The notes under the pieces were generated by a model. The model had not been told where the DNA came from. It made no database searches and saw nothing but the letters and a program-made list of their open reading frames with translations. The position numbers and the translations under genes are program-made. DNA of 63,092 bases, filler included, from Stramenopiles sp. TOSAG23-6 (lineage: Eukaryota), in assembly GCA_900128565.1 (NCBI GenBank). It is 10 parts of 10 records of this genome, joined end to end, with 100 filler letters (N's around TTAATTAATTAA, not from the genome) between each part and the next. Parts side by side here need not be neighbours in the genome. Positions count along the whole stretch, not along the records: positions 44,291 to 50,492 come from LT636753.1; 9 more parts are not named here. One strand, given 5' to 3'. Of the stretch, positions 1-63,092 are shown piece after piece; positions within the stretch are counted from its first letter, which is position 1, and each line of letters starts with the position of its first letter.

Positions 1-109
1 TTTTGGAAAAATATTTCAAAAAAAATCTAAAAAAATTGTTAGGTACAAAATTTACAATAAAACAAATTCGATTTTTTTTTTACCGGAAAAAAAAAAAAAT
101 AAAACATAC
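1..109 (-). other. Non-canonical family intron in UTP20, 3' end cut by contig end (copies at 6333-6441, 12665-12773)
   Basis: AT|GTATGTTTT donor at 109, TACCTAAC branch motif, AAATATTTTTCCAAAA. Confidence 0.8.
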
Positions 110-3100
110 ATGATATCATTGGTCAATAATCTTAATAATGTTTCATATTTTTGAGATATTTTTGATGTTGCACAGGAAAGAAATAACTTTTCAATGGCCA
201 TGAGAGATTGGTATACTTTTGCATCTTTTTGAGATTGAGTACTTATATCATCATCATCCATATTTTCAACATCATTTACATTTAACTCAGTATCTACTTC
301 AGTGAGTAAAATATCTTTAATACCAAAGATGGATGTCTGTACATATTTGGTACAAGATAATAATGCGTCAGGTCTAGCATCGATCAATATACCAATTAAT
401 TGGGCAGCAGCAAGTCTCAATTTATCTTGTTGAGATGAAATCCATTTCATTACAAATTCAATCATTTCTTCTGCTTTTTGAAGAGAACACTTTCTCAGTA
501 ATAAATTCAAGGTATTTGATATCATACGCCGACAATCTGAGTTATGTATTTTGGAAAAATATTTCAAACAAAATCTAAAAAATATTGTTAGGTACAAATT
601 TTTTTTGAAAAAAATAAATTCGATTTTTTTTTTTTTTCGGTAAAAAAAAAAAAAAATAAATAAAACATACATTATCATTGACAAGTCGTAAAACAAGAGG
701 AAGAAACAATAACCCTGATTGATCATCAATTAGTTCTTTTGGAAACTTTTGAATAATTTTACCTAGAAATTTTAATAATGATAGTCGACCTGTATCGTAG
801 GGAAATGATAAATTTTTCATTACATGATCAATATGATTTTGTAATCGTTTCTTGCCTAATGGAAATAAAATTAAGTATAACATCAAAACTTCAGAACATG
901 AAGAACGGATTATATCATGCTGTGACGTCACCATACAATCCTGTAACTGTTCCATCAGAGTATACATCTCAACCGTCACAGTTTTTCTCTTGACTAGAGT
1001 TTTAATTAACTCAAAAGATGCTTTTTGTTTTTTTGGTATTTGAATACCCGACGATAGTAAATCAATCAAACACGATATTTGATTTGGGGTCAAAGTATAG
1101 TCTGAATGATGGCGTAGTAGAACACTAAGTGTGTGAAAACAACCTTGTGCCAAGTCAGCTTCTGCTGCTGCACCAAAATGGCCCAATACAGATAATAATC
1201 TGTTTACAATTCGAGGCATGAAAGACGGTAATGAAGGTAATTTCCACGAACTTAGTAATGACAGACATTTCATACTGAGCAACATTAATTGATCATTTTT
1301 TGTTCGATCACAACAACGTGTTAATAATCCAAGAATTGGATCCAATAGAGATAAATGTGATACATCATTTCGCTGTAATTTACCTTTTTTAAGAAAGGAA
1401 TATAAAGCTAATAAGGCATACTCTACAACAACATACTCATTTGCAGTAGCATAAGAGTGGTCGATGCCACGTGTCGTTAAACATTTACCACCAGTCAACC
1501 TTGGCTCGGGCAATACTTCATAATTATCAGCTTTATGACCATTACTTAATTTCATCTTTGAAGTTGTATCATCTGTATTGACTAACCATTTTTCGACTTC
1601 TACATTACCTTTTCCAGATTCAATTTTCATTCGACGTTTTGTTGTTGCTTTTGTATACCCAGATACAATTTTTTGTAAATAAATCATTAGATGAGGAATT
1701 TCTACACTATTATTTTGTACTAATCCTAAAGTAGCTCTTCGAAAAAGTTCTCTTATTTTGTTAATCGTTTTTTTGTCAACAGTTTCATTTAATTTTTCGC
1801 GAAGTGGTGTAAGAACAACATGAACGGCATCTGAAGGAAGAAATTGCATTGAAGTGAATAAAATTTCAAATGTGTCAAAACTTTTACACGTTTTGACTTC
1901 ACGCATTTGACGATGAGCATTTGAAACACCTGAATCAATTTCCTTTTGAATCGATGCCTGGCCAAAAATATCTTCTAACACAGTAGCTAATACAGTAGGA
2001 ATTATTCGCCATATTACCGAGTGATCCATTGGAACTTCTTTCGCGTCAAGAGCCTCATAAAACTCTTCAGGATGGAGTTTACTTTCAGAATCATCATCAC
2101 CACGTTCCTGACGCCATTTCAGTCTTTGATCTTTCCGAAATTGTTGTTGTTCATTCATTTCAATAATACTTTTCTTCATTAATTCAGTCTCAGGTTGAAG
2201 TAAAGATTTATCATAGAGATTACGAAGTACTGCATGTAGCGTATATCCCATAATGTGTACCATATAACCCTTATTCAAAGCATCATGTAATTGTTCAACA
2301 ATCATTGGAAGCTTTTGCAAACCAATCAAACACGAAATTTCCACCAACACATTTCGTGCTTCATCTCTTGCGTGTTGTGCTTTAACACGTAACACACGGC
2401 ATACAGATCTTGTTAATTGAGATATCGATGGATCACATATTGCACTTGGTAATTGCATAAGTAAACGAGTGAGTGCTAATGCAATCGGTGTTCGTACAGT
2501 TACTTGCGTCAAATCACTATTATGTCCCTCACCTCGACTTACTACACGGCGTATTAATTGCTTTTGTAATGGGGGGAGTAGACGAACTTGGATTGCACGT
2601 AATATAGATTGAATGGATACACATTTTGATGTTCCAATAGTAGCATCTGTTTCTGTTTCAATCGTAGCATCGAAATCACTTTTGATATTTTTAGGTACAA
2701 AAACATGAAAGCCGTCAAGCATCGCACATATTGCACGAATCAAAACCTTTTCAGAATTTGGTTTTCTTGGAACTTCTTCAATTAATTTAGTAATTTCTGA
2801 AATATATTTAGACCAACTCAAACGCTGAGATAAAGGTGTTAACACTCGAATTGCTTCCTCTCTAAGATCTGCTTTTATTGAAGTTTCACTTTCGCGAACT
2901 TTGGCTAATACTAAAGGTAACAAAATGTGTACCACAGTGAATGGTTTCAAGTCAAGTGAACCTAATGAGCCTTTATCCCCTGCTTGAACACGTAATCTCT
3001 GTAAAGCCTTCACCTGTCTATGAGCTTGAACATGAGTCATATTCAAGAAAAAATCCTGTTCAGGATCTATATGCTGCAACTGCTTTAAATCAGTATGCAT

Positions 3101-6100
3101 TGCAGGATGACAATCAGCAGGAAAATGAGACACAACATCTGACAATAACAACAACATTGAATGGCGAACAATAGGCTTTACAAATTGACCTGAAAATGTT
3201 GCTCTAATACCTGGCATCACTGTAGTTAGCATTAATCTATTACAATGAAAATTGGATACTTTTGTAGATAAAAACTTGACAGACAAACTCAGCATCCGAT
3301 GAGCATATTGGCGAATAAGCATTTCATCATTATGTATATCAAACATACACTGACTTAATATAACTTGCAGGAGGATTTGTTGATTGTTTTCTCGCATGCC
3401 AATTTCACATAATTCAATTATTGTATCTGGAATCTCAATTTTCTTTTCTTTGCATTTAGAAATCTTTTTTAATGTTTTTGAATTTTCATTAATAGGTTTT
3501 TTTATATGACTATTTTCTTGATTTTGTTGAATTGATGTTTTCGTCAATATGTCATACACTTTACCACGCTTTACAAAATTAAGTTCTTCTAGACCTTCCC
3601 AGCTATTTAGATCAGAAATGAATGAAGAAACAGTAGTAAACCAAGTCATATCAGATCTTTTTCCAATAGTAGAAAATACATCCACTAATAATTGACGTGT
3701 TACACGATCGTCATATCCACACATACTTGCAGCAGGACCAAGTAATGTCGCAAACAAGCCAATGTGTGACATGATTACACATTTTGGAACAATAGACACT
3801 AAGGATAGCAAGACTCGTAAAACATTGTTTTTGATTGCTATAGTTGCACGAGCAGCAGGGCGTAAAAAGGGTACAATTAGTTTTACTAATGGGGCAGCAA
3901 TTGTCGAGGATTTGATATACTTACTAATCTGTGATAAGATTGCTAATGCACGAGGAGCAAAAGGTGACTTCACAATTCGTTTATCACTTCCACCGAAACG
4001 GCTTGTGAAACATGTCAATATTTTTGGAATATATGAACGTAATAAACCTTCTGTACTTGTTGCTTTTGACGTTTGAGGTAGTAAATGTTCTACAATACTC
4101 AATACAGCTGAAACGACGCTTTCACTGACATCTTCACAGAGACAATCTAATGCTGCACTTAAAGGGCATATTTCATTTTGAACATTTTCATCTATTTTTT
4201 CATCGTCAACGTTTTCATCTACATTTTTATACTTATACACCAACATATTCGAGACGTCCTCATGCTGACTAGCCAAAACTTGAATAAAGTTCAATAATGC
4301 TGAAGGTTTAGTAGCCCCAATGAGTGAAGAAGACAAATTTTCAACACTACTTTGTAATGCATTCATATATATTTTGTACCAAAATGACCAATTGTAATCC
4401 GGATAGGTTTCAATAATAATCGACATTACATTGATACATAAAGAACGCAATTGTCTTCCATCTCTACCAGTAATATTTGAACTAATGCATTGTAGACCAA
4501 TGATTGCTGGTAACACAACATGTAATTTTGGTCGAAATTTTTGTCCAAATTGTTTTACCATATCAATACATAAATTAAGAAATCCAATACGCCTTGCACG
4601 ACTTACACCATTGTTATATACATTTGCTTGTGCTACTTCAATTACACTTGACACACGGTCTTCAACATCTTTGACGCTGACAGGAAATGAAACGTTATCA
4701 CAAGTATCAAATACAAATAGGTTTTCTTCTTTCGATGAAGATAAATTCGAAATTCGTACAGGATAAAAAGGACGAATGGCATGACTTGCAATAAATCCCA
4801 ACTCTTTCGGTTTTAATGTAGACAAATACGCGAGAACTGCATTACGACGATTTGATACACTTTCCTTCGCTTTCATTTTTCGTTCAATAATTCTACCCAT
4901 CAACAACCGAACAATGATTGGAATAATTCCATTGCGATATATATCTGGTATACTTCCACACAAACCTGCTTCATTTTCTGGTTCAAGTTTTAAAGTTCGC
5001 ATTTCATCTTTCCACGTGTCACGATTAGATAGTCTTAGTAATGCAGAACTATATTGATTTAAACTACCTTGTTTAAAAGCTAAAACACATTTTAAAGCAG
5101 AGGAAGATATTTCAGATTTACCTAATAAAATTACACAAGATCTATGTAATCTCCTGGATTCATAATTACCCTTTAAATTTTGAAAAGTCGAAAATAGTTC
5201 TAGAAATGCAGCAATGCGTTCATTAGTGCTTTTTATGCTTACACCATTATGTACATCATTATTATCCTCATCATCATCATCAGAAGTCTTAGCAAATGTT
5301 TTGTTCATCATTTGGTTTGACATAAACGTTTTAATTATTTCTTTTTCTGAAATTTCATTTTGTGTAGAAATTGATAACAATTCCCAAGCATCAGGATCAT
5401 TTTGAAATGATATATTACTATATTCACAAGCAATGCATCGAAAAAATAACGAAATTAAAAATTTGTTTTTAGATTCTGCTAAAGTTGGCATGCCTTGTAG
5501 TAGTTGTAATAGTAAAGACAATTTTTTACTAGGACCCGTAGGATCAGTATCAACAAACACGAAACCAGCGACTGACGATGAACGTAAAGCACGATTAAAT
5601 GAAGAAAATAATGAAATCACATTTTTCGTGTTTTTCGTATTGAATATTTCATCTTTTGATCTCTGACCAGTTAGTTTTGCACGTAAATTTCGACGTTTTC
5701 GATTCTCATGTTCAACAAGTTGTTTCGTTTTAACTGTGTGATCCTGATTTATTTGATTCATATTACATAAAATGTCAAGATTTTCAAGATTTTCAAGATT
5801 TTCTCTTTCTTTTTGTACATCCATTGAAGACTGACCATACCCACCACCCAATTCCTGCTCAAATATAGCACGTGTCAATTGACGAGCAGCAAGCGGCCAC
5901 AATAGGCTAGTTACTTTTGGTGTATTCGATACACTTGAAAATATACTTTTTATAGTTGGCCAAATTCGATTGTATCTGACATTAAATAGACCAATAAAAT
6001 GTTGTAATGCAAAACGAACGTATATACGAGGCAAGCGACTGTTCTGCAAATACACTTTAATATGTTCCATTCTTGCTCTTACGTCACGATCGCTTTCAAA

Positions 6101-6232
6101 ATCTCTTGATTTTCTTTCGATGAATAATAATTGTTCAAATAAAAGACATTCTGTCCCAGGAATATTTCGTGTTGTACTATTTTCAGAATTATTTTCAGAA
6201 TTATTTTCAGAATTATTTTCAGAATTATTTTC
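110..6232 (-). CDS. UTP20: UTP20 (U3 snoRNP/SSU processome HEAT-repeat protein), partial at both ends; exons 6232-671 and 543-110
   Basis: Large HEAT-like ORF with UTP20/DRIM-type motifs (DPEQDFFLNMTHVQAHRQVKAL, GYMVHIMGYTLH, LFPLGKKRLQNH, FLPLVLRLVND). Frame is open from the contig end at 6232. Removing 544-670 joins ..LVNDN to NSDCRRM.. in frame. Confidence 0.88.
544..670 (-). other. GT-AT intron, 127 nt, phase 0, UTP20 (copies at 6876-7002, 13208-13334)
   Basis: AAT|GTATGTTTT..TACCTAAC..AAATATTTTTCCAAAATACAT|AAC; joins two out-of-frame ORFs. Confidence 0.85.
6178..6232 (-). repeat. 12-bp coding tandem repeat (ENNS)n at contig break
   Basis: (TTATTTTCAGAA) about 4.5 copies on + strand. 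Confidence 0.9.
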
Positions 6233-6332
6233 NNNNNNNNNNNNNNNNNNNNNNNNNNNNNNNNNNNNNNNNNNNNTTAATTAATTAANNNNNNNNNNNN
6301 NNNNNNNNNNNNNNNNNNNNNNNNNNNNNNNN
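6233..6332. other. Artificial contig linker (N44-TTAATTAATTAA-N44); also at 12565-12664, 18897-18996, 25227-25326, 31555-31654, 37874-37973, 44191-44290, 50493-50592, 56795-56894
   Basis: Same 100-nt spacer with six-frame stop cassette; flanking contigs sorted by length. Confidence 0.97.
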
Positions 6333-6441
6333 TTTTGGAAAAATATTTCAAAAAAAATCTAAAAAAATTGTTAGGTACAAAATTTACAATAAAACAAATT
6401 CGATTTTTTTTTTACCGGAAAAAAAAAAAAATAAAACATAC

Positions 6442-9400
6442 ATGATATCATTGGTCAATAATCTTAATAATGTTTCATATTTTTGAGATATTTTTGATGT
6501 TGCACAGGAAAGAAATAACTTTTCAATGGCCATGAGAGATTGGTATACTTTTGCATCTTTTTGAGATTGAGTACTTATATCATCATCATCCATATTTTCA
6601 ACATCATTTACATTTAACTCAGTATCTACTTCAGTGAGTAAAATATCTTTAATACCAAAGATGGATGTCTGTACATATTTGGTACAAGATAATAATGCGT
6701 CAGGTCTAGCATCGATCAATATACCAATTAATTGGGCAGCAGCAAGTCTCAATTTATCTTGTTGAGATGAAATCCATTTCATTACAAATTCAATCATTTC
6801 TTCTGCTTTTTGAAGAGAACACTTTCTCAGTAATAAATTCAAGGTATTTGATATCATACGCCGACAATCTGAGTTATGTATTTTGGAAAAATATTTCAAA
6901 CAAAATCTAAAAAATATTGTTAGGTACAAATTTTTTTTGAAAAAAATAAATTCGATTTTTTTTTTTTTTCGGTAAAAAAAAAAAAAAATAAATAAAACAT
7001 ACATTATCATTGACAAGTCGTAAAACAAGAGGAAGAAACAATAACCCTGATTGATCATCAATTAGTTCTTTTGGAAACTTTTGAATAATTTTACCTAGAA
7101 ATTTTAATAATGATAGTCGACCTGTATCGTAGGGAAATGATAAATTTTTCATTACATGATCAATATGATTTTGTAATCGTTTCTTGCCTAATGGAAATAA
7201 AATTAAGTATAACATCAAAACTTCAGAACATGAAGAACGGATTATATCATGCTGTGACGTCACCATACAATCCTGTAACTGTTCCATCAGAGTATACATC
7301 TCAACCGTCACAGTTTTTCTCTTGACTAGAGTTTTAATTAACTCAAAAGATGCTTTTTGTTTTTTTGGTATTTGAATACCCGACGATAGTAAATCAATCA
7401 AACACGATATTTGATTTGGGGTCAAAGTATAGTCTGAATGATGGCGTAGTAGAACACTAAGTGTGTGAAAACAACCTTGTGCCAAGTCAGCTTCTGCTGC
7501 TGCACCAAAATGGCCCAATACAGATAATAATCTGTTTACAATTCGAGGCATGAAAGACGGTAATGAAGGTAATTTCCACGAACTTAGTAATGACAGACAT
7601 TTCATACTGAGCAACATTAATTGATCATTTTTTGTTCGATCACAACAACGTGTTAATAATCCAAGAATTGGATCCAATAGAGATAAATGTGATACATCAT
7701 TTCGCTGTAATTTACCTTTTTTAAGAAAGGAATATAAAGCTAATAAGGCATACTCTACAACAACATACTCATTTGCAGTAGCATAAGAGTGGTCGATGCC
7801 ACGTGTCGTTAAACATTTACCACCAGTCAACCTTGGCTCGGGCAATACTTCATAATTATCAGCTTTATGACCATTACTTAATTTCATCTTTGAAGTTGTA
7901 TCATCTGTATTGACTAACCATTTTTCGACTTCTACATTACCTTTTCCAGATTCAATTTTCATTCGACGTTTTGTTGTTGCTTTTGTATACCCAGATACAA
8001 TTTTTTGTAAATAAATCATTAGATGAGGAATTTCTACACTATTATTTTGTACTAATCCTAAAGTAGCTCTTCGAAAAAGTTCTCTTATTTTGTTAATCGT
8101 TTTTTTGTCAACAGTTTCATTTAATTTTTCGCGAAGTGGTGTAAGAACAACATGAACGGCATCTGAAGGAAGAAATTGCATTGAAGTGAATAAAATTTCA
8201 AATGTGTCAAAACTTTTACACGTTTTGACTTCACGCATTTGACGATGAGCATTTGAAACACCTGAATCAATTTCCTTTTGAATCGATGCCTGGCCAAAAA
8301 TATCTTCTAACACAGTAGCTAATACAGTAGGAATTATTCGCCATATTACCGAGTGATCCATTGGAACTTCTTTCGCGTCAAGAGCCTCATAAAACTCTTC
8401 AGGATGGAGTTTACTTTCAGAATCATCATCACCACGTTCCTGACGCCATTTCAGTCTTTGATCTTTCCGAAATTGTTGTTGTTCATTCATTTCAATAATA
8501 CTTTTCTTCATTAATTCAGTCTCAGGTTGAAGTAAAGATTTATCATAGAGATTACGAAGTACTGCATGTAGCGTATATCCCATAATGTGTACCATATAAC
8601 CCTTATTCAAAGCATCATGTAATTGTTCAACAATCATTGGAAGCTTTTGCAAACCAATCAAACACGAAATTTCCACCAACACATTTCGTGCTTCATCTCT
8701 TGCGTGTTGTGCTTTAACACGTAACACACGGCATACAGATCTTGTTAATTGAGATATCGATGGATCACATATTGCACTTGGTAATTGCATAAGTAAACGA
8801 GTGAGTGCTAATGCAATCGGTGTTCGTACAGTTACTTGCGTCAAATCACTATTATGTCCCTCACCTCGACTTACTACACGGCGTATTAATTGCTTTTGTA
8901 ATGGGGGGAGTAGACGAACTTGGATTGCACGTAATATAGATTGAATGGATACACATTTTGATGTTCCAATAGTAGCATCTGTTTCTGTTTCAATCGTAGC
9001 ATCGAAATCACTTTTGATATTTTTAGGTACAAAAACATGAAAGCCGTCAAGCATCGCACATATTGCACGAATCAAAACCTTTTCAGAATTTGGTTTTCTT
9101 GGAACTTCTTCAATTAATTTAGTAATTTCTGAAATATATTTAGACCAACTCAAACGCTGAGATAAAGGTGTTAACACTCGAATTGCTTCCTCTCTAAGAT
9201 CTGCTTTTATTGAAGTTTCACTTTCGCGAACTTTGGCTAATACTAAAGGTAACAAAATGTGTACCACAGTGAATGGTTTCAAGTCAAGTGAACCTAATGA
9301 GCCTTTATCCCCTGCTTGAACACGTAATCTCTGTAAAGCCTTCACCTGTCTATGAGCTTGAACATGAGTCATATTCAAGAAAAAATCCTGTTCAGGATCT

Positions 9401-12400
9401 ATATGCTGCAACTGCTTTAAATCAGTATGCATTGCAGGATGACAATCAGCAGGAAAATGAGACACAACATCTGACAATAACAACAACATTGAATGGCGAA
9501 CAATAGGCTTTACAAATTGACCTGAAAATGTTGCTCTAATACCTGGCATCACTGTAGTTAGCATTAATCTATTACAATGAAAATTGGATACTTTTGTAGA
9601 TAAAAACTTGACAGACAAACTCAGCATCCGATGAGCATATTGGCGAATAAGCATTTCATCATTATGTATATCAAACATACACTGACTTAATATAACTTGC
9701 AGGAGGATTTGTTGATTGTTTTCTCGCATGCCAATTTCACATAATTCAATTATTGTATCTGGAATCTCAATTTTCTTTTCTTTGCATTTAGAAATCTTTT
9801 TTAATGTTTTTGAATTTTCATTAATAGGTTTTTTTATATGACTATTTTCTTGATTTTGTTGAATTGATGTTTTCGTCAATATGTCATACACTTTACCACG
9901 CTTTACAAAATTAAGTTCTTCTAGACCTTCCCAGCTATTTAGATCAGAAATGAATGAAGAAACAGTAGTAAACCAAGTCATATCAGATCTTTTTCCAATA
10001 GTAGAAAATACATCCACTAATAATTGACGTGTTACACGATCGTCATATCCACACATACTTGCAGCAGGACCAAGTAATGTCGCAAACAAGCCAATGTGTG
10101 ACATGATTACACATTTTGGAACAATAGACACTAAGGATAGCAAGACTCGTAAAACATTGTTTTTGATTGCTATAGTTGCACGAGCAGCAGGGCGTAAAAA
10201 GGGTACAATTAGTTTTACTAATGGGGCAGCAATTGTCGAGGATTTGATATACTTACTAATCTGTGATAAGATTGCTAATGCACGAGGAGCAAAAGGTGAC
10301 TTCACAATTCGTTTATCACTTCCACCGAAACGGCTTGTGAAACATGTCAATATTTTTGGAATATATGAACGTAATAAACCTTCTGTACTTGTTGCTTTTG
10401 ACGTTTGAGGTAGTAAATGTTCTACAATACTCAATACAGCTGAAACGACGCTTTCACTGACATCTTCACAGAGACAATCTAATGCTGCACTTAAAGGGCA
10501 TATTTCATTTTGAACATTTTCATCTATTTTTTCATCGTCAACGTTTTCATCTACATTTTTATACTTATACACCAACATATTCGAGACGTCCTCATGCTGA
10601 CTAGCCAAAACTTGAATAAAGTTCAATAATGCTGAAGGTTTAGTAGCCCCAATGAGTGAAGAAGACAAATTTTCAACACTACTTTGTAATGCATTCATAT
10701 ATATTTTGTACCAAAATGACCAATTGTAATCCGGATAGGTTTCAATAATAATCGACATTACATTGATACATAAAGAACGCAATTGTCTTCCATCTCTACC
10801 AGTAATATTTGAACTAATGCATTGTAGACCAATGATTGCTGGTAACACAACATGTAATTTTGGTCGAAATTTTTGTCCAAATTGTTTTACCATATCAATA
10901 CATAAATTAAGAAATCCAATACGCCTTGCACGACTTACACCATTGTTATATACATTTGCTTGTGCTACTTCAATTACACTTGACACACGGTCTTCAACAT
11001 CTTTGACGCTGACAGGAAATGAAACGTTATCACAAGTATCAAATACAAATAGGTTTTCTTCTTTCGATGAAGATAAATTCGAAATTCGTACAGGATAAAA
11101 AGGACGAATGGCATGACTTGCAATAAATCCCAACTCTTTCGGTTTTAATGTAGACAAATACGCGAGAACTGCATTACGACGATTTGATACACTTTCCTTC
11201 GCTTTCATTTTTCGTTCAATAATTCTACCCATCAACAACCGAACAATGATTGGAATAATTCCATTGCGATATATATCTGGTATACTTCCACACAAACCTG
11301 CTTCATTTTCTGGTTCAAGTTTTAAAGTTCGCATTTCATCTTTCCACGTGTCACGATTAGATAGTCTTAGTAATGCAGAACTATATTGATTTAAACTACC
11401 TTGTTTAAAAGCTAAAACACATTTTAAAGCAGAGGAAGATATTTCAGATTTACCTAATAAAATTACACAAGATCTATGTAATCTCCTGGATTCATAATTA
11501 CCCTTTAAATTTTGAAAAGTCGAAAATAGTTCTAGAAATGCAGCAATGCGTTCATTAGTGCTTTTTATGCTTACACCATTATGTACATCATTATTATCCT
11601 CATCATCATCATCAGAAGTCTTAGCAAATGTTTTGTTCATCATTTGGTTTGACATAAACGTTTTAATTATTTCTTTTTCTGAAATTTCATTTTGTGTAGA
11701 AATTGATAACAATTCCCAAGCATCAGGATCATTTTGAAATGATATATTACTATATTCACAAGCAATGCATCGAAAAAATAACGAAATTAAAAATTTGTTT
11801 TTAGATTCTGCTAAAGTTGGCATGCCTTGTAGTAGTTGTAATAGTAAAGACAATTTTTTACTAGGACCCGTAGGATCAGTATCAACAAACACGAAACCAG
11901 CGACTGACGATGAACGTAAAGCACGATTAAATGAAGAAAATAATGAAATCACATTTTTCGTGTTTTTCGTATTGAATATTTCATCTTTTGATCTCTGACC
12001 AGTTAGTTTTGCACGTAAATTTCGACGTTTTCGATTCTCATGTTCAACAAGTTGTTTCGTTTTAACTGTGTGATCCTGATTTATTTGATTCATATTACAT
12101 AAAATGTCAAGATTTTCAAGATTTTCAAGATTTTCTCTTTCTTTTTGTACATCCATTGAAGACTGACCATACCCACCACCCAATTCCTGCTCAAATATAG
12201 CACGTGTCAATTGACGAGCAGCAAGCGGCCACAATAGGCTAGTTACTTTTGGTGTATTCGATACACTTGAAAATATACTTTTTATAGTTGGCCAAATTCG
12301 ATTGTATCTGACATTAAATAGACCAATAAAATGTTGTAATGCAAAACGAACGTATATACGAGGCAAGCGACTGTTCTGCAAATACACTTTAATATGTTCC

Positions 12401-12564
12401 ATTCTTGCTCTTACGTCACGATCGCTTTCAAAATCTCTTGATTTTCTTTCGATGAATAATAATTGTTCAAATAAAAGACATTCTGTCCCAGGAATATTTC
12501 GTGTTGTACTATTTTCAGAATTATTTTCAGAATTATTTTCAGAATTATTTTCAGAATTATTTTC
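6442..12564 (-). CDS. UTP20: UTP20, redundant contig copy 2
   Basis: Identical ORF translations, offset +6332. Confidence 0.85.
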
Positions 12565-12773
12565 NNNNNNNNNNNNNNNNNNNNNNNNNNNNNNNNNNNN
12601 NNNNNNNNTTAATTAATTAANNNNNNNNNNNNNNNNNNNNNNNNNNNNNNNNNNNNNNNNNNNNTTTTGGAAAAATATTTCAAAAAAAATCTAAAAAAAT
12701 TGTTAGGTACAAAATTTACAATAAAACAAATTCGATTTTTTTTTTACCGGAAAAAAAAAAAAATAAAACATAC

Positions 12774-15700
12774 ATGATATCATTGGTCAATAATCTTAAT
12801 AATGTTTCATATTTTTGAGATATTTTTGATGTTGCACAGGAAAGAAATAACTTTTCAATGGCCATGAGAGATTGGTATACTTTTGCATCTTTTTGAGATT
12901 GAGTACTTATATCATCATCATCCATATTTTCAACATCATTTACATTTAACTCAGTATCTACTTCAGTGAGTAAAATATCTTTAATACCAAAGATGGATGT
13001 CTGTACATATTTGGTACAAGATAATAATGCGTCAGGTCTAGCATCGATCAATATACCAATTAATTGGGCAGCAGCAAGTCTCAATTTATCTTGTTGAGAT
13101 GAAATCCATTTCATTACAAATTCAATCATTTCTTCTGCTTTTTGAAGAGAACACTTTCTCAGTAATAAATTCAAGGTATTTGATATCATACGCCGACAAT
13201 CTGAGTTATGTATTTTGGAAAAATATTTCAAACAAAATCTAAAAAATATTGTTAGGTACAAATTTTTTTTGAAAAAAATAAATTCGATTTTTTTTTTTTT
13301 TCGGTAAAAAAAAAAAAAAATAAATAAAACATACATTATCATTGACAAGTCGTAAAACAAGAGGAAGAAACAATAACCCTGATTGATCATCAATTAGTTC
13401 TTTTGGAAACTTTTGAATAATTTTACCTAGAAATTTTAATAATGATAGTCGACCTGTATCGTAGGGAAATGATAAATTTTTCATTACATGATCAATATGA
13501 TTTTGTAATCGTTTCTTGCCTAATGGAAATAAAATTAAGTATAACATCAAAACTTCAGAACATGAAGAACGGATTATATCATGCTGTGACGTCACCATAC
13601 AATCCTGTAACTGTTCCATCAGAGTATACATCTCAACCGTCACAGTTTTTCTCTTGACTAGAGTTTTAATTAACTCAAAAGATGCTTTTTGTTTTTTTGG
13701 TATTTGAATACCCGACGATAGTAAATCAATCAAACACGATATTTGATTTGGGGTCAAAGTATAGTCTGAATGATGGCGTAGTAGAACACTAAGTGTGTGA
13801 AAACAACCTTGTGCCAAGTCAGCTTCTGCTGCTGCACCAAAATGGCCCAATACAGATAATAATCTGTTTACAATTCGAGGCATGAAAGACGGTAATGAAG
13901 GTAATTTCCACGAACTTAGTAATGACAGACATTTCATACTGAGCAACATTAATTGATCATTTTTTGTTCGATCACAACAACGTGTTAATAATCCAAGAAT
14001 TGGATCCAATAGAGATAAATGTGATACATCATTTCGCTGTAATTTACCTTTTTTAAGAAAGGAATATAAAGCTAATAAGGCATACTCTACAACAACATAC
14101 TCATTTGCAGTAGCATAAGAGTGGTCGATGCCACGTGTCGTTAAACATTTACCACCAGTCAACCTTGGCTCGGGCAATACTTCATAATTATCAGCTTTAT
14201 GACCATTACTTAATTTCATCTTTGAAGTTGTATCATCTGTATTGACTAACCATTTTTCGACTTCTACATTACCTTTTCCAGATTCAATTTTCATTCGACG
14301 TTTTGTTGTTGCTTTTGTATACCCAGATACAATTTTTTGTAAATAAATCATTAGATGAGGAATTTCTACACTATTATTTTGTACTAATCCTAAAGTAGCT
14401 CTTCGAAAAAGTTCTCTTATTTTGTTAATCGTTTTTTTGTCAACAGTTTCATTTAATTTTTCGCGAAGTGGTGTAAGAACAACATGAACGGCATCTGAAG
14501 GAAGAAATTGCATTGAAGTGAATAAAATTTCAAATGTGTCAAAACTTTTACACGTTTTGACTTCACGCATTTGACGATGAGCATTTGAAACACCTGAATC
14601 AATTTCCTTTTGAATCGATGCCTGGCCAAAAATATCTTCTAACACAGTAGCTAATACAGTAGGAATTATTCGCCATATTACCGAGTGATCCATTGGAACT
14701 TCTTTCGCGTCAAGAGCCTCATAAAACTCTTCAGGATGGAGTTTACTTTCAGAATCATCATCACCACGTTCCTGACGCCATTTCAGTCTTTGATCTTTCC
14801 GAAATTGTTGTTGTTCATTCATTTCAATAATACTTTTCTTCATTAATTCAGTCTCAGGTTGAAGTAAAGATTTATCATAGAGATTACGAAGTACTGCATG
14901 TAGCGTATATCCCATAATGTGTACCATATAACCCTTATTCAAAGCATCATGTAATTGTTCAACAATCATTGGAAGCTTTTGCAAACCAATCAAACACGAA
15001 ATTTCCACCAACACATTTCGTGCTTCATCTCTTGCGTGTTGTGCTTTAACACGTAACACACGGCATACAGATCTTGTTAATTGAGATATCGATGGATCAC
15101 ATATTGCACTTGGTAATTGCATAAGTAAACGAGTGAGTGCTAATGCAATCGGTGTTCGTACAGTTACTTGCGTCAAATCACTATTATGTCCCTCACCTCG
15201 ACTTACTACACGGCGTATTAATTGCTTTTGTAATGGGGGGAGTAGACGAACTTGGATTGCACGTAATATAGATTGAATGGATACACATTTTGATGTTCCA
15301 ATAGTAGCATCTGTTTCTGTTTCAATCGTAGCATCGAAATCACTTTTGATATTTTTAGGTACAAAAACATGAAAGCCGTCAAGCATCGCACATATTGCAC
15401 GAATCAAAACCTTTTCAGAATTTGGTTTTCTTGGAACTTCTTCAATTAATTTAGTAATTTCTGAAATATATTTAGACCAACTCAAACGCTGAGATAAAGG
15501 TGTTAACACTCGAATTGCTTCCTCTCTAAGATCTGCTTTTATTGAAGTTTCACTTTCGCGAACTTTGGCTAATACTAAAGGTAACAAAATGTGTACCACA
15601 GTGAATGGTTTCAAGTCAAGTGAACCTAATGAGCCTTTATCCCCTGCTTGAACACGTAATCTCTGTAAAGCCTTCACCTGTCTATGAGCTTGAACATGAG

Positions 15701-18700
15701 TCATATTCAAGAAAAAATCCTGTTCAGGATCTATATGCTGCAACTGCTTTAAATCAGTATGCATTGCAGGATGACAATCAGCAGGAAAATGAGACACAAC
15801 ATCTGACAATAACAACAACATTGAATGGCGAACAATAGGCTTTACAAATTGACCTGAAAATGTTGCTCTAATACCTGGCATCACTGTAGTTAGCATTAAT
15901 CTATTACAATGAAAATTGGATACTTTTGTAGATAAAAACTTGACAGACAAACTCAGCATCCGATGAGCATATTGGCGAATAAGCATTTCATCATTATGTA
16001 TATCAAACATACACTGACTTAATATAACTTGCAGGAGGATTTGTTGATTGTTTTCTCGCATGCCAATTTCACATAATTCAATTATTGTATCTGGAATCTC
16101 AATTTTCTTTTCTTTGCATTTAGAAATCTTTTTTAATGTTTTTGAATTTTCATTAATAGGTTTTTTTATATGACTATTTTCTTGATTTTGTTGAATTGAT
16201 GTTTTCGTCAATATGTCATACACTTTACCACGCTTTACAAAATTAAGTTCTTCTAGACCTTCCCAGCTATTTAGATCAGAAATGAATGAAGAAACAGTAG
16301 TAAACCAAGTCATATCAGATCTTTTTCCAATAGTAGAAAATACATCCACTAATAATTGACGTGTTACACGATCGTCATATCCACACATACTTGCAGCAGG
16401 ACCAAGTAATGTCGCAAACAAGCCAATGTGTGACATGATTACACATTTTGGAACAATAGACACTAAGGATAGCAAGACTCGTAAAACATTGTTTTTGATT
16501 GCTATAGTTGCACGAGCAGCAGGGCGTAAAAAGGGTACAATTAGTTTTACTAATGGGGCAGCAATTGTCGAGGATTTGATATACTTACTAATCTGTGATA
16601 AGATTGCTAATGCACGAGGAGCAAAAGGTGACTTCACAATTCGTTTATCACTTCCACCGAAACGGCTTGTGAAACATGTCAATATTTTTGGAATATATGA
16701 ACGTAATAAACCTTCTGTACTTGTTGCTTTTGACGTTTGAGGTAGTAAATGTTCTACAATACTCAATACAGCTGAAACGACGCTTTCACTGACATCTTCA
16801 CAGAGACAATCTAATGCTGCACTTAAAGGGCATATTTCATTTTGAACATTTTCATCTATTTTTTCATCGTCAACGTTTTCATCTACATTTTTATACTTAT
16901 ACACCAACATATTCGAGACGTCCTCATGCTGACTAGCCAAAACTTGAATAAAGTTCAATAATGCTGAAGGTTTAGTAGCCCCAATGAGTGAAGAAGACAA
17001 ATTTTCAACACTACTTTGTAATGCATTCATATATATTTTGTACCAAAATGACCAATTGTAATCCGGATAGGTTTCAATAATAATCGACATTACATTGATA
17101 CATAAAGAACGCAATTGTCTTCCATCTCTACCAGTAATATTTGAACTAATGCATTGTAGACCAATGATTGCTGGTAACACAACATGTAATTTTGGTCGAA
17201 ATTTTTGTCCAAATTGTTTTACCATATCAATACATAAATTAAGAAATCCAATACGCCTTGCACGACTTACACCATTGTTATATACATTTGCTTGTGCTAC
17301 TTCAATTACACTTGACACACGGTCTTCAACATCTTTGACGCTGACAGGAAATGAAACGTTATCACAAGTATCAAATACAAATAGGTTTTCTTCTTTCGAT
17401 GAAGATAAATTCGAAATTCGTACAGGATAAAAAGGACGAATGGCATGACTTGCAATAAATCCCAACTCTTTCGGTTTTAATGTAGACAAATACGCGAGAA
17501 CTGCATTACGACGATTTGATACACTTTCCTTCGCTTTCATTTTTCGTTCAATAATTCTACCCATCAACAACCGAACAATGATTGGAATAATTCCATTGCG
17601 ATATATATCTGGTATACTTCCACACAAACCTGCTTCATTTTCTGGTTCAAGTTTTAAAGTTCGCATTTCATCTTTCCACGTGTCACGATTAGATAGTCTT
17701 AGTAATGCAGAACTATATTGATTTAAACTACCTTGTTTAAAAGCTAAAACACATTTTAAAGCAGAGGAAGATATTTCAGATTTACCTAATAAAATTACAC
17801 AAGATCTATGTAATCTCCTGGATTCATAATTACCCTTTAAATTTTGAAAAGTCGAAAATAGTTCTAGAAATGCAGCAATGCGTTCATTAGTGCTTTTTAT
17901 GCTTACACCATTATGTACATCATTATTATCCTCATCATCATCATCAGAAGTCTTAGCAAATGTTTTGTTCATCATTTGGTTTGACATAAACGTTTTAATT
18001 ATTTCTTTTTCTGAAATTTCATTTTGTGTAGAAATTGATAACAATTCCCAAGCATCAGGATCATTTTGAAATGATATATTACTATATTCACAAGCAATGC
18101 ATCGAAAAAATAACGAAATTAAAAATTTGTTTTTAGATTCTGCTAAAGTTGGCATGCCTTGTAGTAGTTGTAATAGTAAAGACAATTTTTTACTAGGACC
18201 CGTAGGATCAGTATCAACAAACACGAAACCAGCGACTGACGATGAACGTAAAGCACGATTAAATGAAGAAAATAATGAAATCACATTTTTCGTGTTTTTC
18301 GTATTGAATATTTCATCTTTTGATCTCTGACCAGTTAGTTTTGCACGTAAATTTCGACGTTTTCGATTCTCATGTTCAACAAGTTGTTTCGTTTTAACTG
18401 TGTGATCCTGATTTATTTGATTCATATTACATAAAATGTCAAGATTTTCAAGATTTTCAAGATTTTCTCTTTCTTTTTGTACATCCATTGAAGACTGACC
18501 ATACCCACCACCCAATTCCTGCTCAAATATAGCACGTGTCAATTGACGAGCAGCAAGCGGCCACAATAGGCTAGTTACTTTTGGTGTATTCGATACACTT
18601 GAAAATATACTTTTTATAGTTGGCCAAATTCGATTGTATCTGACATTAAATAGACCAATAAAATGTTGTAATGCAAAACGAACGTATATACGAGGCAAGC

Positions 18701-18896
18701 GACTGTTCTGCAAATACACTTTAATATGTTCCATTCTTGCTCTTACGTCACGATCGCTTTCAAAATCTCTTGATTTTCTTTCGATGAATAATAATTGTTC
18801 AAATAAAAGACATTCTGTCCCAGGAATATTTCGTGTTGTACTATTTTCAGAATTATTTTCAGAATTATTTTCAGAATTATTTTCAGAATTATTTTC
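12774..18896 (-). CDS. UTP20: UTP20, redundant contig copy 3
   Basis: Identical ORF translations, offset +12664. Confidence 0.85.
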
Positions 18897-18996
18897 NNNN
18901 NNNNNNNNNNNNNNNNNNNNNNNNNNNNNNNNNNNNNNNNTTAATTAATTAANNNNNNNNNNNNNNNNNNNNNNNNNNNNNNNNNNNNNNNNNNNN

Positions 18997-19175
18997 TGTT
19001 CTTGTTCAAGACGTAATCTTTCAGCTTCAGCCTTCTGTTGTTGTTCAAGACGTAATTTTTCAGCCTCGTCTTTTTGTTTTTGTTCGAGACGTAATCTTTC
19101 AACCTCATCTTTTTGTTCTTGTTCAAGACGCAATCTTTCAGCTTCATCTTTCTGTTCTTGTTCAAGACGTGATTT
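18997..19175 (-). repeat. 39-bp coding repeat (EQEQKDEAERLRL-like), coiled coil
   Basis: Repeated 13-aa unit running into the contig end. Confidence 0.8.
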
Positions 19176-22100
19176 TCTTTCCTCTATTTCGTTTTTGCGG
19201 CGTATAATTTCAGCTTTCTCTCGAGAACTTTGCACTTCTGTTGTTTTTACATCTCTTTCATTTTGAAGTTGTTTCACATTACACATATTGCCATTGCAAA
19301 CTTTCTCTTGAAACAATGGGAGATGTCCATCCTCAACTTTGTTACCTAAAGACCCTGAAATCGATCCATTTGCTTTAGATGTTTCATTCCAATTATACAG
19401 ATCTCCATTTGAGTCCATAAAACCACGAATAAGTTGTTTTGATTGAGGCGGTTCATCTGGTAATACTATGAATGCAGACTGTATATCGGTAACAGCTTGA
19501 CCTAAATCAACACCATCTTCTAAATTACGGCTAGTATATGCTATTGCTAATAAGTCTCCCTTGTTTACTTTAGTGTGTCGTTTGGCTCTCAGTGTTATAC
19601 CTGCGGAGTAATCAATAATATCACCAGCAAAGCGACGACCACTTCCTAAATTTACTGAAATCTCGCCTAATTTTTTTGTATCAATTTTGTGTATATATCC
19701 AGAATAAAGACTAATTACATCAGCTTCAAATTGAGGAATATGGATTCTCTGCCTCAAGGTTGTTTCTTTGTACGATCGTTTTACAATATGATTCGGAATT
19801 GATAATGGCGGGAAAATATTCTCAGAGTTAGGTGAAATATCTATAAACACTCTTGAATCGCCCCCTTGATCAACAACCATGGAAAGGAAACGTTGTGCAG
19901 CACGGCCATCTAGTAGCGCTTCTTCCGCAAGCTTATATCCCAACTGAAAATCATCTGTCTGTTTTGATGCGACTAGCATTTGCGCTGCAAGAGTAAGTAC
20001 TAAATGCACAAGATCAGGCGACCCATTTCCCTGTAAAGTCGCCCAAGCTTCTTCTACCTCTGACCAATTCCCAATAGCATTACCCAATGGTTGATCCATA
20101 TCAGTGAAAAGTACAGTTGTTTTTACTCCAGCAGCATGACCAGCCGATACCATGCACTTTGCAAGTTTTATCGCATCATGCTTATTAGGGAGGATAGCTC
20201 CATTTCCAATCTTAACATCCAAAACAATTGCACTTGCACCACCTGCTAGCTTTTTACTCATTATAGAACTACAAAGAAGAGCCAAACTTGGTGCTGTACC
20301 AGTCGCATCCCGAATCTCATAAATCGCTTTTTCAGCAGGGGCTACTTCTGCAATGGGTGATATAATTCCAACCCCTGAACTTCGTAAAATTTTGGTGAAT
20401 TCAAAATAATCTAGATCAGTATTGAAACCTGGTATGGAATTAAGTTTGTCGATAGTACCTCCCATATGGGAAAGACCTTTGTTAGATATCAATGGAACAA
20501 CTACACCGAGAGAAGCAGCAAGTGGAGCAAGAATTAAACTTGCTTTATCACCAACACCACCAGTGCTATGTTTATCTACAGTATTTATTTGTTCAAGCTC
20601 AACTCGCTTGCCGCTGTCAATATAGGCGTCAGTGAGATCTGCTATTTCTGAATTTGTCATTCCTACAAGTTGAATAGTCATTAAAAAGGCACTCATTTGA
20701 TTTTCAGTAACCGACCCATCCATAAATCCAGTAATAACATTATTTACGTCTTTTGCTGATAACACCTTACCGTCTCTCTTCTTTGCAATGACCTCACTCA
20801 TTGAGAATCGTATTATTTCTTTTTTATTTTCTTTCTCATTGTTCTCTGTCATTTCATTGCAGATAATTGCAGGAGGTGCTGGGAATCCGCCTCCTTTTCG
20901 AAAATTAAGATGTGCCACAATGTTCTTTAGTTGAGTATCGTCAATTTGAAAATAAGGACATAACTCATATTCTAGAATTTGAGTTTGTGATACCGAAGTA
21001 TTAGGAAAAACCGCGCCTGCTTTTAAAAGTTTTTGATTATAAACATCTAGAAGGATACTACTTGACGTTTTAATAGAATTTTCCACAGCAGTCTTGCTCC
21101 AATTACTATGTACAGGCGCATACTCACCATTAACACCATACCTTTCAACGTACAAGGCCACAGCATTATCAGCAAATCGAATTGCGTCGCCTATAACACG
21201 TTCATACTTAAAACCATTCAGCTTTGTTGGGGGAGTTTTTACCGCACCATCTTTACTAATGGTACCAATTCCAACTGGAACTTTGTGATAGTATAATTCA
21301 TCAGAATGGTCTAACATTTTCTTCGCAAAGTTGTTACTTAAATAAATATTTGTAATATCTTGCTTATCATATTCAAGATTTGTTACTTTAGCTTTGGGTG
21401 TGTTAAAAAGACTCTCATTTTTCAATCTACCCAAAAATTGGTTTTCGAGTGATTCAGATGTACTATATATAGAATAATTGAAACCAGAACCATCCTTATG
21501 TAAAACACCTGAAATATCACCATTATCACGAACTCTTCGAACAACTTTGAATCCAATATCCATGTATTTTGGCAAAATATTTCAAAAAAAAATCGTTAGG
21601 TACACAATTTCGTACGAAAAAAAATAAATTCGAAATTAAAATTGAAATGAAAACGTACATATTACGCTCAATATTTAATCCTATAAAAATCGGGTCGGCA
21701 ATTCGAGTTAAAGCATTGTCAGCAGAAAACAGAAATAAATGTTCAACGCCTGCTCTTTCCCATTGCAAGTCAATTGCATGTTTCTTCATCGCCGCAAAGA
21801 CTGCACCATGGCCATCAGGACTCATAGCGATACTACCATCTAGGTTATAAACAGGCATACCGTCTATGCCTACACAGGGTAATTGCGTCTGTTCAAAAAA
21901 ACGAACTTGGGCACTATCTAAGCCAAAGAACTTATTGTCTTCAAAGAAATCACGTGTTTTCCTTGAAGAACTAACACTTGTCATAATAAAAAAAGGAATG
22001 GCTGGGGTAAGAAGCATTGTCTGTAAATGAAGAAGCTGTTTAGCATACAATCCAAACAAACTTGTTTTTGAAGGTATTTCTAATGCAAGCATTCCTTTTG

Positions 22101-22425
22101 GGAGATCATCACTACAACCAGTGCCTAAGCCTTCCGCCAACAGAACTACTCCTAGCTTACCCTTTCTTAAAATATCTTCACCAAGACTTCGCCAACGCCA
22201 ACGATCTTCTAGTTCAGCGTGTGCTAAAGAAATGACGTTAGTAAAGTGAGATATTGATGTTGGTAGTTTCTCAACTATTTTGAGCTTTCGTAGCTGACTT
22301 TGGAGTTTATTAGGATCCCGTAGTGCATTTGCCAATCCAGAAAAGTCCAAAATACTATTAAAAAATAGTGTTTGTAAAAGTATAAAGACAGCCAGTTGTC
22401 CTCCATGAAAAAAAAATGCCCTCAT
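18997..22425 (-). CDS. Fusion protein: signal-peptide-like N-terminus + UDP-GlcNAc pyrophosphorylase-like (UDPGP family) domain + pyrimidine-nucleoside/thymidine phosphorylase domain + coiled-coil repeat; exons 22425-21659 and 21561-18997 (3' partial)
   Basis: UAP-like motifs GVVLLAEGLGT, PKG, IPFFIMTS, FFEQ, SPDGHG, DNAL..ADPIFIG; junction gives ERNM-DIGFKVV. PyNP motifs VDKHSTGGVGDK, GGTIDKL, SSIMSKKLAGG, LDVKIGNGA, DMDQPLG. Confidence 0.8.
21562..21658 (-). other. GT-AT intron, 97 nt, phase 2
   Basis: AAT AT|GTACGTTTT..TTTCGTACGAAATTGTGTACCTAAC..AAATATTTTGCCAAAATACAT|G GAT. Confidence 0.85.
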
Positions 22426-22907
22426 AGTAAAGAAAAACAGATATATCACTTACGTTGATCAGGCTAGTTATCAATCAATCGATATCATGCAACCAGTGCA
22501 AAATAGTTCATCTTTACTCGATGAAAAGAAAAATATTGATATTATAACTCATAGTAAAGAACAAATATAGTAAGATATGTTTTTTTTCTTTCCATCTTAA
22601 GATTCGATCCCGGCCAACGGCCAAAGATTCGAACCGACGCGACCAAAACACGAATTCGGGAATTTTCCAAAATATGAAGTCAGTAAAATCAGTAAAATAA
22701 TAGCGTCTGGAGTCGTCGTAGAATGAATAGATTAAGCCTAGCTAGATTAATTTCATTGCACTCAATTAATTGCCATTTAAAAGTTCTGTGAAAGAAAAAT
22801 TGCATTTACATTGATAGATTATCTTTGTTCATTTAATTAGAATTGTATCTAGATTTTGTATACATTATCCTAAGTACATCTAGGATCTACACGTGTACTC
22901 TGATAAT

Positions 22908-24315
22908 ATGACTATCCAACCTTCACTTCAGTTACAATGTGAAAATTCAGACCGCAATCGTAGTGACTCTTTTAGTGGTGAATTTGAAGGACCAGAAAAA
23001 ACTTTGGAGATTGATTTTGTACAAGATTATAGAGTAGGTAATGTTCCTCTTTGTAAACTCGGAGCTCGATGCCTCCCGCGATCTGTTTGGGATGAACTTT
23101 GTGCTGCAGCAAACTGTAGTATATTGGATGTTGTGCGAGGAACTCACTTTGACTCCTATATCTTATCAGAATCTAGTTTGTTTGTTTACCCTTGGAAAGT
23201 TGTCATTAAGACATGTGGTACAACAACATTAGTAAAAACAGTCCCTATACTATTAATACATGCCAAGAAATCAAATTTAAAGGTAGAGTGGGTATGTTTC
23301 CAACGTAAAAATTATTCATTTCCTGAACGGCAGTTGCCACCTCATACGTCTTTTGCATCAGAGTGTGATTATTTAAATCAATTTTTTGATGGAGATGGTT
23401 TTGTATTAGGCCCAGTGACAAATGATCATTTTTTGTTGTATGTTGCAGACGACACAAAATGGACGACGATAGCGTCTAAAGATAGAACTATTCAATTACT
23501 AATGTACGACTTGCATGAAGAAGCTGCAAAAATATTTTATAAAAAATCTCATGGATCAAATGGCGCAGATGCTGTATGCAATGCTCTTGGTCTACCTTTA
23601 CTCATACCTCCTGATAAGGGGAATATTCATGGGCATATGTTTGATCCTTGTGGATATTCAATGAATGCTTTACTGGATGACGCTTACTTCACTATACATG
23701 TTACTCCTGTATGTTTTTTTTTTTTTTTTANAAAAAAATCGAAATTTTTTTTTCGTACGAAATTTTGTACCTAACAAATGTTTTTAGATTTTTTTTTGAA
23801 ATATTTTTCCAAAATACATGAGTCGCATTGTAGTTATGCGAGTTTTGAAACAAATATACAGATTCGTAATTATCAACCAATGTTGAAGCATATACTATCT
23901 GTATTTTCACCAAAACGATTTACAATGACTGTTTTTGCCGATGAAGGAGGCCTTAAAGAAATGACTTGTATGTTTTATTTTTTTTTTCAAATTTGATTTT
24001 TTTTTCGTACGAAATTTCGTACCTAACAAATTTAAGTTTTTTTTTTTTGAAATATTTTTACAAAAAACATGTCCAACAGACCTTCACTGTCTGATTGTTG
24101 AAAGTAAATATTTTTCTACGAAAACACTAGAAAGAAAAAACCCTAACCCTAAGCAAATTCATACAACAAAACCAACAAAACAAAATGTACAAACAGAAAA
24201 TACAAATTATATCAGATATTACCGGTTAAATAAATGCCATGCTGAATTTGCTTGTGATTATTCATGCTCAATGTCAAATTTTATCATGAGAAAAGACAAA
24301 GATATTTTATCATGA
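22908..24315 (+). CDS. AMD1: S-adenosylmethionine decarboxylase proenzyme; exons 22908-23708, 23820-23967, 24071-24315
   Basis: FEGPEKTLE, YILSESSLFV (pyruvoyl cleavage site), KTCGTT, FDPCGYSMN. Splicing restores TIHVTP|ESHCSYASFETN. The last exon is open to TGA at 24313-24315. Confidence 0.92.
23709..23819 (+). other. GT-AT intron, 111 nt, phase 0
   Basis: CCT|GTATGT..TACCTAAC..CCAAAATACAT|GAG; restores the conserved TPE motif. Confidence 0.9.
23968..24070 (+). other. GT-AT intron, 103 nt, phase 1
   Basis: ACT T|GTATGT..GTACGAAATTTCGTACCTAAC..ACAAAAAACAT|GT; downstream frame open. Confidence 0.8.
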
Positions 24316-24500
24316 GAAAAGACAAAGATTTATAATATAACACTAACACTAACACTACTATTTTTCAATGTCAAATTTTATCATGAGAAAAAAAAAATAT
24401 ATATAATATCTTTGTTTTAATATTTTCTGTTTCAATTATTCTCAATAAAATAGGAATATTTTACTTTAACTCGTGGCATTATTTAATTGTTTAACCCTAA

Positions 24501-25174
24501 CTAATTGTCCATTGCAAATTGTTTTTTTTCATCAGTCTCCAAGTCATCAAATTCTATGAAAATATATTTCAAAAAAAAAAATCGTTACGTACAAAATTTC
24601 ATAATATAAAAAATTTGAAATTCTCTCATGATGGAAAACATACATATAAATCACTCTTTACATTTGCCATATAGAAACGTTTTTGTAGTCTATCCCCCGG
24701 GTTTCCATTACTTTGTAAATAAATGAGAGTAAATCCTCCCACATGTTGGGTGAAAAAAATATTTTTTTTTTTTACAAAAAAAAATCGTCAGGTACAAAAT
24801 TTTGTATAAAAAAAATAAATTCGAAATTGGTAAAAAACGAATGATGAAAACGTACATTACTGTTAACGACATTTTCTAGATCTCCTTCTTGCTCCAACAT
24901 TGCACTAGGAGAATGAGATAACTTGGAGAAAGGAGATGGCCAGTACTGAAAATAAGCTACTGTTGAGGTTAGATAACCCAGTATAAAACCCATAAGAATA
25001 TATTGTGAAAAAATATTAAAAACGAAACATTTCGTTAGGTACGGAATTTTCTATGAAAACAAATGTAGGTAAAAAATTTATCATGAAAATGTACATGTTC
25101 CACCAATGATGCCTTCTATCAATTAATCGACTCAAACCTATTACAAGTGAACCTAATATTAGTGAAACACATAC
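24501..25174 (-). CDS. PAP2 / lipid phosphate phosphatase family protein, 5' partial; exons 25174-25095, 24997-24856, 24742-24644, 24548-24501 (last acceptor tentative)
   Basis: Spliced product reads GLSRLIDRRHHWWNILMGFILG, matching the PAP2 C3 motif SRxxxxxHxxxD (D replaced by N), flanked by hydrophobic helices. Confidence 0.72.
24549..24643 (-). other. Family intron, ~95 nt; acceptor TTT (alternative TAG at 24554)
   Basis: TAT|GTATGTTTT; branch variant TACGTAAC; end placed by the usual 15-nt spacing after AAATAT. Confidence 0.6.
24743..24855 (-). other. GT-AT intron, 113 nt, phase 0
   Basis: AAT|GTACGTTTT..TACCTGAC..CACCCAACAT|GTG; following 99-nt exon is open. Confidence 0.78.
24998..25094 (-). 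other. GT-AT intron, 97 nt, phase 2
   Basis: AAC AT|GTACAT..TACCTAAC..CACAATATAT|T CTT; restores the PAP2 motif. Confidence 0.82.
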
Positions 25175-25226
25175 AAGTATTGTGAAAAAATATTTCAAAA
25201 AAAAAAAACTAAAATTTGTTAGGTAC
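25175..25226 (-). other. Family intron 3' part, probable CTT acceptor
   Basis: TACCTAAC..AAATATTTTTTCACAATACTT|GTA; donor lost at contig end. Confidence 0.65.
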
Positions 25227-25326
25227 NNNNNNNNNNNNNNNNNNNNNNNNNNNNNNNNNNNNNNNNNNNNTTAATTAATTAANNNNNNNNNNNNNNNNNN
25301 NNNNNNNNNNNNNNNNNNNNNNNNNN

Positions 25327-25379
25327 TGTACCTAACAATTTTTTTTAGATTTTTTTTGAAATATTTTTCCAAAATACAT
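25327..25379 (+). other. Family intron 3' part (CAT acceptor)
   Basis: TACCTAAC..AAATATTTTTCCAAAATACAT|GTG at contig start. Confidence 0.75.
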
Positions 25380-26814
25380 GTGTTTGCGGATGGTAGGATT
25401 AGTGTTACTTGGGAAGCAGATGGTTCCATCAGTGAAATGGAGTGCAATTCTGCCAATGTCTTACCAAATGATTGGGATAAATGGATGGATTATGACAACG
25501 ATGGATGGGTTGATGGATTGTGGGTTCGTTGTGTTGATGATGAAGATAGACTATATTATTTTAATACAGCTACTGAAGAGACACAGTGGAATAAGCCAAT
25601 TTTGGACATAGAAAATAGCGATTACATGTCTGACAGTTCACTGGAATATTTACACCAGAAATCCAAAGAAAACAAAGCAATTGTTGCATTTGCAGAATGG
25701 GCACCAGTACCTGACGAAGAGGAAGACGTCGAAAATACCAAAGTAAACGTAAATTCTGAAGTAGACGTACAAGAAGCAGCAGGTACAACCAGTACAGAAG
25801 AAATTGCGGTATCAATGACTGAATCAATTCCTGAGAATGATTTAGGAATTGTGCGATCTATTGCGGCATATAATCCAAATATAGAAGACAATAGAGAAGA
25901 AACTGTTAATGGTGAAGATGGTGATGCCGGAGGAAGTTTACACGAATTGCATCTTCGTGAAAACGATCTTATTCGTGTATTTCATCAACAGGAAGATGGA
26001 TGGTGGTATGGCCAGCGTTGTTCAGGAACAGCTGTAGATTATAAAGATGATCAAGAAAACGACAAAAAGACTAATGAAAACGTTGATGAAAAAGATGACC
26101 AAAATTATATATCTAGTGGTAGCGATTTTGGTTGGTTTCCATCAACATATGTTGAATGGGTTGAAGAGGTCGGTGAGGTTGTTGCTGTAGCAGATTATGT
26201 TCCTGACTCAGGTTTAGAAATGCAATTACTATTATCGGAGGGCGATAGAGTCAGAGTACTACAACAAGAAGATAGTGGCTGGTGGCATGGAATGAATCAA
26301 TTTGGTGTATGTGGTTGGTTTCCATCTACATTTACATCATGGTGTGAATATGATGAAGAAGAGTCATATAATAATGATGTTACTGTTGATAATACAAATA
26401 TGAAAGACTCTATAAAAGTGAATAGATTACATAATATTGATGATTATAATCAACCACAAGAAATAGAAAGTGATACAGATAGCGAATCGTCAAGTTATGA
26501 GGAAGACAGTAATTCTCTTAAAACTATGCAATTTAGTGTGAATGAAGTAGTTGAATCTAGATTTAGAGGTAAAGACCGTTGGTATATGTACGTTTTCATC
26601 ACGATTTGTTTTTTTTTTTCGTACCAAATGTTGTACCTAACGAATTTTTATCCAAAACAAAAATATCTCTTCACAATACATTGGTAAAGTTGTAACAGTC
26701 AACCGAAACTCATATGATATTTTGTATGATGATGGGGACCTTGAAAAAACTGTTAATCTAGATTATGTTCGACCTCGTGGGACGAAAACAGCACAAGAGT
26801 TGAGAGTAGAGTAG
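25380..26814 (+). CDS. WW + two SH3 + Tudor/Agenet-like domain protein, 5' partial; exons 25380-26587, 26682-26814
   Basis: WW (WVRCVDDEDRLYYFNTATEETQWNKP); SH3 x2 (GWWYG..GWFPSTYV, GWWHG..GWFPSTF); spliced C-terminus RWY-I-GKVVTVNRNSYDILYDDGDLEKTV is Tudor-like. Confidence 0.8.
26588..26681 (+). other. GT-AT intron, 94 nt, phase 2
   Basis: TAT AT|GTACGTTTT..TACCTAAC..CACAATACAT|T GGT; no AG between branch motif and junction. Confidence 0.87.
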
Positions 26815-26896
26815 TGAATGAACATTTTTGAAATAATTTTTTAAGAAATTTAGTTGATTTTTCACTACAATAAATGCATGATACAAATAAAAAAGT

Positions 26897-27802
26897 TTAT
26901 TTTAAACCTAAAATCCATTCTAGTTCCTGAGAAGTGAAATCATCCCCTAAATCATCTGTTATTTTAAAATGTGACTTTACTAAGGTATCACCATTGTAGA
27001 TATTTATTGCAGGACATAAAATTGGGTCAAAGTCGTGCATCGCTTCACTGCCACGGAGAGAAATAAACCGCAGCTGTGGATGACGAATAGCCAATTCTCT
27101 AAAATGTGCATTTACTAAACGACAAGTGGATAAACTTCCATCATATATATGAACTATAACTGTAGTCGGTGGCGATAATTTTTGCGCAGACGCTAATTCC
27201 TTAAGAAATTGGTCACCGTTAACCTCGTTACTTTCGCCATATTGCTGTGCGGCGGCTGCCCATTTCATTTCTCGAAGTCGACGTTCACGAAAGTTTCTAA
27301 AAAAAGTGTCGTCAGAGTCCTCTGAGTCACTACTACTATTCCTCGTGTAATCTGGAAAACGCCTTGCATTGTCGCCATTTATTATATTTTCAATGACAAG
27401 TCCACGTTTATCACCTGTTGATGAAAATGACGTAGACGGAGTCGTGTCAACCACACCTCTCGTGAGTTCTTCCATTCTATTCAATCTCAGCTCTCTGTCA
27501 CGCTTCATCTGGATTCGCATTCGTAATTTTGCATCTTTATAATCAGCAATCACACCTTTTGGTCCAGTCTGGTGTCTATCTCTTATAATTCTATTACTTG
27601 GATTATTCATACTTATTGAAGAACTGCCATCCGAATTATTCAAAACGAATTCTTCGCTTCCTTCATTATATCCTTCCTCCGCCTCCACAGCGGTGTCTTC
27701 TTCATCACTATCGTTTTTGTGTAGATCTTCGTCTCCATCAAGTTCATCTTTTAAATCTTTGAAGAGATATTTTTTCTCTAGCCCAACAAGTTCACTTCCC
27801 AT
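26897..27802 (-). CDS. Phosducin-like protein (PhLP1/PDCL-like), intronless
   Basis: QTGPKGVIADY motif, RERRLREMK helix, C-terminal thioredoxin-like fold (VIVHIY..C..VN..L). Confidence 0.85.
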   Translation of the reverse strand: MGSELVGLEKKYLFKDLKDELDGDEDLHKNDSDEEDTAVEAEEGYNEGSEEFVLNNSDGSSSISMNNPSNRIIRDRHQTGPKGVIADYKDAKLRMRIQMKRDRELRLNRMEELTRGVVDTTPSTSFSSTGDKRGLVIENIINGDNARRFPDYTRNSSSDSEDSDDTFFRNFRERRLREMKWAAAAQQYGESNEVNGDQFLKELASAQKLSPPTTVIVHIYDGSLSTCRLVNAHFRELAIRHPQLRFISLRGSEAMHDFDPILCPAINIYNGDTLVKSHFKITDDLGDDFTSQELEWILGLK

Positions 27803-28069
27803 TGGATGAGTGTAGTATCCTTCAGTTAGTTCTTGATACTAACTACTAGTATCCTTCACTCCCCGGGAGATAAGATCAGATCTTTTCGACCGTTTACAAA
27901 TCGGGCAAAAACGTTTGCCGTTTTTGCAAAAAAAATGACCTGATTTGATTCAAATTTTATGAATTTCCAATTGTAGTTTGAAATTTTTGAATATTTTGAC
28001 TATTTTTTTGGATCTTTGTCGAAATCTGAATGGAATTTTCGGGGTTTGGAGGAATAATGGAAAAAAATT

Positions 28070-28520
28070 CATGATTTCATCCATCTTTCAATGATGATAT
28101 CACAAAAATGCGATTAAATTTTGACTATTTTTTTGATTTTTGATTAAAACAGTAAATGTAGCTTTAAATTTTCATGATGTCATCCAAATTTCAATTGATT
28201 TTTTTATCATTTCAAGAAAAATAATATGATTTCATTCAAATTTCGATTGATTTTTTATATATTTTTTGATTTTTGAGTGAAAAATAACGTAAAACATTGA
28301 TTTCATTCAAATTTCGATTGATTTTTTATGATTTCAGGAAAATTTGATAATTTTTTCGATTTTTCAGATTTTTTGGTGAAAAATAACATAAAATATTGAT
28401 TTCATTCAAATTTCGACTGATTCTTTCATAATTTCACAAAAATCTGATTATTTTTCCGATTTTTGAGTAGATCGTGAAAAATAAGATAAAATATTCATGA
28501 TTTCATCCAAATTACTAACA
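28070..28520. repeat. Degenerate AT-rich tandem repeat (GATTTCATTCAAATTTCGATTGATTTTTT core) in a ~1.4 kb non-coding tract
   Basis: Core recurs near 28175, 28229, 28299, 28398, 28497. Confidence 0.6.
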
Positions 28521-29779
28521 AATCCTTAACAATTTTTTAGCAAATTTATTGAAATTAAAATGAAATTTTCAAATATTTGAGTAAATGACGAATTTTCAGG
28601 ATTTTATCCAAATTTGGAATGATTCGGTATAATTTGAGAAAAATGCAATTATTTTGGATATTTTTTCAACAAAACTCGAAAAATTTGATTCTATATCCAA
28701 AATAATTCGATTTTATCGGATGTTTGGCCATTTTTTACAGATAATTGTCGAAAATCTGATTGAAAATCCGCTTTTTTTTTAGATTTTGGTCGGAAATCTC
28801 ATTCCATATTTGATTTCATCGGATTGTTTCGCTATATTTTTAGAGTTTTAGTCGAAATCTGGAATGAATGTGATTTCACCGGATTTTTCAGAATCTTGGC
28901 CATTTTTCTAAGATTTTTTCAAAATTTTGTAAAATATTTTTTGATTTTGACCAAATCGAAAAGTTGGACGAAAATTTCGATTGTACCGATTTTTCATTTT
29001 GGTAAGAAATTGGCTGTTTTTTTTCTTTTTTTTCTCGTCATGTGAAAATTTTCGAAATTTTTTGGCACCACCCGGCACATTTTTTTTCGATTTTTTTTTT
29101 TTTTTTCGAAATTTGAAATCGCGCGCGCGATTTTTACTAAACTTTGGCCGGAAATTTCGGAAATCCTGCGCGAAAAGTGAAGAATCTTCTTGGGTCACGA
29201 AAAAAAAATTTTTTTTGGTTTTATTTTGGAAAAAAATGTAAACGCCTGGAACGACGTTTTTTTTCGCTTTCGAGACGTTTTCGCTGTAAAATCCGCGTTA
29301 TTTTCCTTTACAACAATGCCAAAAAATACTAAATATAGTGATGAAACTAATAATTTAGCATGATATCCGTATATAAACTACCTTATTGGTACTCTTGATT
29401 GTTTTTAAAGCTTTTCGAGGATTTCAGGTTTGATAAAAAATATAATCGTTTACAATTTTGTTGACCTCATGGAGCTCATGGAGCCTCGGTTCGCATGAAA
29501 ATGGTTCTGACAGCACAGATGATAAAAAAATAACACAAGATTAACAAAATAACTTGTACAAGGACATATATAGAAACAATTCTCGTTTATTGTATATAAA
29601 ATAATATAATATAACCAATAGTATTCCCATTTTTTTCATATATAATATAAGTTCGAACGAATTTGTGCAAGCACGAACTTATCAAACAACATCACCGTAT
29701 AAATATGTACATTCCCCCTCCTCGTGTTGCTTTCATGGTGCAACACATTAGCGATGTTGTATAAGTCCCCGAAGGGAGC

Positions 29780-30359
29780 TTATTTCTTTGCAGCCTTGCG
29801 TCTGCGTGGGCTAGCAGCTTTGCGTTTGCGTTTACGGCGGCGTTTTGGAGCAGCGCGTTTCTTGGTTGCTGCGCGTCTCTTTGCCTTGCGTCTCTTTTTG
29901 GTAGCTGCGCGGCGCTTGGTTGCCTTGCGTCGTTTTTTGGTTGCTGCGCGTTTCTTTGATGCCTTGCGTCTGCGTTCTATGTTGTGAAAAATATTCAAGA
30001 AAAGATAAAAATGAGAACTTCCGTTACACTTGTCATGGGGGTTCGCGAAGTGTTACAAAACACGTAAAAAAAATGTGTGGGACAATAGAAATTAAAACCA
30101 AACACAAAGGGTATGATGTAATATCACGTTAAAAACACTTTACAATGAAAATGAATGTTTTTCCTTCGTGCAAAAAAAAAATATCGGGAAATGAAGTTCG
30201 GGAAATTTGCGTGTTGTTCCATGACAACTTACTTGGTGCAGCACGGCGTTTGGAAGCAGCCTTGCGTCGTTTTGGTGCAGCACGGCGCTTGCGTGCGACC
30301 TTCTTGCGGCTCTTTGCAGCAGATTTGCGTGCGCGGGTCTTGGATCTTGTTTTTACCAT
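29780..30359 (-). CDS. Small Lys/Arg/Ala-rich basic protein (histone H1-like / protamine-like, no globular domain), 107 aa; exons 30359-30233, 29976-29780
   Basis: MVKTRSKTRARKSAAK..RRAAP-K-RRRKASKKRAATKK..SPRRRKAAKK*; joined in frame by a GT-AG intron. Confidence 0.8.
29977..30232 (-). other. Canonical GT-AG spliceosomal intron, 256 nt, phase 1
   Basis: CCA A|GTAAGT..GTGTAAC..GAATATTTTTCACAACATAG|AA CGC; only the AG keeps the basic reading frame. Confidence 0.82.
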
Positions 30360-30808
30360 TTTTATGAACTTTGTTTTTGCTTTTTGAAGAACTGTTGAGC
30401 TTTTGTTACTTTTGTACAAGGAAACAAACAAACAAAAGAAAGAGGCGGCTTGGCGTTAAAGAAAGATTTTTAAGAAACGCCACTTTTCTTCCGTAACAGA
30501 CATGTTTACGCTTTAAGTAACAAAATTTGGTACGAATTTTTCCCAAAGAAGTTTCCGGGTAACAAAAAGAAGTTTCGGGTAACAAAATATAAACCGCCCT
30601 TGAACGCGTTATTATATCTCAACGGCTGGTTTTAACCCTAACCCTAGGTAATCCTTTGCGTGTTTCGCTCATTTTTTTTCGACTGACTACCTAAAAAAAC
30701 AAAAGTACTTTAAGTACTTTCCCCAAACCTCGCGTACAAATTTACCACAAAAGGCAGGAGTTGTGACTTTACATTAAATAATAGCTAGATCCTAGAGAAT
30801 ATACAGAA

Positions 30809-31468
30809 ATGGATATCGATGGTGGGGGTGGAGTGGTTGATGATTTGTCAGTAAAAATGCAGTGTATTCCGGCAACACCAGACTCACAAATAGAGGATCG
30901 AATGGACACTGATTTTGATAGTAGACCCTGGTGGCCAACAGGAAACTGCCAAGTCTATTCTCAATCACACGCTCGTTTTGTCCATGATCCTCAAATCAAG
31001 TTAACCCCTCTAGAATGTGATGTTTTTGGTATTATCCGTGAAGCAATTAGTTTAGGTAATACTGGGACTGTGGCCCGTTGTGCTGGTGGATGGGTTCGTG
31101 ATAAGTTGCTTGGCAAAAGTAGTGATGACATTGATATTGCTCTAAACAATATGAAAGGTACAGAGTTTGCTTCACTTGTGCAACAAGTAATTCGTGGTCG
31201 TCTAGGAGAAGAAAGTGTAGATCGGGTACATACTATCAAGGCTAATCCAAGTCAATCGAAACATTTGGAAACTGCAACAATGTACGTTTTTCAAAATTGA
31301 ATTCTTTACCTACATTTATTTTTTTTTTACTACAAAATTTCGTACCTAACACATTCCAATTCTATATTTTTTTTAACAATCCATGCGAGTTTTAGGTATT
31401 GACGTAGATTTTGTACATTTAAGAACTGAGACTTATACAAAAGGTTCACGAATCCCATTGATAAACAT
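30809..31468 (+). CDS. CCA1: tRNA nucleotidyltransferase (CCA-adding enzyme), 3' partial; exons 30809-31281, 31385-31468
   Basis: RCAGGWVRDKLLGKSSDDIDIAL; splicing gives SKHLETATM-RVLGIDVDFVHLRTETYTKGSRIP. Confidence 0.9.
31282..31384 (+). other. GT-AT intron, 103 nt, phase 2
   Basis: ACA AT|GTACGTTTT..TACCTAAC..AACAATCCAT|G CGA; first downstream AG is out of frame. Confidence 0.87.
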
Positions 31469-31554
31469 GAACGTTTTATTTTTTTCAATTTCGAATTTAT
31501 TTTTTTCGTACGAAATTTTGTACCTAACAAATTTAAGTTTTTTTTTTTGAAATA
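31469..31554 (+). other. Family intron with GA donor, 3' end truncated
   Basis: AAC AT|GAACGTTTT..TTTCGTACGAAATTTTGTACCTAAC. Confidence 0.7.
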
Positions 31555-31654
31555 NNNNNNNNNNNNNNNNNNNNNNNNNNNNNNNNNNNNNNNNNNNNTT
31601 AATTAATTAANNNNNNNNNNNNNNNNNNNNNNNNNNNNNNNNNNNNNNNNNNNN

Positions 31655-31731
31655 TTTCTAATTTAATTTTTTTTTCATACGAAATTTCGTACCTAACGAT
31701 TTTTTTTTTGAAATATTTTTCCAAAATACAT
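31655..31731 (+). other. Family intron 3' part (mirror copy at 37797-37873, - strand) before a probable terminal exon of an unknown gene
   Basis: TACCTAAC..AAATATTTTTCCAAAATACAT|G. Confidence 0.72.
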
Positions 31732-31962
31732 GTGGACGTTTAAAAGTCGAATAAATACGAGGCCTCGATCGTATGCTCGTGGGGAATCTGGTTGGATTCC
31801 AAGCAAATTTGAAAAAGAAATGTTGACATCAAGTGAGTCAAAAATCGAAACTTCTGCAAGCAAAATAGCTCAGTCGTTAGATTTTAAAGTCAACTATACT
31901 ATTGGAATTCCATCTATAATATGTGTAGTAAGTTAAGTATGATAGTTTGTAATGATAACTTT

Positions 31963-32098
31963 ATTTGTGTTTGTAATTATAATTATATTTGTGTCTGATA
32001 ATTATAATTATATTTGTGTCTGATAATCATGTTTGTGTCTGATAATTATATTTGTGTCTGATAATTATATTTGTGTCTGATAATTATATTTGTGTCTG
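31963..32098. repeat. 19-bp tandem repeat (CAGACACAAATATAATTAT) overlapping the hydrolase stop codon; mirror at ~37430-37565
   Basis: About 6-7 degenerate copies. Confidence 0.85.
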
Positions 32099-34084
32099 AG
32101 AAGCTTTAATGATATTTGCTATAGTCTCTGAAGAGTAAATAAAATCACCATGTATACTATTGGGTCTCCAAACAACTTTTACTATCGATGACAAATCTTC
32201 ATTTGACTTATTTTTTATTCTACTCTTGTTTTTATATCCATCTTGTAAATATTCTCGAACATCAGCAGAAGGAACAATATTATCATCTCCACCAAGAAAA
32301 ACTGTTGTTGTTGATGATTTTGTAATTTGTTCATTCATACAATTTGACACAACATTTTTTTGTCTTTTTTGTCTTTTTTGTCTCTCATTACCGTTTACTA
32401 CAGAGTATTGTCTCTGATGTATTTCATAAAGATCCTCTAGAAATAAAACATTCTCAAACCAATCAAATTTATGGGACAAAATAGTTGCTAATCGTTTTTC
32501 AGTTGTAAAAAAATAATGTGAAAAATATTCATATGTATTTCGAGGTTGTCTAAAAAGTACATTGATACAAACATTGTGATGATACAGTAGAAAACAGACA
32601 GGATCAATAAATACAGCTCGACAAATTCTTTCTGGTTTTGCTTTGATTAACCAGGACATAGGTATTGAACCAAATGAGTGGCCTATTGCAGATATTTTTT
32701 GATTATCATGACCATGTTTCTCAAGCATTGTCAAAACAGCAGACACTAAAGCAGCAGGAGGTAATGCATCACCTTCATCATCATTAGACAATCGTAATGA
32801 AATCGATGAATTTTCCACTAGAAATACATCTCTTTCAACAACTCCATTATTTACTACATGTAACCCTTTGATAAGTTTTGTATAGATAGAAAATCCTATA
32901 CCAAGACCATGAAAGAATATTGCTGGAGAAATTTTTATCTCATTCTTTTCAATATTGTTTTGTGTTTCAGTTGTACCAGCTTTTCTGTACCAATAAATCA
33001 TTTCAAATTCTACATTTGATACATTTTGTACAGCTGTACTTTTTATATCGGGAAGAATAGGAATAGATATCTTAACAGTTTCACGAGTATAACCAAGCAT
33101 TAATTGAAATATCATAGGCTCAATTACATATTGCATCATAAGATGAGAAAAACCATATAAAAATAAAGGTCGAGGTAAAGAATGTATAGCTTCTATACCA
33201 TGTCGTATTGGACGTGAATATTTAAGAGGTGAACATGATTTTACTTGAGTTCGTTTATCATTTGTCATTGCTGAAATGATTTGATTATTCGCAATAGTCT
33301 CTGTATTGCAAAACAAGTGTTGTTTGGTCTCTTCAACACTACCAAAATCGATAGAACCAATATTTTCACTACCATTTGCAATACACTCAATATCATCTAC
33401 TACTTTTGATATCGTATTCTGTAATACACTGTCATGTACACAATGGATTCCATTTCTTGAATTACTTCGCCAATCAATTCGTATTTGGAACAAAGTCCAT
33501 GCTATAAATGATTCTATCCCAGAACGTGTAAGGCAGTCATATGATTTTCCTCCAAACCAACCTTCTAACCAAGATCTCATCTTTACAGGTGTTCCAACTG
33601 AAGAAAGCATCTTTTTCCAATATTGCATACTAACACTATATGGAAAACGTGATAATGATGAAAATCTACGAACACCTTTTGTAACATTTTTGTCCATCAA
33701 AGTGTCGTTCAGTTTTCGTTTCCACACCCAACGCTGATACACGAGGTAAAATATACACTCCAGTAAACTAAAACATTTAATGAAGGATGTAATCCCACTC
33801 GGCCATAGATTTTTGAATACATTACGCCGTGATATATTGGTTGTTTTAAATTTATATTTCTTCAACCATAAAACTAATTTGCGGACCCAATAGAATGTCG
33901 AGAGTGGACCAACACTCTGTAAAATAACAATGACCGATTTCAATACAAAACAAGCAACAGTAGAAGATGACGTGGTTGAAATATTCTTATGAATTCCATT
34001 ATTTCTTTTAGTTACAGGAGACTCAACTCTTGCTCGATCCATAGGTGTCTGCATACTGTTACGTTGATTACTTGTATGATCCAC
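32084..34084 (-). CDS. Alpha/beta-hydrolase fold protein, intronless (first ATG about 10 codons in)
   Basis: FFHGLGIG, nucleophile elbow IGHSFGS, FIDPVCF, LGGDDNIV, C-terminal HG. Confidence 0.8.
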   Translation of the reverse strand: MDHTSNQRNSMQTPMDRARVESPVTKRNNGIHKNISTTSSSTVACFVLKSVIVILQSVGPLSTFYWVRKLVLWLKKYKFKTTNISRRNVFKNLWPSGITSFIKCFSLLECIFYLVYQRWVWKRKLNDTLMDKNVTKGVRRFSSLSRFPYSVSMQYWKKMLSSVGTPVKMRSWLEGWFGGKSYDCLTRSGIESFIAWTLFQIRIDWRSNSRNGIHCVHDSVLQNTISKVVDDIECIANGSENIGSIDFGSVEETKQHLFCNTETIANNQIISAMTNDKRTQVKSCSPLKYSRPIRHGIEAIHSLPRPLFLYGFSHLMMQYVIEPMIFQLMLGYTRETVKISIPILPDIKSTAVQNVSNVEFEMIYWYRKAGTTETQNNIEKNEIKISPAIFFHGLGIGFSIYTKLIKGLHVVNNGVVERDVFLVENSSISLRLSNDDEGDALPPAALVSAVLTMLEKHGHDNQKISAIGHSFGSIPMSWLIKAKPERICRAVFIDPVCFLLYHHNVCINVLFRQPRNTYEYFSHYFFTTEKRLATILSHKFDWFENVLFLEDLYEIHQRQYSVVNGNERQKRQKRQKNVVSNCMNEQITKSSTTTVFLGGDDNIVPSADVREYLQDGYKNKSRIKNKSNEDLSSIVKVVWRPNSIHGDFIYSSETIANIIKASQTQI

Positions 34085-34396
34085 ACACCCGTAGCTTCGA
34101 AAACTAGTAGAAGGTAGAAATAGAGGAGTCTCTGTTTTTCAAGTCAGTAAGTCGTACACACAGAAATAATAGTCGTCGTGTAGTAGTCAGTTGAGAAATT
34201 CGATTTTTCGAAACAAAATTGAAAAAATTGTGTTTTTCGTGCGCGTGCAACTTTTTTTAACGGTTGTGAAACGGTTGATCCAATATGTGTATATATGGGT
34301 GATACTAACTAGTATTTATTGGTATTTTTCTATTCATCAGGGAAATCTTTGAAAGGTTTCGAATTGCGTTTCTACCGGTTCAACTTTCTTAGAAGC

Positions 34397-35063
34397 ATGA
34401 ACCGCTATAAGGTTACAAAAAAACTTGGGGATGGCGCGTATGGTTCAGTTCTGAAAGCGGTGAATCATCAGACAGGCGAAGTTGTGGCTATTAAAAAAAT
34501 GAAGAAAAAGTTCTATACATGGGAAGAATGTATGCAATTACGGGAAGTAAAATCTCTTAAAAAATTAAACCATCCTAATATAATCAAACTAAAAGAAGTA
34601 ATTCGTGAAAATGATGAGTTATTTTTTGTTTTCGAGTTCATGGAAGATAACTTGTACCAATATGCTAAATCGCGCGATAAGCATTTTCCTGAGTCTCATA
34701 TACGGAGTATAATCTACCAAGTACTACAGGGATTAGCTTTTATGCACAAGCATGGTTTTTTTCATCGTGATGTAAAACCTGAAAATCTATTAATTAGAGG
34801 AGAAACCTGTAAAATTGGTGACTATGGTCTGGCTCGAGAAATTAGATCTCGTCCTCCATTCACAGAATATGTTTCTACACGCTGGTATAGAGCTCCTGAA
34901 GTATTACTACGATCTACTACATATAATTCACCTATTGATCAATGGGCATGTGGTTGTATTCTGGCAGAATTATTTACGTTACGTCCCTTATTTCCTGGAA
35001 CTAGTGAATCTGACCAACTTTATAAGATATGTTCAGTATTTGGATCTCCAACAGAAAAGTCTT
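34397..35063 (+). CDS. MAK/ICK-like (RCK family) Ser/Thr kinase, 3' truncated
   Basis: [56 protein letters not shown]. Confidence 0.9.
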
Positions 35064-35114
35064 GTATGTTTTCAAAATTGAATTTCAAATTTTTTTTTTG
35101 TACCAAATGTTGTA
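35064..35114 (+). other. Family intron 5' part, interrupted by the inversion junction
   Basis: TCT T|GTATGTTTT..TGTACCAAATGTTGTA, then switches to the reverse copy. Confidence 0.7.
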
Positions 35115-35443
35115 ACCTTATAGCGGTTCATGCTTCTAAGAAAGTTGAACCGGTAGGAACGCAATTCGAAACCTTTCAAAGATTTCTCTGATGAATAGAA
35201 AAATACCAATAAATACTAGTTAGTATCACCCATATATACACATATTGGATCAACCGTTTCACAACCGTTAAAAAAAGTTGCACGCGCACGAAAAACACAA
35301 TTTTTTCAATTTTGTTTCGAAAAATCGAATTTCTCAACTGACTACTACACGACGACTATTATTTCTGTGTGTACGACTTACTGACTTGAAAAACAGAGAC
35401 TCCTCTATTTCTACCTTCTACTAGTTTTCGAAGCTACGGGTGT

Positions 35444-37444
35444 GTGGATCATACAAGTAATCAACGTAACAGTATGCAGACACCTATGGATCGAGCAAGA
35501 GTTGAGTCTCCTGTAACTAAAAGAAATAATGGAATTCATAAGAATATTTCAACCACGTCATCTTCTACTGTTGCTTGTTTTGTATTGAAATCGGTCATTG
35601 TTATTTTACAGAGTGTTGGTCCACTCTCGACATTCTATTGGGTCCGCAAATTAGTTTTATGGTTGAAGAAATATAAATTTAAAACAACCAATATATCACG
35701 GCGTAATGTATTCAAAAATCTATGGCCGAGTGGGATTACATCCTTCATTAAATGTTTTAGTTTACTGGAGTGTATATTTTACCTCGTGTATCAGCGTTGG
35801 GTGTGGAAACGAAAACTGAACGACACTTTGATGGACAAAAATGTTACAAAAGGTGTTCGTAGATTTTCATCATTATCACGTTTTCCATATAGTGTTAGTA
35901 TGCAATATTGGAAAAAGATGCTTTCTTCAGTTGGAACACCTGTAAAGATGAGATCTTGGTTAGAAGGTTGGTTTGGAGGAAAATCATATGACTGCCTTAC
36001 ACGTTCTGGGATAGAATCATTTATAGCATGGACTTTGTTCCAAATACGAATTGATTGGCGAAGTAATTCAAGAAATGGAATCCATTGTGTACATGACAGT
36101 GTATTACAGAATACGATATCAAAAGTAGTAGATGATATTGAGTGTATTGCAAATGGTAGTGAAAATATTGGTTCTATCGATTTTGGTAGTGTTGAAGAGA
36201 CCAAACAACACTTGTTTTGCAATACAGAGACTATTGCGAATAATCAAATCATTTCAGCAATGACAAATGATAAACGAACTCAAGTAAAATCATGTTCACC
36301 TCTTAAATATTCACGTCCAATACGACATGGTATAGAAGCTATACATTCTTTACCTCGACCTTTATTTTTATATGGTTTTTCTCATCTTATGATGCAATAT
36401 GTAATTGAGCCTATGATATTTCAATTAATGCTTGGTTATACTCGTGAAACTGTTAAGATATCTATTCCTATTCTTCCCGATATAAAAAGTACAGCTGTAC
36501 AAAATGTATCAAATGTAGAATTTGAAATGATTTATTGGTACAGAAAAGCTGGTACAACTGAAACACAAAACAATATTGAAAAGAATGAGATAAAAATTTC
36601 TCCAGCAATATTCTTTCATGGTCTTGGTATAGGATTTTCTATCTATACAAAACTTATCAAAGGGTTACATGTAGTAAATAATGGAGTTGTTGAAAGAGAT
36701 GTATTTCTAGTGGAAAATTCATCGATTTCATTACGATTGTCTAATGATGATGAAGGTGATGCATTACCTCCTGCTGCTTTAGTGTCTGCTGTTTTGACAA
36801 TGCTTGAGAAACATGGTCATGATAATCAAAAAATATCTGCAATAGGCCACTCATTTGGTTCAATACCTATGTCCTGGTTAATCAAAGCAAAACCAGAAAG
36901 AATTTGTCGAGCTGTATTTATTGATCCTGTCTGTTTTCTACTGTATCATCACAATGTTTGTATCAATGTACTTTTTAGACAACCTCGAAATACATATGAA
37001 TATTTTTCACATTATTTTTTTACAACTGAAAAACGATTAGCAACTATTTTGTCCCATAAATTTGATTGGTTTGAGAATGTTTTATTTCTAGAGGATCTTT
37101 ATGAAATACATCAGAGACAATACTCTGTAGTAAACGGTAATGAGAGACAAAAAAGACAAAAAAGACAAAAAAATGTTGTGTCAAATTGTATGAATGAACA
37201 AATTACAAAATCATCAACAACAACAGTTTTTCTTGGTGGAGATGATAATATTGTTCCTTCTGCTGATGTTCGAGAATATTTACAAGATGGATATAAAAAC
37301 AAGAGTAGAATAAAAAATAAGTCAAATGAAGATTTGTCATCGATAGTAAAAGTTGTTTGGAGACCCAATAGTATACATGGTGATTTTATTTACTCTTCAG
37401 AGACTATAGCAAATATCATTAAAGCTTCTCAGACACAAATATAA
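35444..37444 (+). CDS. Alpha/beta-hydrolase, mirror copy of 32084-34084
   Basis: Identical translation. Confidence 0.75.
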   Translation: MDHTSNQRNSMQTPMDRARVESPVTKRNNGIHKNISTTSSSTVACFVLKSVIVILQSVGPLSTFYWVRKLVLWLKKYKFKTTNISRRNVFKNLWPSGITSFIKCFSLLECIFYLVYQRWVWKRKLNDTLMDKNVTKGVRRFSSLSRFPYSVSMQYWKKMLSSVGTPVKMRSWLEGWFGGKSYDCLTRSGIESFIAWTLFQIRIDWRSNSRNGIHCVHDSVLQNTISKVVDDIECIANGSENIGSIDFGSVEETKQHLFCNTETIANNQIISAMTNDKRTQVKSCSPLKYSRPIRHGIEAIHSLPRPLFLYGFSHLMMQYVIEPMIFQLMLGYTRETVKISIPILPDIKSTAVQNVSNVEFEMIYWYRKAGTTETQNNIEKNEIKISPAIFFHGLGIGFSIYTKLIKGLHVVNNGVVERDVFLVENSSISLRLSNDDEGDALPPAALVSAVLTMLEKHGHDNQKISAIGHSFGSIPMSWLIKAKPERICRAVFIDPVCFLLYHHNVCINVLFRQPRNTYEYFSHYFFTTEKRLATILSHKFDWFENVLFLEDLYEIHQRQYSVVNGNERQKRQKRQKNVVSNCMNEQITKSSTTTVFLGGDDNIVPSADVREYLQDGYKNKSRIKNKSNEDLSSIVKVVWRPNSIHGDFIYSSETIANIIKASQTQI

Positions 37445-37973
37445 TTATCAGACACAAATATAATTATCAGACACAAATATAATTATCAGACACAAACATG
37501 ATTATCAGACACAAATATAATTATAATTATCAGACACAAATATAATTATAATTACAAACACAAATAAAGTTATCATTACAAACTATCATACTTAACTTAC
37601 TACACATATTATAGATGGAATTCCAATAGTATAGTTGACTTTAAAATCTAACGACTGAGCTATTTTGCTTGCAGAAGTTTCGATTTTTGACTCACTTGAT
37701 GTCAACATTTCTTTTTCAAATTTGCTTGGAATCCAACCAGATTCCCCACGAGCATACGATCGAGGCCTCGTATTTATTCGACTTTTAAACGTCCACATGT
37801 ATTTTGGAAAAATATTTCAAAAAAAAAATCGTTAGGTACGAAATTTCGTATGAAAAAAAAATTAAATTAGAAANNNNNNNNNNNNNNNNNNNNNNNNNNN
37901 NNNNNNNNNNNNNNNNNTTAATTAATTAANNNNNNNNNNNNNNNNNNNNNNNNNNNNNNNNNNNNNNNNNNNN

Positions 37974-38027
37974 TACGAAATTTTGTACCTAACGAAAAAT
38001 CATTTGAAATATTTTTCCAAAATACAT
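37974..38027 (+). other. Family intron 3' part (CAT acceptor)
   Basis: TACCTAAC..AAATATTTTTCCAAAATACAT|G at contig start. Confidence 0.75.
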
Positions 38028-40736
38028 GAAAAAAAGATACAAACGATATCGAGCAGCAGTGCGTTGTTGGAGAGAAAGACATGCAAGGCCTCTTGTAAAC
38101 CGTGTAGAACAACACATTGCTCGTGAAATTCGTAATTATATGGAAGTTCAATCTTTGCGAACAAAAAACGATATTCGAATGACACGTATTATTTTTAAGA
38201 GATGGCGGAGAGAATCGAGAAAATCTCGTCCACACGTCAAAGCAAAAATGTCAAAAGTCTTACAAATGCTAAATGAACGAAACTCTCGTACACTAAAACT
38301 TTGTTTTCAAAGTTGGGGGCTTTGTGCGAATGGAAAGGGGAGTTGTAAAGCTGTAAAAGCTGCATATAGAGCTAGGTATATAAAGGCGAGAGCTACGGTA
38401 AAAGATAAATCACGAATTAAAGGAATTATTGCAAAAAGTGAGATTTTACGACAATTAAATTGCGATGCGACTGCAATCATTCGTGCAAACCATACAAAAT
38501 ATTTAATGCTCACATGTTTTAGTGCATGGGAATATGATACACTTTCAAAATTTAGATGGAAAGTTAGTCAAGCAAATCGACATTTTTTCATAACAACGAC
38601 AAGCAAATGTTTCCAAGCTTGGCATTATTATATTGATATGGTTTTATCAGGATTACCTGGTGCACCTCGGGAAGGTGCGCAGAGGTTTCAATCACTACAT
38701 AATCAAAATGCAATACATCAACACTGGCGACGTAGTCATCTACGAAAGCATTTAAAGTATTGGAATATTTATTCTAAACCGAGAGCACACGTTCGAAGGC
38801 TAGAGAATGAACATGTAGGTTCCCATACTGAATTTCAAATTTAGTTTTTTTTTCATATGCAATTTTGTACCTAACGATTTTTTTTTGAAATATTTTTTTA
38901 TAATGTATGCAAACAAACGTGCTAGATGGGCCATTGACACGTGGAAATGTAGAACGATTTGGTCAAAACGTATGAAAGCCTTGTGTGTGTCAGAATGGAA
39001 AGATTATGGTGAAAGACTTATGTCAGTACCTTTTCGAGCATGGTTTTGTTGGGCACATGTACGTTTTCATTATGAATTTTATTTATTTACTTTTTTTTTT
39101 TAGTATGAAATTTTGTACCTAACAATTTTTTTTTGGTAAAAAAAAAAAAANATATTTTTTCACAATATATGAAAGAAGGATACGAAAAACAACAAAACGA
39201 GTCATCGTCAGCGCATTTCGACGTAGAAAAATGTATCATAGAAAATACCAAATATTTAAAGCCTGGAAACATTTAGCAATGTTTGGTAAAGTGGAAGGCT
39301 TAAAGAGTAGGGTATCATGTACGTTTGCAAATTTAAAATTTTACCTACATGTTTTTACTATGAAAATTTTGTCCCTAACAATTTTTTTTCTTAAAGAAAA
39401 AAAATATTTTTTCACAATACATTGATAAAAGCATTACAAGAACAAAATACATTTGCAGTGGCACTCGAGGAAACAATCGATAAATTACAAGATGAATTAG
39501 AAGTATCAGAAGCCGCATTGAAATCCCAACAGGAGGAAAATAAAGAACAACTGGAAAAACATGAAGACTTGTACGTTTTCAAAATTGTATTTTAATTTTT
39601 TTTTTGGTAGAAAATTTGTACCTAACGAATTTCAAATGTAAAATATTTTTTAAGAATACTTGGAGCATAAATTCCAAAGACATGAGTTTGCGTTGCATAC
39701 TGCGGAAGCAGAAATAGTTCGGTTGCAGTCAATAATTGATGCTCTCACAATCATGTACCCTAGTACAGTAAAACTTTTGGATGATGCTGCTGGAGGAAAC
39801 CCAAAAGATGAAAATAAAGCTGTACATGAAAATACTGATGACAATCAAATAGATACAGCGAATGACGATGCTGACATTCTTGATTTAAAACCTTTTGTGA
39901 GAATGAGAATTAAAGAATCCAATGAAAATGATGATGATGCTACAGAAGTGAAAAGTAAAGAATCCAATGAAAAAGATTCTACCAAAGATAGCACGAAACA
40001 AAAGATTACACTGAATTCTATGCCAAGCACAGAAGAACTTGTTATAGATTCTAGTAATGATTCCAGTAATGTAATTAACAGTATACAAAGCCCAGAAAAC
40101 AAGGTCGTGGGCTCTAGTAATGACTTAAATGTTGCCACTTTGAAAGCAACCACTACAGTCACAGAGGAACAACAAAACGTTGAATCTGTGGATGCAAATC
40201 AAACCAACACACCGGCAAGTGACTCTACTAATAATGTAAATGATAAAGCTCTACAAATGACTCAAAAAAGCGAGTCTAATAAAATACTAGCCACCTCAAT
40301 GAAAGCATTGAACACAAATAATCAAGAGTTATTACCTGCACTTGACAGAATGATTCTTGCAAGATCTAAAACAGTGCTTGTAAAAGTAGGATTACTTCCA
40401 GAGGATGAACAAGACAAAATATTTCGTATATCTAATATGGAACGAATAACATTAGGGAGTATAGTTAATACAGAGGCTGTCTCTTTACTCCACTTTATTG
40501 GTACAGGAAAACCCGTTCGCAATGATTATGTTAATGAGACATCAGAAACATTTTCAGACTTTCTTCGAGGTATAGAGTTAATGTATCCACTATCACATCC
40601 TCTTAATATTTCCGCGCGTTCACAACTACAAGCTCGCATTGCTCGTGCTAAATCTAGACATAATGATAAATTAAACTTGCAACTGACAGGGGATGGGAAA
40701 GTGAACATATATAGAGAAGGTGATAATGATAAATAA
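38028..40736 (+). CDS. Sfi1-repeat-like (putative centrin-binding) coiled-coil protein, 5' partial; exons 38028-38814, 38909-39058, 39171-39318, 39423-39570, 39662-40736
   Basis: Recurrent FxxW motifs (IIFKRWR, CFQSW, CFSAW, CFQAW, PFRAW, IFKAWK); removing four family introns gives one continuous ORF. Confidence 0.65.
38815..38908 (+). other. GT-AT intron, 94 nt, phase 0
   Basis: CAT|GTAGGT..TACCTAAC..ATAATGTAT|GCA. Confidence 0.78.
39059..39170 (+). other. GT-AT intron, 112 nt, phase 0
   Basis: CAT|GTACGTTTT..TACCTAAC..CACAATATAT|GAA. Confidence 0.8.
39319..39422 (+). other. GT-AT intron, 104 nt, phase 1
   Basis: TCA T|GTACGTTT..TCCCTAAC..CACAATACAT|TG. Confidence 0.8.
39571..39661 (+). 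other. GT-TT intron, 91 nt, phase 2
   Basis: GAC TT|GTACGTTTT..TACCTAAC..AAGAATACTT|G GAG; joins to the 39660 ORF in frame. Confidence 0.75.
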
Positions 40737-41002
40737 TTATATATTAGAGTTTTAGGGTTAGGGACTTTATTTTTTCTGTTTCTTTCTACTATGTTTTATA
40801 TTTACTTGATATTTTGTACAAAGTTTCCTACAAACCAAATCCAGCAGCAATACCAAATCCAGCAGCAATAAGTCGCAATAAGTATAAACATGCCTTCGCG
40901 TGTTTTGTGTTTCTCATTTCTGATATCAATTTTTTTTATTATTTCGGAACACAGGATGTACCAAGCCTGGCAAGGCACGTTTTTCTGTTTCTTTTTTTAA
41001 AA

Positions 41003-42247
41003 TCATTCTCGTATTTTATCAACCTTAACATCTTCCATTAGATCTAAAATTTCTTCTTCTGCATTACGATTCAAATACATCGCACACCTTTCACGTACAT
41101 GCTGAAGATACATGGCTTTTAGTTTCTCATACACATCAATAGCAACGGACCAATCATTTGTCAAAATATACCGCTCAAGTTTTGCTTTCCATGATTGCTT
41201 AAGTTTTTCAAAATCGCCACGCCTTTGTATGTGCCATTCATAAGATTGAATTTCCCAGTCGTCACGCACTTTTTCCATAACAGCTATTATATGTTTTTCA
41301 AAGCAAATGATTTCTTCTTCCGTTGAACCTTCACGAGGATCACGAAACAACAATTCATGAGCATCTCTCAAATATTTGAATCTGTTCGAAAAAGTCATAC
41401 TAGTTATACCTAATGCGCTGTATAATTCTGCCCTTTCTTCACATTCTTTAACCTTTTCCTGAAGGTATTCCAATTTTGATGGATGCTCAAGGTTTTGTAA
41501 TCTTTGAACTTGGCACTCAAATAAGCTGCTTTCAGCAGTTTCCAACTTTGCTTCATACTTGTATCTCAAATCATTAACAGCCCCCACACTCTCATGTTTG
41601 TAGTGACCCTGGCCAATGGATGAACATAATTTTATGAAATACAAGCTTTGATCCATTTTTTTTCTGAAGGCCTCTTCCTTTGCTGCTGCTGCATCCTCAA
41701 CACTTTTCTTTTCTGTAGGAGCTGTAATAACCCGCTTTCGTGATTCTGCAGCTTCATGTACTTGCCGTACCTGAATAACATCGTCTCCTTTTGATTCGCC
41801 AGATCCACCACGGTGATCTTCGTGATCTTCTCTCTCTTCTGGTTCTACTTTTAACTTGGAACGTGTTCCCATTTGAGCCATTTCGTCTGGGGGCGAGGGA
41901 CGCTGGGCTGGACTTGTCATGGATGCTGCAGTCTCTATTTGTCGTGTTTGTCGTTGTTGTCCTTGATATTGAATCATTTCAATTTGCCTTGTCGGTTCGA
42001 TCGGTTCTACATGTTCTAATAGTCGTTGAAGATTGTCACGACCACTTGTGTAACACATTTCCCCACTTCTTTCAAGATAGTCGCCAATCCAAGAGAGTTT
42101 TGCGAGTTGGTTTTTAAATGCAATAGAAAAAGCATAGAATAGTAACGAGGCTCCAGCTGATGCAAATGCTGATTCCACAGCCGATTGTATAGGCCGAACT
42201 GAAGACAACAGTAAGCCCACCAGTAGAAGTATGGAAGCAAGTCTCAT
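41003..42247 (-). CDS. Hypothetical protein with signal peptide / N-terminal membrane segment, 414 aa, intronless
   Basis: Long ORF from ATG; hydrophobic N-terminus MRLASILLLVGLLLSS; no family recognised. Confidence 0.6.
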   Translation of the reverse strand: MRLASILLLVGLLLSSVRPIQSAVESAFASAGASLLFYAFSIAFKNQLAKLSWIGDYLERSGEMCYTSGRDNLQRLLEHVEPIEPTRQIEMIQYQGQQRQTRQIETAASMTSPAQRPSPPDEMAQMGTRSKLKVEPEEREDHEDHRGGSGESKGDDVIQVRQVHEAAESRKRVITAPTEKKSVEDAAAAKEEAFRKKMDQSLYFIKLCSSIGQGHYKHESVGAVNDLRYKYEAKLETAESSLFECQVQRLQNLEHPSKLEYLQEKVKECEERAELYSALGITSMTFSNRFKYLRDAHELLFRDPREGSTEEEIICFEKHIIAVMEKVRDDWEIQSYEWHIQRRGDFEKLKQSWKAKLERYILTNDWSVAIDVYEKLKAMYLQHVRERCAMYLNRNAEEEILDLMEDVKVDKIRE

Positions 42248-42592
42248 CGCTTTGGATCACGATGAAATATAATGAGCAGAGGTTGCGCGTAATCAATTGG
42301 ATAGTTATAAAAAAATACTAGCTAGGCTACCCACGGTAATGAGGAACTCGGAGGAACTCAGAATTTTTCCAACTGTTCGCTGACTTCCTTACCGCGCATA
42401 AAAATGAAAAAACAAATTTGGGTACCCGGTAACGCAAATATACCGTATTTCGTGGACTTGTCAATATTGATCGTCAGGTAATTATTCAGTAAAACCATCA
42501 AAGTGTGTTCACGACTACTACAGATCATTACTTGACGACATTCACACGTGGAATTAGTTCCTAAAAACTGCAAATTAGTGTTCATTGTGCGC

Positions 42593-44098
42593 ATGGTTTC
42601 TATGTCAGAGGTGATGAGTAATGATGAAGCTTTAGCACGCGTCGCAGAAGCAACGCGGCTTCTCTATACAAACGACACTCCCGCAGATCAACGCAAACAA
42701 TGTAGCGCATGGCTTGAAAAGTTCCGTCGTACACCCCAGGCTTGGAAAGTATGTGATATGATCCTTGTCAACGATACACTATCCCAAGACGCAATTTCAA
42801 AACAAATTCTATTCTTTGGTGCGCTTTCACTTCATCACAAAATTCGCCTTCAATTTAAAACTCTTCCTCCAGAGTTAATAATCTCTCTTCGTGAGTCTAT
42901 GTTTACACACGTTATTCGGCATCGTAATGGAAGTAGCGTCGTATTAAAGAAATTATGTTTAGGATTAGCACAATTAGCTATCAAAGATAAATCATGGACA
43001 ACTGCGGTTTCAGATATAAGTCAGCGCCTTTGTGCTGACGTCAGTAACTTGGCTAGTCTTTTAGAAATTTTAAAACTTCTTCAGGAGGAGACTTGGGATA
43101 GACATGCTACTTTAACACGAAAAGAGAAAGAAGAATTTTCCATTGTACTATCCCGTTCAACACCAGACGTATTTAATCTCTTACTTCGGTGTATGCATCA
43201 AGCAAGTGGTAATACTAAGTTACAATTAGGCGTAATTACTTGTCTCAAATCATGGTTAAACTCTGGAGACATTTCTGCTTCTTCTTTTGCTGCGAACCCA
43301 ATCATCACGGCACCATTTGATGCTATTGCATGCGATGATCTGTTTGATGCTGCTATTGATACTATAGTTAGAATGGTAATTGTGTTTAGGGATCCTGTGA
43401 GGGATGCTGAAGTAGTAAAAATTTTAATACCTAGAATCATGGCATTAAAACCTTTACTCCTTGAAGCTCATGCAAAAGAAGATGATGAAGCTTGCAAAGG
43501 ATTAACTCGCTGTTTTGTTGAAATGGCTGAATCGTATATCGATATTATATGTGGACCAACCGATGTTGGTCAACTTGAAGTAGTTAAAACTGTCCTATTA
43601 TGCACAGCTTATTTTTCAAATTGGGAAATTTCTTTCATCACTTTTAAATTTTGGTATATTTTAAGGTTGACTTTGGATGGTATTGCTGAAGATACTCAGT
43701 TACATCAAAGACATATGGCTCAATTTGGTCCAATATATAATCAATTACTCCCTGTTGTTACAAAGCTGTGTAGACTTCCTACTGATATAGACTCCATGAC
43801 GGAAATGGACCGCGATGATATATTAAAGTTTCGTCAAAATCTTTGTCGAGAATTAATTTTAGATGTTTGTTTTACCATTGGTAGCGATACTTGTTTTACA
43901 CAAATGGTAAATGCATTAGTCCAAGCTGCGGATTCTGTCAAAGCGTTTGAATCCACACAACCAACATTCGATTCCATCTCTCATCTTGAAGCTTGTCTCC
44001 ATGTGTTGGCGTTGGTGGGAGAAGAAACCCAATGTTCCGAAGAATTGAATCAATTAGAAGATTCACTTTTACCTCAAGTGTTTGGAGTGATACAGTAT
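42593..44098 (+). CDS. Importin-beta family karyopherin (transportin-3/Mtr10 or importin-13-like), 3' partial
   Basis: WLEKFRRTPQAW, FGALSLHHKIR, LKKLCLGLAQL, EISFITFKFWY. Confidence 0.85.
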
Positions 44099-44190
44099 GT
44101 ATGTTTTATTTTTTTTAATTTTTTTTCAAATTCGTTTTTTTTTTTTTGAAAATTTTGTACCTAACAATTTTTTTTAGATTTTTTTTGAAA
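44099..44190 (+). other. Family intron, 3' end truncated by contig end
   Basis: TAT|GTATGTTTT..TACCTAAC..TTTGAAA. Confidence 0.75.
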
Positions 44191-44290
44191 NNNNNNNNNN
44201 NNNNNNNNNNNNNNNNNNNNNNNNNNNNNNNNNNTTAATTAATTAANNNNNNNNNNNNNNNNNNNNNNNNNNNNNNNNNNNNNNNNNNNN

Positions 44291-45259
44291 GTTTTAGAAA
44301 TGAGAGACGCTCGTATTCCGTTCACTTCAAGTAATCCTCTACTTGATGAGATAATTGGTTCAAAACCAAGGATGATTGTTTTTAACAAAAGTGATTTAAT
44401 AAATGAAGGTGGAAAAAAACGAATTCGGATACATTTTGAAAATAAAGAAACTCATGTCATTTTTTCAAGTGCAAAGTCTCGGGATAATTTGCAGGTCATA
44501 ACAGAAGCTGTTTCATCTCGAGTCGATAGTCGTTTTAAAACAGTTGGAAAATGCGTACTAATTGTTGGAATACCAAATGTAGGTAAATCGTCTCTAATTA
44601 ATGCTATTCGCACTAGAGCTGAACAGCGTGGTAACCGGGATATATCAGGAAGAAACCAATTCAAGAAAAAAAGGGGGGAAGTAGCTAGAACCGGAGGAAA
44701 GCCGGGAGTGACAAGGCATCAAACAACTATTCAATTAAGTCAAAGACCGCCTATATATGCAATAGATAGCCCAGGTGTAATGCTTCCTCGTGTACCTAAA
44801 CATTCAGCTGGCAATATTAAGCAATTGGATGGTCTTAGTGAGGATTTGGGTGAAGCAGGGATGAAATTGTGTATTACTGGTGCAGTAGCTGACAAGATAC
44901 TTGGGGAAGAAATAATGCTGGAGTATTTATTGTACAAACTAAATGCTCTAAATTGCACAGAATATGCAAGAACTCTTGGGCTTCCTGGAAATCGCCCTGT
45001 AAAGACTATTGATGAATTATATAGTCACATGTTACCAAATCTTTACCGTACTAGCCGCCACCGTGGTGTCTTACTAGCAACTTGTAGTGGTTCAAAGACA
45101 GGGTCAGCCAACCTCAATGTTGAAGGTCGTAGGGTTGTGAATGCTGACCAATTTGAGGGTGGTGAAGAAGATGCGAAAATGACTATCGCTCGTCGTATTT
45201 TGAAGTTATATCGCGGGGGCAAACTTGGTCGAGTTGTACTAGATAAAATTCCTGAATAA
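44291..45259 (+). CDS. MTG1: Circularly permuted ribosome-biogenesis GTPase (MTG1/RbgA-YlqF), 5' partial
   Basis: RDARIPFTSSNP, FNKSDL (G4), VGIPNVGKSSLIN (G1), PGVTR (G2), DSPG (G3), GKLGRVVLD. Confidence 0.85.
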   Translation, partial: VLEMRDARIPFTSSNPLLDEIIGSKPRMIVFNKSDLINEGGKKRIRIHFENKETHVIFSSAKSRDNLQVITEAVSSRVDSRFKTVGKCVLIVGIPNVGKSSLINAIRTRAEQRGNRDISGRNQFKKKRGEVARTGGKPGVTRHQTTIQLSQRPPIYAIDSPGVMLPRVPKHSAGNIKQLDGLSEDLGEAGMKLCITGAVADKILGEEIMLEYLLYKLNALNCTEYARTLGLPGNRPVKTIDELYSHMLPNLYRTSRHRGVLLATCSGSKTGSANLNVEGRRVVNADQFEGGEEDAKMTIARRILKLYRGGKLGRVVLDKIPE

Positions 45260-45322
45260 ATATTAGAAAAATAAATGAAAAGTGTAGTTTATTTTATTCT
45301 AGATATGCCCGAGTTAATCGGG

Positions 45323-46717
45323 TCAGGTTCTAATATCAAATTTATCATCGATCTTCTCATTTCCACTGTGTTCAAGTGTAGGGGGTGGAGGTGGCGTTTC
45401 TTCTAAAGACAACGACATTGTCTGATCTATTATCTTATTTCCGTCATTTTTTTCAATTTGCGCTGGATATAGACTTGGACTATTCGTATCTAGTAGGATA
45501 GTAGATACTGGGGATAGCGTTGTTCGAAAAGAATCAATTTTAGATTCCTTATTCTTCACACTAACTACAGGGTTTACTTTATTAATGTTTTTCTTCATAT
45601 TATCATAGTCTGTCTCTCCAGGTTTCAATACATTATTTAGCATATCGTCTGATTTTCTTTCTTCGCTTCTTCTGATTTCTAAACGATGCTTTTGGTGATT
45701 CAACTCGTGTTCCAAAACAGCTATTGAAAACGACTCTATGAATTTTGACGTGAACGCTTCTGGCATTTCAAATGTTTTCGTATTTTTGAGATACATTGTG
45801 TATCGACTGACAAACCAAGCTATGATTTTAGTGTCACTTGGTGATGCTCTCAGAGACAAATGTGCAAGAGCCAAAGTTTTTAAATTGTCAAATGTTGTGT
45901 TTCCTTCGACTAATGTTGCGTCTTCTGCGTGTATATGCGTTTTTGCATCTAATAATGTGTCGATCGCATTTGCATGCGTTTCGTGCGCTATATCCTGCAC
46001 TTTACGTTTTAGATTTATGATACTTAATGCTTCGGCTTCAAATTTATTCATTTTCTCAATAACATAACTTCTTGTCTTGTTCTTCATTATTTCACGCCAA
46101 GCTTCGGTTTCAGACTTGTGCAAGTCTTGAGGCGATCTATATATATTATCGGTAGAAGGGATTTCCCAAGTAGTTTTATCTGTTAATGTGTCATGATAAT
46201 ATTGTTCGCCATCACTTGTAAACACTTGAGTCCATTGACCTGCTTCAAAGTCTTGTTTTGAATTCTCTACATTTCTTGGTGATATTGTGTATGTCTCGCT
46301 GTTATTCATTTTCGATAGATCATCTTCTGATAAATAATCATGAATTGGTATTTCATTTTTTTTCATATATGACGCAAACGGCGATTGGCCACATAAGTCT
46401 TCAAAGTTGTTACCTGATTGTCCAAGCCAAATTTCGGCTGTGTTCTTATTACCGAATTTATATATCTTATATAGTTCAGAATTCAACCAGTTGAGGAATT
46501 CTTCTTCATATAGTTTCCCACCAATCTTAATGGCTAATAATTTCTCTTTTAAACTAGCCTGGAGATACTCCTGTGCCCACATTTCTAAAGGGAAACCATT
46601 TGGGTTGAAGTTTTGGAATATATGGTTTTGCGTTTCAAAGTTTTTAATGCCAATCCAGCCTTTACCCTCAAAGTCAAGGATACTAAAAAGGGTTTTTGTC
46701 ATTATTGTATAATCCAA
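45323..46717 (-). CDS. WW-domain protein with possible N-terminal EF-hand-like segment
   Basis: GQWTQVFTSDGEQYYHDTLTDKTTWEIP; LFSILDFEGKGWI. Confidence 0.6.
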   Translation of the reverse strand: MDYTIMTKTLFSILDFEGKGWIGIKNFETQNHIFQNFNPNGFPLEMWAQEYLQASLKEKLLAIKIGGKLYEEEFLNWLNSELYKIYKFGNKNTAEIWLGQSGNNFEDLCGQSPFASYMKKNEIPIHDYLSEDDLSKMNNSETYTISPRNVENSKQDFEAGQWTQVFTSDGEQYYHDTLTDKTTWEIPSTDNIYRSPQDLHKSETEAWREIMKNKTRSYVIEKMNKFEAEALSIINLKRKVQDIAHETHANAIDTLLDAKTHIHAEDATLVEGNTTFDNLKTLALAHLSLRASPSDTKIIAWFVSRYTMYLKNTKTFEMPEAFTSKFIESFSIAVLEHELNHQKHRLEIRRSEERKSDDMLNNVLKPGETDYDNMKKNINKVNPVVSVKNKESKIDSFRTTLSPVSTILLDTNSPSLYPAQIEKNDGNKIIDQTMSLSLEETPPPPPTLEHSGNEKIDDKFDIRT

Positions 46718-47005
46718 ACTGGCGGCTGATATTTTCTAGATTAAATGAATTTTTATATTATAATAAGTATATAATAGGTATAATACCTCTACTAGCTAGA
46801 GGTACTGCTAATAGAGCCCTCTTATTAACGTGGGTTAACACCTCGACCGTTTTTTTAACAGGAGTTTGATTTCGGATTTCCGATTTTTCGTGTTTTTTCG
46901 TTTTGGACCGAATATGAAAACGAAAGCTTCGTTCGTTCTTCAGTCCACGCTTAATATTGTTCACTTCCAAAGTATTTATTGTCGTGATCACGACAACGGA
47001 ACGAA

Positions 47006-48857
47006 ATGATTGACCAATTTTCTGTGTTCTCTAAATCTGGAGTTGTCCTTTGGTGTAGTGAAGAGTATGAGGCTCCAGGGTCTCCTGTAAACAAATTAGT
47101 ACAACAGGTCCTTTTAGAGGGTCGTTCTTCAGAGTCTCAATTTGATCAAGGAAGTTACAGTATAAAGTGGCGCTTCATGAATGATATGGATCTTGTTTTT
47201 GTTTGTGTTTACCAAAAAATATTAAAGTTATTGTATGTTGAGGAACTTCTTGATAAGGTGAAGAATGCATTTTTATCTCATTTTGAAAACGAAGAGAATC
47301 TATCGGACCGTCACTTACCTGTAGATTTTGATGTTATGTATAAAGACATTCTCGAGGAAGTTGAGTTGGGCCAGCTTCGGCGGAAGCCACGTGAAATGCG
47401 TGGATTTGTTGCAAAAGAAAAAGGGCAACGAAATGGGGTAAATGGTAGTCAGAAGACAATGACAAAAGCCGAAAAAAAACGGTTGAAAAATGGCGGGGAC
47501 GAAAACTCGAAACCATTCACGTCGCGAGTAAAACGTGTCATGCGAGGTTTTGTGAAGAAAAACAAAACAAAGAAGAATAATAAAGATAATGATGACAATC
47601 AGAAGAAAATTCCAAACAGGTCATGGAATGATGCTTCGTCATTAAATAGGCCAATATCAAAAAAAGATATTGCTAAATGGAATAAAAACGAATCTGAACA
47701 AGGAATAGCAGCCGGGGATTGCGAGGAAAAAATGATATTAGGCGAGTCCCAGATGGAAATTTTAACTGATGATGATTCTAGTGATGAAGACGTAAATGAT
47801 AAAAACGAAACAAGTAAATCTAGTTGGAGCTTTGGAGGTGCGATGGATTTTCTCAAAGGTTTATCTGGAAACAAACCTTTGAAACGATCTGACATTGATG
47901 AGGCTTTAACCACAATGGAACATCAACTAATAGAAAATAATGTTTCAAGAAATATAGCATCAGATTTGTGTGAAAGTGTTGCTGCAACACTGATTGGTAA
48001 TAAAGTTGGTACTTGGATGAATTTGCAGAAACTTGTAAAAGATTCTTTGAAAGATGCTATGACTCGTGTTCTCACCCCAAAAAAATCAATTGATGTTTTA
48101 CGTTCTGCCTTCCAAGCGAAAGCAGAAGGCCGTCCTTATTCTATTGTATTTATTGGAGTCAATGGCGTTGGAAAGTCCACATCGCTATCAAAAGTATGTT
48201 ATTATCTATTACAAAAAAAGCTTTCGGTATCTATTGCTGCATGCGATACCTTTCGTTCAGGTGCGGTCGAGCAGTTGAAAGTACACGGACGACGCCTTGG
48301 TGTTAATATATTTGAAAAAGGATATGCAAAAGATCCTGCCCAGGTAGCAACAGCAGCTATTAAAGAGGCAAAGAAGGAAGGTACTGACGTAGTCTTGATA
48401 GATACAGCCGGGCGTATGCAAAACAATACAAAGTTGATGAAAGCCTTGGCTAAGTTAGTCACTGATACGAAACCTGATTTAGTTTTATTTGTTGGAGAGG
48501 CTCTTGTTGGAAATGATGGTGTTGATCAGTTAAAATTTTTTAATCAAGCATTGGCGGATAATTCATCAGCAAGTACACCTAGGTTGATTGATGGTATCGT
48601 GTTGACAAAATTTGATACTATTGATGATAAAGTTGGAGCTGCTTTGTCAATGGTTTATGTACGTTTTCCTCATTCAGTTCAAATTTGTTTTTTCTGTACC
48701 AAATTTTGTACCTAACAATTTTTTTTCAACCAAAAAATAAATATTTTTCACGATATATGAAACAGGACAGCCAATACTTTTTGTTGGAACTGGTCAAAAG
48801 TATACTCATCTTCGACGGCTTAACGTACAAACTGTGGTAAAGGCGCTTTTTAAGTAA
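47006..48857 (+). CDS. SRPRA: Signal recognition particle receptor alpha subunit; exons 47006-48658, 48759-48857
   Basis: N-terminal longin (SRX) domain, [18 protein letters not shown]; splicing restores [27 protein letters not shown]. Confidence 0.95.
48659..48758 (+). other. GT-AT intron, 100 nt, phase 0 (copy at 54961-55060)
   Basis: TAT|GTACGTTTT..TACCTAAC..AAATATTTTTCACGATATAT|GAA. Confidence 0.9.
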
Positions 48858-49223
48858 GTAAGTAAGTAATAAAAAATATAAAAATGATGATATTTTTATT
48901 CATAATAGTATATACATTATTTTGATTGTCACTTGTGCTTTTTCTAACCAATTTGATCATTTTTTTTTGAGGCGAATGTTTAATATGAGTACCATTGAAA
49001 ACGTTTATATTGCAATTGCCACATGCCATAGTATATATTAATTTGGAAGATGATAAGTTGTATATAAATTCAAGGTAGGATTAAGGTATATTTACTCGTA
49101 ATCAAGTTTTTTTTTTCATCCTTTCCAAAACATCAGATACCTCAACTTCCAACATGAGACATTCATAATTTCTAAACTCGAAGAGGACAGACGACTTGTT
49201 TGTCCCTTTTACTTTTGGTTCAA

Positions 49224-49922
49224 CTAATCGTTCTGTGGAACATATGTGGCCACGTCCACCCAACCCCCTTCCTCTTTTATACGTTGGATCAATTCTCCCT
49301 TTTGTCCTTTTGTTGACAGACCAAGAGCCTTCAGTTTCTGCTTTAGCTCTGGCACAGACCATTCTTTTTTCATGACTTGAACATTTTTTTCCATCATACG
49401 TTCATGTGAAAATGAATGGATATCTGACTCACAAGGCCATTTATTTTCCTTATTCTTACCCCGAGGTTTTTTCCCGAATACCACATCAATACAAGGTGAA
49501 ACTCGAACAATGTGTGCTATGAAGTTCCCGTAGTGTTTGCCTCGAAATGTTTTACATACTATTTTTCGCCCTGGCGGAAACTGTCTTTCAAACTCAGCGA
49601 GCACTCCTCCAGGAAGTTTAGCTGCGTTTTTCAAAACGCAATTTTTCTTTTTCATGTCTTCGAGTTGTGTTTTTACTTGGTGGAGCTCGAGTTTGAGTAA
49701 TGTAGCATCATTTGCAGACATATGGAGCTGTGCTTCGAGTTCCTCAATCTTTCCTGCTTGCGAAGTATTAATGGCTCGAAGTTCAGCAATGCCAGGATTT
49801 ACTGAATCGATATTAGACGGCTTTAAACGTTTCGCCATTTTCTGTATTGGCCTAGTTAGTACAGGATGCGAACGACGATTGTACTGATACTGACTGGTGG
49901 AGAGCAACTTCTTCAACTTCAC
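49224..49922 (-). CDS. SAP-domain protein with coiled coil (first ATG at 49838)
   Basis: WSVPELKQKLKALGLSTKGQKGELIQRI. Confidence 0.72.
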   Translation of the reverse strand: MKLKKLLSTSQYQYNRRSHPVLTRPIQKMAKRLKPSNIDSVNPGIAELRAINTSQAGKIEELEAQLHMSANDATLLKLELHQVKTQLEDMKKKNCVLKNAAKLPGGVLAEFERQFPPGRKIVCKTFRGKHYGNFIAHIVRVSPCIDVVFGKKPRGKNKENKWPCESDIHSFSHERMMEKNVQVMKKEWSVPELKQKLKALGLSTKGQKGELIQRIKEEGGWVDVATYVPQND

Positions 49923-50174
49923 GAATCACAATAAATCACGGAATCCATGGACCATCATGATGATGTCAAAAAATATTTAACGGATGGCAACGGTCCTAAA
50001 ATTTTGATGGCTTATAAGTCGAGAAAATATTTTGATCACTCCGTCAGCAAAGACTCATACTCTTAAATCTTGGTATAAACTATACGTATTTGTTTTGAAG
50101 TCGTCATCGTCGTCGTATTATATACATTATAGCGGAGCTTGGAACAAAGTTGATTTTACGAATTCACGTGGATA

Positions 50175-50492
50175 ATGTGTGATGTCACCGCTTCACGATC
50201 ACTCGGCGAAGTAGATACAGCAGTCATGAGTAATGACCAAGAACAAAGTGACTTTTTTTCCTCAGGCTTCACTGTAAATATTCCAATCAGCGAAACTGTG
50301 CTAAACGAAGGTATACGGCATACCTTGTTTACTATAATAGTTGCATGGGATCCAACATGCACTTCGTCAAAAATAATTTCAAAGCAAAGTATGGAAAAAA
50401 GAACAGTTCTAAATGATAATAGAAGTACAGATAAGATCGAGGACGTAAATAGCCGAAGGGTTAGGTTACACAGACGAGCTCGTACATCTCAA
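50175..50492 (+). CDS. Hypothetical protein, 3' truncated (copy at 56477-56794)
   Basis: ORF from ATG running into the contig end. Confidence 0.4.
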
Positions 50493-50592
50493 NNNNNNNN
50501 NNNNNNNNNNNNNNNNNNNNNNNNNNNNNNNNNNNNTTAATTAATTAANNNNNNNNNNNNNNNNNNNNNNNNNNNNNNNNNNNNNNNNNNNN

Positions 50593-51561
50593 GTTTTAGA
50601 AATGAGAGACGCTCGTATTCCGTTCACTTCAAGTAATCCTCTACTTGATGAGATAATTGGTTCAAAACCAAGGATGATTGTTTTTAACAAAAGTGATTTA
50701 ATAAATGAAGGTGGAAAAAAACGAATTCGGATACATTTTGAAAATAAAGAAACTCATGTCATTTTTTCAAGTGCAAAGTCTCGGGATAATTTGCAGGTCA
50801 TAACAGAAGCTGTTTCATCTCGAGTCGATAGTCGTTTTAAAACAGTTGGAAAATGCGTACTAATTGTTGGAATACCAAATGTAGGTAAATCGTCTCTAAT
50901 TAATGCTATTCGCACTAGAGCTGAACAGCGTGGTAACCGGGATATATCAGGAAGAAACCAATTCAAGAAAAAAAGGGGGGAAGTAGCTAGAACCGGAGGA
51001 AAGCCGGGAGTGACAAGGCATCAAACAACTATTCAATTAAGTCAAAGACCGCCTATATATGCAATAGATAGCCCAGGTGTAATGCTTCCTCGTGTACCTA
51101 AACATTCAGCTGGCAATATTAAGCAATTGGATGGTCTTAGTGAGGATTTGGGTGAAGCAGGGATGAAATTGTGTATTACTGGTGCAGTAGCTGACAAGAT
51201 ACTTGGGGAAGAAATAATGCTGGAGTATTTATTGTACAAACTAAATGCTCTAAATTGCACAGAATATGCAAGAACTCTTGGGCTTCCTGGAAATCGCCCT
51301 GTAAAGACTATTGATGAATTATATAGTCACATGTTACCAAATCTTTACCGTACTAGCCGCCACCGTGGTGTCTTACTAGCAACTTGTAGTGGTTCAAAGA
51401 CAGGGTCAGCCAACCTCAATGTTGAAGGTCGTAGGGTTGTGAATGCTGACCAATTTGAGGGTGGTGAAGAAGATGCGAAAATGACTATCGCTCGTCGTAT
51501 TTTGAAGTTATATCGCGGGGGCAAACTTGGTCGAGTTGTACTAGATAAAATTCCTGAATAA
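50593..51561 (+). CDS. MTG1: MTG1/RbgA GTPase, redundant copy
   Basis: Identical to 44291-45259. Confidence 0.82.
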   Translation, partial: VLEMRDARIPFTSSNPLLDEIIGSKPRMIVFNKSDLINEGGKKRIRIHFENKETHVIFSSAKSRDNLQVITEAVSSRVDSRFKTVGKCVLIVGIPNVGKSSLINAIRTRAEQRGNRDISGRNQFKKKRGEVARTGGKPGVTRHQTTIQLSQRPPIYAIDSPGVMLPRVPKHSAGNIKQLDGLSEDLGEAGMKLCITGAVADKILGEEIMLEYLLYKLNALNCTEYARTLGLPGNRPVKTIDELYSHMLPNLYRTSRHRGVLLATCSGSKTGSANLNVEGRRVVNADQFEGGEEDAKMTIARRILKLYRGGKLGRVVLDKIPE

Positions 51562-51624
51562 ATATTAGAAAAATAAATGAAAAGTGTAGTTTATTTTATT
51601 CTAGATATGCCCGAGTTAATCGGG

Positions 51625-53019
51625 TCAGGTTCTAATATCAAATTTATCATCGATCTTCTCATTTCCACTGTGTTCAAGTGTAGGGGGTGGAGGTGGCGTT
51701 TCTTCTAAAGACAACGACATTGTCTGATCTATTATCTTATTTCCGTCATTTTTTTCAATTTGCGCTGGATATAGACTTGGACTATTCGTATCTAGTAGGA
51801 TAGTAGATACTGGGGATAGCGTTGTTCGAAAAGAATCAATTTTAGATTCCTTATTCTTCACACTAACTACAGGGTTTACTTTATTAATGTTTTTCTTCAT
51901 ATTATCATAGTCTGTCTCTCCAGGTTTCAATACATTATTTAGCATATCGTCTGATTTTCTTTCTTCGCTTCTTCTGATTTCTAAACGATGCTTTTGGTGA
52001 TTCAACTCGTGTTCCAAAACAGCTATTGAAAACGACTCTATGAATTTTGACGTGAACGCTTCTGGCATTTCAAATGTTTTCGTATTTTTGAGATACATTG
52101 TGTATCGACTGACAAACCAAGCTATGATTTTAGTGTCACTTGGTGATGCTCTCAGAGACAAATGTGCAAGAGCCAAAGTTTTTAAATTGTCAAATGTTGT
52201 GTTTCCTTCGACTAATGTTGCGTCTTCTGCGTGTATATGCGTTTTTGCATCTAATAATGTGTCGATCGCATTTGCATGCGTTTCGTGCGCTATATCCTGC
52301 ACTTTACGTTTTAGATTTATGATACTTAATGCTTCGGCTTCAAATTTATTCATTTTCTCAATAACATAACTTCTTGTCTTGTTCTTCATTATTTCACGCC
52401 AAGCTTCGGTTTCAGACTTGTGCAAGTCTTGAGGCGATCTATATATATTATCGGTAGAAGGGATTTCCCAAGTAGTTTTATCTGTTAATGTGTCATGATA
52501 ATATTGTTCGCCATCACTTGTAAACACTTGAGTCCATTGACCTGCTTCAAAGTCTTGTTTTGAATTCTCTACATTTCTTGGTGATATTGTGTATGTCTCG
52601 CTGTTATTCATTTTCGATAGATCATCTTCTGATAAATAATCATGAATTGGTATTTCATTTTTTTTCATATATGACGCAAACGGCGATTGGCCACATAAGT
52701 CTTCAAAGTTGTTACCTGATTGTCCAAGCCAAATTTCGGCTGTGTTCTTATTACCGAATTTATATATCTTATATAGTTCAGAATTCAACCAGTTGAGGAA
52801 TTCTTCTTCATATAGTTTCCCACCAATCTTAATGGCTAATAATTTCTCTTTTAAACTAGCCTGGAGATACTCCTGTGCCCACATTTCTAAAGGGAAACCA
52901 TTTGGGTTGAAGTTTTGGAATATATGGTTTTGCGTTTCAAAGTTTTTAATGCCAATCCAGCCTTTACCCTCAAAGTCAAGGATACTAAAAAGGGTTTTTG
53001 TCATTATTGTATAATCCAA
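51625..53019 (-). CDS. WW-domain protein, redundant copy
   Basis: Identical to 45323-46717. Confidence 0.58.
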   Translation of the reverse strand: MDYTIMTKTLFSILDFEGKGWIGIKNFETQNHIFQNFNPNGFPLEMWAQEYLQASLKEKLLAIKIGGKLYEEEFLNWLNSELYKIYKFGNKNTAEIWLGQSGNNFEDLCGQSPFASYMKKNEIPIHDYLSEDDLSKMNNSETYTISPRNVENSKQDFEAGQWTQVFTSDGEQYYHDTLTDKTTWEIPSTDNIYRSPQDLHKSETEAWREIMKNKTRSYVIEKMNKFEAEALSIINLKRKVQDIAHETHANAIDTLLDAKTHIHAEDATLVEGNTTFDNLKTLALAHLSLRASPSDTKIIAWFVSRYTMYLKNTKTFEMPEAFTSKFIESFSIAVLEHELNHQKHRLEIRRSEERKSDDMLNNVLKPGETDYDNMKKNINKVNPVVSVKNKESKIDSFRTTLSPVSTILLDTNSPSLYPAQIEKNDGNKIIDQTMSLSLEETPPPPPTLEHSGNEKIDDKFDIRT

Positions 53020-53307
53020 ACTGGCGGCTGATATTTTCTAGATTAAATGAATTTTTATATTATAATAAGTATATAATAGGTATAATACCTCTACTAGCTA
53101 GAGGTACTGCTAATAGAGCCCTCTTATTAACGTGGGTTAACACCTCGACCGTTTTTTTAACAGGAGTTTGATTTCGGATTTCCGATTTTTCGTGTTTTTT
53201 CGTTTTGGACCGAATATGAAAACGAAAGCTTCGTTCGTTCTTCAGTCCACGCTTAATATTGTTCACTTCCAAAGTATTTATTGTCGTGATCACGACAACG
53301 GAACGAA

Positions 53308-55159
53308 ATGATTGACCAATTTTCTGTGTTCTCTAAATCTGGAGTTGTCCTTTGGTGTAGTGAAGAGTATGAGGCTCCAGGGTCTCCTGTAAACAAATTA
53401 GTACAACAGGTCCTTTTAGAGGGTCGTTCTTCAGAGTCTCAATTTGATCAAGGAAGTTACAGTATAAAGTGGCGCTTCATGAATGATATGGATCTTGTTT
53501 TTGTTTGTGTTTACCAAAAAATATTAAAGTTATTGTATGTTGAGGAACTTCTTGATAAGGTGAAGAATGCATTTTTATCTCATTTTGAAAACGAAGAGAA
53601 TCTATCGGACCGTCACTTACCTGTAGATTTTGATGTTATGTATAAAGACATTCTCGAGGAAGTTGAGTTGGGCCAGCTTCGGCGGAAGCCACGTGAAATG
53701 CGTGGATTTGTTGCAAAAGAAAAAGGGCAACGAAATGGGGTAAATGGTAGTCAGAAGACAATGACAAAAGCCGAAAAAAAACGGTTGAAAAATGGCGGGG
53801 ACGAAAACTCGAAACCATTCACGTCGCGAGTAAAACGTGTCATGCGAGGTTTTGTGAAGAAAAACAAAACAAAGAAGAATAATAAAGATAATGATGACAA
53901 TCAGAAGAAAATTCCAAACAGGTCATGGAATGATGCTTCGTCATTAAATAGGCCAATATCAAAAAAAGATATTGCTAAATGGAATAAAAACGAATCTGAA
54001 CAAGGAATAGCAGCCGGGGATTGCGAGGAAAAAATGATATTAGGCGAGTCCCAGATGGAAATTTTAACTGATGATGATTCTAGTGATGAAGACGTAAATG
54101 ATAAAAACGAAACAAGTAAATCTAGTTGGAGCTTTGGAGGTGCGATGGATTTTCTCAAAGGTTTATCTGGAAACAAACCTTTGAAACGATCTGACATTGA
54201 TGAGGCTTTAACCACAATGGAACATCAACTAATAGAAAATAATGTTTCAAGAAATATAGCATCAGATTTGTGTGAAAGTGTTGCTGCAACACTGATTGGT
54301 AATAAAGTTGGTACTTGGATGAATTTGCAGAAACTTGTAAAAGATTCTTTGAAAGATGCTATGACTCGTGTTCTCACCCCAAAAAAATCAATTGATGTTT
54401 TACGTTCTGCCTTCCAAGCGAAAGCAGAAGGCCGTCCTTATTCTATTGTATTTATTGGAGTCAATGGCGTTGGAAAGTCCACATCGCTATCAAAAGTATG
54501 TTATTATCTATTACAAAAAAAGCTTTCGGTATCTATTGCTGCATGCGATACCTTTCGTTCAGGTGCGGTCGAGCAGTTGAAAGTACACGGACGACGCCTT
54601 GGTGTTAATATATTTGAAAAAGGATATGCAAAAGATCCTGCCCAGGTAGCAACAGCAGCTATTAAAGAGGCAAAGAAGGAAGGTACTGACGTAGTCTTGA
54701 TAGATACAGCCGGGCGTATGCAAAACAATACAAAGTTGATGAAAGCCTTGGCTAAGTTAGTCACTGATACGAAACCTGATTTAGTTTTATTTGTTGGAGA
54801 GGCTCTTGTTGGAAATGATGGTGTTGATCAGTTAAAATTTTTTAATCAAGCATTGGCGGATAATTCATCAGCAAGTACACCTAGGTTGATTGATGGTATC
54901 GTGTTGACAAAATTTGATACTATTGATGATAAAGTTGGAGCTGCTTTGTCAATGGTTTATGTACGTTTTCCTCATTCAGTTCAAATTTGTTTTTTCTGTA
55001 CCAAATTTTGTACCTAACAATTTTTTTTCAACCAAAAAATAAATATTTTTCACGATATATGAAACAGGACAGCCAATACTTTTTGTTGGAACTGGTCAAA
55101 AGTATACTCATCTTCGACGGCTTAACGTACAAACTGTGGTAAAGGCGCTTTTTAAGTAA
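53308..55159 (+). CDS. SRPRA: SRP receptor alpha, redundant copy; exons 53308-54960, 55061-55159
   Basis: Identical to 47006-48857. Confidence 0.92.
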
Positions 55160-55525
55160 GTAAGTAAGTAATAAAAAATATAAAAATGATGATATTTTTA
55201 TTCATAATAGTATATACATTATTTTGATTGTCACTTGTGCTTTTTCTAACCAATTTGATCATTTTTTTTTGAGGCGAATGTTTAATATGAGTACCATTGA
55301 AAACGTTTATATTGCAATTGCCACATGCCATAGTATATATTAATTTGGAAGATGATAAGTTGTATATAAATTCAAGGTAGGATTAAGGTATATTTACTCG
55401 TAATCAAGTTTTTTTTTTCATCCTTTCCAAAACATCAGATACCTCAACTTCCAACATGAGACATTCATAATTTCTAAACTCGAAGAGGACAGACGACTTG
55501 TTTGTCCCTTTTACTTTTGGTTCAA

Positions 55526-56224
55526 CTAATCGTTCTGTGGAACATATGTGGCCACGTCCACCCAACCCCCTTCCTCTTTTATACGTTGGATCAATTCTCC
55601 CTTTTGTCCTTTTGTTGACAGACCAAGAGCCTTCAGTTTCTGCTTTAGCTCTGGCACAGACCATTCTTTTTTCATGACTTGAACATTTTTTTCCATCATA
55701 CGTTCATGTGAAAATGAATGGATATCTGACTCACAAGGCCATTTATTTTCCTTATTCTTACCCCGAGGTTTTTTCCCGAATACCACATCAATACAAGGTG
55801 AAACTCGAACAATGTGTGCTATGAAGTTCCCGTAGTGTTTGCCTCGAAATGTTTTACATACTATTTTTCGCCCTGGCGGAAACTGTCTTTCAAACTCAGC
55901 GAGCACTCCTCCAGGAAGTTTAGCTGCGTTTTTCAAAACGCAATTTTTCTTTTTCATGTCTTCGAGTTGTGTTTTTACTTGGTGGAGCTCGAGTTTGAGT
56001 AATGTAGCATCATTTGCAGACATATGGAGCTGTGCTTCGAGTTCCTCAATCTTTCCTGCTTGCGAAGTATTAATGGCTCGAAGTTCAGCAATGCCAGGAT
56101 TTACTGAATCGATATTAGACGGCTTTAAACGTTTCGCCATTTTCTGTATTGGCCTAGTTAGTACAGGATGCGAACGACGATTGTACTGATACTGACTGGT
56201 GGAGAGCAACTTCTTCAACTTCAC
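55526..56224 (-). CDS. SAP-domain protein, redundant copy
   Basis: Identical to 49224-49922. Confidence 0.7.
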   Translation of the reverse strand: MKLKKLLSTSQYQYNRRSHPVLTRPIQKMAKRLKPSNIDSVNPGIAELRAINTSQAGKIEELEAQLHMSANDATLLKLELHQVKTQLEDMKKKNCVLKNAAKLPGGVLAEFERQFPPGRKIVCKTFRGKHYGNFIAHIVRVSPCIDVVFGKKPRGKNKENKWPCESDIHSFSHERMMEKNVQVMKKEWSVPELKQKLKALGLSTKGQKGELIQRIKEEGGWVDVATYVPQND

Positions 56225-57098
56225 GAATCACAATAAATCACGGAATCCATGGACCATCATGATGATGTCAAAAAATATTTAACGGATGGCAACGGTCCTA
56301 AAATTTTGATGGCTTATAAGTCGAGAAAATATTTTGATCACTCCGTCAGCAAAGACTCATACTCTTAAATCTTGGTATAAACTATACGTATTTGTTTTGA
56401 AGTCGTCATCGTCGTCGTATTATATACATTATAGCGGAGCTTGGAACAAAGTTGATTTTACGAATTCACGTGGATAATGTGTGATGTCACCGCTTCACGA
56501 TCACTCGGCGAAGTAGATACAGCAGTCATGAGTAATGACCAAGAACAAAGTGACTTTTTTTCCTCAGGCTTCACTGTAAATATTCCAATCAGCGAAACTG
56601 TGCTAAACGAAGGTATACGGCATACCTTGTTTACTATAATAGTTGCATGGGATCCAACATGCACTTCGTCAAAAATAATTTCAAAGCAAAGTATGGAAAA
56701 AAGAACAGTTCTAAATGATAATAGAAGTACAGATAAGATCGAGGACGTAAATAGCCGAAGGGTTAGGTTACACAGACGAGCTCGTACATCTCAANNNNNN
56801 NNNNNNNNNNNNNNNNNNNNNNNNNNNNNNNNNNNNNNTTAATTAATTAANNNNNNNNNNNNNNNNNNNNNNNNNNNNNNNNNNNNNNNNNNNNTATTTG
56901 CACAAATGGTGAATCATACAGGTCCATTAAAATCATCACATTTGAAAGACATTGCAAAACAAAACTATTTTAATACGAATAAATTAAAAAAAAATAAATT
57001 TGAAAAATAAGTTTTATTTTTAATGCAGTTAAAAATATATTGATTATATTTTTTGAAAATAAAAATGTTACGTAAAAAACTGGACGCAAAAACAGAAT

Positions 57099-58871
57099 TT
57101 AAAAGTACTTATCAAGCATTTCTTTTGCATTACTATCACCTAAATTAGCAGATTTAGTATACCACTTTTTAGCTTCATTTTTGTCTTGATCAACACCATG
57201 ACCATAATAATAACAAATACCTAGCCAGAATTGTCCAAGACTATTACCTAAATTAGCAGATTTAGTATACCACTTGATAGCTTCTTTGTCGTCTTGAGCA
57301 ACACCAAAACCATTAGAATAGCACCAACCAAGTTTATGTTGTCCCATACTATTACCTAAATTTGCAGATTTAGTATACCACTTGAAAGCTTCTTTTTTGT
57401 CTTGATCAACACCATAACCAAGATAATAGCATTCACCAATATATATTTGAGCATAACTATAGTCACTATTCTCCATAAACAACTTAAATGCTTTTTTTAA
57501 ATCATATTTATAACCATTCCAACCATAATATGTACAATAGGCAATAGCTGTTGGAAAACCAGCAATAGCTGCAGATTCAATCATTCGTTGTCCGTTCTCA
57601 TTATCTTTAGTCTGAAAATCTATGCCATGATATTTTGCATAACCAAGTTCAAATAAATTCTGTGCACCTATATTTTCTATTTTTTGACGTTTCACCATAC
57701 TATTAGATAATGATGACCTCAATTTTCGTTTTTTTCCACTACTACCACTACTACTACTACCATTCAATACTGCAGGTGGTACATTTTCATCAACGATATC
57801 ATGCATTGGATTTAATGGTTCTAAAGCAACTGATAGTTTTGTCTCCTCATCTTCAAATGATTTGGTTAGTTTCTTAAAGTCATCCAAACGATCCTTCTTT
57901 CTATCTAATAAAAATTTAGCAGATAGATAAAAAAATTCTGCAATTACAGATGTTTTTATCTCACGTTTCTCTCCGTCAAGGTGTTTTTTTAATAATGGTA
58001 ATATAAAATTATCGGTTTCATTCTCACCCTCAAAATGGGTGGTAATGGCTTCAACAAAGTAATCAAGTGCTTCCAACATTTCTTCAGGTTTCTCTGAAAC
58101 AGATGTCACTGCTTTTAAAAAATTCAATAAGTTATTACATACACATTCAAAATTGGTATTGGTTTCATAATTTTTGTTGACCATTTCAAATAATACTAGA
58201 GGTAAAGCACTCAAAACATCTGACTGTTTGATTTGTTGTTGAGATTTCTCCATTATAGCTTGCCACGTCTTCACTTCATTCTCAACTTCTTCAATTTCTT
58301 CCTGTACATGAGAAATTGACAATTTGTTGACTTCCTTTATTTGTTTAATTTTAGAAACATCCTGAATTCCTTCAGAATGTTTCATTTTACAAACTTGTTC
58401 TAATTCAAGAAATGCATGTTTGATCATAGATGTACAGTTTTCTGTATGGAATAAGAACTTTTTTAAGTTTTCAAGACGTGACAAACGAAGGAGACAAACA
58501 TTTGATTTTGTGACTAATTCAATCATTTGTTGAATGACTTTACTATTCTCTTTAGATGTGTTTCCAAACGCAAATTGTTTGCATAAGAAATCTATATCAT
58601 TTTTATTTTTCATCTGTTGTTCCTTCCATTCAATACAGAGTGTTTTCAGAAGAATGTTTGGTACAAGACTTTCGTCATCCAACTCAGCATTAGTTATAGG
58701 TGATGTATTATTTGTACGCAAATGTTGCTCTATTGCAGCTCGATCATACGTATGACCATCAGCAGTGACCACTGGATCTGCATATAAATCTAGTGTAAGT
58801 GGACAACGTAAATTATGCGGTACATCCTGTTGCATTGGGATGGGATGGGAGGGGGGGATATTTATATCCAC
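57099..58871 (-). CDS. U-box E3 ligase domain + coiled coil + Sel1-like repeats (first ATG at 58835)
   Basis: CPLTLDLYADPVVTADGHTYDRAAIEQHL..SPITN..LVPN; Sel1 repeats (LGWCYSNGFGVAQDDKEAIKWYTKSANLGN). Confidence 0.88.
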   Translation of the reverse strand: MDINIPPSHPIPMQQDVPHNLRCPLTLDLYADPVVTADGHTYDRAAIEQHLRTNNTSPITNAELDDESLVPNILLKTLCIEWKEQQMKNKNDIDFLCKQFAFGNTSKENSKVIQQMIELVTKSNVCLLRLSRLENLKKFLFHTENCTSMIKHAFLELEQVCKMKHSEGIQDVSKIKQIKEVNKLSISHVQEEIEEVENEVKTWQAIMEKSQQQIKQSDVLSALPLVLFEMVNKNYETNTNFECVCNNLLNFLKAVTSVSEKPEEMLEALDYFVEAITTHFEGENETDNFILPLLKKHLDGEKREIKTSVIAEFFYLSAKFLLDRKKDRLDDFKKLTKSFEDEETKLSVALEPLNPMHDIVDENVPPAVLNGSSSSGSSGKKRKLRSSLSNSMVKRQKIENIGAQNLFELGYAKYHGIDFQTKDNENGQRMIESAAIAGFPTAIAYCTYYGWNGYKYDLKKAFKLFMENSDYSYAQIYIGECYYLGYGVDQDKKEAFKWYTKSANLGNSMGQHKLGWCYSNGFGVAQDDKEAIKWYTKSANLGNSLGQFWLGICYYYGHGVDQDKNEAKKWYTKSANLGDSNAKEMLDKYF

Positions 58872-59107
58872 TTTTTTTTACTCAAGAGTTTGACTGCGTC
58901 ACTCAAAAAAAAGAGAGACATCAACATCAACACATTCAATTCGAATATAAGCTAGGGTTAGGGCTAGTGAGAAAGAGAGAACAAACATAACAAAGCAGGT
59001 TTGTTACGTACATGAAATCAAAAAAGTGCTGACTAGTATGGCCAAAGTTGCCTTTGTCTTTTTTCTTGCGCCTCGAGGTACATACTATTATCGCCCCAGA
59101 AAAAAAT

Positions 59108-59977
59108 ATGTCAGATGATGCTCTTTTTCTTAAAACAGGTGCAGCTGTAGAAGTAAAGTTGCATCCTGTTGTACTCTTTACTGCATTAGATCATTATATG
59201 CGTCGGCAAGCGAACCAAAAGCGCGTGATTGGAACGCTCTTGGGTTATGAAAACGATGGTGTAGTGGAAATTACAAATTGCTTCTCAGTTCCGCACAAAG
59301 AAATGGACGATGGTGAAGTTGCTGTCGGTAAAGAGTTTAACAAACAGATGCTTACATTACACCAAAAGGTTAATCCAAAGGAACAGATTGTTGGTTGGTA
59401 TGCAACCACTGTAAACGGAAGTTTGGTGACAAAACAATCCTGCCTCATTCATGACTTTTATGGTACTGAATGTCGTCAACCTATCCATTTGGTTATTGAT
59501 ACTGCGCTTACAAATAATTCTTTGGGAGTAAAAGGATACTTGAGTTCTCCTTTACGTATTGGGAAAAAAGTGATTGCTGCTCAATTTCAACAAGTACCTG
59601 TCAATCTTACCTCAATTGAAGCCGAAAAGGTAGCCATTGAAACCATGTTAAACGACAGTGATACAGTAGAGACAGTTTCCCCGGTCAAAATTGATCAGAT
59701 GGATCAATTGCAAGTATCTATTGAAAACCTTTTACAAATGCTTCAAACGACGAGTGACTATGTTGATGACGTTGTTGCTGGAAGACGTCCTAAAAGCAGG
59801 GAGGTCGGACGGGCCATTGCTTCGTCTCTTAGTTCAGTTCCTCATGTCAAACCTGATCATTTCCAAACAATTTTTGATGATTGCGTCCAAGATTTATTAG
59901 TGGTTTCATATCTCAGTAATATAACACGCACACAACTTGCTGCAGCGGAGCGTATTAGCTGTGCAGCAAATTATTAG
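59108..59977 (+). CDS. EIF3F: Translation initiation factor eIF3 subunit F (MPN domain)
   Basis: VKLHPVVLFTALDHY, RVIGTLLG, ITNCFSVPH, LHQKVNPKEQIVGWY, QDLLVVSYLSNITRTQL. Confidence 0.85.
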   Translation: MSDDALFLKTGAAVEVKLHPVVLFTALDHYMRRQANQKRVIGTLLGYENDGVVEITNCFSVPHKEMDDGEVAVGKEFNKQMLTLHQKVNPKEQIVGWYATTVNGSLVTKQSCLIHDFYGTECRQPIHLVIDTALTNNSLGVKGYLSSPLRIGKKVIAAQFQQVPVNLTSIEAEKVAIETMLNDSDTVETVSPVKIDQMDQLQVSIENLLQMLQTTSDYVDDVVAGRRPKSREVGRAIASSLSSVPHVKPDHFQTIFDDCVQDLLVVSYLSNITRTQLAAAERISCAANY

Positions 59978-60165
59978 TGTTGAGAATTTGTTTGACGGAA
60001 GGAAGCATTTGCATTTTTGTATTTTTTTTTTAAAATTGAATAAAATATATATTTCATTTTGATTTTAATGTCGTCATTTGTCTTTGGTGACTAATCTAGT
60101 GACTGTATACGCATACAATAGTATGTAGTATAGTAGATAAAAATAAAAATAATAAATTTTGTTGT

Positions 60166-61104
60166 TTATTTCTTGACTTCTTCAACTGCGACGGAAACGC
60201 AATTTTCCAAGTCATCGAATATTTTACTATAACTCCAATCAAAAATCTTTTTTTTCTTCTTTTTTAAAGTACGAAATTCCTTCCAACACTGAAATTCCAT
60301 GGTCGATACTATATCACTATTACTAGCATGACATGTATCTTTTTTCTCATCCACAAAATTATTATTATTTTGGTACTTTTCGTGTAAAGATTCCCAACTA
60401 ATTTTGTTAAACTCATCAAGTTGAAACTCCGTTTGAAGCAATTTATTTTGACCATTTGTTTGTGTCGAATATACAAACGTATTCATCGTATCATCAATAA
60501 TAGTATCATCATCTGTATGTTTTGAGAGTACATGTGTTTGTAAACTTTTTCGTATTTGTTCTTCAAGTGTAAGAAAACAAAACACATCCACTTGTATTTG
60601 TAATTTATCTTCATTTTGGTCATTTTCGTTTTTTTCATTTGTTGTCGCCGACGTTTTAATATTGTCTATGTTTCTTTTACTATACTGCTCCGTTTGATAT
60701 AATGATTCACTTGATGATGGAAATAAACATTGAAGAACATGTAATGTCGTTGTTTCAACTTTGGAGTGATTCACAATCATATCCGTGAGAACGTCCGAAA
60801 GATCTTTTTCATTTACAATTTTCTTTTGGAATGTCCCATTTTTGGTGCCACTCAAATAAGAAATTCTAACGCTATATTTCGCTGTATCTTTAGGAATAGT
60901 TCCAGTTATACAAACAATATCGTCACTATTCAGTGCATCCTGAATTATCTCTTTCAAATGAGTAAATGTATGCGGTTTTCTAAATAATACGCAACGCTTT
61001 GTTATTGGTGTGCATTGTTGTCCAGTCCATTTGAGTTTGTTATGTTGTACTAGAACAATTTCAATTGGATTCAAATCAAAGAAACTCATTACTTGATTAT
61101 ACAA
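60166..61104 (-). CDS. Hypothetical protein, ~310 aa
   Basis: Long ORF in AT-rich DNA; no family recognised. Confidence 0.55.
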   Translation of the reverse strand: MYNQVMSFFDLNPIEIVLVQHNKLKWTGQQCTPITKRCVLFRKPHTFTHLKEIIQDALNSDDIVCITGTIPKDTAKYSVRISYLSGTKNGTFQKKIVNEKDLSDVLTDMIVNHSKVETTTLHVLQCLFPSSSESLYQTEQYSKRNIDNIKTSATTNEKNENDQNEDKLQIQVDVFCFLTLEEQIRKSLQTHVLSKHTDDDTIIDDTMNTFVYSTQTNGQNKLLQTEFQLDEFNKISWESLHEKYQNNNNFVDEKKDTCHASNSDIVSTMEFQCWKEFRTLKKKKKKIFDWSYSKIFDDLENCVSVAVEEVKK

Positions 61105-61555
61105 TACTTTCTATATTTGTCTTTATAATATATCTATCTATATATAAATCAAAGTGTATTGTATAATAACACAACAAAATTCTCTTGTAGGCTTTAGAAA
61201 ACTACAAAAAAAAGATACTTTTTTTCTTTTTCTATTTTTTTTGTTTTTTTTTTTGGGCCGTTGTTTTTAACCCTAACCCTATCTAAAAGCTCTTACAAAT
61301 TGTAATGGAATATTCAATTTTTCAAATTTTCAATTTTTCAATGACTAAAACATTATTAGAAAACATTATATTTTTTTATAAACGTAAACTAACAAAGTTA
61401 CAATTTGTCTCTCTCCAATATTTTACTCAAAATAAAATACGTGAAATACTAAAAAAAATCATATCGCTCTCGAGTATTTATTTGAATCTCAAATTCGATT
61501 CTCTCTTCAAATTTTAATTTTGTAAGAAATTTTGTACTTAATACAGAAACGCTTT

Positions 61556-61981
61556 TTAGTGTTTACCCCCAGTGCCTCCATTACCTCCTCCTCCTCCATG
61601 AAGGAATAAACTAGCTAGAAAATCTGCTATACGAGATAAGTGATCTGCTTCAGACATTTCATTTTCATTCACGGCATTTTGTGAAAAGTCAATTTCACCG
61701 GCACCTTGGCCAAGATGTTGAATGCGAGTGGTCTGCCCAACAGCGCTGAGAATTGTATCATTTGCCTGAGTACCTACTAAAGAACCACTCCGAGAGATGG
61801 CAATTGCAACAGACAGCGCAATGAAAAAAAGTGCAAAAACATTTAAAAGTGTTTTATACCGTGTAAAAGTAGGTTGACTTTGCTGATTGTCCCTGTTGTT
61901 TTCATTATTTTTCTCCTCATCACTACCATCTTCTCTAGAAATGAATGGTGAAGATGGGGCTTTGTCAGAACCACGACGCAT
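61556..61981 (-). CDS. Small single-pass membrane protein, hypothetical
   Basis: ATG-initiated 141-aa ORF with a transmembrane helix LLNVFALFFIALSVAIAI. Confidence 0.55.
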   Translation of the reverse strand: MRRGSDKAPSSPFISREDGSDEEKNNENNRDNQQSQPTFTRYKTLLNVFALFFIALSVAIAISRSGSLVGTQANDTILSAVGQTTRIQHLGQGAGEIDFSQNAVNENEMSEADHLSRIADFLASLFLHGGGGGNGGTGGKH

Positions 61982-62279
61982 GTGCTATATTATGCTATTT
62001 ATGAGCAATATTTATACATATTGTACTCTTCAAATAGTTTTAAATAATCATCTTTCAAATCAAAAAGATAGTTTTTACTCTTTTGTTGTTGTTGTTGTTG
62101 ATTTTGGTTTGTTGTTGTTTTCAAGTTTTCGAATTTTCTTTGACACGTGTCAAAAAAACGGGGAAGTCAGTATAAAGTTACAATTTTGTGTTTCAAACTA
62201 GTAGTGCTGCAAATTAATGTTTTAAAGGTTGAAATATATAGACAGAAGGATTACATCTGTATATTATATTGTCTATACC

Positions 62280-62979
62280 ATGAATCGAACAGCAACATTA
62301 TTGCTTTGTCAATCCTTTTGCACAAAGTCAGGAAAACATGCATTGCGTAGTCAGATTGTCAAACAAACAACTTCAAGTGTATCAAATAAGTCTTCTGATA
62401 GGCTAATTGGTTTTAGTGATGAACAGACGAGGCCTTTATCAAGTAGTCGTGACACCTCCAAGAAGAGTAATGATACGCAATCATCCGTAGTTGAACAACA
62501 CAAACAAAAAGAACAACACAAACAAAAAGAACCAAAAGAACAAGAAGGATTATTCATGAATATGCGTAATACCTTCATGAGTGTCAGAAATGGTCCAAAC
62601 TCTTTGCGTGAACGAATAGACGAACACATTCTCCCCGAGTTACACAAAAGAGCTTCACATCGTTTACAATACGAAGATAAGAGAGCAAAGGCTAGAGACA
62701 TATCACTAACCTTTGATCAATCTCATACATCGAATACAATGAATACAACGACTAATAAACACAATACAAACAATACGAATACTAGTCGATTTCGTTCATT
62801 ATCAAAATTACGTCAAAAATATTCTCAAAAATATTTGACATATAAACAAAAATGGATAGAATATAAATTAGATTGTATTCAAGCAACATCACCCATGCCA
62901 AATCCACCAGGGACAAATTATAGAACATCTATTTTTGACTTTTCAATCAAAGAACATCGTGAAGTTTGGAAATCGTCTT
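62280..62979 (+). CDS. Hypothetical protein, first exon (3' partial)
   Basis: ORF from ATG 62280 ending at a family donor. Confidence 0.55.
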
Positions 62980-63092
62980 GTACGTTTTTTAATTTTACTT
63001 TTTTTTTTTTTTTTTTTTGAAATATTTTTTTTTTCGTACGAAATTTTGTACCTAACGATTTTTTTTTTTTTTTTTTAAAATTTTTTTCAAAA
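62980..63092 (+). other. Family intron, 3' end truncated by window end
   Basis: TCT T|GTACGTTTT..TTTCGTACGAAATTTTGTACCTAAC. Confidence 0.75.

Follow-up and report, generated by a model that had tools for sequence, protein, structure and literature searches.

The stretch at 544-672 very probably belongs to a high-copy, introner-like family of roughly 91-127 nt that is spliced GT..AT and has spread by copying. Both the existence of the family and the non-AG removal of its members are well supported. For five of the 14 complete copies, removal from the pre-mRNA is shown to begin precisely at the GT and to finish at the AT, rarely at a TT, with intervening AGs ignored. Judging from the splice signals that the copies carry, the spliceosome would be the machinery that removes them, and the terminal block of the element itself, rather than the first AG or a constant spacing, probably sets the 3′ cut.

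On a more tentative reading, in which the family has filled essentially all intron positions, a mobile element would have altered the acceptor rule throughout the lineage. Acceptors are almost universally AG, and a textbook donor and branch box combined with an AT end in every intron seen constitute a clean natural case for 3′-site choice. The family is also relevant to the question of whether the splicing rule of a host can be rewritten by a mobile element.

Distribution and anatomy of the intron family

The window, i.e., the whole stretch of DNA analyzed (63,092 nt), consists of ten contigs of 6,198-6,232 bases each, separated by N44-TTAATTAATTAA-N44 spacers. Seven of the contigs are unique; contig 1-6232 is present three times and contig 44291-50492 twice, in copies that are 100% identical. 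Unique DNA amounts to ~40.8 kb, and all copy counts refer to unique copies unless duplicates are named. Contig 31655-37873 is an inverted chimera, in which 31655-34418 mirrors 37873-35110 and the chimeric join falls within a family copy. The GC content is ~29-39%, and the host is an AT-rich marine stramenopile. Coding sequence makes up 79% of the unique DNA, the intron family 5.2%, and other non-coding sequence 15.7%. An open frame of 1885 codons demonstrates that all three standard stop codons act as stops. Rfam returned no match on the window and hence no snRNA there.

With a family HMM profile built from the 14 complete copies, we count 23 unique copies, nine of which are truncated, either at a contig end or at the chimeric join. 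The complete copies span 91-127 nt, in line with the narrow length range claimed in the sequence-only reading. All 23 copies are genic and in sense orientation, and they occupy at least ten unrelated host genes. The hosts include UTP20 (named by Pfam UTP20_N/UTP20), a UDPGP/pyrimidine-nucleoside-phosphorylase gene, AdoMetDC, an SH3/WW gene, a protein kinase, a transportin/importin-13-like gene, a PolyA_pol-head nucleotidyltransferase gene, and SRP receptor alpha. The copies are as follows:

1..109, minus strand: second UTP20 copy, 3′ end lost at the contig end; duplicates at 6333-6441 and 12665-12773
544..670, minus strand: flagged copy, 127-nt UTP20 intron GT..AT of the T-run/A-run hairpin subfamily, exon AT at 671-672; duplicates at 6876-7002 and 13208-13334
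21562..21658, minus strand: 97-nt copy in the UDPGP/pyrimidine-nucleoside-phosphorylase gene, 3′ half 95% identical to the copy at 31655
23709..23819, plus strand: 111-nt AdoMetDC copy, GT..AT (or TG..CA), exon homology to 5tvf_B
23968..24070, plus strand: 103-nt AdoMetDC copy, upstream TT, 3′ end AT
24551..24643, minus strand: 93-nt copy with an ambiguous boundary, as an AG 3 nt before the end allows an in-frame 90-nt GT..AG intron
24743..24855, minus strand: 113-nt copy in the same small gene as 24551..24643
24998..25094, minus strand: 97-nt copy, 5′ GTACAT, without an in-frame GT..AG alternative
25175..25226, minus strand: 3′ part, cut at the contig end, ends TT
25327..25379, plus strand: 3′ part at the contig end, SH3/WW gene, matching the flagged copy at 96% identity over 52 nt
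26588..26681, plus strand: 94-nt copy in the SH3/WW gene
31282..31384, plus strand: 103-nt copy in the PolyA_pol-head (nucleotidyltransferase) gene, without a GT..AG alternative
31469..31554, plus strand: 5′ part with GAACGT start, cut at the contig end
31655..31731, plus strand: 3′ part at the contig end, followed by a short SH3-like last exon; its mirror image at 37797-37873 is an assembly artefact
35064..35110, plus strand: 5′ part in the protein-kinase gene, broken by the inverted chimeric join
37974..38027, plus strand: 3′ part at the contig end
38815..38908, plus strand: 94-nt copy GTAGGT..AT, spliced form in RNA, without a GT..AG alternative
39059..39170, plus strand: 112-nt copy
39319..39422, plus strand: 104-nt copy
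39571..39661, plus strand: 91-nt copy GT..TT, upstream TT, spliced form in RNA
44099..44190, plus strand: 5′ part in the transportin/importin-13-like gene, cut at the contig end
48659..48758, plus strand: 100-nt copy in the SRP receptor alpha gene; duplicate at 54961-55060
62980..63092, plus strand: 5′ part, cut at the contig end, upstream TT

On the minus strand, the flagged stretch (672-544) reads exon AT (672-671) followed by GTATGTTTT...GTACCTAAC...TGAAATATTTTTCCAAAATACAT, with 670..544 as the removable unit. This layout recurs throughout the family. The donor is GTATGT or GTACGT (yeast-like GTAYGT) in 16 of the 19 copies that keep their 5′ end, extended in the family to GTAYGTTTT. A branch-type CTAAC box follows, as an exact GTACCTAAC in 19 of the 22 copies that retain the box region, and lies 33-47 nt from the 3′ end. 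T-rich tracts are present, and the conserved 3′ block ends in ..AATAYAT. The donor, branch box, and pyrimidine tract are therefore those of canonical U2-type introns, while the terminal AG is not found: of 18 copies, 16 terminate in AT and two in TT, and five of the 14 junctions in complete copies are fixed at AT or TT by the evidence below.

The flanking exons are equally uniform. AT precedes the GT in 14/19 copies (background 0.10, P = 8e-11) and T occupies position -1 in 19/19 (background 0.33, P = 6e-10), both backgrounds being frequencies before exonic GT. Downstream, the first exon base is G in 13 of 18 copies. The (A)TG exon context is thus supported, and a burst of insertion at such sites may have occurred. 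Moreover, nine of the 14 unique contig ends lie inside family copies, or eight of 13 without the mirrored end of the chimeric contig, which agrees with the eight such ends noted from sequence before. This accumulation is the expected effect of a high-copy repeat on short-read assembly.

Two checks that had been proposed for the origin of the elements came back empty. In ~41 kb of unique DNA, 15.7% of it non-coding, not one of the 23 copies runs antisense or sits clearly between genes; the single candidate outside genes, at 61503-61541, is a fragment whose match (E 0.02) is so weak that we do not regard it as an intergenic copy. Further, no transposase lies in the window. In public collections, the pattern matched 12 metagenome, 2 prokaryote-genome, and 1 viral loci, all 15 of which we treat as chance matches, and the family HMM found nothing credible among the 12 metagenome loci (best E 0.01). 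A 99-nt tandem array at 28263-28513, considered as a relative, resembles the family no more than shuffled sequence does.

Similarity beyond the splice signals

The introns form one copy-derived repeat family, a conclusion supported by sequence comparison in which splice signals alone do not suffice to explain the likeness. The 23-mer 3′ block has 11 matches at ≤ 3 mismatches in the window (duplicates included), compared to 0.01 expected. After removal of the first eight and last eight bases and of the branch box, two interior segments still exceed dinucleotide shuffles with z scores of 17.6 and 11.5, each beating 100 of 100 shuffles. The 3′ halves of the UTP20, SH3/WW-gene, and AdoMetDC copies are 96%, 94%, and 93% identical among each other, and another pair of 3′ halves from two other genes reaches 95%. 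The internal blocks named in the sequence-only reading are indeed found in the introns of all three of these genes.

Comparison by identity, as had been suggested, also resolves subfamilies with diagnostic marks in unrelated genes. One is marked by the T-run/A-run hairpin plus TTTTAGATTTT, which recurs in different genes; the blocks AAATTTAAG and TTTACCTACAT are each shared between different genes as well, and a T-run followed by an A-run 3′ of the box is a further mark. Common descent is inferred from these subfamily-specific blocks together with near-identical halves in unrelated genes. The interior z scores and the subfamily blocks likewise disfavor the earlier caveat that the likeness might reflect splicing constraint only, and the claim of a single repeat family stands.

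Removal runs from GT to AT or TT in five introns

Exact removal is supported for five of the 14 complete introns, including the flagged one: three by gapless homology and two by RNA contigs. References from solved structures were compared with single exons. In AdoMetDC, exon 1 aligns up to ..HVTP (residue 180 of 5tvf_B, residue 246 of 1msv_A) and exon 2 starts at the very next residue, a conserved Glu (E, residue 181 of 5tvf_B). In SRP receptor alpha, the match of exon 1 to 6y32_B stops at residue 276 and the second residue of exon 2 falls on residue 278; the relatives P0002 and P0003 (~62% identity) read YETGQP here, matching the GT..AT model. The junction of the flagged UTP20 copy, NDN|NSDCR, is gapless against all 13 homologues aligned (13 of 27 found).

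The remaining two cases come from a polyA seawater metatranscriptome, run X2. One contig joins 38812 to 38907 and skips 94 nt with a slack of 3, and one comprises 39506-39566 plus 39658-39728, skipping 91 nt with a slack of 5. Each joint is represented by one contig from one run, in a library in which DNA is possible. None of the joints listed (15 of 32) falls at the 39059 or 39319 copies, which is uninformative, as much of the contig is uncovered.

Canonical GT..AG splicing fails at each of the sites where it can be compared. It would cost AdoMetDC its conserved Glu and SRP receptor alpha four residues; at the flagged UTP20 copy, the sole in-frame GT..AG alternative is one residue short. At 39571, the RNA joint skips 91 nt and not 84, and thereby passes over an AG at 39654, 7 nt upstream of the junction. 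An AG lies between box and junction in 6/14 copies. An AT..AC reading would replace the conserved Pro of HVTP|E at AdoMetDC. The boundary registers common to the five cases are GT..AT/TT or the same unit read one base to the left (TG..CA and similar), of which GT..AT is the more uniform reading. In-frame GT..AG alternatives that use exon AGs exist in ten of the 14 complete copies, and in nine of the 14 the GT..AT boundary is given by the family register and open frames alone. The claim of non-AG introns is upheld by the five junctions at AT or TT.

In U12-type introns, the donor is RTATCCTT and the branch site, TCCTTAAC, lies ~10-15 nt upstream of the 3′ end. The GTAYGTTTT donor of the family and its box-to-end distance both deviate from this minor-class consensus.

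Terminal repeats, direct repeats, and folding

The ends of the elements had been described as imperfect terminal inverted repeats. Such a repeat is real (ATGTA/TACAT), with complementarity in 11, 13, 13, 13, and 11 of 14 copies by position, but it comprises only five positions, two of which are exonic, leaving 3 nt inside the removed unit. Past these five positions, pairing in register drops to 3, 1, and 5 of 14 copies. The further suggestion that end pairing helps to juxtapose the splice sites finds no support: the ends pair in the minimum-energy fold of 5/14 copies, and single-strand folding is not stronger than that of shuffled sequences (mean z -0.73), with only two T-run/A-run hairpin copies standing out.

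In 12 of 14 copies, the two exon bases before the donor recur as the final two bases of the intron. In 11 of these, the repeat is invariant AT, so that it is informative in three copies only: TT..TT matches, and CT..AT and TT..AT mismatch.

Possible routes of spread

Tentatively, we envisage a self-copying intron family with its own non-AG end that may have filled essentially all intron positions; the major spliceosome would use the terminal block and skip AGs, and the AT was perhaps born as a tiny target duplication. More firmly, the copies probably descend from each other, having been copied and inserted into coding sequence where it reads xT|G, in most cases AT|G. They might have spread as a small DNA element that duplicates 1-2 bp on insertion or, alternatively, by an RNA-mediated route such as reverse splicing.

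A strict MITE-like cut-and-paste DNA transposon is a possible, by no means assured, form of the first route. It would have GTA..TAC termini, and its 2-bp AT target duplication would become the 3′ splice site. The junction repeat fits this scheme in the 12 copies where it is identical on both sides, one TT..TT case included, as does the five-position palindrome, and introners with terminal inverted repeats and with target duplications that supply splice sites provide precedents, as outlined in PMC11282704. However, 3 nt of inverted repeat within the removed unit is far below the usual MITE length, and the upstream CT and TT copies end in AT, a mismatch in two of the three informative cases. At AdoMetDC, this mismatch does not stem from an exon change, since the upstream Pro codon is conserved. 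The missing antisense and clearly intergenic copies, despite the non-coding DNA available, and the lack of a transposase in the window weigh against this scheme too. Of the sequence-only reading, the single copied family holds, whereas the MITE anatomy is thin: a five-position palindrome and a duplication that co-varies in one of three cases.

It is likewise possible, if less likely than not, that the copies spread through RNA, with excised introns reverse-splicing into transcripts at xT|G proto-splice sites and being copied back, so that the AT end would be intrinsic. The limits of the repeat unit are exactly those of the removed unit, the T at -1 and the G at +1 resemble a splice-site context, and two of the direct repeats mismatch, all of which suits this route. 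The restriction of all 23 copies to sense orientation within coding sequence is in its favor as well, but selection against unspliceable antisense or exon-disrupting copies yields the same bias. This restriction is thus equally compatible with selection, with an RNA-mediated route, and with a DNA transposon. The single TT..TT co-variation is better explained by a duplication, and, in the available text of PMC7789003, PMC12130899, and PMC11282704, efficient reverse splicing with genomic fixation is not demonstrated for introners.

That old, unrelated introns became alike through long splicing signals of the lineage is improbable. The most conserved parts are the donor, the branch box, and the 3′ block, and the likeness is strict in orientation and position, as befits signals. 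Yet the segments between the signals are alike too, unrelated genes share subfamily insertions and blocks as well as 3′ halves of 93-96% identity, and contig ends concentrate in the elements as with a high-copy repeat. Excision at the DNA level from somatic DNA, as for the internal eliminated sequences of ciliates, is highly improbable: it would accommodate a short direct repeat that leaves one copy behind, inverted termini, and joined forms in RNA libraries that are compatible with a DNA origin, but the GTAYGT donor, the CTAAC branch box, and the strictly sense orientation are features of RNA splicing, all three stop codons act as stops, the relatives are stramenopiles, and the assembled DNA contains the elements in all interrupted genes.

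Annotation of the SRP receptor alpha gene

The SRP receptor alpha gene illustrates how GT..AT introns affect public gene models. The public model P0001 is identical in 542 of 544 residues to our model based on GT..AT removal. It mis-splices the family intron, reading Y-VRQP where P0002 and P0003 have YETGQP, and additionally contains three deletions of 11, 12, and 15 residues that represent false gaps. After these close matches, the best relatives are oomycete proteins (~45% identity), which places the host among the stramenopiles. The errors of P0001 indicate that standard gene finders mis-model genes with these introns. Consequently, the proteomes of this abundant uncultured marine grazer group are likely to be damaged systematically.

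Comparison with known introns

Introners and rare GT-AT introns are both known. A GT..AT introner family of this kind is apparently undescribed, as the literature searched, supplements aside, yielded no published description of GT-AT introners in MAST-3. In the accessible text of a 2018 paper on MAST single-cell genomes, "intron" appears twice and "splice" is absent.

The introners of Micromonas pusilla and of other aquatic protists have, as far as PMC11282704 and PMC12130899 outline them, canonical splice sites, target duplications of at least 3 nt, and recognizable terminal inverted repeats. The present family shares with the Micromonas type the look-alike short introns in unrelated genes (families of the hundreds-to-thousands type), short direct repeats at the junctions, inverted termini, and the lack of coding capacity. 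It differs in its AT/TT 3′ end, a repeat of 2 nt (perhaps 1), and a palindrome of five positions.

Among introns with unusual ends, those of Amoebophrya A25/A120 are sketched as having no clear terminal dinucleotides, inverted repeats of 8-20 nt that form hairpins, and no U1 (Farhat et al, 2021, PMC7789003). Repeated non-GT-AG introns, direct repeats overlapping the borders, inverted repeats at the ends, and the absence of a general transposase partner are common to both. Unlike in Amoebophrya, the ends described here are uniformly GT and AT, accompanied by a yeast-like donor and branch box, a 5-nt palindrome, and weak folding (mean z as above). Fritillaria borealis displays mainly AG-AC and AG-AT ends along with many other combinations (Henriet et al, 2019, as cited in PMC11282704). 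Its introns are, in that summary, mostly non-GT-AG, linked to transposons, and located at species-specific positions; in contrast, the donor stays GT in our family and only the acceptor differs.

The nonconventional introns of euglenids and hemistasiid diplonemids are characterized in the text available of PMC12621601 and PMC11282704 as lacking a polypyrimidine tract and pairing extensively from end to end. They resemble the present family in their non-GT-AG ends and duplication-like junction repeats. In contrast to euglenid-type introns, the copies analyzed here possess a T-rich tract and a branch box, and their ends pair weakly rather than stably.

For animals, Sheth et al (2006, PMC1557818) report 66 non-canonical U12-type introns, seven of them GT-AT, and one conserved U2-type GT-AT intron in DGCR2. 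As presented there, such introns show that GT..AT can be spliced but occurs in isolation, whereas in the family described here it is the rule for every copy bar rare TT ends.

RNA depth over a family copy

Three seawater metatranscriptome runs placed a summed contig depth of 3,665-5,197 over 38806-39013, where a single copy of the family of look-alike introns (about 100 bases, GT..AT ends) lies, the rest of the same contig having a summed depth of 0-100 in these runs. Other loci must therefore contribute numerous RNAs that carry the element, or DNA, to the libraries.

Contig structure and repeats

The window chains ten contigs in order of length, neighbours being separated by a spacer of the form N44-TTAATTAATTAA-N44:

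6233-6332 and eight others, N44-TTAATTAATTAA-N44 spacers

Among the contigs, one occurs three times (extra copies, 6333-18896) and another twice (extra copy, 50593-56794), in both cases at 100% identity. The contig at 31655-37873 is an inverted chimera, in which 37873-35110 is mirrored by 31655-34418; its join at about 35110 falls inside the copy of the family intron that interrupts a kinase gene, with a shared GTAACC microhomology. The chimera appears to be an artefact of amplification or assembly.

At 28263-28513, between genes, lies a tandem array whose unit recurs every 99 nt (2.5 clear copies, 82% matches), and degenerate copies extend from about 27900 to 28900. Its similarity to the intron family is no higher than that obtained for shuffled sequence. 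The unique contigs contain five occurrences of the telomere-like motif CCCTAACCCTA, counting either strand:

24141, by position within or just past the end of the AdoMetDC gene
30636, intergenic by position
40753, intergenic by position
58953, intergenic by position
61271, intergenic by position

The motif may serve as a promoter or terminator element.

Gene models

At the contig end (window 6140-6232), a 9-nt tandem repeat, ATTTTCAGA, codes for an ENNS repeat where the UTP20 reading frame starts. P0001, the public protein model of the SRP receptor alpha gene (46988-48854), is without 11, 12, and 15 residues present in relatives, and these gaps look like false introns that a gene finder cut out of exons.

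A single frame at 18999-22449 (-), broken by the family intron 21562-21658, encodes a UDP-glucose pyrophosphorylase-type domain together with a complete pyrimidine-nucleoside-phosphorylase domain set. If real, this candidate fusion of a UDP-glucose pyrophosphorylase-type and a pyrimidine-nucleoside-phosphorylase protein would be unusual.

Follow-up and report, generated by a model that had tools for sequence, protein, structure and literature searches.

We consider it probable that the segment at 23709-23819 (+), which interrupts an AdoMetDC gene, is a copy of a high-copy introner family that is excised from pre-mRNA exactly at a non-AG ...YAT end. The segments of this kind are one very high-copy mobile family, introner-like in character, a point that an earlier reading of the DNA (the sequence-only reading) had missed. 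The window, by which we mean the whole 63,092-nt stretch analysed, is made up of 10 contigs of ~6.2 kb each, joined by N44-TTAATTAATTAA-N44 linkers. Three contigs are identical to one another (seg1=seg2=seg3), as are two more (seg8=seg9), which leaves seven unique contigs and 43.5 kb of unique sequence; besides these duplicates, the assembly holds one inverted-duplicate contig. Judging by its sequence, the source appears to be an AT-rich marine stramenopile of MAST-3-like affinity, the closest named protein bearing a MAST-3-type source name.

An HMM built from 14 complete copies gave 29 matches in the window, corresponding to 23 unique elements, 14 complete and nine cut, in agreement with the count of the sequence-only reading. 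The cut copies are ended by contig ends or by a chimera, and 10 contig ends fall inside copies. The 23 copies are spread over at least 10 different genes, with pairwise identities of 55-84%, and the complete ones measure 91-127 nt each. Three of the properties by which introners are recognized, namely similar introns at non-homologous sites of unrelated genes, high copy number and precise removal, are seen here. That the elements form the majority of introns is a count made within the 43.5 kb of unique sequence.

The size of the family can be gauged from X3, an independent 2024 seawater DNA metagenome, which was compared, together with the polyA-RNA metatranscriptome run X8 and two other RNA runs, X6 and X7, with the contig at 18997-25226. 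Summed X3 depth was 4,767-37,950 on element bins and ~6-7 on exons, with 6,614 contigs placed in all; these depths, being summed over the whole metagenome, give an order of magnitude only. In contigs that carry other copies, homology to 23709-23819 stops at 23819 (38 contigs) or 23820 (36) and resumes at 23967, which is the T that precedes the following donor. Within the window there are 25 occurrences of the box GTACCTAAC, where shuffles predict 0.12, and 17 of the two-box pattern, where they predict 0.00. Searched for elsewhere, the two-box pattern was found at no fewer than 118 loci in metagenomes, all of them chance matches (among the matches listed none had an HMM E<=0.001, the best being 0.027), once in prokaryote genomes, again by chance, and not at all in viral contigs.

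The element at 23709-23819 reads GTATGT...GTACCTAAC...TTTGAAATATTTTTCCAAAATACAT, with a single N at 23731. Among 19 donors, 16 have the GTAYGT form described by the sequence-only reading (GTACGT 9, GTATGT 7), and the other three depart from it (GTACAT, GTAGGT and GAACGT, one each), so that 18/19 begin with GT. The branch-like motif of that reading is also present, as GTACCTAAC or a one-base variant followed by a T-run, in 14/14 complete copies; it had been placed ~40-50 nt from the end, and by measurement the A of the box precedes the 3' end by 34-48 nt. Within the element, conservation is highest in the donor hexamer GTAYGT and in the box. The 3' module AAATATTTTTYCAMAATAYAT is conserved as well, with its end fixed 15 nt past AAATAT and its last base always T. 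The 18 observable 3' ends reproduce the earlier tally of 11 CAT, 4 TAT, 2 CTT and 1 TTT, so that the last base is T in 18/18 and the second-last is T rather than A in 3/18. Compared with U2-type introns, whose GU donor hexamer is complementary to U1/U6, the copies share the GT donor (18/19) and differ in the 3' end, which is AG in 0/18. In 19/19 the exon ends in T where the donor begins, with five of the 19 exons not ending in AT, and the exon base after the copy is G in 14/18.

The AdoMetDC gene lies at 22908-24315 (+), with exons 22908-23708, 23820-23967 (148 nt) and 24071-24315, and is interrupted by two complete copies, intron 1 at 23709-23819 (+; 111 nt, phase 0, GTATGT...ACAT) and intron 2 at 23968-24070 (+; 103 nt, phase 1, GTATGT...ACAT; frame test). 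Removal of intron 1 at its AT end makes positions 254 and 255 of the SAM_decarbox profile contiguous, and only with this end is the TPE of the protein kept, of which P is found in 119/119 homologues and E in 117/119. A published model, P0001, is the sole 100% match that the AdoMetDC exon gave in a search for transcript-derived protein fragments, and the sole published model found for a gene in the window. It draws intron 1 as GT..AG, with an AG 3 nt downstream of the AT end, as would be expected if splicing here were canonical GT-AG, the AT ends were mis-called and the real acceptors were nearby AGs; in 8/14 complete copies an in-frame AG does lie no more than 45 nt beyond the AT end. However, the +3 AG deletes a near-invariant residue, the Glu of 117/119 homologues, and leaves the Pfam match one position shorter, and P0001 goes on to read intron 2 as coding until it meets a stop. 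Moreover, the first AG past the branch-like box leads to a frameshift and a stop in 14/14 complete copies, and an in-frame AG within 45 nt downstream is absent from 6/14. An AG is found between the box and the end of the element in 6/14.

The gene for the signal-recognition-particle receptor SR-alpha tells the same way. Its copy at 48659-48758 (+; 100 nt, phase 0, ending TAT; identical copy at 54961-55060) leaves SRP54 profile positions 163(+1) and 165 contiguous on exact removal, so that profile positions are contiguous at both of the two testable junctions, and 120/120 homologues are gapless across the Y/E junction (slashes mark boundaries). An AG at +12 would remove ETGQ, whose positions are occupied in 118-120/120 homologues. 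Exact removal joins the best upstream and best downstream frames in 13/14 complete copies. The claim of the sequence-only reading that exact removal restores conserved motifs is borne out in AdoMetDC and SR-alpha, where profile and homologue alignments are then free of gaps, and so is its claim that AGs nearby shift the frame or delete conserved residues; canonical GT-AG splicing appears to us extremely unlikely. At the CCA-enzyme and PAP2 junctions, the short exons that follow gave no Pfam match; a search for transcript-derived protein fragments across the PAP2 junction (47-aa exon query) gave no candidate, and one across the SR-alpha junction (exon query) gave a best match of only 73% identity. 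Removal exactly between ...T/GTAYGT and ...YAT/ means that the acceptor is not AG. Taken together, these comparisons support the view that the segments act as introns in the sense orientation and that their removal has to end at ...YAT.

The remaining copies lie in a varied set of genes. In UTP20 there is a complete copy at 544-670 (-; 127 nt, phase 0), with identical copies at 6876-7002 and 13208-13334 in the duplicate contigs, and one cut by the contig start at 1-109 (-), with its donor at 109, which is repeated in the same two contigs. The copy at 21562-21658 (-; 97 nt, phase 2) interrupts a fusion gene, UDP-GlcNAc-pyrophosphorylase-like and pyrimidine-nucleoside phosphorylase; X3 DNA covers its 3' end, and against PDB chains the exons map in order across the junction, with a divergent stretch leaving ~14 residues of slack. 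Four copies interrupt the PAP2 gene: 24549-24643 (-; 95 nt, the last PAP2 intron, ending TTT), 24743-24855 (-; 113 nt, phase 0), 24998-25094 (-; 97 nt, phase 2, GTACAT...ATAT) and a 3' part cut by the contig end at 25175-25226 (-; ending CTT; HMM, termini). The 3' boundary of 24549-24643 is the least certain, with only 15 codons downstream and an ambiguous frame test, and its end is in register with those of the other copies. A gene for a protein with WW and SH3 domains has a 3' part at the contig start, 25327-25379 (+; HMM, termini), which ends CAT/G and is followed by the open reading frame, and a complete copy at 26588-26681 (+; 94 nt, phase 2; frame test, Pfam). In a CCA-adding-enzyme-like gene, the complete copy at 31282-31384 (+; 103 nt, phase 2, ending CCAT) begins where the PolyA_pol head domain reaches the exon end.

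A coiled-coil protein gene carries five copies, a 3' part at the contig start (37974-38027, +; ending CAT/G; HMM, termini) and four complete copies assigned by frame test: 38815-38908 (+; 94 nt, phase 0, GTAGGT...GTAT), 39059-39170 (+; 112 nt, phase 0, ending TAT, preceding exon 150 nt), 39319-39422 (+; 104 nt, phase 1, with the branch-like box GTCCCTAAC, preceding exon 148 nt) and 39571-39661 (+; 91 nt, phase 2, ending CTT after an exon that itself ends CTT, preceding exon 148 nt). Partial copies, recognized by the HMM and their termini, were found at contig ends as 5' parts at 31469-31554 (+; donor GAACGT, not GT), 44099-44190 (+; exportin/importin-like gene) and 62980-63092 (+; after an open reading frame at 62226-62979). 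A 3' part at the start of the inverted-duplicate contig, 31655-31731 (+), has a mirror copy at 37797-37873 (-) because of that inversion, and a 5' part in a protein-kinase gene, 35064-35117 (+; HMM), is cut where the same contig turns. Pfam upheld the gene names AdoMetDC, SR-alpha, UTP20, PAP2 and UDP-sugar pyrophosphorylase-like and the CCA/polyA-polymerase head domain; it did not uphold the 'Tudor' of the sequence-only reading, showing WW and SH3 domains in that protein. Twenty-two of the 23 copies lie inside an identifiable open reading frame on the same strand, so that, as that reading had it, the orientation is sense wherever the host gene can be identified (22/22). The exons between neighbouring copies measure 148, 150, 148, 148 and 142 nt, a spacing consistent with insertion between nucleosomes.

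The direct RNA support amounts to one short contig from one run, with one junction and part of a second. This 230-nt contig (X8 record 31) joins 24854 to 24740, skipping 113 nt that correspond, within the ambiguity of a GT repeat, to the PAP2 element at 24743-24855, the sole copy so supported, and not to an AG-ended span. Its alignment then stops at 24643, the next donor, with 11 letters left over. The RNA contigs at the AdoMetDC junctions are all unspliced (n=3; X6, X7), and no spliced RNA was seen for 23709-23819: X7 record 21 runs from the exon 12 nt into intron 1, and X6 record 15 includes 29 nt, and X6 record 16 24 nt, of intron 2. Transcripts that keep the segments had been named beforehand as evidence against splicing, and the RNA gives both pictures, three X6/X7 contigs that retain parts of AdoMetDC introns and one X8 contig that skips an element; the unspliced ones could stem from pre-mRNA or from carried-over DNA. 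X6 and X7 are rich in element sequence, at depths of 1,680-7,938. By a crude measure, the ratio of element to exon depth is ~30-100 in X8 and 2,500-5,400 in X3. Stretches of the contig with no RNA cover in X6-X8 carry no evidential weight.

An X8 contig of this kind could also have come from an empty allele, if the elements were removed at the DNA level, either by presence/absence polymorphism between strains or by programmed excision, and were absent from the expressed copies. The family is young, mobile-looking and thousands of copies strong, with a short direct repeat at the element ends, and the sole RNA junction comes from a metatranscriptome able to hold several strains. Removal from DNA, however, would not need the sense orientation seen in every assignable copy, or conserved splicing signals. 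The interrupted genes recur, with the same exon-element junctions, in the independent metagenome (X3 records 4, 5 and 8), and the X8 contig that is without one element ends its alignment exactly at the donor of the next. We therefore think removal from DNA very unlikely. To the proposal that the pattern stems from artefact or gene decay, whether chimeras of whole-genome amplification or assembly or gene-killing repeat insertions, we attach almost no credence: the duplicated and inverted-duplicate contigs of the assembly speak for it, but the junctions recur in independent DNA, frames are kept in 13/14, the assignable copies are all sense, and the hosts are single-copy housekeeping genes with conserved motifs intact. 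A systematic assembly error at the last intron base had been a concern of the sequence-only reading. The terminal T is no such error: X3 record 8 covers 24998-25094 and both its ends with 0 differences, X3 covers the 3' end of 21562-21658 too, and no alternative letter is listed at intron termini in the comparison for the contig at 18997-25226.

Exact removal leaves one ambiguity, which the sequence-only reading had also missed. Since T precedes the donor in 19/19 and is the last intron base in 18/18, cuts in the GT..AT and TG..CA registers give the same mRNA. With this T never varying on either side, a TG..CA cut is always possible; removal from RNA could then be exact and yet not be two-step U2-type splicing in the GT..AT register. 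The same would hold for a non-spliceosomal 'nonconventional intron' pathway guided by short inverted ends and a direct repeat, of the kind put forward for the non-canonical introns of euglenids and Amoebophrya. The copies do carry a direct AT(G) repeat at both ends and a 5-nt inverted terminal repeat (AT/GTA...TAC AT/) that pairs in 61/70 cells, and Amoebophrya introners have inverted and direct repeats across their boundaries, according to the accessible text of PMC7789003. However, controls slid by ±2 or +4 already pair in 42-46 of 70 cells, and the sign of a terminal inverted repeat is weak. The sign of a target-site duplication is weak as well, with AT/AT matches at the element ends in 11/14 against ~9.7 expected, and the AT(G) repeat and 5-nt inverted ends together are not above what a fixed consensus in AT-rich DNA would give. 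No RNA structure joining the element ends was found by RNAfold (z +0.25 to -1.46, 6 copies) or RNAalifold (0 pairs, 14 copies), and the best-conserved parts, GTAYGT and GTACCTAAC, match spliceosomal signals in register 0. On this evidence we hold either variant to be rather unlikely.

Each copy thus brings its own putative splicing signals, a yeast-like GTAYGT donor, the GTACCTAAC box with its U-run and the AAATATTTTTYCAMAATAYAT 3' module. The copies lie sense-oriented within coding exons, where a T invariably, and an AT in most cases, precedes them. We suggest that excision is exact between ...T/GTAYGT and ...YAT/, with well-placed internal AGs ignored; in the commonest subfamily of elements a TAG lies 13 nt past the branch-like box. 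The U2-type spliceosome would presumably carry out the removal, branching at CTAAC and cutting as GT..AT, not as TG..CA, and the second-step choice of 3' site in the host may have become looser, or been re-tuned, so that a final U is accepted. Spread could have occurred by DNA insertion with AT duplication or by reverse splicing, both of which fit. More tentatively, and as a possibility that we rate below the excision of the AdoMetDC element itself, the core 3' splice-site rule may have changed in this MAST-3-type lineage, with ligation after YAU, YAG ignored, one family at thousands of gene positions and nearly all introns GT-AT.

If so, second-step specificity would have been re-tuned naturally across the lineage while the first step stayed canonical, and this would be traceable to changes in U6, U2 or U5, Prp8, Prp18/Slu7 or U2AF. 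It is in the catalytic centre of the spliceosome that the terminal AG of an intron is read, and a family of thousands of introns with a canonical donor and branch-like box but ending in U would be a natural experiment on second-step site choice. The family would spread with a splice site that is invisible to standard pipelines, and surveys starting from annotated GT-AG introns would miss it. Gene sets of uncultured marine stramenopiles of this kind are probably truncated systematically, in the way that P0001 loses a near-invariant residue and reads through the next intron, which would distort functional and ecological inferences.

Among known systems, U12-type introns have an RTATCCTT donor and, 10-26 nt before their end, an TCCTTAAC branch site, and AT-AC is a known compatible terminal pair of both U12-type and U2-type AT-AC introns. 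With the cut moved 2 nt leftward, the exon ends AT in 10/14 complete copies, six of which would read AT...AC. We rejected a U12-type or AT-AC register: the RTATCCTT donor is absent from all copies, as the sequence-only reading had said, the distance from the branch-like box to the end is 34-48 nt instead of ~10-26, the invariant Pro of AdoMetDC (119/119) would become His, and 5/19 exons do not end in AT. Group II and III introns have GUGYG...AY ends and a domain V/VI structure, in an organellar or bacterial setting. The element ends, GUAYG..AU, resemble theirs, a likeness only. A self-splicing intron of this type was likewise rejected, with 0 Rfam matches in the window (which also has no snRNA genes), no predicted structure and nuclear housekeeping genes as hosts.

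Introner elements of marine algae are reportedly the subject of Huff et al. 2016. In the accessible text of PMC9860276 and PMC12130899, introners are known in Micromonas pusilla, Aureococcus, Symbiodinium, Chrysochromulina and others, and, as here, one family makes introns in many unrelated genes, very high in copy number and short. These protist elements also carry at least one splice site and a short direct repeat at their boundaries, and neighbouring insertions lie about a nucleosome apart, linker-biased insertion being mentioned in PMC9860276. In contrast, the families described there were identified by starting from annotated introns, and their 3' ends are AG (or AC), whereas AG is found in none of our 18 ends, and the signs of duplication and inverted repeats are weak in the present family. 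According to the part of PMC12130899 available, AG and AC were accepted as 3' sites and families with unfamiliar sites discarded unless supported by RNA. The sequence-only reading knew of no description of such introns. This still holds for MAST lineages, for which the literature searched, apart from the supplements to PMC5778133 (gene structure) and to PMC9860276 and PMC12130899 (introner species lists), gave no description of GT-AT introns or introners; it does not hold for introner-derived non-canonical introns, which have precedents, as far as the accessible texts go, in Fritillaria (bioRxiv 10.1101/2025.08.15.670264) and Amoebophrya (PMC7789003).

Amoebophrya, like the present source, is a marine protist with repeated intron families and repeats at their ends. 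The available text of PMC7789003 gives >60% of its introns as non-canonical, with direct repeats of 3-5 nt that span the boundaries and with terminal inverted repeats; there is no clear terminal dinucleotide, and the inverted repeats, 8-20 nt long, form hairpins. Our copies have uniform GT..AT termini and an inverted repeat of ~5 nt, with no predicted hairpin, and a hairpin-guided non-canonical intron of the euglenid nonconventional or Amoebophrya type was rejected on the uniform termini and the lack of stable end pairing by RNAfold and RNAalifold.

Yeast-type U2 introns (GTATGT / TACTAAC / YAG) are matched in the GTAYGT donor, the TAC(C)TAAC box and the U-run. In yeast the second step can use non-YAG sites when the fidelity factor Prp18 is lost (PMC10711555, accessible text). 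As described there, this is a mutant phenotype that concerns a minority of sites, whereas the YAT end here would be the normal and sole acceptor of a whole intron family, with AGs 13 nt past the box skipped.

A further parallel is the tunicate Fritillaria borealis, most of whose introns, by the accessible part of the report (bioRxiv 10.1101/2025.08.15.670264), escape GT/AG, the sites being drawn from the ends of non-autonomous transposons ('introners'). Its 3' ends are commonly AC or AT, as here, and its major spliceosome is described as adapted. Its 5' end is non-canonical too (AG/AC, AG/AT), its termini are diverse and its U2AF subunits are duplicated. In our family, which belongs to a stramenopile and not to an animal, the donor and the branch-like box both look fully canonical, and the deviation is confined to the acceptor, where it is uniform (last base T).

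The introner-like elements of the window follow one plan, which in the example at 23709-23819, intron 1 of the AdoMetDC gene, runs GTATGT, CGTACGAAATTTTGTACCTAAC, a T-run and GAAATATTTTTCCAAAATACAT. An HMM trained on the 14 complete elements finds 23 unique copies in the window: those 14 and nine more that are truncated at a contig end or at a chimera junction. The sequence-only reading had given the same count. Its acceptor tally was likewise reproduced on recount, with CAT in 11, TAT in four, CTT in two and TTT in one of the 3' ends (n=18) and a final T in all 18. The proposed GTAYGT donor stood in part: 18 of 19 copies begin with GT, and one, at 31469-31554, begins with GAACGT. This may be a decayed copy, a single-cell amplification error, or a tolerated GA donor. 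The exon base preceding the donor is T in 19/19 copies and the base further upstream is A in 14/19; G follows directly after the element in 14/18. Identity among the copies is 55-84%, the GTACCTAAC word is present 25 times where shuffled sequence would give 0.12, and the two-box pattern 17 times where it would give 0.00. Because the copy alignment places the 3' end a fixed 15 nt downstream of the AAATAT box, the 3' boundary is set by homology between copies and not by a reader's free choice. An extra GTAC word (CGTACGAAATTTT) lies directly upstream of the GTACCTAAC box in each copy (e.g., 23752-23775), and GTAC is present three times per element, at the donor, in the middle and in the branch-like box.

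For each complete copy (n=14), the longest open reading frame that enters the donor was compared with the longest one that leaves the 3' end. Exact removal put both frames in phase in 13; for the fourteenth, 24549-24643, the test was ambiguous, with only 15 codons downstream. Exon halves were also searched against Pfam one by one. The first AdoMetDC half ends at profile position 254 and the second begins at 255, and the SRP54-GTPase halves of the SRP receptor alpha gene (SR-alpha, interrupted by 48659-48758) follow the profile to 163, one residue short of the exon end, and then from 165. The claimed restoration of the AdoMetDC motif TIHVTP/E is borne out by an alignment with 119 homologues, where the Pro (119/119) and the Glu (117/119) occupy contiguous columns with none intervening; the SR-alpha Y/E junction has no gap in 120/120 homologues.

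Nearby AGs had been said to shift the frame or delete conserved residues, and they do. The first AG past the branch-like box leads to a frameshift and early stop in 14/14 complete copies. An AG lies between that box and the element end in 6/14 (e.g., a TAG 13 nt past the box in the commonest subfamily), and in 6/14 the 45 nt that follow the AT end hold no in-frame AG. The only database model of the AdoMetDC gene (22908-24315), P0001, gives intron 1 GT..AG ends by placing the acceptor at an AG 3 nt past the AT end, which removes the near-invariant Glu, and it continues through intron 2 (23968-24070) as far as a stop. Where gene sets have been annotated by canonical rules, models are likely to be truncated at every such element.

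T always stands before the donor and at the element end; therefore a TG..CA cut, one place to the left, gives the same mRNA everywhere, and the two registers are indistinguishable from sequence or junction reads. We prefer GT..AT because in this register the conserved GTAYGT hexamer is the spliceosomal donor. A two-place shift would turn six complete copies into AT..AC; it is impossible for 5/19 exons, whose ends are not AT, and is excluded for the example because the invariant Pro of AdoMetDC would be replaced.

The 63,092 bases of the window comprise ten contigs of 6,198-6,232 nt (G+C 29-39%) joined by N44-TTAATTAATTAA-N44 linkers. Contigs 1-3 (1-6232, 6333-12564 and 12665-18896) are 100% identical, as are the eighth and ninth (44291-50492 and 50593-56794), leaving seven unique contigs totalling 43.5 kb. 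Contig 31655-37873 is an inverted duplicate, in which ORFs 32087-34138(-) and 35390-37441(+) encode the same protein, both ends carry the same element copy, and the turn is occupied by a truncated element (35064-35117) together with a protein-kinase gene; the contig has the look of a chimera produced by amplification. AdoMetDC exon 1 (22908-23708) is 100% identical to a single database protein, P0001, whose EukProt source name, of the form GSMAST32..., is a MAST-type marine stramenopile label; the matches after it, stramenopiles such as Ectocarpus among them, have 45-49% identity. An independent seawater metagenome from 2024, X3, contains the window DNA as well (72% of sampled words), and seawater metatranscriptomes contain part of it. 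Assembly error had been named as a possible source of the terminal T. X3 contigs match 24998-25094, including both ends, with zero differences, and also the 3' end of 21562-21658, and this comparison gave no alternative letter at any intron terminus. The terminal T is no assembly error.

RNA data, compared for contig 18997-25226 only, gave a divided answer. Record 31 of the polyA-RNA run X8, a contig of 230 nt, matches 24974-24854 and then 24740-24643. The gap of 113 nt is element 24743-24855, within the ambiguity of a GT repeat, and the alignment ends at the next element's donor with 11 letters left over. On the other side, three contigs from X6 and X7, RNA runs of another study, extend from AdoMetDC exons into introns (12, 29 and 24 nt), both runs are rich in element sequence, and no spliced read of the example intron was found among these data. 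Pre-mRNA or carried-over DNA may account for the intron-containing contigs. Intergenic 22533-22948 has zero cover in all RNA runs, where cover is too sparse for this to weigh either way; the element/exon depth ratio, from crude depths, is roughly 30-100 in the polyA run versus 2,500-5,400 in DNA.

The elements are a high-copy mobile family, a point absent from the sequence-only reading. Ten contig ends fall inside element copies, and 6,614 X3 contigs align to the single 6.2 kb contig 18997-25226, with summed depths of 4,767-37,950 in bins holding the commonest subfamily versus about 6-7 on exons. Dozens of X3 contigs from other loci match as far as 23819 or 23820 and resume at 23967. The sense orientation reported earlier holds for 22/22 copies with an assignable host ORF, and genes traceable end to end (AdoMetDC, SR-alpha, long UTP20 stretches and an MPN-domain gene) have no other interruption. 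Inter-element exons at 23820-23967, 38909-39058, 39171-39318, 39423-39570 and 24856-24997 are about one nucleosome long (148, 150, 148, 148 and 142 nt), the remaining ones measuring 80, 84, 99, 434 and 787 nt. Such lengths would fit insertion into linker DNA, and the spacing resembles the linker-biased insertion of algal introners reported in PMC9860276. At the borders of the copies lie an AT(G) direct repeat and an inverted repeat of 5 nt (AT/GTA...TAC AT/). The latter pairs in 61/70 cells versus 42-46 in ±2 and +4 slid controls, and neither repeat clearly exceeds what AT-rich DNA with a fixed consensus would give. The family may spread by DNA transposition or by reverse splicing.

Among the host genes, 18999-22449 (-) is an unusual fusion: a UDP-GlcNAc-pyrophosphorylase-like part (PF01704; PDB 2yqc, 2e-28) is joined to an entire pyrimidine-nucleoside phosphorylase (PF02885, PF00591, PF07831), and the C-terminus carries a repeat of the LEQEQKDEAERLR type. 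By Pfam, the domains of the protein at 25380-26811 (+), earlier named Tudor, are WW and two SH3, and neither exon gave a Tudor match at E<=0.001. Short telomere-type, CCCTAACCCTAA-like words lie inside or adjoining genes at about 24135-24150, 40765-40780 and 58950-58965, one of the three in the 3' coding part of AdoMetDC.

We consider it probable that splicing here begins with a U2-type first step, which would use the canonical donor and branch, and that exon ligation would then follow a U at a fixed place in the conserved 3' module, internal AGs being passed over; the host's second-step machinery may be altered. U12-type splicing was rejected: its features are absent from the elements, in agreement with the original claim. 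No RNA structure joining the element ends was found, nor any Rfam family in the window.

Introners whose ends are canonical are well documented (PMC9860276, PMC12130899), and introner-derived non-canonical introns are known as well. They occur in Fritillaria (bioRxiv 10.1101/2025.08.15.670264), in which non-GT/AG introns make up 95% of introns, AG/AC and AG/AT are the commonest termini, and U2AF is duplicated. Yeast without Prp18 uses non-YAG sites (PMC10711555). The main text of a single-cell genome paper on MAST lineages refers to introns only twice, both in methods, and literature searches, supplementary tables apart, gave no stramenopile introns of a uniform GT...AT class that has a canonical donor and a branch-like box. 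The introner-derived non-canonical introns of Amoebophrya (PMC7789003) have variable termini and hairpins, whereas the elements described here combine uniform GT...AT ends with a canonical donor and a branch-like box.

Follow-up and report, generated by a model that had tools for sequence, protein, structure and literature searches.

A GT-AG intron confirmed in RNA resembles, at its acceptor end, a repeated and mostly AG-less intron family in a putative marine stramenopile

In Fritillaria borealis, the available text describes a minority of GT-AG introns beside a majority of repeated, recently gained introns without AG (PMC11282704), an arrangement that the locus reported here resembles. Target-site-like repeats lie at the intron boundaries there as they do here, removal of the introns is credited to the U2 spliceosome, and U2AF is the suspected point of change in the accessible parts of both reports (PMC11282704, PMC13326754). 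Conserved U2AF paralogues are described as serving the canonical introns, and diverged ones as binding the non-canonical 3′ ends, again in the text available (PMC13326754). This suspicion is exactly what the initial annotation of the present DNA had proposed to check. As far as its text was available, a 2025 survey of introners discarded families with unfamiliar splice sites and without transcript support (PMC12130899), and GT-AT introns are listed as a rare class in the accessible portions of splice-site surveys. The locus set against these systems is an intron of a gene for a basic, H1-like protein, located within a 63,092-nt stretch of DNA (the window) that also holds a family of repeated introns mostly ending in AT.

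The window consists of ten assembly contigs of about 6.2 kb each, ordered by size, with each linker between them consisting of 44 N, TTAATTAATTAA and a further 44 N. Contigs 1-3 share one sequence, as do contigs 8 and 9, and contig 6 is a near-perfect palindrome; the non-redundant sequence amounts to about 40 kb with about 33% G+C. In many contigs the repeated intron-family element is interrupted by the contig ends. Within contig 6 (31655..37873), a 2,866-nt perfect inverted repeat flanks a 691-nt centre, an arrangement that a chimera formed in single-cell whole-genome amplification would be expected to show, and the family copy in a MAK-like kinase gene is truncated at this centre (35064..35114). 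Rfam and tRNA scans of the window gave no matches. Another stretch (18999..22449) is a thymidine-phosphorylase-type region with three Pfam domains; upstream of it, across a family intron, a 307-codon frame resembles UDP-sugar pyrophosphorylase by eye, and a fusion protein of the two is possible.

The same DNA is present in seawater metagenomes and metatranscriptomes. The best protein match of the open frame for the SRP receptor (93% identity) has a MAST label in its source name and is followed by two matches at 61-62% identity and then by oomycetes at about 45%. The source is treated here as what appears to be an uncultured marine stramenopile of a MAST lineage. A diplonemid origin was considered and dropped, as a MAST-labelled sequence heads the protein matches, with oomycetes after it.

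On the strand of the H1-like gene (Table 1), exon 1 ends in CCAA and is followed by GTAAGT...GTGTAAC...GAATATTTTTCACAACATAG, the intron end reading CATAG. The initial annotation had quoted this sequence and these coordinates correctly, and the junction, which it had said a differing cDNA would refute, is present in RNA: the exact joint 29976->30233 was found in contigs of all four metatranscriptome runs (X6, X7, X8 and X10; two studies). This joint removes exactly 256 bases, reads CT..AC on the plus strand and so GT..AG on the gene strand, and has a positional ambiguity of 0 and a shorter side of 44-170 letters. Two of the four runs are poly(A) libraries, and the RNA was examined as assembled contigs, the spliced ones having depths of 23.8, 14.8, 428 and 761.5. 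Unspliced contigs occur too, at low depth (10 for X8 record 27, 3.2 for X10 record 6), and RNA contigs extend past the exons to 30489 in the 5′ UTR and to 29588 in the 3′ UTR. The gene is small and highly expressed and encodes a basic protein. A Pfam search with both exons (E <= 0.01) found no family, including no Linker_histone globular winged-helix domain, and the look-alikes of the product in the protein atlas are low-complexity bacterial clusters alone, which have weak recognition value. The label 'H1-like' is best taken as describing composition, not family membership.

The intron of this gene is a genuine U2-type GT-AG intron and the only canonical one (n=1) in the roughly 40 kb of non-redundant sequence. 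Its donor is GTRAGT-like and fits the U1/U6-pairing consensus. By reading, the nearest TRAY upstream of the acceptor contains a candidate branch A (30024), which the last intron base follows at 47 nt; the corresponding distance is 44 nt in the UTP20 intron and roughly 31-48 nt, from branch motif to cut, across the family, and the two spacings on which the initial annotation had based its comparison (47 and 44 nt) are both confirmed. A T-rich tract follows TAAC. The sole other downstream AG lies 4-5 nt after the branch-like A, and apart from that one the acceptor is the first AG past the nearest TAAC. A family-type ACAT, 2 nt before this AG, is unused in all four RNA runs.

The surroundings of the gene show two further features. 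A telomere-like motif, CCCTAACCCTA, occurs five times (24141, 30636, 40753, 58953 and 61271) against 0 expected and is intergenic in at least three cases, the copy at 30636 lying between the H1-like gene and the divergently transcribed gene for the CCA-adding enzyme; it may be a promoter box. The region 27980..29300, hardly covered by RNA contigs, has no convincing open frame and consists of loose repeat units of about 100-190 nt and long runs of T or A.

Table 1 Positions of the H1-like gene, its intron signals and selected introns of the repeated family, counted from the first letter of the window.
Feature	Position	Strand	Details
Contig 5	25327..31554		Holds the H1-like gene and its intron
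Exon 1, Lys/Arg/Ala-rich H1-like gene	30233..30359	-	ATG at 30359; 42 codons + 1 base; from open frame
Intron of H1-like gene	29977..30232	-	256 nt, GT-AG, phase 1; from RNA joint
5′ splice site GTAAGT, H1-like intron	30227..30232	-	From sequence
Branch-like GTGTAAC	30023..30029	-	Candidate branch A 30024; from sequence
Acceptor-proximal module GAATATTTTTCACAACATAG	29977..29996	-	AATAT 29995..29991; pyrimidine run 29990..29986; spacer ACAACATAG 29985..29977
Exon 2, H1-like gene	29780..29976	-	2 bases + 64 codons + TAA 29782..29780; from open frame
Family intron, SRP receptor alpha gene	48659..48758	+	100 nt, GTACGT...ATATAT; copy closest to the H1-like acceptor
Family intron, S-adenosylmethionine decarboxylase (AdoMetDC) gene	23709..23819	+	111 nt, GTATGT...ATACAT
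Family intron, UTP20-like gene	544..670	-	127 nt; joins 1854- and 163-codon frames; comparator of the initial annotation
Family intron ending AAGAATACTT	39571..39661	+	Joins 58- and 357-codon frames; 4-nt microhomology ACTT
Family copy with shortened 3′ end TTTTCATAG	24554..24643	-	nhmmer E = 3.3e-9

A profile built from the 14 complete copies of the family and searched with nhmmer over the non-redundant contigs recovered 23 copies or fragments in about 40 kb, with host genes that include those for UTP20, AdoMetDC, the SRP receptor and the CCA-adding enzyme, among others. Complete copies are 90-127 nt long and start with GTAYGT after a T (GTAYGT in 12/14), contain the core GTACCTAAC (exact in 11/14), and end with AATAT, a pyrimidine run and then about nine A/C-rich bases. 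Within the 3′ ends of the family, conservation is among the highest in the last 22 columns, whereas immediately before them the copies differ in length and in sequence. The family carries U2-type donor and branch signals. A U12-type donor is absent both from the family (GTAYGT) and from the H1-like intron (GTAAGT), and 31-48 nt separate the branch motif from the cut. One copy (31479..31554) starts with GAACGT in place of GTAYGT, after an exon ending in AACAT, and has lost its 3′ end at the end of the contig.

When a complete copy is taken out, GT through final base, the longest frame before it is joined to the longest frame after it in 14/14 cases. Thirteen of these copies end in AT (12) or TT (1), and in all thirteen the last intron base equals the last exon base, the repeat being at least 2 nt long in eleven. 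A 4-nt repeat (ACTT) is found in the one copy among them that does not end in AT, and this departure favours target duplication over a fixed element end. Five of the thirteen copies contain an unused AG between branch motif and cut, at 31, 32, 34, 26 and 7 nt before the cut: the UTP20 intron skips the AG 31 nt before its end, and the copy ending in AAGAATACTT skips one only 7 nt away. The copy at 24643..24554 may use AG, since a cut after CATAG (18 more codons) and one after CAT (2 codons, then a stop) would both give a legal C-terminus.

Comparison with homologous proteins places the boundaries in the same way. In the SRP receptor, the part encoded by exon 1 stops at residue 276 of 6y32_B and residue 278 is matched by the second residue of exon 2, and in the homologues P0002 and P0003 (61-62%) ETGQPI directly follows SMVY, as the GT...AT junction predicts. 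For AdoMetDC, the P that closes exon 1 corresponds to residue 180 of 5tvf_B, and the E that opens exon 2 to residue 181. The initial annotation had set the family boundary after YAT; on the 14/14 frames, the two structures and the two ETGQPI homologues, a cut after (A/T)T is right. An AT-AC (U12-like) reading with boundaries shifted by -2 was rejected, because the AdoMetDC exon ends in CCT, whose P aligns with a conserved P of solved structures, and because the shifts allowed in all 13 copies are 0 and -1 only.

A database coding sequence, P0001, is identical to the SRP-receptor gene except for gaps (93%) and reads VRQPI after SMVY. Three internal stretches of the frame, which runs through 553 codons without interruption, are missing from it, and it looks as if gene prediction had forced canonical GT-AG introns onto the gene, one of them through the family copy. 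The human SRP receptor in the solved structure keeps a longer spacing than P0001.

RNA proof of splicing is thin for the family. It comes from one 158-nt contig of one run, in which the match begins at 25378, inside the terminal CAT of a family copy; a second contig, from an RNA library, retains a family intron. Other RNA contigs at the family introns of contig 5 gave no usable joints, and the joints listed connect different copies of the repeat. The summed depth of RNA contigs over the family element itself (25327..25534, 31359..31554) ranges from 268 to 14,248 in four libraries, and that of the adjoining exons from 0 to 10 in the same libraries; many copies, retained introns, stable excised introns or DNA carry-over are possible causes of the high depth.

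Folding gave little sign of paired ends. Folds of six copies with their flanks have z values of -1.3 to +1.1 against shuffles in 6/6 cases, and the intron ends are paired in the minimum-energy fold of two of the six; a euglenid-like end-pairing model is not supported for the family, its folds being no better than shuffles. The inverted repeat extends over about 5-7 nt only (ATGTA...TACAT), and the microhomology at the boundaries over 1-4 nt in 13/13 copies. Exons between neighbouring family introns measure 150, 148, 148, 148 and 142 nt, others 94 and 99 nt, and include regions within 38909..39570, 23820..23967 and 24856..24997. Intervals of roughly one nucleosome would agree with insertion into linker DNA, and introners in Micromonas and Aureococcus are reportedly inserted into nucleosome linker DNA.

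A metagenome scan with the 17-base family core returned at least 117 loci, and no family copy was found among the matches listed, all of which were inspected by eye; nhmmer placed none of these listed loci at E <= 1e-3, and the best (0.0021) extends barely beyond the pattern itself. The 17-base pattern is too short to discriminate. A stricter gapped pattern matched 20 loci in prokaryotic genomes and two viral contigs, at no more than 17 bits compared with 20-56 for true copies, and these matches are read as chance. No discussion of introns was found in the main texts of the MAST genome papers PMC5778133 (two mentions, in the methods only), PMC12614181 and PMC8163842 (none in either). Literature joining 'introner' and 'MAST-4' was not found either in the collection searched, and such searches are no proof that the family is undescribed.

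The last 20 nt of the H1-like intron match the family copy of the SRP receptor gene, the best of the copies, at 16 of 20 positions without a gap, and 12 of the identical bases are contiguous. The spacer between pyrimidine run and cut measures 9 nt in the H1-like intron, and in the 3′ ends of the family 9 nt in 14/17, 10 in two and 11 in one. The distance from AATAT to the cut is 14 nt in the H1-like intron; for the AT/TT copies it is 15 nt in nine scored, 14 in one, 16 in one and 17 in one, and the thirteenth, with an N inside the AATAT motif, was read by eye as 15. The initial annotation had located the acceptor 14-15 nt after AATAT, which holds for the H1-like intron; the family spans 14-17 nt, and the 9 nt from the pyrimidine run are the steadier ruler.

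Local alignment of the last 60 nt of the H1-like intron with the family scores 34 and spans about 37 nt with three gaps. This score is reached by 3/500 dinucleotide shuffles (p 0.006), by 71 of 10,518 non-family 60-nt windows of the genomic control (0.68%) and by 60 of 3,768 AT-rich ones (1.6%), and the last 25 nt give p 0.008 in the shuffle control. The genomic figure of 0.7-1.6% takes no account of the shared end, orientation or register, and the resemblance was singled out after the fact. With nhmmer, the whole-family profile gives the H1-like intron E = 25 and 0.7 bits (true copies 1e-5 to 1e-16), and the 3′-end profile gives E = 18 and 2.2 bits at about rank 43, with some 20-30 non-family matches in about 80 kb, both strands, scoring at least as high as the H1-like site. 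A match to the acceptor motif as asserted by the initial annotation is borne out by the 16/20 identities, the 9-nt register and p values of 0.006-0.016, and is not recovered by the profiles (E = 18-25).

Outside its 3′ end, the H1-like intron shows no similarity to the family in its first 40 nt (p 0.83), its middle 156 nt (p 0.64) or over the whole intron (p 0.19). At 256 nt it is twice as long as any family copy (90-127 nt), and of the core GTACCTAAC it has the TAAC part only. Exon/intron microhomology is 0 nt, against at least 1 nt in 13/13 AT/TT copies, and the base preceding the donor is A, against T in all 13 complete AT/TT copies; a T at this position would make a stop, as read directly from the codon. 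A copy of a 14-mer of the module with one mismatch lies inside a 684-codon open frame (32516..32529). Judged from its sequence, the H1-like intron cannot be recognised as a copy of the family, but its acceptor end follows the family plan in the same register. The resemblance is modest and confined to the 3′ end.

How might the 3′ splice site be chosen in such an organism? The favoured reading, held tentatively, is that the H1-like intron and the family share a functional acceptor module. The 3′ end of the H1-like intron consists of a TAAC branch motif 47 nt upstream, an AAUA-led pyrimidine run and a 9-nt A/C-rich spacer leading to the cut, on the plan of the mobile-looking family, and the module would most likely contribute to 3′ splice-site definition in this organism. 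As 13/14 copies end in AT or TT and 5/13 skip an AG, the family must be recognised otherwise than by AG, and its best-conserved 3′ block is the obvious candidate determinant. The last one to four bases of the family introns, which copy the end of the upstream exon, would be a footprint of the insertion site, and AG would be dispensable there; in the H1-like intron AG would happen to occupy the same position. A module kept in an intron that is otherwise unrelated or fully decayed is probably under selection; it may be shared by common descent or by selection for the same signal. Since a U2-type donor and branch occur in both intron types, removal by the same or a related spliceosome that reads the module may fairly be supposed. 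The initial annotation had gone further, in having this spliceosome locate the site by motif and distance rather than by AG. The U2-type signals of both types agree with the first part of this proposal; the second is not derivable from the H1-like intron, because its AG is the first usable one after the branch motif and fits a first-AG choice as well. That choice explains the H1-like acceptor completely and equally well, and also counted against a shared module are the single intron available, its unused ACAT and a profile score that lies among chance matches. Moreover, conservation of a motif within a young repeat family is no evidence of function and may reflect age.

Alternatively, the H1-like intron, or at least its last 40-55 nt, could derive from a mobile family copy or a host intron that supplied the 3′ module of the family, and so be a neutral relic whose AG arose by mutation of a footprint base. 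The 12 contiguous and 16/20 identical bases shared with one copy, in an alignment of about 37 nt with three gaps, would be expected of a relic, an exon end AA is one change from a 2-nt footprint with the intron end AG, and even an undoubted family copy (24643..24554) may end in AG. In Amoebophrya, according to the text available, canonical introns show the repeat organisation of introner elements in 1% and 15% of cases (PMC7789003). Such descent is nevertheless doubtful here, given an intron of 256 nt against 90-127 nt, an A before the donor against T in the 13 complete AT/TT copies, a whole-family E of 25 and no similarity in the first 40 or middle 156 nt (p 0.83, 0.64); the sole survival of the 3′ module after decay of all else would itself argue for selection. 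Coincidence of composition is judged unlikely. AT-rich introns end T-rich and could match a variable consensus by chance, the H1-like intron following plain GT-AG rules and the family being removed by its own means, whatever these are, and this would accord with nhmmer values of E = 18-25, with 0.7-1.6% of ordinary windows reaching the score, with the 1-mismatch 14-mer inside the 684-codon frame and with a motif noticed after the fact. Against it, there was one canonical intron to test and hence little multiple testing over introns, and the match has the same end, orientation and register, with a 9-nt spacer and the cut at the aligned base.

A still more improbable arrangement would consist of two systems as in Fritillaria borealis, in which a canonical branch serves the H1-like intron and its family-like module is irrelevant. 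There is a precedent in the conserved and diverged U2AF paralogues of that species, as described in the accessible text (PMC13326754), and the H1-like acceptor obeys the AG rule with ACAT 2 nt upstream unused, but the shared register of the module would be left unexplained. Extending the favoured reading of a shared acceptor module leads to a bolder proposal, which we regard as speculative and rather unlikely in its full form. One U2-type spliceosome would cut about 9 nt past the AAUA-led pyrimidine run, 30-50 nt after CTAAC/TAAC, whatever the last two bases; canonical introns would follow the same plan with AG as a dispensable leftover, and this tolerance would have let a mobile intron with a site-derived end invade about one site per 2 kb of coding sequence.

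If the module truly sets the cut, it would be a natural case of AG-less 3′ choice with canonical donor and branch, cleaner than the cases of Fritillaria, Amoebophrya or the euglenozoans, in which drift has affected both intron ends, and it would make the replacement of AG testable. If only descent or chance is at work, the H1-like intron is an ordinary one among the many unusual introns of this genome. Where the family occurs, the gene models of such genomes are likely to be in error, as the example of P0001 illustrates.

In U12-type introns, how far the branch site lies upstream determines the 3′ end, and several terminal dinucleotides are tolerated; their donor consensus is (A/G)TATCCTT, and their branch site lies near the 3′ end, roughly 10-26 nt from the cut. 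The idea of a cut placed by distance and not by AG is common to these introns and the present proposal, although neither the H1-like intron nor the family has an ATCCTT-type donor and the branch motif here is 31-48 nt from the cut. In Fritillaria, as far as described in the available text, the introns mostly begin with AG and end with AC or AT, so that the GT donor is lost as well (PMC11282704, PMC13326754). Fritillaria is an animal, a tunicate, whereas the family described here belongs to a stramenopile protist, keeps GTAYGT and a strong CTAAC branch motif, and departs in the last base or two only. No report of canonical introns sharing an acceptor module was found in the accessible parts of the Fritillaria papers (PMC11282704, PMC13326754).

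Like the introners of Micromonas, Aureococcus and dinoflagellates, as portrayed in the text available, the present family consists of short, near-identical introns at high density in unrelated genes, with one splice site on the element and the other, in the present family, putatively in a duplicated target, and assemblies break inside the copies (PMC11282704, PMC12130899). It differs from the introner families described there in that the co-opted target would provide AT or TT here and provides a canonical AG there (PMC11282704, PMC12130899), and its inverted terminal repeats, at about 5-7 nt, are weak by comparison. The introner elements of Amoebophrya likewise have direct repeats of a few bases that overlap the exon/intron boundaries, and some canonical introns there are organised as the non-canonical family is, in the parts of the report at hand (PMC7789003). 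The same text describes no conserved terminal dinucleotides, hairpins with inverted repeats of 8-20 nt and no detectable U1 in that organism (PMC7789003), while the present family has a canonical donor and folds no better than shuffles. The nonconventional introns of euglenids and hemistasiid diplonemids, in the accounts accessible, share with it the non-GT-AG ends, the short direct repeats at the junctions and a suspected transposon origin (PMC6221363, PMC12621601). They are, however, described as being without U1-complementary donors or polypyrimidine tracts and as needing strong end pairing (PMC6221363, PMC12621601), and the hemistasiid intron ends as C/G-rich (PMC12621601), in contrast to a family with a donor, a branch motif, a T-rich tract and no significant pairing. 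What distinguishes the present family from all of these is that the canonical donor and branch motif are kept and only AG is lost.

Follow-up and report, generated by a model that had tools for sequence, protein, structure and literature searches.

A high-copy family of introner-like, probably spliceosomal introns with GT...AT borders in Stramenopiles sp. TOSAG23-6

The SRP receptor alpha gene of Stramenopiles sp. TOSAG23-6 is interrupted by a 100-nt stretch at positions 48659-48758 (plus strand, phase 0) that reads GT...AT. We consider it moderately probable that this stretch is a real intron and one copy of a high-copy, introner-like family of spliceosomal introns that follow a GT-AT rule. 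The window, i.e. the whole stretch of DNA analysed (63,092 nt, from assembly GCA_900128565.1), consists of 10 contigs of ~6.2 kb each joined by N44-TTAATTAATTAA-N44 spacers. Pieces 1, 2 and 3 are identical, as are pieces 8 and 9; therefore, all counts were restricted to the unique sequence of 40,415 bases (~40 kb). Piece 6 is palindromic, which together with the duplicate contigs is a feature of chimeric assembly. The source is an AT-rich marine stramenopile, probably of the MAST-3 group, the best protein match carrying a MAST-3-like source name. In the unique sequence we found 23 distinct copies of the family in 12 genes, i.e. ~0.57 introns per kb or about one copy per 2 kb.

The borders of the focal intron (u) are gtttat/GTACG...GATATAT/gaaaca, with the slash marking the junction, and the tetranucleotide TATG occurs at both ends, at 48656-48659 and again at 48756-48759. 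The 5' junction box TAT/GTACGTTTTCC spans 48656-48669, with the last exon T at 48658. The presumed branch site, the GTACCTAAC box, is located at 48708-48716, its A being 43 nt from the 3' end, and the 3' box ATATTTTTCACGATATAT/G occupies 48741-48759, where the last intron T is 48758 and the first exon G is 48759 (all on the plus strand). The upstream exon (47006-48658, plus strand) ends with ...SMVY and matches the Pfam families SRP-alpha_N, SRP54_N and SRP54, with homologues found; the downstream exon (48759-48854, plus strand) adds 32 residues and a stop and covers positions 165-195 of the SRP54 profile. Across the intron, the upstream exon runs to profile position 163 at residue 550 of 551 and the downstream exon continues from 165. 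Two orthologues, P0002 and P0003, read SMVYETGQPI(I/L)FVGTGQ over the same site, with the junction at SMVY/ETGQ. Given the profile continuity and the two orthologues, the focal junction is exact. The orthologue P0003 is 83% identical and has 612 aa on a 1,896-nt contig, which, as judged by lengths only, leaves no space for an intron of at least 91 nt. Over the focal intron, the nearest model in the databases (P0001) has SMVYVRQPILF, and it is without three stretches present in the open frame of the window; counterparts of two of them are conserved in P0002 and P0003.

The family consensus is (A)T/GTAYGTTTT...GTACCTAAC...ATATTTTTYCAMAATAYAT/G, and the intron length varies from 91 to 127 nt. The copies were located by two boxes, the branch-site-like one and GTAYGT, rather than by the base preceding the donor; the T before the donor is thus not an ascertainment effect. 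All 23 copies are in sense orientation and inside reading frames. As in introner families, many similar introns are seen at unrelated positions. In an alignment of 14 copies, the mean column identity was 59%, with invariant boxes: the last exon T, the GTA and two positions in the run of Ts were the same in 14/14. The conserved 5' box reaches position +9. The most conserved part of the alignment is the GTACCTAAC box, which occurs with at most one mismatch in every copy found that spans the region, is followed by T-runs, and is separated from the 3' end by 34-48 nt. In the 19-nt 3' box, ATAT stands mostly 18-20 nt from the junction, and the A at -9 and the T at -1 are invariant. There is no conserved hairpin: RNAalifold predicted 0 pairs for the 14 copies, and a stem pairing the intron ends, of the Amoebophrya or euglenid type, is absent by the same prediction. 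Of the unique contig ends, 8/13 fall inside family copies, which suggests many near-identical copies. In four runs, the contig depth summed over the intron bins was very high; such a sum is not equivalent to a copy number.

Four complete copies reside in one gene on the plus strand: p at 38815-38908 (94 nt, AT/GTAGGT...AT/G), q at 39059-39170 (112 nt), r at 39319-39422 (104 nt, AT/GT...AT/T) and s at 39571-39661 (91 nt, ACTT/GT...ACTT/G). Removal of all four produces 766 codons free of stops. On the minus strand, one gene carries copies e (25175-25226, cut by a contig end), f (24998-25094), g (24743-24855) and h (24549-24643), together spanning 24549-25226, and its frame stays open across f, g and h until a stop. 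Intron i (21562-21658, minus strand, 97 nt, phase 2) has an AT/G junction that makes a Met codon. Its upstream exon matches UDPGP, no homologue of the downstream exon was found in PDB, and hence this junction was placed by frame and family alignment only. A UTP20-like gene (1-670, minus strand) contains copies a (1-109, cut by a contig end) and b (544-670). The duplicate pieces carry the same two copies, their donors being at 6441/7002 and 12773/13334. An SH3/WW-domain gene (25327-26681, plus strand) contains j (25327-25379, cut by a contig end) and k (26588-26681), and a PolyA_pol/CCA-type gene (31282-31554, plus strand) contains l (31282-31384) and m (31469-31554, cut by a contig end); the 26-aa exon after intron l had no Pfam match. 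Only the 3' part is present for n (31655-31731), mirrored at the opposite end of palindromic piece 6, and for o (37974-38027). Only the 5' part is present for t (44099-44190) in an exportin/importin-like gene, for v (62980-63092, TT/GT) and for x (35064-35109, TT/GT) in a protein kinase gene, the last being cut by the palindrome junction. These five partial copies are on the plus strand.

Traces of the family were also seen in database proteins. Read-through ORFs from other contigs have a methionine (ATG) at the donor, namely ELE/MYVLFF in P0125 and GK/MYVLFF in P0127. A search of representative proteins with P0121 gave four matches, P0125 alone being real and the other three being unrelated repeat proteins; a homologue search with the P0125 region gave two candidates. 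A scan of metagenome contigs with ATTTYGTACCTAACRA returned at least 118 loci, and among the matches listed two passed a loose filter, neither of them a family copy. Two scans of viral contigs and one scan of genome contigs had 0 matches to the family.

The AdoMetDC gene contains two introns on the plus strand. Intron c (23709-23819, 111 nt, phase 0) has the sole CT/GT donor and falls between positions 254 and 255 of the Pfam SAM_decarbox profile; intron d (23968-24070, 103 nt, phase 1) reads TT/GT...AT/G, and removal of both yields a 399-aa open frame that runs to a stop. The junction of intron c, HVTP/ESHC, is exact: the numbering of the PDB chain 5tvf_B is contiguous over it (180/181), and the human protein reads ...IHITP. 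We see that the exon-final proline aligns directly before the first residue of the next exon, and so the earlier argument that this conserved proline speaks against AT-AC borders was borne out. Independent support for the exact 3' end exists for three introns (c, u and s), and the 3' ends of the remaining introns come from the open frame (modulo 3) and the family alignment. Splicing to the first AG that follows the branch box would cause a frameshift in c, and the RNA of s contradicts it. In intron h, an alternative AG 5 nt upstream is possible.

Precise removal from mRNA was seen for intron s, the sole copy with such an observation. A contig of a polyA metatranscriptome (record 21 of X6) matches 39506-39566 and then 39658-39728, an exact 91-nt skip; the skip falls within a 4-nt repeat, and the numbers of mismatched letters on the two sides are 0 and 1. 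An AG located 7 nt upstream of the junction is skipped in this RNA. In 8 of the 18 copies with a 3' end, an unused AG is present in the segment from the branch box to the junction; the other 10 have none there. The RNA evidence is one junction in one assembled contig; the many contig joints linking different family copies were excluded, and the RNA contigs of X5, X6 and X7 cover parts of piece 7 only, with introns p, q and r uncovered. For the other copies, frames and homology point to the same removal. Family intron sequence is present in the DNA runs, among them the independent seawater run X2 where it is found at high depth, while intron s is missing from the polyA RNA contig.

A preliminary description of this DNA had stated that all visible donors are preceded by T, that most downstream exons begin with G, and that the resulting (A)T/GT...(A)T/G context leaves the cut ambiguous by at least one nucleotide. 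Our recount returned the same figures. The base before the donor was T in 19/19 (14 AT; 4 TT, in d, s, v and x; 1 CT, in c), and the downstream exon started with G in 14/18, with T in three and A in one. Donors were GT in 18/19 and GA in one (copy m), in agreement with the GY 5' end of the major spliceosome. On the other hand, the 3' ends were T in all 18 cases (15 AT and 3 TT), and the AG of U2-type introns was found in 0/18. At position -1, T was observed at 37/37 junction positions, compared to position -2, which was not A at 8/37, and to a variable +1. With strand-averaged composition (T 0.329, G 0.171), the chance of T in 19/19 at exon -1 is 7e-10, that of T in 18/18 at intron -1 is 2e-9, that of at least 14/18 G at the first downstream exon base is 3e-8, and that of at least 14/19 A at exon -2 is 3e-4. 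The ambiguity is real as well: in each of the 14 complete introns, the exon end and the intron end have at least 1 nt in common, the total repeat across the two junctions is 2-5 nt, and a 1-nt shift fits all copies equally well. With the cut so moved, the T that closes the upstream exon becomes a T that opens the downstream one.

The same description had proposed that the repeat is either a target-site duplication left by insertion or a requirement of splicing. In its locus-specific form, the duplication did not hold. Matches within the same intron were no more common than between introns (at -2, 11/14 against 9.6 expected; at -3, 6/14 against 5.9), and the summed repeat length was 41 compared to 42.3 in permutations (P=0.68). 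Within-intron matches being at expectation, the focal TATG repeat is the family consensus AT/G plus one chance match, and the end repeat is a family-wide consensus rather than a locus-specific target-site duplication. A fixed duplication of T or AT is compatible with this test. The window sequence alone does not separate a fixed 1-2-nt duplication from a co-evolved snRNA.

A fixed duplication would be expected if the copies descend from a non-autonomous, MITE-like DNA transposon that inserted at AT or T and duplicated its target. The element would then be GTAY...RTAC, splicing would remove it along with one of the two target copies, and the duplication would be the source of the 3' AT. We regard this origin as possible but rather unlikely. 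The parse AT-GTAY...RTAC-AT fits 10/14 complete introns, with TT on both sides in intron s. On this parse, the short ends GTAY...RTAC would form a 4-nt terminal inverted repeat and the flanking AT/AT a 2-nt duplication, which keeps a DNA-transposon origin in play; introns c, d and h (3/14) disagree at -2. The end GTATGTTTT is in part an inverted copy of the end AAAATAC, but the inverted terminal parts, GTAY with RTAC, or ATGTAY with RTACAT if the flanks are counted, have just 4-6 nt and no conserved pairing, none being predicted for the consensus. The contig breaks inside copies also agree with an element of many near-identical copies. Against a transposon stand the absence of a locus-specific match, the lack of any transposase in the window, and the finding of 0/23 copies in intergenic or antisense position; the last may be a detection bias, since the search used the selected branch box. 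We know of no transposon superfamily to which a 2-nt AT duplication could be assigned. Splice sites recruited from duplications are documented in an introner study, where families with a fixed consensus were called ambiguous by the same test (PMC9860276).

It is about equally conceivable, and no more than that, that the exon -1 T is a requirement of splicing set by co-evolved machinery (a U1 with A opposite exon -1, U5 loop 1 or U2AF), the same change having led to U at intron -1 and GT-AT being a general rule. Position -1 is invariant at its 37 junction positions while -2 and +1 vary, and the 5' box through +9 and the 19-nt 3' box suggest extended recognition. A non-exhaustive look at the window showed no ORF for which a canonical GT-AG intron was needed. 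There are precedents: in Entamoeba, U1 co-evolved with atypical 5' sites (10.1101/2022.06.08.495308), and in Fritillaria, divergent U2AF paralogues read non-AG ends (PMC13326754). Codon usage, however, nearly accounts for the T at the eight phase-0 sites. There, exon -1 is a third codon position, T is expected in 45-82% of such codons, and the probability of T at all eight is P=0.087; selection on exon -1 after insertion is thus at most a possibility. Also, Rfam had 0 matches on the window and no snRNA was seen in it.

An improbable alternative is that the cut is located elsewhere, either with TG...CA borders one base upstream or in a U12-type or AT-AC family. The 1-nt shift is indeed equally good for every copy, and the branch box is similar to TACTAAC as well as to TCCTTAAC. 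Still, c, d, s, v and x do not fit the AT-AC reading, which would give mixed ends (AC, AT, CC, GT) elsewhere. The U12 5' box has the consensus RTATCCTT, and the U12 branch box is situated ~10-20 nt from the 3' end. The former occurs in 0/19 donors, where GTAYGTTTT is observed instead; the latter, TCCTTAAC, was not found near the 3' end, the branch-like box being 34-48 nt away and the A at -9 being without such a box. For an intron beginning with U we know of no precedent. GT-AT is itself a rare known class, mostly U12-type and splicing-competent, of which seven cases are given in a compilation (PMC1557818). Finally, we find it very hard to believe that the stretches are not RNA-level introns but products of DNA elimination similar to ciliate IESs, or of assembly or amplification, as palindromic piece 6 and the duplicate contigs could suggest, given one family with splice-like boxes at frame-preserving positions in 12 genes, the deep intron sequence in the seawater DNA of X2, and the polyA RNA contig that lacks intron s precisely.

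In a literature search we found no report of GT-AT introns or of the present family in MAST-type stramenopiles, the supplements of PMC5778133 and PMC8163842 aside. In the main text of PMC5778133 the word 'intron' appears twice, in methods only, and 'splice' and 'canonical' are absent; in that of PMC8163842 'intron' does not appear. The introners of Micromonas, Aureococcus, Symbiodinium, Chrysochromulina and others are likewise many similar short introns in unrelated genes, with frame-neutral removal, their own splice signals and a junction repeat that may be a fixed duplication (PMC9860276, PMC12130899). Those families, however, were curated around GY-AG (or AT-AC) ends, whereas the present one ends with AT or TT; in the 2025 survey, a family whose splice sites were unfamiliar was kept only when transcripts confirmed it (PMC9860276 / PMC12130899). 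The present family also differs in having no locus-specific duplication and inverted ends of at best 4-6 nt.

A large-scale loss of the 3' AG rule, with a proposed transposon-linked origin and AG-AT as a common type, is described for Fritillaria borealis (PMC11282704, PMC13326754). In that animal the 5' ends are non-GT (AG-AC, AG-AT) and the motifs diverse, while the family in this stramenopile keeps GT and a strong branch box and departs, uniformly, at the 3' end alone. The introner elements of Amoebophrya, also a marine protist, are repeated introns with non-GT-AG borders overlapped by direct repeats that make the cut ambiguous (PMC7789003). They possess an inverted-repeat hairpin of 8-20 nt, variable direct repeats of 3-5 nt and no dominant dinucleotide pair. 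The present family, by comparison, has no hairpin, borders of a single uniform type, and linear 5' and branch signals that are strong. Mammalian GT-AT introns have the same terminal dinucleotides and are splicing-competent in the U12 system, with one conserved U2-type case in DGCR2 (PMC1557818). They are single exceptions among thousands, though, while the present family has GT-(A/T)T at 18/18 ends and is without U12 boxes.

Rigid intron signals of the yeast type are GTATGT and TACTAAC. The present introns resemble those of intron-poor genomes in having an extended, near-invariant 5' site and branch box, and a matching snRNA change is plausible, as in Entamoeba (10.1101/2022.06.08.495308). Such intron-poor genomes with rigid signals retain the 3' AG, in contrast to the dense introns described here.

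If the family is spliceosomal, as we favour, its removal may depend on three linear signals: the 5' site /GTAYGTTTT, the yeast-like branch box GTACCTAAC and the family-specific 3' box ATATTTTTYCAMAATAYAT/. U1 and U6 would read the 5' site and U2 the branch box, both in the usual manner, with the A of the box as the putative branch point. The 3' box would set the 3' cut at a fixed distance, with U at -1 being tolerated or preferred. Cleavage would then take place at GT...(A/T)T borders, AG being neither required nor used, with intron h as a possible exception. The T at exon -1 and the intron-final T together make one family-wide junction consensus, (A)T/G at both ends. In RNA, (A)U/G would be an exon-junction context that the splicing system accepts, either a splice signal or an insertion signal, and copies would therefore persist, or insert by reverse splicing, at (A)T/G sites only.

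Gene finders bound to GT-AG mis-build genes in this lineage, the database model P0001 across the focal intron being an example. Gene counts, completeness scores and pseudogene calls for such assemblies may therefore need re-examination. Few eukaryotic signals are as conserved as the 3' AG, and a family that combines GT and a strong branch box with a uniform U end lets the choice of the 3' site be examined on its own. Why the ends of exons and introns look alike is an old question, and the parallel change from G to T at both exon -1 and intron -1 makes it testable, as an insertion footprint against shared recognition. We suggest, tentatively and with somewhat less than even confidence, that GT-AT replaced GT-AG as the main intron rule of this abundant, uncultured marine stramenopile after a burst of one mobile intron family had filled its genes, the 3' cut being set by the family-specific 3' box with U rather than G at exon -1 and intron -1. 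If true, this replacement would be a natural experiment indicating that a single recognition step, common to both ends, underlies the AG/G...AG/G symmetry seen in ordinary introns.

The window carries a repeated element marked by a 9-nt box, GTACCTAAC (at most one mismatch), that is always located at least 35 nt 3' of a GTAYGT motif and 5' of a T-rich tail ending in ...AATAYAT. Counting fragments at contig ends that keep only a donor or only an acceptor, unique sequence holds 23 distinct copies spread over 12 genes. Every copy was sense-oriented and within a reading frame (phase 0, n=8; phase 1, n=4; phase 2, n=7). Raw counts in the window would double-count copies, since two of the contigs recur: piece 1 (1-6232) is identical to pieces 2 (6333-12564) and 3 (12665-18896), and piece 8 (44291-50492) to piece 9 (50593-56794). 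Ten contigs of 6,198-6,232 bases each, ordered by length, and the N44-TTAATTAATTAA-N44 spacers between them (6233-6332 and eight more) make up the 63,092 bases, of which about 40.4 kb is unique sequence; GC content is about 34%.

The preliminary description had stated that all donors are preceded by T and that most downstream exons begin with G, and our recount gave the same figures. The base before the donor was T in 19 of 19 cases (14 AT, 4 TT, 1 CT; chance probability from base composition 7e-10), while the first base of the downstream exon was G in 14 of 18 (T in three, A in one; 3e-8 for G). The last intron base was T in all 18 cases (15 AT, 3 TT, no AG; 2e-9). The junction pattern is real and far beyond chance inside the window. 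The TATG described at both ends of the focal copy, intron u of the SRP receptor alpha gene (48659-48758), was present at both junctions. One donor, at 31469, is GA rather than GT (aaacat/GAACGTTTTA, the slash marking the junction); this copy is truncated by a contig end.

An alignment of the 14 complete copies (91-127 nt) showed as invariant the T at exon position -1, GTA and two Ts of the next run, as well as, at the 3' end, an A at -9 and the terminal T; it also contains a branch-like box and an ATAT-T-run box. The A of the branch-like box is 34-48 nt from the 3' end. Between this box and the junction, an AG is present but unused in 8 of 18 copies and missing in the other 10. No conserved pairing was predicted by RNAalifold for the family alignment.

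Independent support for the borders was obtained for three copies. For intron c in AdoMetDC, the last residue of the upstream exon corresponds to position 254 of the Pfam SAM_decarbox profile and the first residue of the next exon to 255; on PDB chain 5tvf_B the exons cover 102-180 and continue from 181, and the first aligned block of human AdoMetDC closes in ...IHITP. For intron u, the SRP54 profile (3-163) reaches residue 550/551 and resumes from 165 in the next exon, and the orthologues P0002 and P0003 read SMVYETGQPI(I/L)FVGTGQ across the junction. For intron s, record 21 of the polyA metatranscriptome run X6, a 151-nt contig, aligned to 39506-39566 and then to 39658-39728, a 91-nt skip equal to 39571-39661 with placement within the 4-nt repeat ACTT; its junction bypasses an AG located 7 nt upstream. 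Removal of the introns as aligned leaves frames open for 766 codons over p, q, r and s, for 399 codons to the stop over c and d, and likewise over b, f-h, i, k and l. In copies other than c, u and s, the frame fixes length modulo 3, and we placed the exact end by the family alignment; for intron h, an AG lying 5 nt upstream is a possible alternative end.

The one-base ambiguity pointed out earlier persists: a cut one base upstream, giving borders TG...CA, fits the sequence as well as GT...AT, but would need a U-initial intron.

The terminal repeat had been suggested to be a target-site duplication. We compared matches at junctions within and between introns, a test applied to introners before (PMC9860276). 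For 14 introns, the within-intron matches were 14 of 14 at -1 (14.0 expected), 11 at -2 (9.6), 6 at -3 (5.9) and 10 at +1 (10.0); the summed repeat length was 41 compared to 42.3 in permutations (P=0.68). This test gave no locus-specific duplication signal among these introns, and the usual, locus-specific form of the suggestion is not supported. The end repeat is therefore the family consensus (A)T/G at both junctions, and the focal TATG is this consensus plus one chance match.

The match test does not separate a fixed T or AT duplication from a splice signal or a preference for certain sites. T occupies -1 in all 37 junction positions, and -2 is non-A in 8 of 37; this pattern fits a specific T requirement better than a decaying 2-nt footprint, in a small sample. 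Two sharper alternatives to the mechanism proposed below, compatible with each other, are each possible though less likely than not: the family may be a MITE-like element whose AT duplication is fixed, or U1, U5 or U2AF may have co-evolved with it. U1 is reported to have co-evolved with odd 5' sites in Entamoeba (10.1101/2022.06.08.495308), and U2AF is divergent in Fritillaria (PMC13326754). At the eight phase-0 sites, the joint probability of T from codon usage alone is 0.087, so T there does not demonstrate post-insertion selection on the exon. Elimination at the DNA level is unlikely, as is an artefact, the intron being present in DNA runs and absent from the polyA RNA contig. An AT-AC reading, against which the preliminary description already argued, fails at c, d, s, v and x and would produce mixed ends in the other copies, and the U12 type is rejected, with U12 boxes absent and the branch-like box too distant from the 3' end.

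We propose spliceosome-type removal, in which the 5' site and the branch box would be recognised in the ordinary way and the family 3' box would place a 3' cut ending in U. With (A)U/G as the accepted junction context, copies would survive or insert only at (A)T/G.

Contig ends lay inside family copies in 8 of 13 unique cases, a pattern that assembly breaks at a high-copy repeat would produce. In the bin 38806-39013 (intron p and surroundings), summed contig depth was 21,872 for a seawater DNA run and 3,665-5,197 for three RNA runs, compared to less than 10 in most unique bins. Many similar copies seem to exist in these samples, with intron sequence abundant in RNA libraries too, summed depth not being equal to copy number. 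Piece 6 (31655-37873) is palindromic: two arms of 2,866 nt, 100% complementary, are separated by 691 nt. The piece has the appearance of a chimera formed during amplification or assembly, and a kinase gene is interrupted, within intron x, by the palindrome junction at about 35110.

The genes are eukaryotic, mostly long open frames, among them UTP20, AdoMetDC, SRP receptor alpha, a protein kinase, and exportin-like, JAB/MPN and U-box/Sel1 proteins. A single frame at 18999-22449 (-), split by intron i, joins part of a UDP-sugar pyrophosphorylase (UDPGP profile 52-210) to pyrimidine-nucleoside-phosphorylase domains (Glycos_trans_3N, Glycos_transf_3, PYNP_C), which is either a fusion of an unusual kind or the result of reading two genes as one. 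Two short Lys/Arg/Ala-rich frames (KKRAAPKRRK...) at 29780-30455 (-), in an otherwise ORF-poor 3-kb part of piece 5, may be histone-H1-like or low-complexity genes. Tandem repeats lie at 18997-19191, at 6160-6232, and at 31960-32117 and 37407-37564: coding ones with units of 39 nt (Glu/Lys/Gln-rich, coiled-coil-like) and 12 nt (ENNS), and an array of 19-nt repeats close to where the 684-aa ORF of piece 6 ends. A telomere-like double unit, TAGGGTTAGGG, occurs five times compared to zero expected, mostly between reading frames (24141-24151, 30636-30646, 40753-40763, 58953-58963, 61271-61281), and may be a regulatory box.

Judging by sequence matches, we place the source organism among marine stramenopiles, near MAST-3, because the best database match of the SRP receptor is P0001 (94% identity over the searched region; source name form GSMAST32), followed by P0002 and P0003 (83%); the next named matches are from stramenopiles and plants (about 64%). 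Introners are well-described repeated mobile introns but have GY-AG ends, and a 2025 survey dropped families with unfamiliar ends unless transcript-confirmed (PMC12130899). The GT-AG rule is lost at large scale in Fritillaria, where AG-AC and AG-AT ends occur (PMC11282704), and likewise in Amoebophrya, with hairpin introners of variable ends (PMC7789003); mammalian introns are GT-AT only in rare cases (PMC1557818). Unlike GY-AG introners, the introner-like family in the window has a uniform non-AG 3' end. Our search of the literature on MAST-type stramenopiles, confined to the articles proper, found no report of GT-AT introns or of this family.

These introns affect gene models. P0001, the closest database gene model, reads SMVYVRQPILF at the focal junction; canonical splicing was forced and the junction mis-read. 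It is also without three stretches carried by the window's open frame, and P0002 and P0003 retain conserved counterparts of two. P0125 and P0127, ORFs on 506- and 719-nt contigs, read through family introns (...ELE/MYVLFF...FFLKYFSKIR..., MYVLFF...WKYFSKIH/VFEL... and ...GK/MYVLFF), and the two donors that do not serve as start codons carry a junction ATG. Bacterial-style gene calling thus converts family introns into peptides.
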